Shown here piece after piece: positions 1 to 13,456 of a stretch of 13,456 bases of DNA. The stretch comes from Pseudomonadota bacterium (lineage in GTDB: Bacteria; Myxococcota; JACRCW01; JAFGSX01). Both the position numbers and the translations under genes were made by a program. The stretch covers positions 1-13,456 of the forward strand of contig JBDRCO010000067.1 in assembly GCA_043821645.1 (NCBI GenBank), read 5' to 3'. Under the pieces are notes generated by a model. It was not told the DNA's origin. It saw only the letters and a list, made by a program, of their open reading frames with translations, and made no database searches. Every line of letters begins with the position of its first letter. Within the stretch, counting starts at the first letter, position 1.

Positions 1-151
1 CGACGATGCGCATGCGATCGCGCTTGCCGAACACCTTCTTCAGTGCGCTCGGCTTGTTGCTGACCTTTCCCTCGCGCTGGATCTCGCGCTTCTCGTCGAC
101 GATACAGAAGTGACTCGACCTCTTGCCCATGTCCAGTCCACTAGAGTTCAC
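1..151 (-). CDS. IS110 family transposase (DEDD RuvC-like N-terminus), partial
   Basis: Not in the ORF track; translated by hand from GTG at 151: VNSSGLDMGKRSSHFCIVDEKREIQREGKVSNKPSALKKVFGKRDRMRIV. The GLD-x2-K and C-I-V-D pattern is typical of IS110 N-termini, and a good RBS lies 6 nt upstream. Confidence 0.9.
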   Translation of the reverse strand, partial: MNSSGLDMGKRSSHFCIVDEKREIQREGKVSNKPSALKKVFGKRDRMRIV

Positions 152-245
152 GGTCGGCTCCTTTCCGCTGTGCCTCGAGCACGCTGCTACGGGTCGTTCG
201 CACAACCACGATAGCGTCGGATCGGAGCCGGCCGCTTTACTCCAT
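1..245 (-). mobile_element. IS110-superfamily (IS1111-type) insertion sequence, left end and 5' part; runs off the window
   Basis: Minus strand reads TG|atggagTAAAGCGGCC (sub-terminal IR), about 95 nt of leader, RBS GGAAAGGAG, then the transposase start. Aligns without gaps to 1503-1748 (44 mismatches in 246 nt by hand count, ~82%). Confidence 0.9.
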
Positions 246-655
246 CAGGCACCTGTTTCGGGGTCCTCGATCGCGTCCTGGGCCTGTCCCCGGATTCGCA
301 GAGCTTCGGGCCTGGCATCGACGGCCCAGGACCATGTGCGACGGGGCTGCCTGGCTCGTTGTGCTCCTCGCGGTGTCTGGGCGAGAAGTCTTGACCCCGG
401 TGTCACGGCGCCGGGTCGAGGTGCAGGCCCGATACGAGGAGCCATCCTGTTTCTGGTCCTGTGACGATGTGTCCCCCCTGCTCCTAGCGCGTGTCTCCCG
501 CTCGCATTCGACGCAGACGCGCTCACAGCTCGTCTCCAGCTCGAGGCAGAACGGGCTCCACGCTGTCGGCGCTCAAGTGCTAGCCTCTGCACGGTACCGG
601 CCCAGTGCATCGGACGGCAAGGGCCAGCACCCCGCACCCGTCCTGAGGAGATCGC

Positions 656-1399
656 ATGACCGATCTGAAAAATTTTCAGTACCTGCGCGTACAACTCGAC
701 ACGAACACCCGCGTTGCCACGCTCTCCATGAACTTCGAGCGCGAGAACCGCCTGAGCCTGGCGTTGATGGCCGAGTTGCACGAGGCACTCGATGCCCTCG
801 AGTCCGACGACGGCGCGGGTGCGCTGGTGTTCACTGGAGGCGATCCCAAGTTCTTCAGTAACGGGCTGCACCTGGACTGGCTGATGCAAAAGGTGGCTGA
901 GCCCACCGCGGTGGTGGACTACCTGCAGCGCATCAACAACCTGTTCCATCGTGTCACCCTGTATCCCAAGCCCACGGTGGCGGCGCTCAACGGCCACACC
1001 TTTGCGGCTGGTGCCTTTCTGGCAGCCCACATGGACTTCCGCTTGATGCGGGAGGACCGCGGATGGGTCTGCCTGCCCGAGGTGGACATCAACATCCCGC
1101 TGCTGCCCGGCATGATCGCCATTTGCCAGGCCATCTTGCCGCCCCAGGGCTTCAGGCAGCTGTATTACACGGGCAAGCGCTTCACCGCGCCCGAGGCCAA
1201 GATACTGGGATATGTCGATCAGGTCTGCGCTGAGGCCGATCTCTTACCCACAGCCCGCTCCATGGCCGCGCTGCTGGCGCAGAAGCGCACCCGGACTTAC
1301 GCCGAGATGAAGCGGCGCATCCGGGGTGAAGTGGCACGCATCCTGGTTGAGGAAGACCCGCAGCACTTTGCCAGCACCCTCAGCCTAGCCATGGGTTAG
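656..1399 (+). CDS. enoyl-CoA hydratase/isomerase (crotonase) family protein, delta3-delta2-enoyl-CoA isomerase-like
   Basis: Motifs ENRLS, KFFSNGLHLDW, PKPTVAALNGHTFAAG, DFRLMREDRGWVCLPEVDI and TGKRFTAPEA..LGYVD; RBS GAGGAG at 646-651. Confidence 0.93.
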   Translation: MTDLKNFQYLRVQLDTNTRVATLSMNFERENRLSLALMAELHEALDALESDDGAGALVFTGGDPKFFSNGLHLDWLMQKVAEPTAVVDYLQRINNLFHRVTLYPKPTVAALNGHTFAAGAFLAAHMDFRLMREDRGWVCLPEVDINIPLLPGMIAICQAILPPQGFRQLYYTGKRFTAPEAKILGYVDQVCAEADLLPTARSMAALLAQKRTRTYAEMKRRIRGEVARILVEEDPQHFASTLSLAMG

Positions 1400-1503
1400 C
1401 CCCAATTCAGGTTTGATTGTGCACGTCGCCACTGCCAACCCGGCGCAACCCAACTGTTGTTCAAGCACTAGCAGCCCTCTACAGGTGCTCCAACAGCTGG
1501 CTG

Positions 1504-1881
1504 ATGAAGAAAAGCGGCCGGCTCCGATCTGGCGCTGTCGTGGTTGTAGGAACAGCCCGCGGCAGCGTGCTCGAGGCACAGCGGAGAGGAGCCAACCGAG
1601 AACTCTTGTGGACTGGACCGGGGAAAAAGGTCGAGTCACACCGGTATCGCGTACGAGAAGAGCGAGATCCAGCGCGAGGGAACTGTCAGCAACAATCCCG
1701 ACGCGGTGACGAAGGTCTTTGGCTGGCTCGATCGCATGTGCAATCTCGTCGAGGCCAGCACCAGTTCGTTTTGGATGGCAGACCAGCTTGAGGCACTGGG
1801 GCACGAGCCCTTCGTGGAGGACCCACAGCGATAGCCCAGGCGAGGTCAGGCAGTGCTGGACCTGGCAGGCCGCATTATCGA
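1504..1881 (+). mobile_element. internally deleted, non-autonomous IS110/IS1111 derivative (378 bp)
   Basis: 1503-1748 is ~82% identical to the reverse complement of 1-246. 1824-1861 matches 13419-13456 at 34/38 nt. Sub-terminal IRs are AAAAGCGGCC (1510-1519) and GGCCGCATTA (1868-1877). TG flanks both sides (1502-1503, 1882-1883). Confidence 0.85.
1598..1834 (+). pseudogene. degenerate IS110 transposase 5' fragment
   Basis: Start GTG is mutated to GAG. Reads ENSCGLDRGKRSSHTGIAYEKSEIQREG...LVEASTSSFWMADQLEALGHEPFVEDPQR*, including the first D (GLD) and the E (EAS) of the DEDD motif; fused to right-end DNA at about 1824. Confidence 0.85.
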
Positions 1882-1986
1882 TGTCAGCTGTTTTTTTTGG
1901 GGGGCTGGCTTGGCCTTCAAGACCGCGCTGGCGAAAAGCCGCGGACCTTGTCATTCACCACGTCGGGGGTGGAGGGCTGACAGCGA

Positions 1987-2694
1987 ATGAGCAGGCGGGA
2001 CAACGGACAACACAGATGCAGGCAGTGTGCGATGCACTTGAGTCTGTGTATCTGTGCCGAGGTGCCAAGTCTCACCACGGCGAGCAAGCTCTGTCTGGTG
2101 ATGCATCGAGATGAACTTCTCAAGACGACCAACACCGGGCGATTGGCCGCGCGCTGCCTGCAGGGAAGCGAGATCCTCGTCCACGGTCGTGTCGGTGAGC
2201 GCGTCGCAGCACCGGCGCAGATCGGCGGTCGGAGCCTGCGCGAATTGCTGCTTTTCCCCTGTGCTCAGGCCGAACCCCTTGGGCCCCAGCATGCGGAGAG
2301 TGGACCGGTGCGCCTGGTTGTGCCCGATGGTACCTGGCGCCAAGCGACCAAGATGACGCGGCGCCTCGAGTGGATGGCCGCCCTTCCTCGTGTGACATTG
2401 GCCGCAGGCGCGTTGACGCGCTATCGGTTGCGCTCGGAACCAAAGGAGGGGGGGCTTTCCACGATCGAAGCCATCGCTCGCGCTTTTGCGGTGCTGGAGG
2501 GCACCTGGGTCGAAGAGAAGCTGCAGGATGTCTTTAGAAAAATGACCGACCGCACGCTCTACAGTCGAGGGCTCTTGGCCAGGCAGCATGTCTTTGGCGG
2601 TGTGCCCAGCGACGCGCAGAGCCAGGACCCGAATCGCGTGAGTGTTCGAGGCGGCTGGGGCTGCCGAGACGACAGGTCAGGGACGTCGCTGTAG
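1987..2694 (+). CDS. tapT: DTW domain-containing tRNA-uridine aminocarboxypropyltransferase (TapT/YfiP-like)
   Basis: N-terminal RC-x2-C-x6-C-x-C, H-x2-E-x2-K-T-TNTGRL, LLFP, PDGTWRQA (DTW motif), YRLR and LSTIEA. Confidence 0.88.
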   Translation: MSRRDNGQHRCRQCAMHLSLCICAEVPSLTTASKLCLVMHRDELLKTTNTGRLAARCLQGSEILVHGRVGERVAAPAQIGGRSLRELLLFPCAQAEPLGPQHAESGPVRLVVPDGTWRQATKMTRRLEWMAALPRVTLAAGALTRYRLRSEPKEGGLSTIEAIARAFAVLEGTWVEEKLQDVFRKMTDRTLYSRGLLARQHVFGGVPSDAQSQDPNRVSVRGGWGCRDDRSGTSL

Positions 2695-2714
2695 GTCGCC
2701 TACTGAGGGGCACT

Positions 2715-2765
2715 CCAAGGAGGTGCCCGAAACTTGGGCACCTTCCGCGGGATCGAGATCCTTGG
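2715..2765. terminator. GC-rich stem-loop(s) between convergent genes
   Basis: AGGTGCCC (2721-2728) / GGGCACCT (2736-2743) hairpin, enclosed by CCAAGG (2715-2720) / CCTTGG (2760-2765). No U-tract, so terminator function is uncertain. Confidence 0.35.
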
Positions 2766-2780
2766 TGGGCCCTAGGTGAG

Positions 2781-2822
2781 TGGTATTGCTGGACAGGTAT
2801 TTGGCTGGCACCTACTCGGGGC
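2781..2822 (-). repeat. dispersed repeat family, partial copy A
   Basis: Minus strand GCCCCgagtaGGTGCCAGCCAAATACCTgtccagcaatacca; the 17-mer core at 2795-2811 is identical to copies B, C and D. Confidence 0.85.
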
Positions 2823-2849
2823 ACCTCCGAGAGGGGTATTGGGACCGTC

Positions 2850-3584
2850 TCAAGGCGCCCTGAGCCTCTCCAGCAGCAGCTCCAGATCCGCGGCGGAGCC
2901 TGGGCTGAGGATGAAGCTCCGCTTGCCGACCGAACTCTCGACCATCACCTGGGTCGTGCCCAGCGCCCGATCGGCGACATGGTACGCGGTGGCCGCCTCC
3001 AGGGCATGCACCAGACTCCACAGCTCGCGGACCTGCACGACAGACAAGGTGCCCGCAGCCGGCTCACCTCCCGAGTAGCTGCCACTGGAGCTCGTCTCCG
3101 GCGTCACCGGCGCGTACCGCCAGCGCGCGGCCGAGGCGCCGACGTCCATCGTTGCCGTCGTGGTGTTGCCACTGCCGTCGCTGACGTGCACCGTCCACGG
3201 ACCCGTCTCCGGCCCGGCGTCGACGAGTGACCACGTCGCGTCGTCCAGCCACCACTCGGGCATGCTGTCCATGGCAACCCCTTGCGACCAGGCGCCGTCG
3301 GCGTCCTGGCTGGCGCGAGGCACACGAGCCGCCTGCACCAGCCGCCCTTCGACGCGGACCACACGCCCCTCGACGCCGGTCGGCCACGAGGAGAAACCCG
3401 AGATGTGGATCACGCGGCCGTCCTCGGCCAAGAGGACCGCGCTCGCCTTGCTGTTGCGAGCGACGCCGTCAATTGCCTCGGTCACCGGCTGTGTGGGCTG
3501 CATCGTGTTCACCTCCCTCGCAACTCCGTGGGTGGAACCGGCGCAGGCGACGAGGAACAGGAGGGCGAATAGTATGGCCTTCAT
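2850..3584 (-). CDS. hypothetical lipoprotein
   Basis: MKAILFALLFLVAC is a signal peptide II with lipobox; RBS GCAGGAG upstream; high-GC3 codon usage. No family recognised. Confidence 0.75.
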   Translation of the reverse strand: MKAILFALLFLVACAGSTHGVAREVNTMQPTQPVTEAIDGVARNSKASAVLLAEDGRVIHISGFSSWPTGVEGRVVRVEGRLVQAARVPRASQDADGAWSQGVAMDSMPEWWLDDATWSLVDAGPETGPWTVHVSDGSGNTTTATMDVGASAARWRYAPVTPETSSSGSYSGGEPAAGTLSVVQVRELWSLVHALEAATAYHVADRALGTTQVMVESSVGKRSFILSPGSAADLELLLERLRAP

Positions 3585-3856
3585 CGGATCTCCTGCGGTG
3601 TGGAGGAACCATAGACGGGATCCCCCTTTGCGCCCATTCCCACGTCACGCTCTTCGCAGACGACTCGGAGAGGGGGCTCCGGTTCAGCTCAGGTGATGTA
3701 CCGGGAGGTGAGAGATGGATTTCTACCGGTCAAACAAAATGTGCGTGCAGCACGACGCCTAGCTGCAAGGAAACGAAGCCCCATTACTGGAAATCGACCG
3801 TCAAGTGCGGATCGATGTACAGGTCGTACAGACTGCCGGGAAGGTGCTGCAGGGAA

Positions 3857-3895
3857 GGTGCCAGCCACCTGTGCCGGGGCCACCTGTGCCGGGGC
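3857..3895 (+). repeat. short repeat motif GGTGCCAGCCACC followed by a perfect 15-bp tandem duplication
   Basis: GGTGCCAGCCA matches the 5' motif of the dispersed repeat; GCCACCTGTGCCGGG occurs at 3864-3878 and 3879-3893. Confidence 0.75.
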
Positions 3896-3899
3896 AGTC

Positions 3900-4346
3900 A
3901 TGGCTCTGGTGCCGGCGGCGGACGACGTCAAGCTGAAAGCCACCACGCAGAGGAGCTACGACTGCAGCGTCCGCAACCTGGCGCGCACGTACTACCAGGT
4001 GTGGCGGGCCATCTCGGCCGAGCCGGGCTGGATCGATGCCGAGGTGCCGTATTACCTGGGCGCAGCCGACCGCGGCACGGTGGACGCGCTTGGCCCGGAC
4101 CTCGACCTGTACCACGACGTGCTGGGCACATCGGCGCAGAACTCGGGAGGCCACGACCCCTACCACGTGCGCTCGGCCACCATGTGGTGGCTGCGCCGCT
4201 CCCATGACAAGACAGCGACCATATGGCTCGAGGGACTCGAGCGCCTGCTGCGCACCTACGACGCCAGGTGGCTCGGCACCGAGCAGTCCAAACCGCCGCA
4301 CAAGCCACCCCGGCGCCAGCACTCGGCAGAACCAGAGTACCGGTGA
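3900..4346 (+). CDS. hypothetical protein, probably a 5'-truncated gene fragment
   Basis: Strong GC3 bias and protein-like sequence (YYQVW...WWLRRSHD...GLERLLRTYDARWL) begin only at about 3894-3900. The 3693-3893 extension is lower in GC and includes the tandem duplication. No clear RBS before ATG 3900. Confidence 0.55.
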   Translation: MALVPAADDVKLKATTQRSYDCSVRNLARTYYQVWRAISAEPGWIDAEVPYYLGAADRGTVDALGPDLDLYHDVLGTSAQNSGGHDPYHVRSATMWWLRRSHDKTATIWLEGLERLLRTYDARWLGTEQSKPPHKPPRRQHSAEPEYR

Positions 4347-4350
4347 GACC

Positions 4351-4458
4351 GCCCCAGGGTACGTGCCAGCCAAATACCTATCCAGTAGTACCAGGTCGTT
4401 ACGGAAGGCTCTGTCCCCTGCCTGATAGGGAAGGCTCTGTACCCTGCTCTACCTGCTC
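4351..4458 (+). repeat. dispersed repeat family, full copy B plus duplicated 3' motif
   Basis: 4351-4421 matches 12196-12266 at 64/71 nt; a second GGAAGGCTCTGTACCCTGCTCTAC begins at 4429. Confidence 0.92.
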
Positions 4459-4517
4459 GATAACACAGCATAAGTTCGCGCCGAGGTCGTCGGCGGGAGG
4501 CGGTAACCCCCCAATCA

Positions 4518-4571
4518 GGTGCCAGCCAAATACCTATTCAGTAATACTAAGTATTTACAGAAGGCTCTGCC
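4518..4571 (+). repeat. dispersed repeat family, copy C
   Basis: GGTGCCAGCCAAATACCTattcagtaatactAAGTATTTacaGAAGGCTCTG, colinear with copies B and D. Confidence 0.9.
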
Positions 4572-4706
4572 GCAAGTTACCGCAATAACTAGTAAATTTA
4601 TTCGACCACGGCATGCCCGTACGGGCTGTGCACTGGTTGTTCATACTATTTGTATGTGTTACGAACTCTCATCGAAAATTGAGCAGCTACTCGTTTGATG
4701 GAGCGC

Positions 4707-4721
4707 TGGGCGAAGCCTTGC
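4707..4721 (+). promoter_or_regulatory. possible sigma54 (-24/-12) promoter for the lipoprotein operon
   Basis: TGG-gcgaagcc-TTGC has GG-N10-GC spacing about 35 nt upstream of ATG 4757, downstream of an AT-rich stretch. The CACG part of the consensus is absent. Confidence 0.25.
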
Positions 4722-4756
4722 GGATTGCGCAACGCTCCTCCGAAAGGTTCTTGCCC

Positions 4757-7420
4757 ATGAAACCTCGCATTTACCTCTCGGCCTTCATCCTCACTCCGTT
4801 TCTACTCCTGGGATTCGGAGGCTGCTCCTGCGGTGGACCGACCGAGGAAGACGGCGGCAGCTCCTCCAAGTCCGACTCAGGACCGGACGACGACGCAACC
4901 ACCGCCACGGACGCCAGCCCTCAACTGGACTCGGCCACGGACCCGGACTCGGCCACGGGCCCGGACTCGGCCACGGGCCCGGACACGGCCACGGGCCCGG
5001 ACACGGCATCGAACCCGGACGCGGCCATCGACGAGGACGGCAGCACCTCGCCCGATGCCGCCCCGACCTGTCTCGCCACCTGCGTGGTCTACGTGGACAA
5101 CAGCGTGGCCACCCCTGGCGACGGCCTCACCCCGGCCACGGCGCTGCACGATGTCCAGACCGGCATCGACGCGGCCATTGCCCTGGCCCCCGATCCCTGT
5201 ACCTGCGAGGTGCGGGTGGCCATGGGCACCTACAACGTCCTGGTCAACGACGCCGAGGACACCATCCTGCTGGCACCGCGGGTGCAGCTCAACGGCGGGT
5301 TTGACAACGGCTTTGCCGGTGCAGCGGATCCAAACCAGTTCGAGACCATCCTGGATGGCCGCTCCTTTGGCGCCGGCTCCGATGATGCCGGGTTCGAGGA
5401 CGTCGGGTCCGAGGACGGTGGCACGGAGGCCACCAGAGTGTTCCACGTCGTCACCGGCGCCGAAAACGCGGGCATCGACGGCTTCACCATCACCGGTGGC
5501 AGCGCGGTCGACGACGCCGACCCGCAAAACCCCAACAACTACGGCGGTGGCATGTACAGCGCGGGCGTCTCACCCAGCATCACCCGCTGCACCTTTGTCG
5601 GCAATACCGCCGTGTGGGGCGGCGGCATGTACAACGGAGCCAATGTCTCGGAGGTCACCCACTGCGCCTTTTACGACAACGCCGCGACCGAGGGCGGTGG
5701 CGGCGTGGCCAACCGCGGCTCGCAGGCGGTCTTCACCGACTGCGCGTTCGAGGGCAACACGGCCGTTTCTGGCGGCGCCGTGTTCAACGGGGCGTCGAGC
5801 GCACCCGAGTTCGGGCAGACCGGCGCGGACCTGGGCCTCATCCGGCTCAACAGCGCCGAGTACGGCGGCGGCATGCACAACGAGGCCGGCGCCTTCCCCA
5901 CCATCACCGACGTCAGGTTCGTGAGCAACACCGCGTCCCACTCGGGCGGCGGCATGCACAACGTGGAGGACGCCAGCCCGATCCTGACCGGCGTGGTCTT
6001 CGCCAGCAACACGGCCACCCACTCCGGCGGCGGCATGTACAACAACGCCGCGGCCCCGGTGATGAGCGCCACCCTGTTCAGCGCCAACTCGGCGGAGAAC
6101 GGCGGGGGCCTCTACAACGACTCCGTGGCCGACCTGGTGCTGAGTGCGGTGGTCGTGGCCAACAACACCACCACGAGCCACGGCGCAGGTCTGTTCAACA
6201 CGGGCACCACGCTCGAGCTGTTCGAGTGCGATGTCGACGCCAACGTGGCCATGGGCAACGGTGGCGGCGTCTACAACGTGAGCGGCACCGCGATCATCGT
6301 CACCAGCGGGACGGTGCAGCACAACGCGGCGGTCAACGGCGGAGGCGTGCTCATCGGCGGGGGCACCTCCATGACCAGCGCCAGCGCCACCTACAGCCAC
6401 AACACCAGCACAAATCAAACCCCCGCCGTCGACGGCGGGGGCGGCGCCATCCGCAACCACGGCACCCTCACCATGTACGGAGACCTGATCGCCGACAACA
6501 GGGCCTACATGCTCGGAGCCGGTGTGTACAACGGGGACGCGACCGCCACCCTCACCGATGTCAGGTTTGTCGACAACAGCGCACACGATGGCGTCACCGG
6601 ACATGGAGGTTACGGCGGCGGCATGTACAACAAGAAGGGCCACGTCACCGTCACCAACAGCCTGTTCCACAGCAATCAGTCCGATCTCCAGGGAGGCGCC
6701 ATCAGGAGCTCGTACGACCGGACCGAGCCAGAGGTGGTGACGCTGGTCGTCGAGGACTGCATCTTCACGGACAACGAATCCAACCGCGGTGGAGCGATCG
6801 CGACGGATACCAGCACTCCCACGATCCGCGATTCGATATTCAACGGCAATCTGGGCTACGCCGGCGGCGGCGCCCTGTTCATCGCCGGGTTTGACTACTC
6901 GACCTTTGAGAACTGCATGTTCGTCAACAATTTTGCCCCGGAAGGAGGAGCGGTCCAGCTCTGGAGCGGCTACTACAACCCGACCTTTGTCAACTGCACC
7001 TTCTACTCCAACGAGGGCACGAGCGCCGGCGGGGTCTTCCACTACGTGGTCGAGAACCCTGTGTATCATCCCTACTCGGACCTCACCGTGATCAACTCCA
7101 TCCTCTGGGGTAACAGGTCTCCCTCGTCGGACGTGATGAGGAGGCAGATCCATAAGGGGAGCACAGAGGTCAGCTCCATCACCTACAGCGATGTGCAGGG
7201 AGGGTGCACCACGGCCAACGGCTGCACCACCGACCAGACCGGCAACCGCAATCAGGATCCCCTGCTTTTGCCGGTCGGCAGCGACGGCGTCTATGAGCTG
7301 GGGCCGAACTCGCCGTGCCTCAACGTGGGCAACGACGGCGCCATGGACACCCCCACCGATCTGCTCGGCAACCCGCGCAAGAACGGCGTCGTGGACCTGG
7401 GCGCGGTCGAGAGGCAGTAA
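4757..7420 (+). CDS. lipoprotein with right-handed beta-helix (chlamydial Pmp-like GG[A/G] + FxxN repeats) and C-terminal choice-of-anchor-Q-like segment, 887 aa
   Basis: Start reassigned to ATG 4757 (RBS GAAAGG; MKPRIYLSAFILTPFLLLGFGGC lipobox). N-cap VYVD..GDG..TA..VQ..ID..VAMGTY, many F-x2-N-x-A-x2-GGG(M/V/L)YN repeats, and C-terminal LGPNSPCLNVG..TDLLGNPR..VDLGAVE. Confidence 0.88.
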   Translation: MKPRIYLSAFILTPFLLLGFGGCSCGGPTEEDGGSSSKSDSGPDDDATTATDASPQLDSATDPDSATGPDSATGPDTATGPDTASNPDAAIDEDGSTSPDAAPTCLATCVVYVDNSVATPGDGLTPATALHDVQTGIDAAIALAPDPCTCEVRVAMGTYNVLVNDAEDTILLAPRVQLNGGFDNGFAGAADPNQFETILDGRSFGAGSDDAGFEDVGSEDGGTEATRVFHVVTGAENAGIDGFTITGGSAVDDADPQNPNNYGGGMYSAGVSPSITRCTFVGNTAVWGGGMYNGANVSEVTHCAFYDNAATEGGGGVANRGSQAVFTDCAFEGNTAVSGGAVFNGASSAPEFGQTGADLGLIRLNSAEYGGGMHNEAGAFPTITDVRFVSNTASHSGGGMHNVEDASPILTGVVFASNTATHSGGGMYNNAAAPVMSATLFSANSAENGGGLYNDSVADLVLSAVVVANNTTTSHGAGLFNTGTTLELFECDVDANVAMGNGGGVYNVSGTAIIVTSGTVQHNAAVNGGGVLIGGGTSMTSASATYSHNTSTNQTPAVDGGGGAIRNHGTLTMYGDLIADNRAYMLGAGVYNGDATATLTDVRFVDNSAHDGVTGHGGYGGGMYNKKGHVTVTNSLFHSNQSDLQGGAIRSSYDRTEPEVVTLVVEDCIFTDNESNRGGAIATDTSTPTIRDSIFNGNLGYAGGGALFIAGFDYSTFENCMFVNNFAPEGGAVQLWSGYYNPTFVNCTFYSNEGTSAGGVFHYVVENPVYHPYSDLTVINSILWGNRSPSSDVMRRQIHKGSTEVSSITYSDVQGGCTTANGCTTDQTGNRNQDPLLLPVGSDGVYELGPNSPCLNVGNDGAMDTPTDLLGNPRKNGVVDLGAVERQ
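4927..5026 (+). repeat. intragenic 18-bp tandem repeat (~5.5 units, PD[S/T]ATG linker)
   Basis: GGAC(T/A)CGGCCACGG(G/A)CCC units start at 4927, 4945, 4963 and 4981, with degenerate units at 4999 and 5017. Confidence 0.92.
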
Positions 7421-7432
7421 GGAGCATCCATC

Positions 7433-10400
7433 ATGAAGACCAAACACCGGTTTTCGACGCTTTTCCTCGCCCTGCCCCTGCTGGTGGGCGGCTGCCCCGA
7501 TCCCGACACCGGCGAGGATGGAGGCTCCAAGCCGAAAAACGACGCTGCCACCGGCGCGGATCACACGGGCGTGGATCACACGGGCGCGGATCACACCGGC
7601 GAGGATGTGGACATCGAGATCACGGGCTACACCTGCGTCAAGGATCTCGACCTGCTCGCCGAGCACCGGGCCTGCAGCCTCGACGTGCACTGCCCCTGCG
7701 GGTCCCACTGCAGCGCGGGTCTGTGCGTGCACGAGTGCCTCGAGCACAGCGACTGCGACGGCTGGTGCGATTTCTTCGGCCGCTGCCGCGGCGCCGCCGA
7801 CACGATGTCCATCCATCCGGTGACTGGCGAGCTGCGCGGCAGGCTGCAGCTCAAGACCGCCCACCTCACGCTCATGGACGTCTCCGAGGTGCGCGAGGTG
7901 GAGCTGAGCGCGGTCCACCAGGCGCTTTCAGACGTCCGCGTGGTGGCCAGCGAGGGGTTGCTGGTCAGGTGCGCGAGTGAGTTCGTCAGGGAGTGTCTCC
8001 TGCCCTCGGTCGCGGCCGACGGGCAGAGGGTCACGGTCTCGGTGAAGCCCGAGGCGACCAGCACGAGAGACGAGTGGCATGTGAGCTTCCACCACGACGA
8101 CCAGGTGGAGAGTGTGCACATTACCAAGATCATGCCACCGAGCGCCCATTTCCCGCAGCCCGGTGTCTACGTAGGCCAGATCTGGTTGAGCAGCGCGGAA
8201 GCCCTGCTGCAGGGCAACGACCCCTATGTGCGGGCGCCGCTGGCATCGGGGTTCAGCATGCTCAACCTGCCGCTGCAGCTGAAGGTGTACAGCGACGGCA
8301 CCGTGGCCTTCACGGATCTCTTCAAGGACACCATCGAGGACCACGCGGGCATCCTCCCTGAGCACCTGGTGTTCACGCTGCGCGCCAACGGCACGTTCGA
8401 CGCCATCAGCGAGGAGGTGGATCGCTCTCCCCAGGTCTACCTCGGCGGAGCCACCGCGGTCGACGACGAGGCCGCGGTCGAGGTGGTGATCTCGGCGCAC
8501 GGCGAGATGCGCTCCGTCGACGACGGCGTCTCCGGAACCCTGGGAGTGCGGATGGGCGGCTTCGGCCCGCTGTACGACCCGACCCTGGCCATCGACGAGC
8601 GGCTCAAGGTGTCGTGGGGCTTCACGGCAACGCGGACCGGCGACATCCAGGCCGGTGACAACCCGCCCCCGCTGGGCGGCGGCCAGGCGCCGGTCTTCGG
8701 TGAGTACGCGGACCGCGTCGACCACGCGGCGCCGTGGGAGGCCGAGATCGAGAACTCCGGGGCCGGCAACCTGGGCGGCGCGGACCAGGCTGAGGCAGTG
8801 CAGCGCTGGCTCTGTTACAGCCACCCCTCTGACTTCACGTCGGTATCGCTATCCATCAACACCGCTGACCTGACCGCGATGCAAGACCTCAAGTGCGACG
8901 ATGTGGACCTCAGGCCCACGGTCTTCCCCCTGTTTACCAACCTGGATCGCACTGTGTCCCTGACGACCCAGCAGGCCCTGGGGGGGTGCATGGAGGAGCT
9001 CGCCTTCGTGGCCAGCGATCCACCCAGCACGATGCAGACCGGGGCAGCCCTGCTCGACGCCATGTCCGGCTGTGGAGAGACCAACGGCTGCAACGACGCG
9101 AACGAGATGCCCACCTGCATCGACGGGCCGCTGGCGCTGTACAGCGCGGTCCTGGGCATGGAATCCATCGCACCCCGCGCCGATCGGCTCTACTGGACGG
9201 TCGCGTCCGATCTCGGCGCCAAGCTGGGGCTCAGGGCCCTGCAGCAGTGGATCCAGACCCACACCTTTGTAGTCCGCGAAACGGCGCAGGGCGTGGATCG
9301 TCTCCTGGGCGGCAACCCCAACGATCTGGAGACCGCCCTCGACACCGGCCTCAACGGCTGGGACCTGATGCTGCACCCCAAGGTGGGGGCGCGCCTGCTG
9401 CACGTCCCGCCGGCGCTGCTGGCCGAGCCCGACTACCGCGACGTCGTCACCCTGCCCGAAGCCATGAACCGCGACAACACCCAGCCCGTGGGCCTGCCGG
9501 TGGTCATGTTGGACGGCCTCACCGCCCAGCTCGAGGCGGCCTCGCGGCTGATCGTCCAGGCGCGGTACCAGTCCGGGTCCTCGCTGCCCAGCCAGGTGGC
9601 GCGCTCCCTGCGCTACGCGTCGATCCTGGCCCCCATCGCCCAGATGCTGCACACCCGGGCCACCGAGCACGGCCAGCTGGCGTGGGAGGAGCTGTGGGTC
9701 GCGTCCCAGGACGACTTCGCCGAGGAGCTGGGCCGGGTGATGCGCGAGTGGCGCGCCTACCTGACCGGGGAGAACCCGCTCGGCATCGACGACGAGGACC
9801 TGCCCCTGTACCGCGGCCTGATCAATCCCGACGCGGCTGGCATGCGCTTCTCGGCCATCTCCAGCTACCTGATCGAGAACTGGGCCACGGACGCCGTGGC
9901 CACAGCCCGCGACGCCAAGACCGCGGCCGACACTGCCTGGACCGCCCTGCTCGAGCGCCAGCTGCAGATGGCGGCCCAGGACCAGGGCGAGGACAGGGCA
10001 GAGGCGATCCAGCGCCAGTACGGCGAGAAGATCCTCAACATGTGCGGCAACCCGCTGGGGCTGGTCGACGCCAAGGATGTCTTCGATCCGGGCCGATGGG
10101 TGGGTCAGAACTCCCAGAACTGCTTCCTCAACCAGGCCAACCCGAGCTGCGTCTACGACGAGCAGGCCATCGCCGACGCCCTGACCGCCGACGACGTCAT
10201 GTACCACATGTGCGTGGTGGCCGAGCTGAACAATCGCCTGGGCGACAAAGCCCAGCTCTCCGACGCGGAGCTCAACGCCCAGATCCGTGAGATGCAGGAC
10301 GTGCTCGGCAACCTCCAGCAGCCGGAATCCGTGGACTGGTGGTTGGGGGTCTTCGACCCCGGGTTGGTGGAGATCGCGATCGACCTGGCCAACCAGATCA

Positions 10401-12166
10401 GGGACCCCGAGGGCGGCCGCGGAATGACCGACCTGTGGACCCTTGACCGCTTCTCGTACTCTGGGATCGAGGACGAGCGGGCGTTCTTCAATGCCAGGCA
10501 GGAGTGCGGCTCGCTGTTGCCCAACGGCGGCTTCGTGACCGACAAGTTGGAGCCGATCGACCACCCCGATTGCTACCAGGGCGCCTTGGGCGAGCTTGTG
10601 CTGGCGGCGCGCGCCGCGCGCAAGGACATCGAGGTCGCCTCCAGCGAGATCCAGGACCTCACCGACGCTTACGAGAACGCCGTGCACCAATGCATCATCA
10701 TCGACGAGGGGATCGAGTTCTCCGAACATGTCTCGGCGCAGCTGGGCGCGATCTCGGGCAAATTGGAAACCTATCTGGGGGGAGTTCAGTTTGCATGCGA
10801 TGTGAGCAGCGTGACGATGGGAGGTATCTTGTCGGCCGCGAGCACCGCGCTGGCCATGCCGGACAGCGGTTTGGCGTCCGTCTTCGACTTCGTCTCCGGC
10901 AAGACCCTGGAGTCCATGTCAAACGCGATGGGGCTCGGGGAAGTCCAGCAACTTCACGCCGACTTCCTGGCCGAGCACCAGCGGGAGATCGCCAACACCC
11001 TGTGCTTCAACGACGCCGAGATGCACCTGGTCAGCGCCGACACCCAGACCAAGCGGCTCGAGCGCGCCAAGATCGATCTGGCCCAGGCTGTCCTCAAGCT
11101 GCGCAACGGGCAGCAGGAGCTCAGGCGCCTGATCATCGAGGGCCGCAACCGCTCCAAGGCCGAGGCCGGCCGCGCCCGGGCGTCGCTGTTCAACGACATC
11201 TGGAGCGACCTGTGGGCCGGCGACCGGGCCACCTTCGAGGGCAAGGTCGAGGACTACCGCGAGGCCATGCGCATCGCCCAGCGCATCATGTACCTGACCG
11301 TGCGCGCCGTGGAGTACGAGTGGCAGGTGACCCGGCAGGACAGGGCCGACGTGCTCGCCGCCACCACGCCCGACGACCTGGCCGCGGTGCTGCTGCAGTT
11401 GAAGACCGATGTGGGCACCGGCAACATCGGCGGCCAGAGCCCGGAGAACCTGCACGTGGTGCTGCGCCTGCGCGACCACCTGCTGCAGCTGGAGGACCGC
11501 TCGGAGTGGCCCGCGGGGCAGCACACCATGTCCGATGTCCAGCGCTTCCAGGCCCTGCTCACCTCGGAGCGGTTTGCCGAGTACGGCGACGACGGGAGTT
11601 ACGCTGGGCAGCGGATACCATTCTCCCTGGCGCCGCTCGGGATCATCGAGCTGGGCGATCCCGGGTCGATCCCGGTGCTCACCGGCTCGGACTGCGCTGA
11701 GCGACTCTGGTCTGTCAACGCCTCCATCCTCGGGGACGAGATCTCCAGCGGTGAGTCGACCTACACCAGGATCGACCTGCGCCACAGCAACACCTTCTAT
11801 AGCCAGTGGTGTCACCGACCGGCCGCCGACGAGCCGCCCTTCCTGAGCGCCTCGACCCGGCCATCGCGCAACCTGTTCAAGGATCCGATCTGGGGCGGCG
11901 GTTACGGCAGCAACAACAACGACGAGAGCGAGTACGTGCGCGCCCGCATCCAGGCCTATTTCAACGTCGCGACCGGCGAGATGGAGCAGGAGAGCTACTC
12001 GCAGGGGTCGTCCGAGGAGCTGGCCTGCCGGGCGCTGTACGGCGAATACGCCCTGTTCTTCCCGGCCGAGTACCTGGACATCAACGGCAGCGGCGGCCTG
12101 CGCCTGCACAACGTCGAGGACATCCTGCTCAGGTTCGACTACGTCTCCGCGGCCAAGCACTACTGA
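7433..12166 (+). CDS. large Cys-rich lipoprotein (1577 aa) with coiled-coil C-terminal half, putatively Tc toxin A-subunit-like
   Basis: RBS TAAGGAG overlaps the upstream stop. MKTKHRFSTLFLALPLLVGGC lipobox; Cys-rich block CSLDVHCPCGSHCSAGLCVHECLEHSDCDGWCDFFGRC; long helical region; C-terminus RALYGEYALFF...LHNVEDILLRFDYVS. The gene is well supported, but the TcA-like assignment is inference. Confidence 0.8.
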   Translation: MKTKHRFSTLFLALPLLVGGCPDPDTGEDGGSKPKNDAATGADHTGVDHTGADHTGEDVDIEITGYTCVKDLDLLAEHRACSLDVHCPCGSHCSAGLCVHECLEHSDCDGWCDFFGRCRGAADTMSIHPVTGELRGRLQLKTAHLTLMDVSEVREVELSAVHQALSDVRVVASEGLLVRCASEFVRECLLPSVAADGQRVTVSVKPEATSTRDEWHVSFHHDDQVESVHITKIMPPSAHFPQPGVYVGQIWLSSAEALLQGNDPYVRAPLASGFSMLNLPLQLKVYSDGTVAFTDLFKDTIEDHAGILPEHLVFTLRANGTFDAISEEVDRSPQVYLGGATAVDDEAAVEVVISAHGEMRSVDDGVSGTLGVRMGGFGPLYDPTLAIDERLKVSWGFTATRTGDIQAGDNPPPLGGGQAPVFGEYADRVDHAAPWEAEIENSGAGNLGGADQAEAVQRWLCYSHPSDFTSVSLSINTADLTAMQDLKCDDVDLRPTVFPLFTNLDRTVSLTTQQALGGCMEELAFVASDPPSTMQTGAALLDAMSGCGETNGCNDANEMPTCIDGPLALYSAVLGMESIAPRADRLYWTVASDLGAKLGLRALQQWIQTHTFVVRETAQGVDRLLGGNPNDLETALDTGLNGWDLMLHPKVGARLLHVPPALLAEPDYRDVVTLPEAMNRDNTQPVGLPVVMLDGLTAQLEAASRLIVQARYQSGSSLPSQVARSLRYASILAPIAQMLHTRATEHGQLAWEELWVASQDDFAEELGRVMREWRAYLTGENPLGIDDEDLPLYRGLINPDAAGMRFSAISSYLIENWATDAVATARDAKTAADTAWTALLERQLQMAAQDQGEDRAEAIQRQYGEKILNMCGNPLGLVDAKDVFDPGRWVGQNSQNCFLNQANPSCVYDEQAIADALTADDVMYHMCVVAELNNRLGDKAQLSDAELNAQIREMQDVLGNLQQPESVDWWLGVFDPGLVEIAIDLANQIRDPEGGRGMTDLWTLDRFSYSGIEDERAFFNARQECGSLLPNGGFVTDKLEPIDHPDCYQGALGELVLAARAARKDIEVASSEIQDLTDAYENAVHQCIIIDEGIEFSEHVSAQLGAISGKLETYLGGVQFACDVSSVTMGGILSAASTALAMPDSGLASVFDFVSGKTLESMSNAMGLGEVQQLHADFLAEHQREIANTLCFNDAEMHLVSADTQTKRLERAKIDLAQAVLKLRNGQQELRRLIIEGRNRSKAEAGRARASLFNDIWSDLWAGDRATFEGKVEDYREAMRIAQRIMYLTVRAVEYEWQVTRQDRADVLAATTPDDLAAVLLQLKTDVGTGNIGGQSPENLHVVLRLRDHLLQLEDRSEWPAGQHTMSDVQRFQALLTSERFAEYGDDGSYAGQRIPFSLAPLGIIELGDPGSIPVLTGSDCAERLWSVNASILGDEISSGESTYTRIDLRHSNTFYSQWCHRPAADEPPFLSASTRPSRNLFKDPIWGGGYGSNNNDESEYVRARIQAYFNVATGEMEQESYSQGSSEELACRALYGEYALFFPAEYLDINGSGGLRLHNVEDILLRFDYVSAAKHY
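7550..7606 (+). repeat. intragenic 15-bp tandem repeat (TG[A/V]DH x3 plus partial unit)
   Basis: AC(C/G)GGCG(C/T)GGATCAC at 7550, 7565 and 7580; partial unit at 7595. Confidence 0.9.
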
Positions 12167-12195
12167 GCTCGTCGCCGCTGGCGTCAACCGCCGTC

Positions 12196-12289
12196 GCCCC
12201 AGGGTGGGTGCCAGCCAAATACCTATCCAATAACACCAGGTACTTACGGAAGGCTCTGTCCCCTGCTCTACTGCTCTCTCTGCTCTCTC
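12196..12289 (+). repeat. dispersed repeat family, full copy D plus CTGCTCT micro-duplications
   Basis: GCCCCAGGGTGGGTGCCAGCCAAATACCT...GGAAGGCTCTGTCCCCTGCTCTA-CTGCTCTCT-CTGCTCTCT fills most of the gap between two convergent stop codons. Confidence 0.92.
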
Positions 12290-13049
12290 AGTCCTGACTG
12301 GCGCTCCAGGCTCCTTCGCCCATGCACCCGGTCGGGAAGGTCGAGTTGCCGCACCAGCTCCCATTGCTGAAGCTGGTGCCGGAGCGCGTGCCTCTCAGGG
12401 CCACCTTGAACGCCATGCCCAGGCTGCCGCACTGGAATCCTGCATCCACCGGAGCGCCGTCCTCGGCCGCCCCTGCGTCCTCGCTGGGCACGCTGAAGCA
12501 CAAGTAGGCCGGGTCAACGATCATCTCGATCTGGCTGGTCAGCGCATCGAAGCTGCCGACGATCTGCCCCTCGAAGGGATAGCCTCCCTGGGCCACACCG
12601 CGCATCACTCCGCTCACCCACAGCTTGTCGCCGGCACAGCCGATCTCGAAGATCATGGCGCCGGAACTCGTCATGTCGAAGGGTCCGGTGAAGATCGTGT
12701 CGCCGAACACCCGGCCCTGCCAGTAACCCGAGAAGCTGCCCGTGAGGTCCGCCAACTCGTCGGGACAGGTCGCACCACCCGCGTCCTCATCGACGGTGTG
12801 GGGTGGGATGTCGGGGTAGGTGCAGACGAAGCCGGCGTCACCGGCGTCATCCAGCGCATCGCCGGCACTGGCATCGGCAACCAGGCTGTCGGGGCTGACA
12901 CTGCGATCGCCGATGACGCGATCGCTCACAGCCCCGTCGCGGATCTCCGCGCCATCGGGCGAGGTCGGCTCGAGACCGCACTGGCAGCTCGCGCCAGCAG
13001 CGAGCAGACCGACCAGACAGATATTCACCAGAGCACGCGGCACGGCCAT
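12288..13049 (-). CDS. hypothetical Cys-containing lipoprotein, 253 aa
   Basis: Start reassigned to ATG 13049: MAVPRALVNICLVGLLAAGASC(QC) lipobox, DAG-rich linker, then a beta-rich Gly/aromatic domain. The upstream ORF extension overlaps IS DNA. Confidence 0.78.
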   Translation of the reverse strand: MAVPRALVNICLVGLLAAGASCQCGLEPTSPDGAEIRDGAVSDRVIGDRSVSPDSLVADASAGDALDDAGDAGFVCTYPDIPPHTVDEDAGGATCPDELADLTGSFSGYWQGRVFGDTIFTGPFDMTSSGAMIFEIGCAGDKLWVSGVMRGVAQGGYPFEGQIVGSFDALTSQIEMIVDPAYLCFSVPSEDAGAAEDGAPVDAGFQCGSLGMAFKVALRGTRSGTSFSNGSWCGNSTFPTGCMGEGAWSASQD

Positions 13050-13094
13050 CCCGATATTATGTCCATCCCTGGCCGGGGCGGAAACAGAGAAAGA

Positions 13095-13110
13095 GAAGGC
13101 TCTGTCCCCT
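13095..13110 (+). repeat. dispersed repeat family, isolated 3' motif (copy E)
   Basis: GAAGGCTCTGTCCCCT, a 16/16 match to copies B and D. Confidence 0.8.
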
Positions 13111-13123
13111 CCTCTTTTCAGGG

Positions 13124-13456
13124 GGAAGCGCGAGCAGGCGTTCGAGCCCATGCACGTCAAGGCGTGACGACGGAGATTGCAGGTCACCGCGGAGCCCAAG
13201 GTGAGCCGTCGGAGGTCATCAAGAGGGTGGAGTGCGGCAGGTGCCATGGCGGGGCAACCGTGCCGATTGGGTGATGGCACCCACCCTTCGAATACCATTC
13301 TGTGCCCGGGCATCCAGGCCCGACCAAGAGCACGTATCGATGGCTGAGGAGACGCTCTCGACGACGACACCGGGGATCCGCTGAACAAGTTTGGAGGTCA
13401 GGCCGGGGAGACACAGAACACAACGATAGCCCGGGCGAGGTCAGGCTGTGCTTGAC
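13124..13456 (+). mobile_element. IS110/IS1111 3' remnant: last transposase codons plus long downstream non-coding end
   Basis: KREQAFEPMHVKA* (stop 13165-13167) resembles the IS110 C-terminal W-x4/5-F-x-P tail. 13419-13456 matches the right end of the 1504-1881 element (34/38). Ends in TTGAC, an outward-facing -35 box. Confidence 0.75.
13223..13345 (+). ncRNA. candidate bridge RNA / seekRNA (target- and donor-binding loops)
   Basis: Stem GAGGGTGG/CCACCCTT encloses an internal loop and a GCAA-tetraloop hairpin; a second domain has a CGGGC/GCCCG hairpin. Loops contain matches to the inferred target (CAGGTGCCA) and donor junction (TATCGATG). Boundaries are approximate. Confidence 0.6.

What the first reader, a model, noticed from the sequence alone, without database searches (positions are those of the whole stretch)
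7433..12166. Lipid-anchored giant protein with Tc toxin A-like C-terminal architecture but no TcB/TcC
Seen: lipobox, acidic linker, Cys-rich module, beta-rich region, then from about 9760 GENPLG..LPLY..RF, long heptad-like helices (ARKDIEVASSEIQDLTDAYE; TKRLERAKIDLAQAVLKLRNGQQELRRL) flanking a Gly/Ala/Ser-rich apolar stretch (VTMGGILSAASTALAMPDSGLASVFDFVSG, from 10811), YLTVRAVEYEW (11291) and a terminal beta domain ending GEYALFF...LHNVEDILLRFDYVS. Established: TcA subunits have a long helical hairpin channel with an apolar tip, followed by a TcB-binding domain ending in a similar W-x-L...I-x-D-I-I-L-x3-Y-T pattern; canonical TcA is not a lipoprotein. Inference: a surface-tethered, disulfide-rich pore-forming or injection protein, possibly for contact-dependent predation or competition, that works without the BC cocoon or with unlinked partners.
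Basis: partly seen in the sequence, partly recalled or inferred. Interest (0 to 1): 0.75.

Follow-up and report, generated by a model that had tools for sequence, protein, structure and literature searches.

The report
Lipid-anchored Tc-toxin-A-like pore protein
This gene of an uncultured myxobacterium encodes a lipid-anchored, cysteine-rich giant protein whose rear half is predicted to fold like the membrane-piercing channel of insecticidal Tc toxins, and it belongs to a large, undescribed family that standard domain searches miss.

Summary

- **N-terminal half.** It shows a Cys-rich module, a PapD-like Ig domain, a beta-sandwich and helices, with no TcA-shell match.
- **Family.** It is Myxococcota-wide: 108 relatives and 32 of 201 sampled genomes.
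- **Link to the cocoon.** Deep-branching members sit directly upstream of signal-peptide-bearing TcB-TcC fusions. The window's clade does not: 0 of 52 loci with enough flank. It carries an upstream beta-helix lipoprotein instead.
- **Own genome.** It holds one unlinked BC fusion, next to a third A-like lipoprotein.

Most likely this is a lipid-anchored pore or translocation protein of the Tc-A kind. Function, oligomer state and surface exposure are untested. Earlier notes of this scan hold nothing similar.

The parts
4613..7420 (+). Upstream gene P0002 (935 aa as the longest ORF). It is a lipoprotein with polymorphic-membrane-protein (right-handed beta-helix) repeats. The lipobox GFGGC lies near residue 70, so the real start is probably Met49 (nt 4757). 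It is the conserved upstream partner in the window's clade.
   Evidence: Pfam Chlam_PMP E 1.1e-8 and TIGR01376. tblastn finds relatives directly upstream in 8 of 80 related loci, all in the window's 11-row clade. L014's partner also hits Pfam Beta_helix, E 1.6e-22.
7419..7424 (+). Shine-Dalgarno AAGGAG, overlapping the TAA stop of P0002 (7418-7420) and 8 nt before the ATG at 7433. The two genes are probably co-transcribed.
   Evidence: Read from the sequence.
7433..7495 (+). Lipoprotein signal peptide with lipobox L-V-G-G-C; Cys21 is the lipidated residue.
   Evidence: C21 is invariant in 12 of 12 aligned close homologues. Family-wide lipobox count.
7496..7630 (+). Acidic, low-complexity tether (residues 22-66) with DHTG repeats.
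   Evidence: Model residues 1-12 (protein 55-66) have pLDDT under 50.
7634..7786 (+). Cys-rich module (residues 68-118) with ten invariant cysteines.
   Evidence: Invariant C68, C81, C87, C89, C93, C98, C102, C108, C112, C118. The only PDB profile hit is a knottin (squash trypsin inhibitor), not significant at E 0.34.
7829..8134 (+). PapD/ASH/MSP-like Ig beta-sandwich (residues 133-234).
8141..8641 (+). Second beta-sandwich or barrel (residues 237-403).
   Evidence: Strands at model residues 190-349. Foldseek's best hits for the N-terminal model are Bacteroides DUF1735 / SusE/F-like surface proteins (3nqk E 6e-6; 4qni). Which part of the model they cover was not reported.
8732..9763 (+). Helical region with small beta elements (residues 434-777). 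It is a candidate for a reduced shell, but its fold is not assigned.
9764..9835 (+). Highly conserved irregular segment GENPLGIDDEDLPLYRGL... (residues 778-801), lying where the TcA linker meets the pore domain.
   Evidence: No regular secondary structure at model residues 9-32. N781, P782, L783, G784, D789, L790, P791, L792, Y793 are invariant. VIA aligns model residue 18 with YenA2 residue 854; the YenA2 linker is residues 813-861 (PMC6486591, passage read).
9839..10579 (+). Helical region (residues 803-1049) ahead of the channel hairpin. It is longer than the matching part of TcdA1.
   Evidence: Helices at model residues 39-259. 808 model residues align to about 514 residues of TcdA1 (2003-2516).
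10580..11170 (+). Channel-like helical hairpin (residues 1050-1246): descending helices, tip, ascending helices. Invariant Cys1087 and Cys1191 lie on opposite arms.
   Evidence: Helices at model residues 281-322, 328-370, 379-413 and 417-477. TcA matches. C318 and C422 of the model are invariant in 35 of 35 sequences.
10811..10900 (+). Apolar Gly/Ala/Ser-rich tip (residues 1127-1156).
   Evidence: Model residues 369-396 have pLDDT under 50. Between two conserved anchors, all 35 family members have a 103-150-residue stretch of variable sequence but apolar, often G/A/S-rich make-up.
11438..12151 (+). C-terminal beta domain (residues 1336-1573) with the fold of the TcA TcB-binding domain. It is among the most conserved parts of the family.

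Best explanation
P0001 is a lipoprotein of an uncultured, probably groundwater, myxobacterium and a very remote relative of the A subunit of Tc (ABC) toxins.

Shown or directly read:
- It has a Sec/SPII lipoprotein signal, an acidic tether, a Cys-rich module and two beta-sandwich domains.
- About 600 residues of helices follow, then a long helical hairpin with an apolar tip, and last a beta domain with the fold of the TcB-binding funnel.
- The family is widespread in Myxococcota.
- Its deep branches sit directly upstream of exported TcB-TcC cocoon fusions that carry polymorphic-toxin ends.
- The window's clade has lost that linkage, or never had it, and pairs instead with an upstream beta-helix lipoprotein.

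Inferred mechanism:
1. The protein is exported, lipidated at Cys21, disulfide-bonded outside the cytoplasm, and sorted to the outer membrane (there is no Lys at +2).
2. It oligomerises like TcA, so that the hairpins form a central channel and the C-terminal domains form a funnel.
3. The N-terminal Ig/beta-sandwich part binds a target.
4. The apolar tip enters a target membrane.

In this clade I think it more likely acts as a pore former, or as a conduit for a partner other than a linked BC. Docking the genome's single unlinked BC fusion seems less likely. The probable use is against other microbes (prey or non-kin), because the linked BC proteins carry bacterial polymorphic-toxin domains.
For: **Fold**
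- The AF2 model of residues 770-1577 has pLDDT 78.
- Foldseek against PDB: ranks 1-22 are all TcA subunits (TcdA1, TcdA4, XptA1/2, TcaA-TcaB, YenA2), E 1.8e-7 to 2.7e-4. Rank 23 is a TcdA1 TcB-binding fragment at E 9.7e-3, and the first non-Tc hit is at E 0.044.
- ESM Atlas features: 21 of 30 named hits are clusters in which some members carry PF18276 (score 0.93).

**Genomic context**
- In a sample of 201 Myxococcota genomes, 11 have a family member within about 3 kb upstream of a TcdB_midN hit on the same strand.
- Ten of these loci were fetched. BC Pfam content (SpvB + FG-GAP + TcdB_midN + RHS, plus Ntox43 or PT-HINT) was confirmed in 5 of 5 BC proteins scanned.
- By eye, these BC proteins begin with signal peptides, and the genome's own BC does too.
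- P0001 aligns with a BC-linked member over residues 684-1572 (E 3e-55) and also over the N-terminus (E 3e-11).

**Lipoprotein and disulfides:**

**Modular front end:** two longer proteins carry the same C-terminal module behind cadherin/Big or laminin-G repeats.

**No BC linkage in the window's group:** 0 of 52 loci with at least 4 kb downstream have a BC within 8 kb. The genomes of the two closest relatives in the sample (G051, 49% identity; G061, 45%; 93-94% complete) gave no SpvB or TcdB_midN match. G046 and G020 gave no Rhs core either.
Against: - There is no significant sequence similarity to TcA. Pfam gives nothing, even at E <= 10, for 10 of 10 C-terminal domains. A family profile against PDB gives nothing relevant. 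hhalign against 8 canonical myxobacterial TcAs gives probability 1.1%, E 0.049, aligning only the last strand motif.
- Global TM-scores are low (0.18-0.22) and rmsd values are large. pTM is 0.52 and the tip is poorly modelled.
- The N-terminal half gave no TcA-shell or neuraminidase-like match, so a prepore shell and spring-driven injection are not supported.
- The strong conservation of the TcB-binding-like domain in BC-unlinked members argues that something still docks there.
- 23 of 32 family-positive genomes have TcdB_midN, against 54 of 169 family-negative ones. These genomes are related to one another, 11 of the 23 are the linked cases, and the tally includes the unpublished genome G195.
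- The window ends 1293 nt after the stop codon, so its own downstream context is short.
- Nothing has been shown at the bench.
Confidence: 0.68

Rival explanations
1. P0001 is a spare or alternative A subunit that works in trans with the genome's one TcB-TcC fusion (contig C118), or with other cocoon-type toxins encoded elsewhere. The C-terminal domain is kept because it still docks a beta-propeller.
For: The TcB-binding-like domain is among the most conserved and most confidently modelled parts. The genome has a BC fusion of 2106 aa with SpvB, FG-GAP, TcdB_midN and RHS domains and, by eye, a signal peptide. 23 of 32 family-positive genomes have TcdB_midN. Canonical TcAs accept foreign BC partners (PMC6795518, passages read).
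Against: The C118 BC has its own adjacent A-like lipoprotein of 2061 aa: hhalign against the P0001 family gives probability 89.7%, E 1.8e-6, over the ascending channel helix and the first half of the C-terminal domain. The genomes of the closest sampled relatives gave no SpvB or TcdB_midN match, and two further genomes gave no Rhs core either (93-94% complete). No BC lies within 8 kb in 0 of 52 loci of the unlinked group.
Confidence: 0.2
2. The likeness to TcA is convergent or too remote to carry function. P0001 would then be a structural surface or envelope lipoprotein (adhesin, matrix or envelope-spanning strut) built from Ig domains, long coiled helices and a jelly-roll-like end domain.
For: No sequence-level signal links it to TcA. 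Long helical hairpins give high background Z. The N-terminal half looks like adhesin or glycan-binding surface proteins. Its neighbours are adhesin-like proteins (PMP/beta-helix here; a TSP_3 repeat protein beside the paralogue).
Against: Two successive domains match TcA in the same order. No protein other than TcA matches the end domain among the rows shown. Members of the same family (E 3e-55 to P0001) sit in A-then-BC order beside TcB-TcC fusions in at least 10 genomes, which is hard to explain by convergence.
Confidence: 0.08
3. The protein faces the periplasm on the inner leaflet of the outer membrane and is passed to sibling cells by outer-membrane exchange, as the SitA lipoprotein toxins are. 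There its hairpin would pierce the recipient's inner membrane. It would serve kin discrimination, not predation.
For: It has a lipoprotein signal without an inner-membrane retention Lys at +2 (the sorting rule is recalled, not tested). Myxobacterial lipoprotein toxins are delivered this way (PMC5562445 and PMC8546572; search listing and abstract starts only). The linked BC proteins are Sec-exported and carry interbacterial toxin domains.
Against: No immunity-like conserved neighbour was found: the downstream small lipoprotein has no relative in the 80 loci. The family also occurs in Bradymonadales, Persicimonas and Microvenator, for which I know of no outer-membrane exchange (recalled). Nothing here tests topology.
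Confidence: 0.1

Closest known systems
TcA subunits of Tc (ABC) toxins: Photorhabdus TcdA1 (PDB 4o9y, 5lki, 6rw6), TcdA4, Xenorhabdus XptA1/2, Yersinia TcaA-TcaB and YenA2
   Same: Predicted long helical hairpin with an apolar tip, followed by a C-terminal beta domain with the TcB-binding fold, in the same order. A conserved irregular segment lies where the linker meets the pore domain. Variable beta-sandwich domains sit in front. Distant family members lie upstream of TcB-TcC genes.
   Different: No detectable sequence similarity. It has a lipoprotein signal and many conserved cysteines. It is 1577 aa against about 2500. No match was found to the alpha-helical shell or the neuraminidase-like domain. 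The candidate linker is about 24 residues against 47-49. There is no linked BC in this clade. The phylum is different: the 2021 survey found TcC proteins 96.4% in Proteobacteria and 3.2% in Firmicutes, and its main text does not use the word Deltaproteobacteria (PMC7861908, passages read).
Canonical PF18276-bearing TcAs of Myxococcota (loci L103-L110)
   Same: Same phylum, and sometimes the same genome: G183 has both kinds, each beside a BC. A W/F-x-L...D-[IV]-[IVL]-L-x3-Y strand motif lies at the end of the TcB-binding domain.
   Different: They match PF18276 at E 1e-50 to 1e-119, whereas P0001 and 9 other C-terminal domains (its relatives plus the 2061-aa A-like) do not match at E <= 10. They were found in 10 of 201 genomes, against 32 of 201 for the P0001 family. 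Their open frames reach 2700-4000 aa, with about 190 residues after the PF18276 match.
SitA polymorphic lipoprotein toxins of myxobacteria, delivered by outer-membrane exchange
   Same: Myxobacterial lipoproteins used against other cells; a lipid anchor as part of the delivery route (PMC5562445 and PMC8546572; listing and abstract starts only).
   Different: No C-terminal enzymatic toxin domain and no conserved immunity neighbour were found here. P0001 is built as a channel, not an effector.
ClyA-type and tripartite alpha-pore-forming toxins (AhlB, SmhB, HblL1, MakA, PaxB)
   Different: They match the helical part only, at background level for helical proteins. They have no equivalent of the C-terminal beta domain and no BC context.
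Bacterial teneurin-like YD-shell lipoproteins of Myxococcota (Nat Commun 2026, PMC13018210)
   Same: Same phylum, an SPII lipoprotein signal, and part of the cocooned polymorphic-toxin world. The paper states that no delivery machinery is known for them (passages read). The window's genome encodes one (C43; TTR, NHL and YD-shell domains).
   Different: They are relatives of the cocoon (the B/C side), not of the channel. No link to P0001 was tested.

Membership tests
TcA subunit of Tc (ABC) toxins | Pore-forming domain: a long alpha-helical hairpin per protomer with an apolar tip | tested here: met
   Predicted only. Helices at model residues 281-370 and 379-477 with an apolar, low-pLDDT tip. 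TcA chains fill Foldseek ranks 1-22 and VIA ranks 1-17 and take ranks 1-2 of the Foldseek-independent search. Tip make-up is conserved in 35 sequences.
TcA subunit of Tc (ABC) toxins | C-terminal TcB-binding domain, judged by fold | tested here: met
Pfam PF18276 (TcA_TcB_BD) | Sequence match to the family model at or above its 25-bit cut-off | tested here: not met
   No hit at E <= 0.01 for the whole protein. No hit at E <= 10 for 10 of 10 C-terminal domains of P0001, its relatives and the 2061-aa A-like. No hit in the own genome. hhalign against canonical members gives probability 1.1%. ESM Atlas features do point to clusters that hold PF18276 members, but that is a lead only.
TcA subunit of Tc (ABC) toxins | Encoded next to TcB and TcC (or a BC fusion) | tested here: not met
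   None in the window, though only 1293 nt lie downstream. None within 8 kb in 0 of 52 loci of the unlinked group with enough flank; 30 loci were too short. The feature is met for deep-branching family members: 8 of 8 rows, and also L100 and L101.
TcA subunit of Tc (ABC) toxins | Alpha-helical shell plus neuraminidase-like domain enclosing the channel in the prepore | tested here: inconclusive
   The N-terminal model (pLDDT 87.2) gave no TcA chain among the rows shown by Foldseek, VIA or VIA-wide. The helical parts were not folded and searched on their own.
TcA subunit of Tc (ABC) toxins | Unstructured linker of 47-49 residues between shell and pore domain (the spring) | tested here: inconclusive
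   A conserved irregular segment of about 24 residues (778-801) lies at the matching position. Its length differs and no prepore model exists.
TcA subunit of Tc (ABC) toxins | Homopentamer with a central ten-helix channel | not testable with these tools
   A pentamer of the channel part exceeds the size limits of the complex tool. It needs a large multimer prediction or cryo-EM.
TcA subunit of Tc (ABC) toxins | Trefoil knot at the base of the linker (PMC6795518) | not tested
Bacterial lipoproteins (SPII substrates) | Signal peptide ending in a lipobox with an invariant Cys | tested here: met
   LVGGC with Cys21. It is invariant in 12 of 12 close homologues. The strict PROSITE-like pattern is present in 41 of 60 family proteins. 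No dedicated signal-peptide predictor was available.
ClyA / tripartite alpha-pore-forming toxins | Whole-protein helical bundle with a beta-tongue or hydrophobic head | tested here: inconclusive

The most novel reading that the evidence does not exclude
The BC-unlinked lipoproteins of this family are lipid-anchored channels without a shell that act on contact. Either they kill by themselves, or they serve as a shared docking port for cocooned toxins encoded elsewhere. The window's genome has one TcB-type BC fusion, one teneurin-like lipoprotein and at least three DUF6531-RHS proteins. This would give Myxococcota a Sec-exported, membrane-tethered antibacterial version of the Tc injection machine, and it would supply the delivery route that is missing for myxobacterial YD-shell toxins.
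Probability: 0.2. Interest if true: 0.9.

Novelty: new variant of a known kind. Interest (0 to 1): 0.72.

Why it matters
Tc toxins are known as soluble, cytoplasmically made machines of about 1.7 MDa from insect and human pathogens. They are released by cell lysis and found mostly in Gamma- and Betaproteobacteria (PMC7861908 and PMC10847048; passages or listing).

Here the same channel-plus-funnel design turns up in a large family restricted to Myxococcota, many of which are predators. Pfam misses it. The proteins are lipid-anchored, rich in conserved cysteines, and lack a recognisable shell.

Some members are paired with signal-peptide-bearing BC fusions that carry interbacterial toxin ends. 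Most stand without a BC.

If this holds at the bench, it would:
- widen the Tc family to antibacterial, envelope-tethered forms;
- show what the smallest working A subunit looks like;
- offer a candidate delivery route for cocooned myxobacterial toxins that currently have none (PMC13018210);
- explain why domain-based surveys of Tc loci see 'orphan' B/C genes.

Tried and rejected
- **Sequence routes led nowhere.** Pfam and NCBIfam on P0001. phmmer and a family profile against PDB sequences. Pfam at E <= 10 on ten C-terminal domains. hhalign of the family against eight canonical myxobacterial TcAs: probability 1.1%, only the last strand motif aligned. The same comparison for the 2061-aa neighbour of the BC: E 0.47.
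- **Oligomer test.** Complex prediction with four copies of residues 1330-1577 returned 'no answer' (score 0.01, controls not run). I count this neither for nor against oligomerisation.
- **Expression.** No RNA holder was listed. One 151-nt contig of an RNA library (X10, depth 2) lies on 9113-9257. That is too little to call the gene expressed, and DNA carry-over is possible.
- **Shell search.** The N-terminal model gave no TcA shell or neuraminidase-like match in three searches.
- **Fused forms.** No A-BC fusion was found among proteins of 2761-5000 aa; 2 hits, both with adhesin-type N-termini. The tool's own note calls this weak evidence.
- **Other conserved neighbours.** The downstream ORF and the other window ORFs have no relatives in the 80 loci. 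The upstream large-lipoprotein neighbour is not universal: 30 of 51 loci with at least 2.5 kb upstream have an abutting same-strand ORF of at least 300 aa, and some of those are spurious.
- (alignment too diverse to give a search pattern; too many residues; wrong frame).
- **Earlier notes of this scan.** Searches by words and by sequence found nothing.
- **Rejected idea.** That the 2061-aa C118 protein is a paralogue of P0001: BLASTP finds only Cys-rich-module similarity at E 0.002. It is a separate, more distant A-like lineage.
Full report
**1. The observation**

The window is a whole 13,456-bp contig (C67) of a 7.07-Mb metagenome-assembled genome. That genome has 140 contigs and is 94.7% complete with 3.95% contamination. 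ORF 7433-12166 on the + strand is intact and encodes 1577 residues (P0001).

- lipobox LVGGC with Cys21;
- an acidic tether with DHTG repeats;
- a Cys-rich module;
- GENPLG at nt 9767;
- the apolar stretch at nt 10811;
- YLTVRAVEYEW at nt 11291;
- the terminal ...LHNVEDILLRFDYVS.

An AAGGAG ribosome-binding site overlaps the stop codon of the upstream gene, 8 nt before the ATG. DNA contigs of run X1 cover the gene without indels.

**2. Sequence searches find relatives but no name**

P0001 matches no Pfam or NCBIfam model at E <= 0.01. It matches no PDB sequence at E <= 10.

It does have 64 homologues at E <= 0.001, 959-2006 aa long, in the 5.8-billion-protein collection. All are unnamed or 'hypothetical' except one 'EB domain-containing' label. 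Those that carry a taxon label are from Myxococcota/Deltaproteobacteria lineages: Polyangia, Myxococcales, Bradymonadia and Persicimonas caeni.

Among one genome for each of 185,579 species, 108 stretches encode a relative. The 80 kept all come from Myxococcota-type lineages or unclassified bins, and several genomes have two to five copies. These lineages include Polyangia, Haliangium, Kofleriaceae, Sandaracinaceae, Myxococcaceae, Archangium, Bradymonadales, Persicimonas and Microvenator.

In an even sample of 201 genomes of the phylum, 32 have a match to residues 1050-1577 (the tally includes the unpublished genome G195). The window's genome has a second copy on contig C139 (1771 aa).

**3. 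The C-terminal half has the TcA fold**

I modelled residues 770-1577 with AlphaFold2 from a 35-sequence alignment. Mean pLDDT was 78 and pTM 0.52. The last domain scores about 90, and the tip of the hairpin is under 50. The model has four parts:
- helices;
- a long hairpin (model helices 281-370 down, 379-477 up);
- connecting helices;
- a beta domain (model 567-805).

Foldseek against the PDB returns TcA subunits at ranks 1-22 (TcdA1, TcdA4, XptA1, XptA2, TcaA-TcaB, YenA2), with E 1.8e-7 to 2.7e-4 and probability 1.00. Rank 23 is a TcdA1 TcB-binding fragment (E 9.7e-3). The first unrelated protein stands at E 0.044.

Language-model features point the same way: 21 of 30 named Atlas hits are clusters in which some members carry PF18276 (86% and 13% in the two clusters shown).

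Results against this reading:
- Global TM-scores are only 0.18-0.22, with large rmsd.
- Profile-profile comparison with eight canonical myxobacterial TcAs is not significant (probability 1.1%, E 0.049). It does place P0001's final ...ALFFPAE...VEDILLRFDYV on their ...WRLELP...DVVLHVRYT.

So the relationship rests on predicted structure and on gene context, not on sequence statistics.

**4. Details of the channel part**

Two conserved anchors (AYENAVHQC and CFNDAEMH) flank the tip. Between them, all 35 aligned family members carry a stretch of 103-150 residues. Its sequence varies, but its make-up is apolar and often Gly/Ala/Ser-rich.

The two anchor cysteines (Cys1087 and Cys1191) are invariant in 35 of 35 sequences. 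They lie at roughly equal distances from the turn on opposite arms of the hairpin. A disulfide staple is therefore plausible, but I could not measure it.

A highly conserved irregular segment (residues 778-801) sits where VIA aligns the end of the TcA linker: model residue 18 aligns with YenA2 residue 854, and the YenA2 linker is residues 813-861 (PMC6486591, passages read). At about 24 residues it is half the length of the 47-49-residue linkers of TcdA1 and YenA2.

**5. The N-terminal half is not recognisably TcA**

A second model covers residues 55-790 (pLDDT 87.2, pTM 0.77). It shows:
- the Cys-rich module;
- a second beta-sandwich;
- a helical region.

Foldseek's best hits are Bacteroides DUF1735 / SusE/F-like surface proteins (E 6e-6 to 5e-4). 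No TcA shell or neuraminidase-like domain appears among the rows shown in three searches. This absence is inconclusive, because the helical parts were not searched on their own.

Two longer proteins carry the same C-terminal module behind quite different fronts. One has cadherin/Big/FG-GAP-type repeats (3055 aa, Persicimonas caeni) and one has laminin-G domains (3735 aa). This modular front end fits a targeting part placed ahead of a conserved membrane-active part.

**6. Lipoprotein and cysteines**

Cys21 is invariant in 12 of 12 close homologues, together with 10 cysteines of the module and further pairs along the chain. A strict lipobox pattern is present in 41 of 60 family proteins of at least 1300 aa. 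By eye, most of the other 19 have a lipobox with Pro at -2 or begin inside the protein.

This marks an extracytoplasmic, lipid-anchored protein. It differs from canonical TcA, which I recall as being made in the cytoplasm without a signal peptide and released by lysis (PMC10847048, listing only). Whether the protein faces outward was not tested.

**7. Where are B and C?**

The window holds none, but only 1293 nt follow the stop codon. The genome has exactly one TcB-type protein by PF12256 and PF03534. It is a 2106-aa BC fusion on contig C118 with SpvB, FG-GAP, TcdB_midN and RHS repeats. By eye it has a signal peptide after an internal Met.

Directly downstream of that BC lies a 2061-aa lipoprotein without Pfam domains. 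hhalign relates it to the P0001 family over the ascending channel helix and the first half of the end domain (probability 89.7%, E 1.8e-6). It ends in ...TRWELVL...MTDIRLYLYYTD. So the genome has three A-like lipoproteins and one TcB-type cocoon.

The decisive context came from the phylum sample. In 11 genomes a family member lies within about 3 kb upstream of a TcdB_midN hit on the same strand. I fetched ten of these loci:
- They encode A-like proteins of 1244-1829 aa. A lipobox is readable in L093-L096, L098 and L100-L102. L097's start is unclear, and L099's gene is in pieces.
- Each is followed at once by a BC gene. The complete BC fusions are 2008-2149 aa and begin with signal peptides (by eye); L099's BC ORF is 1428 aa and L101's is cut by the contig end.
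- Five of five BC proteins scanned have SpvB + FG-GAP + TcdB_midN + RHS. One ends in Ntox43 and one in PT-HINT.

P0001 aligns with one such A-like protein over residues 684-1572 (E 3e-55) and over the N-terminus (E 3e-11). They share the whole build.

**8. The window's group is unlinked**

I searched 90 loci with five BC proteins as tblastn queries:
- A BC lies within 8 kb in 8 of 8 distant loci.
- None lies within 8 kb in 0 of 52 loci of the closer group that have at least 4 kb downstream.
- 30 loci, the window among them, are too short to judge.

I built a tree of 89 C-terminal regions. One of the 90 rows was dropped for being under 450 aa, and L100 and L101 were not included.
- Six BC-linked rows form one clade (100).
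- Two more BC-linked rows sit on long branches that join each other; the tool flags this join as unsafe.
- The 79 unlinked rows lie on one side of a branch with support 83.
- The root is a midpoint only, so the direction of change (loss or gain of linkage) is not shown.

The window lies in an 11-row clade (100). In that clade 8 of the 9 relatives with upstream flank have a P0002-like PMP/beta-helix lipoprotein directly upstream. Other clades have other large lipoproteins there: a family of about 700 aa without Pfam domains in about 15 loci, and MopE-motif proteins in two.

**9. Can the unlinked members work without a cocoon?**

Of 32 family-positive genomes, 23 have TcdB_midN, against 54 of 169 family-negative genomes. 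Eleven of the 23 are the linked cases, and the genomes are related to one another, so this is no test.

More telling are single genomes. The two closest sampled relatives (G051, 49% identity; G061, 45%; 93-94% complete) gave no SpvB or TcdB_midN match, though they have RHS-core proteins. G046 and G020 (93-94% complete) gave none of the three.

These are 'not found in those searched'. Even so, they favour a role that does not need a TcB-type partner. Against that, the TcB-binding-like domain remains among the most conserved parts, so some partner, or ring formation itself, is under selection.

**10. Most likely mechanism**

Shown: the domain order, the lipoprotein signal, the conserved cysteines, the predicted TcA-like channel and funnel, and the family's link to exported BC fusions.

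Inferred: export and lipidation, outer-membrane sorting, oligomerisation into a channel, binding through the front domains, and entry of the apolar tip into a target membrane. The protein would then act as a pore in its own right, or as a conduit for a partner.

The toxin ends of the linked BC proteins (Ntox43, PT-HINT) are of the interbacterial polymorphic type. I therefore expect microbial targets (prey or non-kin) and not insects.

The rivals are in-trans use of the C118 BC, a non-toxic structural role, and delivery by outer-membrane exchange like SitA (PMC5562445 and PMC8546572, listing and abstract starts only). They are scored in their own section.

**11. Comparison with what is in print**

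- Song et al. 2021 surveyed 133,722 genomes. They found TcC proteins 96.4% in Proteobacteria (mostly gamma and beta) and 3.2% in Firmicutes. They searched TcA by PSI-BLAST from Photorhabdus, and the word Deltaproteobacteria does not occur in the main text (PMC7861908, passages read; supplements not seen).
- Leidreiter et al. 2019 define the conserved core of TcA as linker, channel, TcB-binding domain and trefoil knot, with variable outer beta domains (PMC6795518, passages read).
- Full-text searches for 'Tc toxin' + TcA + Myxococc (2 papers), 'ABC toxin' + Myxococc (9 papers) and 'Tc toxin' + lipoprotein + signal peptide + TcA (9 papers) listed no paper whose title or abstract start describes a lipid-anchored TcA-like family. 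This is a listing-level check, not proof of absence.
- A 2026 paper on bacterial teneurin-like proteins notes that myxobacterial YD-shell lipoproteins have no obvious delivery machinery (PMC13018210, passages read).
- The window's genome encodes one such teneurin-like lipoprotein and three DUF6531-RHS proteins.

**12. Verdict**

The reading 'TcA-like C-terminal architecture in a lipoprotein' is supported by predicted structure and strengthened by gene context in distant relatives. 'No TcB/TcC' must be narrowed to 'none linked, one elsewhere in the genome'. Function is untested.

I file it as a new variant of a known kind. It works, I think, like the A part of a Tc toxin, but it fails the sequence test for PF18276 and lacks a recognisable shell. 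Interest is 0.72.

Noticed in passing
G000 contig C118:54998-71163 (locus L011): A minus-strand row of three genes: a BC fusion (2106 aa; SpvB, FG-GAP, TcdB_midN, RHS), then a 2061-aa lipoprotein without Pfam domains that is remotely A-like (hhalign 89.7% to the P0001 family) and ends in a W-E-L...D-I-R-L-Y-L-Y-Y-T motif, then a 995-aa lipoprotein of no known family.
   Followed up: partly
G000 contig C139:5271-13084 (locus L012): A paralogue of P0001 (1771 aa, 42% identical over the C-terminal third). It is followed on the same strand by an 827-aa secreted protein with thrombospondin type 3 repeats and a GH16-domain protein.
   Followed up: partly
window 12288-13388 (-): A convergent ORF. Its likely real start is an internal Met (residue 114 of the long ORF) followed by a lipobox (...LLAAGASC) and an acidic tether, giving a small lipoprotein of about 250 aa. 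It has no Pfam match and no relative in the 80 related loci.
   Followed up: partly
window 4613-4900: The longest ORF of P0002 starts too early. The lipobox GFGGC lies near residue 70 and Met49 (nt 4757) is the likely start. The tether after it holds tandem DSATGP/DTATGP-type repeats.
   Followed up: no
loci L103-L110 (G183, G186, G082, G193, G104, G012, G067, G151): Canonical PF18276-bearing TcAs do occur in Myxococcota (10 of 201 sampled genomes). They carry about 190 extra residues after the PF18276 match. G183 holds both a canonical TcA beside a BC (C766) and a lipoprotein-type A-like beside another BC (C299).
   Followed up: partly
G000 C43:17971-24618; C31:24936-31532 and 83759-89320; C68:2340-9767 (loci L115-L118): The genome also encodes a teneurin-like lipoprotein (TTR, NHL, YD-shell) and three DUF6531-RHS proteins of 1854-2476 aa, one with a right-handed beta-helix region. 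There are 8 Rhs-core hits in all.
   Followed up: partly
proteins P0067 (3055 aa, Persicimonas caeni) and P0068 (3735 aa): The same C-terminal channel-plus-end-domain module is fused behind long adhesin-type repeats (cadherin-like, Big, FG-GAP-like, CshA) or laminin-G domains.
   Followed up: no
locus L099 (G052:C20): Next to a BC gene, the A-like reading frame is in pieces (open frames of 615 and 685 aa), so it is possibly a decayed copy.
   Followed up: no
window 1400-4600: None of the long ORFs here (both strands) has a Pfam or NCBIfam match or a relative in the related loci. GC3 signal is weak at 1400-2600 and 3600-4612 and strong at 2600-3600 (0.80). ORF 656-1399 (+) is an enoyl-CoA hydratase family protein.
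   Followed up: no
window 4400-13456, runs X1-X3: Besides the probable source run (groundwater metagenome, 0.96 of sampled words), two runs of one biofilm-metagenome sample from another study hold 0.37-0.39 of the words. X2, the one laid, holds pieces at 95-100% identity (19 of 27 at 99% or more). The organism or a very close strain therefore occurs elsewhere.
   Followed up: partly

Follow-up and report, generated by a model that had tools for sequence, protein, structure and literature searches.

Organization of the locus and of its insertion sequence family

The window, i.e. the whole stretch of 13,456 nucleotides that was analysed, is contig C67 of a source assembly of 7.07 Mb (140 contigs, 67% G+C). 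Its last part, 13124-13456, recurs on about 10 other contigs of this assembly at 78–100% identity, mostly at contig ends. On C122 and C109 the same sequence is located directly 3' of the stop codon of a transposase gene. The C122 transposase fragment (P0001, 259 aa) matches PF02371 at 3e-22 and NCBIfam NF033542 ("IS110 family RNA-guided transposase") with 191.6 bits for a cut-off of 140, and it contains GLVPSLYASG, which corresponds to the GLxPxxxxSG motif of the IS1111 group. The DEDD (RuvC-like) and Transposase_20 parts of such a recombinase are present in sister copies and absent from the window copy. We identify 13124-13456 as a 5'-truncated copy, comprising the 3' part, of an insertion sequence of the IS1111 group (IS110 family).

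The left end of the element reads flank-TG-ATGGAGT-AAAGCGGCC, in which ATGGAGT is a 7-nt left-end extension, and the right end reads GGCCGCTTT-ATCGA-TG-flank in C122, C82a, C25, C105b, C84 and C71. Subterminal inverted repeats (TAAAGCGGCC/GGCCGCTTTA) are present at the element ends, as in the IS1111 group where they measure 7–17 bp. All resolved ends have TG at both junctions (flank-TG-IS-TG-flank) without target duplication, and an empty site at C112:365 and an occupied one at C112:8303 are paralogous, with the element as their sole difference. A non-coding span of about 310 nt extends from the transposase stop codon to the right end, and the same layout is found at the related loci L015-L019, L022 and L041. 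Subterminal inverted repeats, a 7-nt extension, a shared TG, no duplication and a non-coding region of this size together make up the layout that Siddiquee et al. (PMC11187229) and Durrant et al. (PMC11208160) report for the IS1111 group. Inspection of the ends shows a conserved TTGAC(A) at a distance of about 17 nt from a GATGAT; the latter would straddle the junction of the circle, where a promoter might form.

Two other copies lie near the start of the window (Table 1). The first, referred to as the 1-245 copy in the first-pass annotation, a model's reading of this DNA, reads on its own strand flank CAGGTGCC, TG, then ATGGAGTAAAGCGGCC, with CAGGTGCC-TG-ATGG at the junction (reverse complement of 241-255). 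The second is flanked by CAGCTGGC-TG and TG-TCAGCTG. The element family is in decay within the source genome. A complete transposase gene is found on no contig of the assembly: the C122 gene begins at residue ~79, at the contig start, that of C109 is frameshifted and truncated at residue ~78, C82a keeps 40 transposase codons, C82b and the copy at 1504-1883 of the window have internal deletions, and C54 and C105a are cut like the 13124-13456 copy. The searches used the RNA region as query, and RNA-bearing fragments are thus what turns up. Relics consisting of a left end only exist too (window 1504-1883, C3, C112). Since every copy in the genome is broken by contig ends, left ends cannot be linked to the copies that carry the RNA region. 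The left ends of L022, L074 and C82b were absent at the expected distance. When 4 mismatches were allowed, the search for right ends lost its specificity, and only the known copies could be used from its output.

At the other end of the window, homology to intact copies begins abruptly at 13124, 14 codons 5' of the stop codon. Upstream is unrelated DNA with a minus-strand lipoprotein-like gene (12288-13050), and neither a transposase nor a left end is present, so that the intact element assumed by the first-pass annotation has to be replaced by a fragment. A contig from X1, which is probably the source sample, spans this orphan junction (12900-13166) with 0 differences. Contigs from X2 and X3 have intact coding sequence instead 5' of 13124; the orphan junction is confirmed in X1 only, the DNA runs X2 and X3 not bridging 13090-13108. 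The window copy and C54 share their cut point, that of C105a being 17 nt farther along. The right end of the window copy (..GGCCGCTTTATCGATG) lies about 22 nt beyond the contig end and was read from C84, of which positions 1-129 equal 13328-13456 at 100% identity and which continues to the right end, ...TATCGATG-GAACCTTTTT. The stretch 13419-13456 also matches 1824-1861. A relic of a decaying insertion-sequence family accounts for the contig ending here, and the locus itself is ordinary.

Open frames of 90–366 codons overlap the stretch (minus strand 12288-13388 and 13184-13456, plus strand 12798-13274) and could be taken to mean that it codes for protein. However, long chance frames are common in a genome of 67% G+C, and the lipoprotein-like gene can, by inspection, plausibly begin with an ATG at 13050, its N-terminus then resembling a signal peptide. 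Moreover, homology to the other copies sets in sharply at 13124, the stretch is preceded by a transposase stop codon, and conservation tracks RNA pairs, with apical-loop insertions of variable length. We find a protein-coding role hardly credible.

Table 1. Features of the window and of the RNA gene at its 3' end
Feature	Position	Strand	Description
Second copy	1-247	-	left end, 5' leader and first ~43 codons; runs off window start
Core TG of second copy	246-247	-	reverse complement of 246-247
Left flank of second copy	248-255	-	CAGGTGCC, reverse complement of 248-255
Internally deleted copy	1502-1883	+	core TG 1502-1503; left end from 1504; ~78 N-terminal codons
Internally deleted copy, 3' part		+	last ~57 nt with right end TATCGATG (1876-1883); no bridge RNA region
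Transposase 3'-end remnant	13124-13167	+	last 14 codons (..FEPMHVKA), stop TGA 13165-13167; from alignment with C109, C122 and C82a
5' hairpin P1	13200-13220	+	GGTGA 13200-13204 pairs with TCATC 13216-13220; from local folds
Target-binding loop, outer stem 5' arm	13223-13235	+	GAGGGTGGAGTGC; pairs with 13277-13289 (RNAalifold)
Target-binding loop, 5' strand	13236-13246	+	GGCAGGTGCCA; putative right-target guide; includes 13238-13246
Inner stem and variable apical part	13247-13265	+	TGGC 13247-13250 with GCCG 13262-13265; apical length variable
Target-binding loop, 3' strand	13266-13276	+	ATTGGGTGATG; TTGGG 13267-13271, core TG 13272-13273, handshake-like AT 13274-13275
Outer stem 3' arm	13277-13289	+	GCACCCACCCTTC; contains GCAC
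Donor-binding loop, 5' strand	13290-13300	+	GAATACCATTC; single-stranded; CCATTC 13295-13300
Donor-binding hairpin	13301-13334	+	TGTGCC-CGGGC...GCCCG...GAGCACG
Donor-binding loop, 3' strand	13335-13344	+	TATCGATGGC; TATCGA (putative right-end guide), core TG, handshake-like GC
Conserved tail and spacer to right end	13345-13456	+	tail TGAGGAGA to 13352; TTGAC motif starts in 13448-13456

A structured RNA with two guide loops

The non-coding part of the fragment was studied with a first alignment of 12 copies, 6 from the source genome and 6 from Myxococcota assemblies that were found with the transposase. Both the RNAalifold consensus and a covariance model (R1) were derived from this alignment. 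R1 finds 21 copies in total, in the source genome, in other Myxococcota genomes and in metagenomes, which were combined in the alignment A4. In the family, order and class of the source genome (only 2, 2 and 4 genomes) R1 found no match beyond that genome, and in a phylum sample 3 of 151 genomes matched, the source genome included, which gave 2 further copies. A metagenome scan with a degenerate pattern returned at least 118 stretches; among the 80 loci listed, 6 match R1 at E <= 0.001, and the other 74 were dropped as chance matches. L078, a partial match with 43.3 bits, was kept out of A4. In the plasmid collection, a blastn search for distant matches to 13124-13456 found nothing, and Rfam gave 0 matches at gathering score, with two chance-level ones (E = 4.9 and 8.2) up to E 10.

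Standard pairs are formed in 97.0% of the 607 cells of A4, a percentage that is inflated because the copies were fitted to the model structure; compensatory changes are better evidence, and two-sided changes are found at 11 of the 29 pairs. The observed values were reached by 0 of 500 shuffles, and slid controls pair at 34–42%. Helices 2 to 6, which delimit two internal loops, are 96–100% paired, and 10 of their 22 pairs are changed on both sides. Taken singly, helices 2 and 3 have 96–100% of cells paired and 3 pairs changed on both sides, helix 4 is 97.6% paired (pair 61/94 being GC in 12 copies, AU in 6 and UA in 1), and helices 5 and 6 are 99–100% paired, each of the 5 pairs of helix 6 having a two-sided change in at least one copy. 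The minimum-energy fold of the window copy itself is no stabler than those of shuffles (z = -0.51). At the 5' side, the arms of P1 form a hairpin in 12 of the 14 distinct versions although they differ in sequence (GAUGAC/GUCAUC, AAUAAC/GUUAUU, GGAGAC/GUCUUC); the hairpin is not formed in the C122 and C82b versions. RNAalifold proposes in addition a long-range helix between GGTCATC (13214-13220) and GATGGCT (13339-13345). This helix is the least supported one: 91.8% of its cells are paired, and its changes are mostly confined to one side. For GGTCATC, the local 5' hairpin is the better explanation.

We identify 13195-13352 as the bridge RNA (seekRNA) gene of an IS1111-type element, in which the stretch flagged by the first-pass annotation (13223-13345) corresponds to the two guide loops. 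That annotation had proposed such an RNA, 3' of the transposase frame and with a target-binding domain followed by a donor-binding domain, and the compensatory changes in the stems, together with the guide-flank covariation described below, bear this out. The strings that it had quoted are at their places, namely CAGGTGCCA at 13238-13246, GGTGATGGCAC at 13270-13280, CCAT at 13295-13298 and TATCGATG at both 13335-13342 and 1876-1883. Their frequency in the window, which taken by itself is weak evidence, was also determined: CAGGTGCCA occurs 2 times versus 0.22 expected, with 6 of 200 shuffles reaching 2, and TATCGATGGC occurs once versus 0.01 expected. The comparison with relatives is the strong test. 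Three of the four proposed guide segments hold. The exception is 13270-13280, which had been read as a gapped copy of the target. Its GCAC (13277-13280) pairs with GTGC (13232-13235) in a stem that is kept in 21 of 21 copies whatever the target, the variable pair of this stem being UA in 19, CG in 1 and UG in 1. The likeness of GGTGATGGCAC to the target is thus structural, and the guide proper at this place is probably TTGGG-TG (13267-13273).

Target guides and flanking DNA vary together

The 5' strand of the target-binding loop appears to guide the right target; its sequence complements the top strand of the core TG with the right flank GCACCTG. It ends in CA, the complement of the core, and the preceding bases are complementary to the right flank. 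At 13 representative loci, 67 of 91 guide positions form Watson-Crick pairs with the right flank; 6 of 100000 permutations were as good, although here as in the other permutation tests the loci are related and many have a GCACC target (cross-pair mean 3.6/7), so that the p-values overstate independence. The guide changes with the flank in L016 (TTTGGACA with TG-TCCAAA), L033 (GTTCGCCA with TG-GCGAAC), L017 (GGGGTCA with TG-ACCCC), L015 (GGGTGCCA with TG-GCACCC) and L034 (GTCCTTCCT with AG-GAAGGAC). In L034 the core itself is AG, and three guide strands change with it. An exception is C82b, a deleted and diverged copy, whose guide fits its flank at 1 of 7 positions only. For the window copy the right-target guide is the only one that can be compared, and it fits the GCACCT flanks of the sister copies. 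The segment 13238-13246, proposed earlier as a target guide, lies within this covarying strand.

The 3' strand of the same loop has the layout N, five bases, core, two bases, N, and would be the left-target guide. Four relatives have their left flank on the contig, and their five bases equal this flank at 18 of 20 positions, a fit that 1 of 24 permutations attains: GTCAC with flank GTCAC (L018), GTCTC with GTCTC (L019), AGTGC with AGTAC (L016) and GAGGC with GAGGA (L041). L018 and L019 are near-identical, and an A/T difference between them is found in guide and flank alike. By inspection, the L015 guide GTGTC also equals the left side of an empty target copy just downstream. At the level of the family, the loop strands are thus complementary to both target strands and vary with the target.

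Within the source genome the left-target guides differ between copies, with TTGGG in the window copy and C105a, TTGTG in C105b, C25, C54 and C82a, GTGTC in C122, and GTGGC in C82b, where TA replaces the core. The guide of C122 pairs with GTGCC through one G:U, and the palindromic site AGGTGCC-TG-GCACCT would therefore be the target of the C122 type; empty sites of this sequence are present in C112 (two), C12 and C109. TTGTG fits TCGTG-TG, again through one G:U, at a site that is empty at C112:365 and carries a left-end remnant at C112:8303; the right half of this site, ACACCTTTTC, is the right flank of C105b and C25. TTGGG fits TCGGG-TG-GCACCTTTCC in C77 and C82, where insertion is not demonstrable. 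It mismatches the palindromic flank GTGCC-TG seen at three left ends (C5, C66 and window 245), and the earlier idea that the two target segments are partly self-complementary because the target is a palindrome is contradicted by this mismatch. Wobble-tolerant predicted targets of the four guides are not enriched over a reversed-genome control (15 vs 11, 14 vs 15, 14 vs 11 and 13 vs 13), the window type accounting for the 15 vs 11. NNNNN-TG-RCACCTTT alone is enriched, 35 vs 6, in a count that includes occupied sites.

Alternatively, the matching segments could be mere stems of a structured 3' untranslated region or of another small RNA without guide function. In favour of this, the GCAC in one segment of the four (13270-13280) does belong to a conserved stem, the long-range helix proposed by RNAalifold would bury the donor guide, and no Rfam family matches. 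However, 13236-13246 and 13266-13276 are unpaired in the consensus and vary both between relatives and with the flanks, and the helix in question is the weakest one, its GGTCATC being better explained by the local hairpin. Conservation as stems regardless of the target, which the first-pass annotation had named as refuting its proposal, is the case for one of its four segments, the one with GCAC. The guide-flank covariation largely refutes this stems-only reading, to which we attach very little probability.

Donor guides and handshake-like bases

The 3' strand of the donor-binding loop corresponds to the right end followed by the core and the two flank bases next to it. Its right-end part is identical to the right end at 4–6 of 6 positions, and its core at 2 of 2, in 16 of 16 loci. 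The last two bases of the strand equal the flank at 28 of 32 positions, a score that 722 of 100000 permutations attain, and each of GC, TC and AC is seen together with its matching flank. The proposed donor guide 13335-13342 is accordingly part of a strand that extends to 13344 and covaries with the flank. The check suggested by the first-pass annotation, i.e. to collect homologous ends, build a covariance model and look for guide-target covariation, has thus been run, and covariation is found for right-target, left-target and donor guides (67/91, 18/20 and 28/32).

The 5' strand of this loop is the weakest of the four candidate guides, its complementarity to the left end being looser. CCATTC complements (TG)ATGG of the left end; by inspection, CCATCC takes its place in other copies, and the core T is mismatched to this CCAT(C/T)C strand in the source-genome copies. 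Elsewhere, L016 has CCATCA with TGATGG, and L018 and L019 have ACCUUUUCA with TGATGGGGT through G:U pairs. The CCAT segment noticed earlier sits where the relatives carry their left-end complement. Both donor strands therefore find complements in the element's own ends (TATCGATG, CCAT(C/T)C).

In the target-binding loop, the core is followed by AT or GT (AG in L034), which match the AT that begins the left end if G:T is allowed. Together with the last two bases of the donor strand, this suggests that the two-base extensions act as handshake guides do in IS621, mirrored and in an element of the IS1111 group. We did not find a mirror-image handshake in the IS1111 group stated in the literature searched, of which the supplements may cover it.

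Comparison with known systems and proposed mechanism

seekRNAs are known for ISEc11, ISPa11, ISKpn4 and ISPst6 of the IS1111 family (Siddiquee et al. 2024, PMC11187229). As described there, the RNA is encoded 3' of tnp in a long non-coding region, the top-strand-complementary segment is 5' of the bottom-strand-complementary one, which is the reverse of the IS110 types, and the two target matches overlap at the insertion point (PMC11187229). The same features are found here, as are the subterminal inverted repeats, the 7-nt left-end extension (ATGGAGT in this family) and the absence of target duplication reported in the same paper. The conserved span of about 160 nt resembles the "long" seekRNA of 151–172 nt, and a repeated palindromic element is also the target of ISPa11 (PMC11187229). 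The guide was called new in the first-pass annotation. It does belong to a new family member, but IS1111 elements with a seekRNA that targets palindromic repeats have already been described, ISPa11 being the example given in PMC11187229. The differences, from a comparison of descriptions, are the Myxococcota host, the core TG and the target NNNNN-TG-(G/A)CACCT, to which can be added that the window copy has no transposase. Co-purification of the RNA and its requirement for transposition were shown for the four published elements (PMC11187229), whereas the present family is known from its sequence alone.

The bridge RNA of IS621 belongs to the IS110 group (Durrant et al. 2024, PMC11208160; Hiraizumi et al. 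2024, PMC11208158; PMC13626964). According to these papers it has, like the RNA described here, a 5' stem-loop and two internal loops, for target and donor, each with a top-strand-pairing and a bottom-strand-pairing strand around a shared core dinucleotide. Two-base handshake guides match the partner DNA after exchange, so that pairing grows on insertion (PMC11208158, PMC13626964), and the extensions found here would do the same. In contrast to IS621, in which the RNA is at the 5' end, it is at the 3' end here, and the order of the strands in each loop is reversed. The handshake-like bases are on the bottom-strand-pairing guides, right of the core, i.e. in mirror image, as would be expected if the element were read on the other strand. 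The core is TG here versus CT in IS621, and for our family, unlike for IS621, sequences are the only source of knowledge.

ISPpu9, an IS110-family element of Pseudomonas putida KT2440, also has repeated palindromic targets and a 3' small-RNA module, ssr9, that exists as solo copies as well (PMC12288879). However, Ssr9 is described as not being the guide and as dispensable for transposition, and its solo modules have A'/B' boxes as boundaries and are mobile in circular form (PMC12288879). The solo copies described here lack a left-end-like boundary and a junction TG, and look like deletion products.

The following scheme would account for these features. In the target-binding loop, the 5' strand would pair with the top strand of the core and right target, and the 3' strand with the bottom strand of the left target and core. 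In the donor-binding domain, the 5' strand would pair with the left end, and the 3' strand with the bottom strand of the right end and core. Each 3' strand would extend two bases past the core into the DNA that is joined after insertion, such that pairing would increase on insertion. By analogy with ISEc11 and IS621, an intact element would excise as a circle, and the DEDD/serine recombinase loaded with the RNA would insert this circle at NNNNN-TG-(G/A)CACCT. What we observe is a sequence family with covariation in its secondary structure and between its guides and flanks; we infer the production of the RNA, its binding by the recombinase and the mechanism of strand exchange. The presence of a genuine IS1111-type bridge/seekRNA gene in the transposase-less fragment finds good support in the comparative evidence.

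Relic or guide acting in trans

Because its left end and transposase are lost, the window copy cannot move. We regard it as likely to be a relic. No promoter-like sites were found at this copy, and among the four sequencing runs compared the only contigs obtained from an RNA library (X20) are two contigs of a relative that cover 13301-13353 only, which gives no sign of transcription here. Solo copies are found in other genomes too. In G096 (94% complete, 10 contigs) a solo copy with a right end is present without any IS110-family transposase hit, and in the complete genome G117 a copy adjoins only the last ~62 transposase codons.

The same RNA gene might also be alive, i.e. transcribed and acting in trans with the transposase of another copy. 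Family members would then be sent to TYGGG-TG-GCACCT sites, and guide variants would form a small repertoire within the genome. All stems of the window copy are intact, and it scores 166.9 bits against R1, within the 164.5–171.7 bits of the other near-identical copies of the source genome. The left-target guides vary among the copies of this one genome (TTGGG, TTGTG, GTGTC, GTGGC), the TCGGG-TG-GCACCTTTCC sites in C77 and C82 are empty, and by inspection CAGCTGCCA of C105a fits the TCAGCTG flank of the 1504-1883 copy at 6 of 7 positions, compared with 5 of 7 for the usual guide. Moreover, the ISEc11 non-coding region works when supplied in trans (PMC11187229). Against this, the window copy is devoid of a promoter-like site, and the upstream gene is on the opposite strand, so that read-through is unlikely. 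The sole RNA-library contigs come from a relative, the matching target sites are no commoner than in the reversed-genome control, and a complete transposase that could be borrowed is not assembled in this genome, the C122 and C109 genes being partial as detailed above. Finally, the solo copy of G096, in a genome without any transposase hit, indicates that such copies persist as relics. Activity in trans is thus possible for the window copy, though we think it unlikely.

It was further observed that intact copies have a GGTCGATGT, similar to the right-end terminus, immediately 5' of the point at which the window copy and C54 are cut. The left neighbours of the cut copies resemble the right-flank target sequence. 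Guided partial excision is not claimed as the origin of the solo copies, whose junctions are without TG core. A bolder version would have transposase-less modules kept with their diversified left-target guides, transcribed and loaded on a transposase made elsewhere, as a trans-guide repertoire that distributes insertions over several classes of the (G/A)CACCT repeat, with the recurrent cut 3' of GGTCGATGT as a trace of guided partial excision shedding the transposase part and sparing the guide module; we consider this improbable. The reading that we prefer is that the window probably contains a guide-RNA gene of a known kind, that of an IS1111-type insertion sequence, in a copy without transposase that is most likely a decaying relic with its guide loops intact.

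The family to which this relic belongs constitutes a natural series of reprogrammed guides, in which at least seven different right flanks are represented along with the cores TG and AG and with matched left guides. Covariation data for an IS1111-type bridge RNA are thus readily available from Myxococcota, a phylum outside the tested systems of the cited papers as far as their accessible text describes them.

Target sites and partial copies of the IS family

The targets of this IS1111-group family are short repeats that start with GGCAC and end with GGGG, as seen in the genome of the window (contig C112) and in the right flanks of the related loci L015, L019, L041 and L066. These repeats are often in tandem, as GCACCTTTCCGGGG units in the genome of the window and as 17-30 nt units in relatives, and an occupied target is often adjoined by an empty copy. 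The window itself carries an empty target-like site, ACAGGTGGC-TG-GCACCTTCCCTG, that corresponds to the palindromic insertion site of the family with one change.

Two other contigs of the same genome hold partial copies next to target-like sequence. On C3, a 16-nt left-end remnant (ATGGAGTAAAGCGGCT) is flanked by two copies of GG(A/G)TAGGTGGC-TG and precedes GCACCTTTCC; this arrangement looks like a footprint or an abortive event at a target site. On C82, an N-terminal fragment of the transposase, with ~65 nt missing from the start of the element, is directly joined to an empty-looking target, ..TCGGG-TG-GCACCTTTCCCGGGGG. Locus L033 of genome G096 consists of a solo bridge-RNA region and a right end, the former scoring 75.9 bits against covariance model R1. 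No IS110-family transposase was found in G096, a genome that is 94% complete.

Location of the features
Feature	Contig or window	Positions	Strand
Empty target-like site	window	3857-3869	minus
GGTGCCAGCCAAATACCTAT motif, copy 1	window	4516-4550	
935-codon ORF	window	4613-7420	
1577-codon ORF	window	7433-12166	
GGTGCCAGCCAAATACCTAT motif, copy 2	window	12207-12240	
GAAGGCTCTGTCCCCT repeat, copy 1	window	12245-12262	
Lipoprotein-like gene	window	12288-13050	minus
GAAGGCTCTGTCCCCT repeat, copy 2	window	13095-13112	
Region of the left-end remnant	C3	62365-62425	
Transposase fragment	C82	5514-5790	minus
Target repeats	C112	19600-19660	
Right end with TTGAC(A)	C122	1068-1095	
Locus L033 (solo bridge RNA and right end)	G096:C7	248755-251914	

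Other repeats in the window

The A+T-rich motif GGTGCCAGCCAAATACCTAT(T/C)CA.TAA.AC, whose first bases equal the IS target-like GGTGCCA, is present just upstream of the 935-codon ORF and just downstream of the 1577-codon ORF. A direct repeat, GAAGGCTCTGTCCCCT, lies on either side of the lipoprotein-like gene, its second copy within a terminator-like hairpin of the minus strand.

Candidate junction promoter

By inspection, TTGAC(A) is conserved at the right ends of all family members (C122, L015-L022, L033 and L041). It lies ~17 nt before a GATGAT that would arise only once the right and left ends are joined. Judged by eye, the two elements together are a candidate junction promoter that the circular form would carry.
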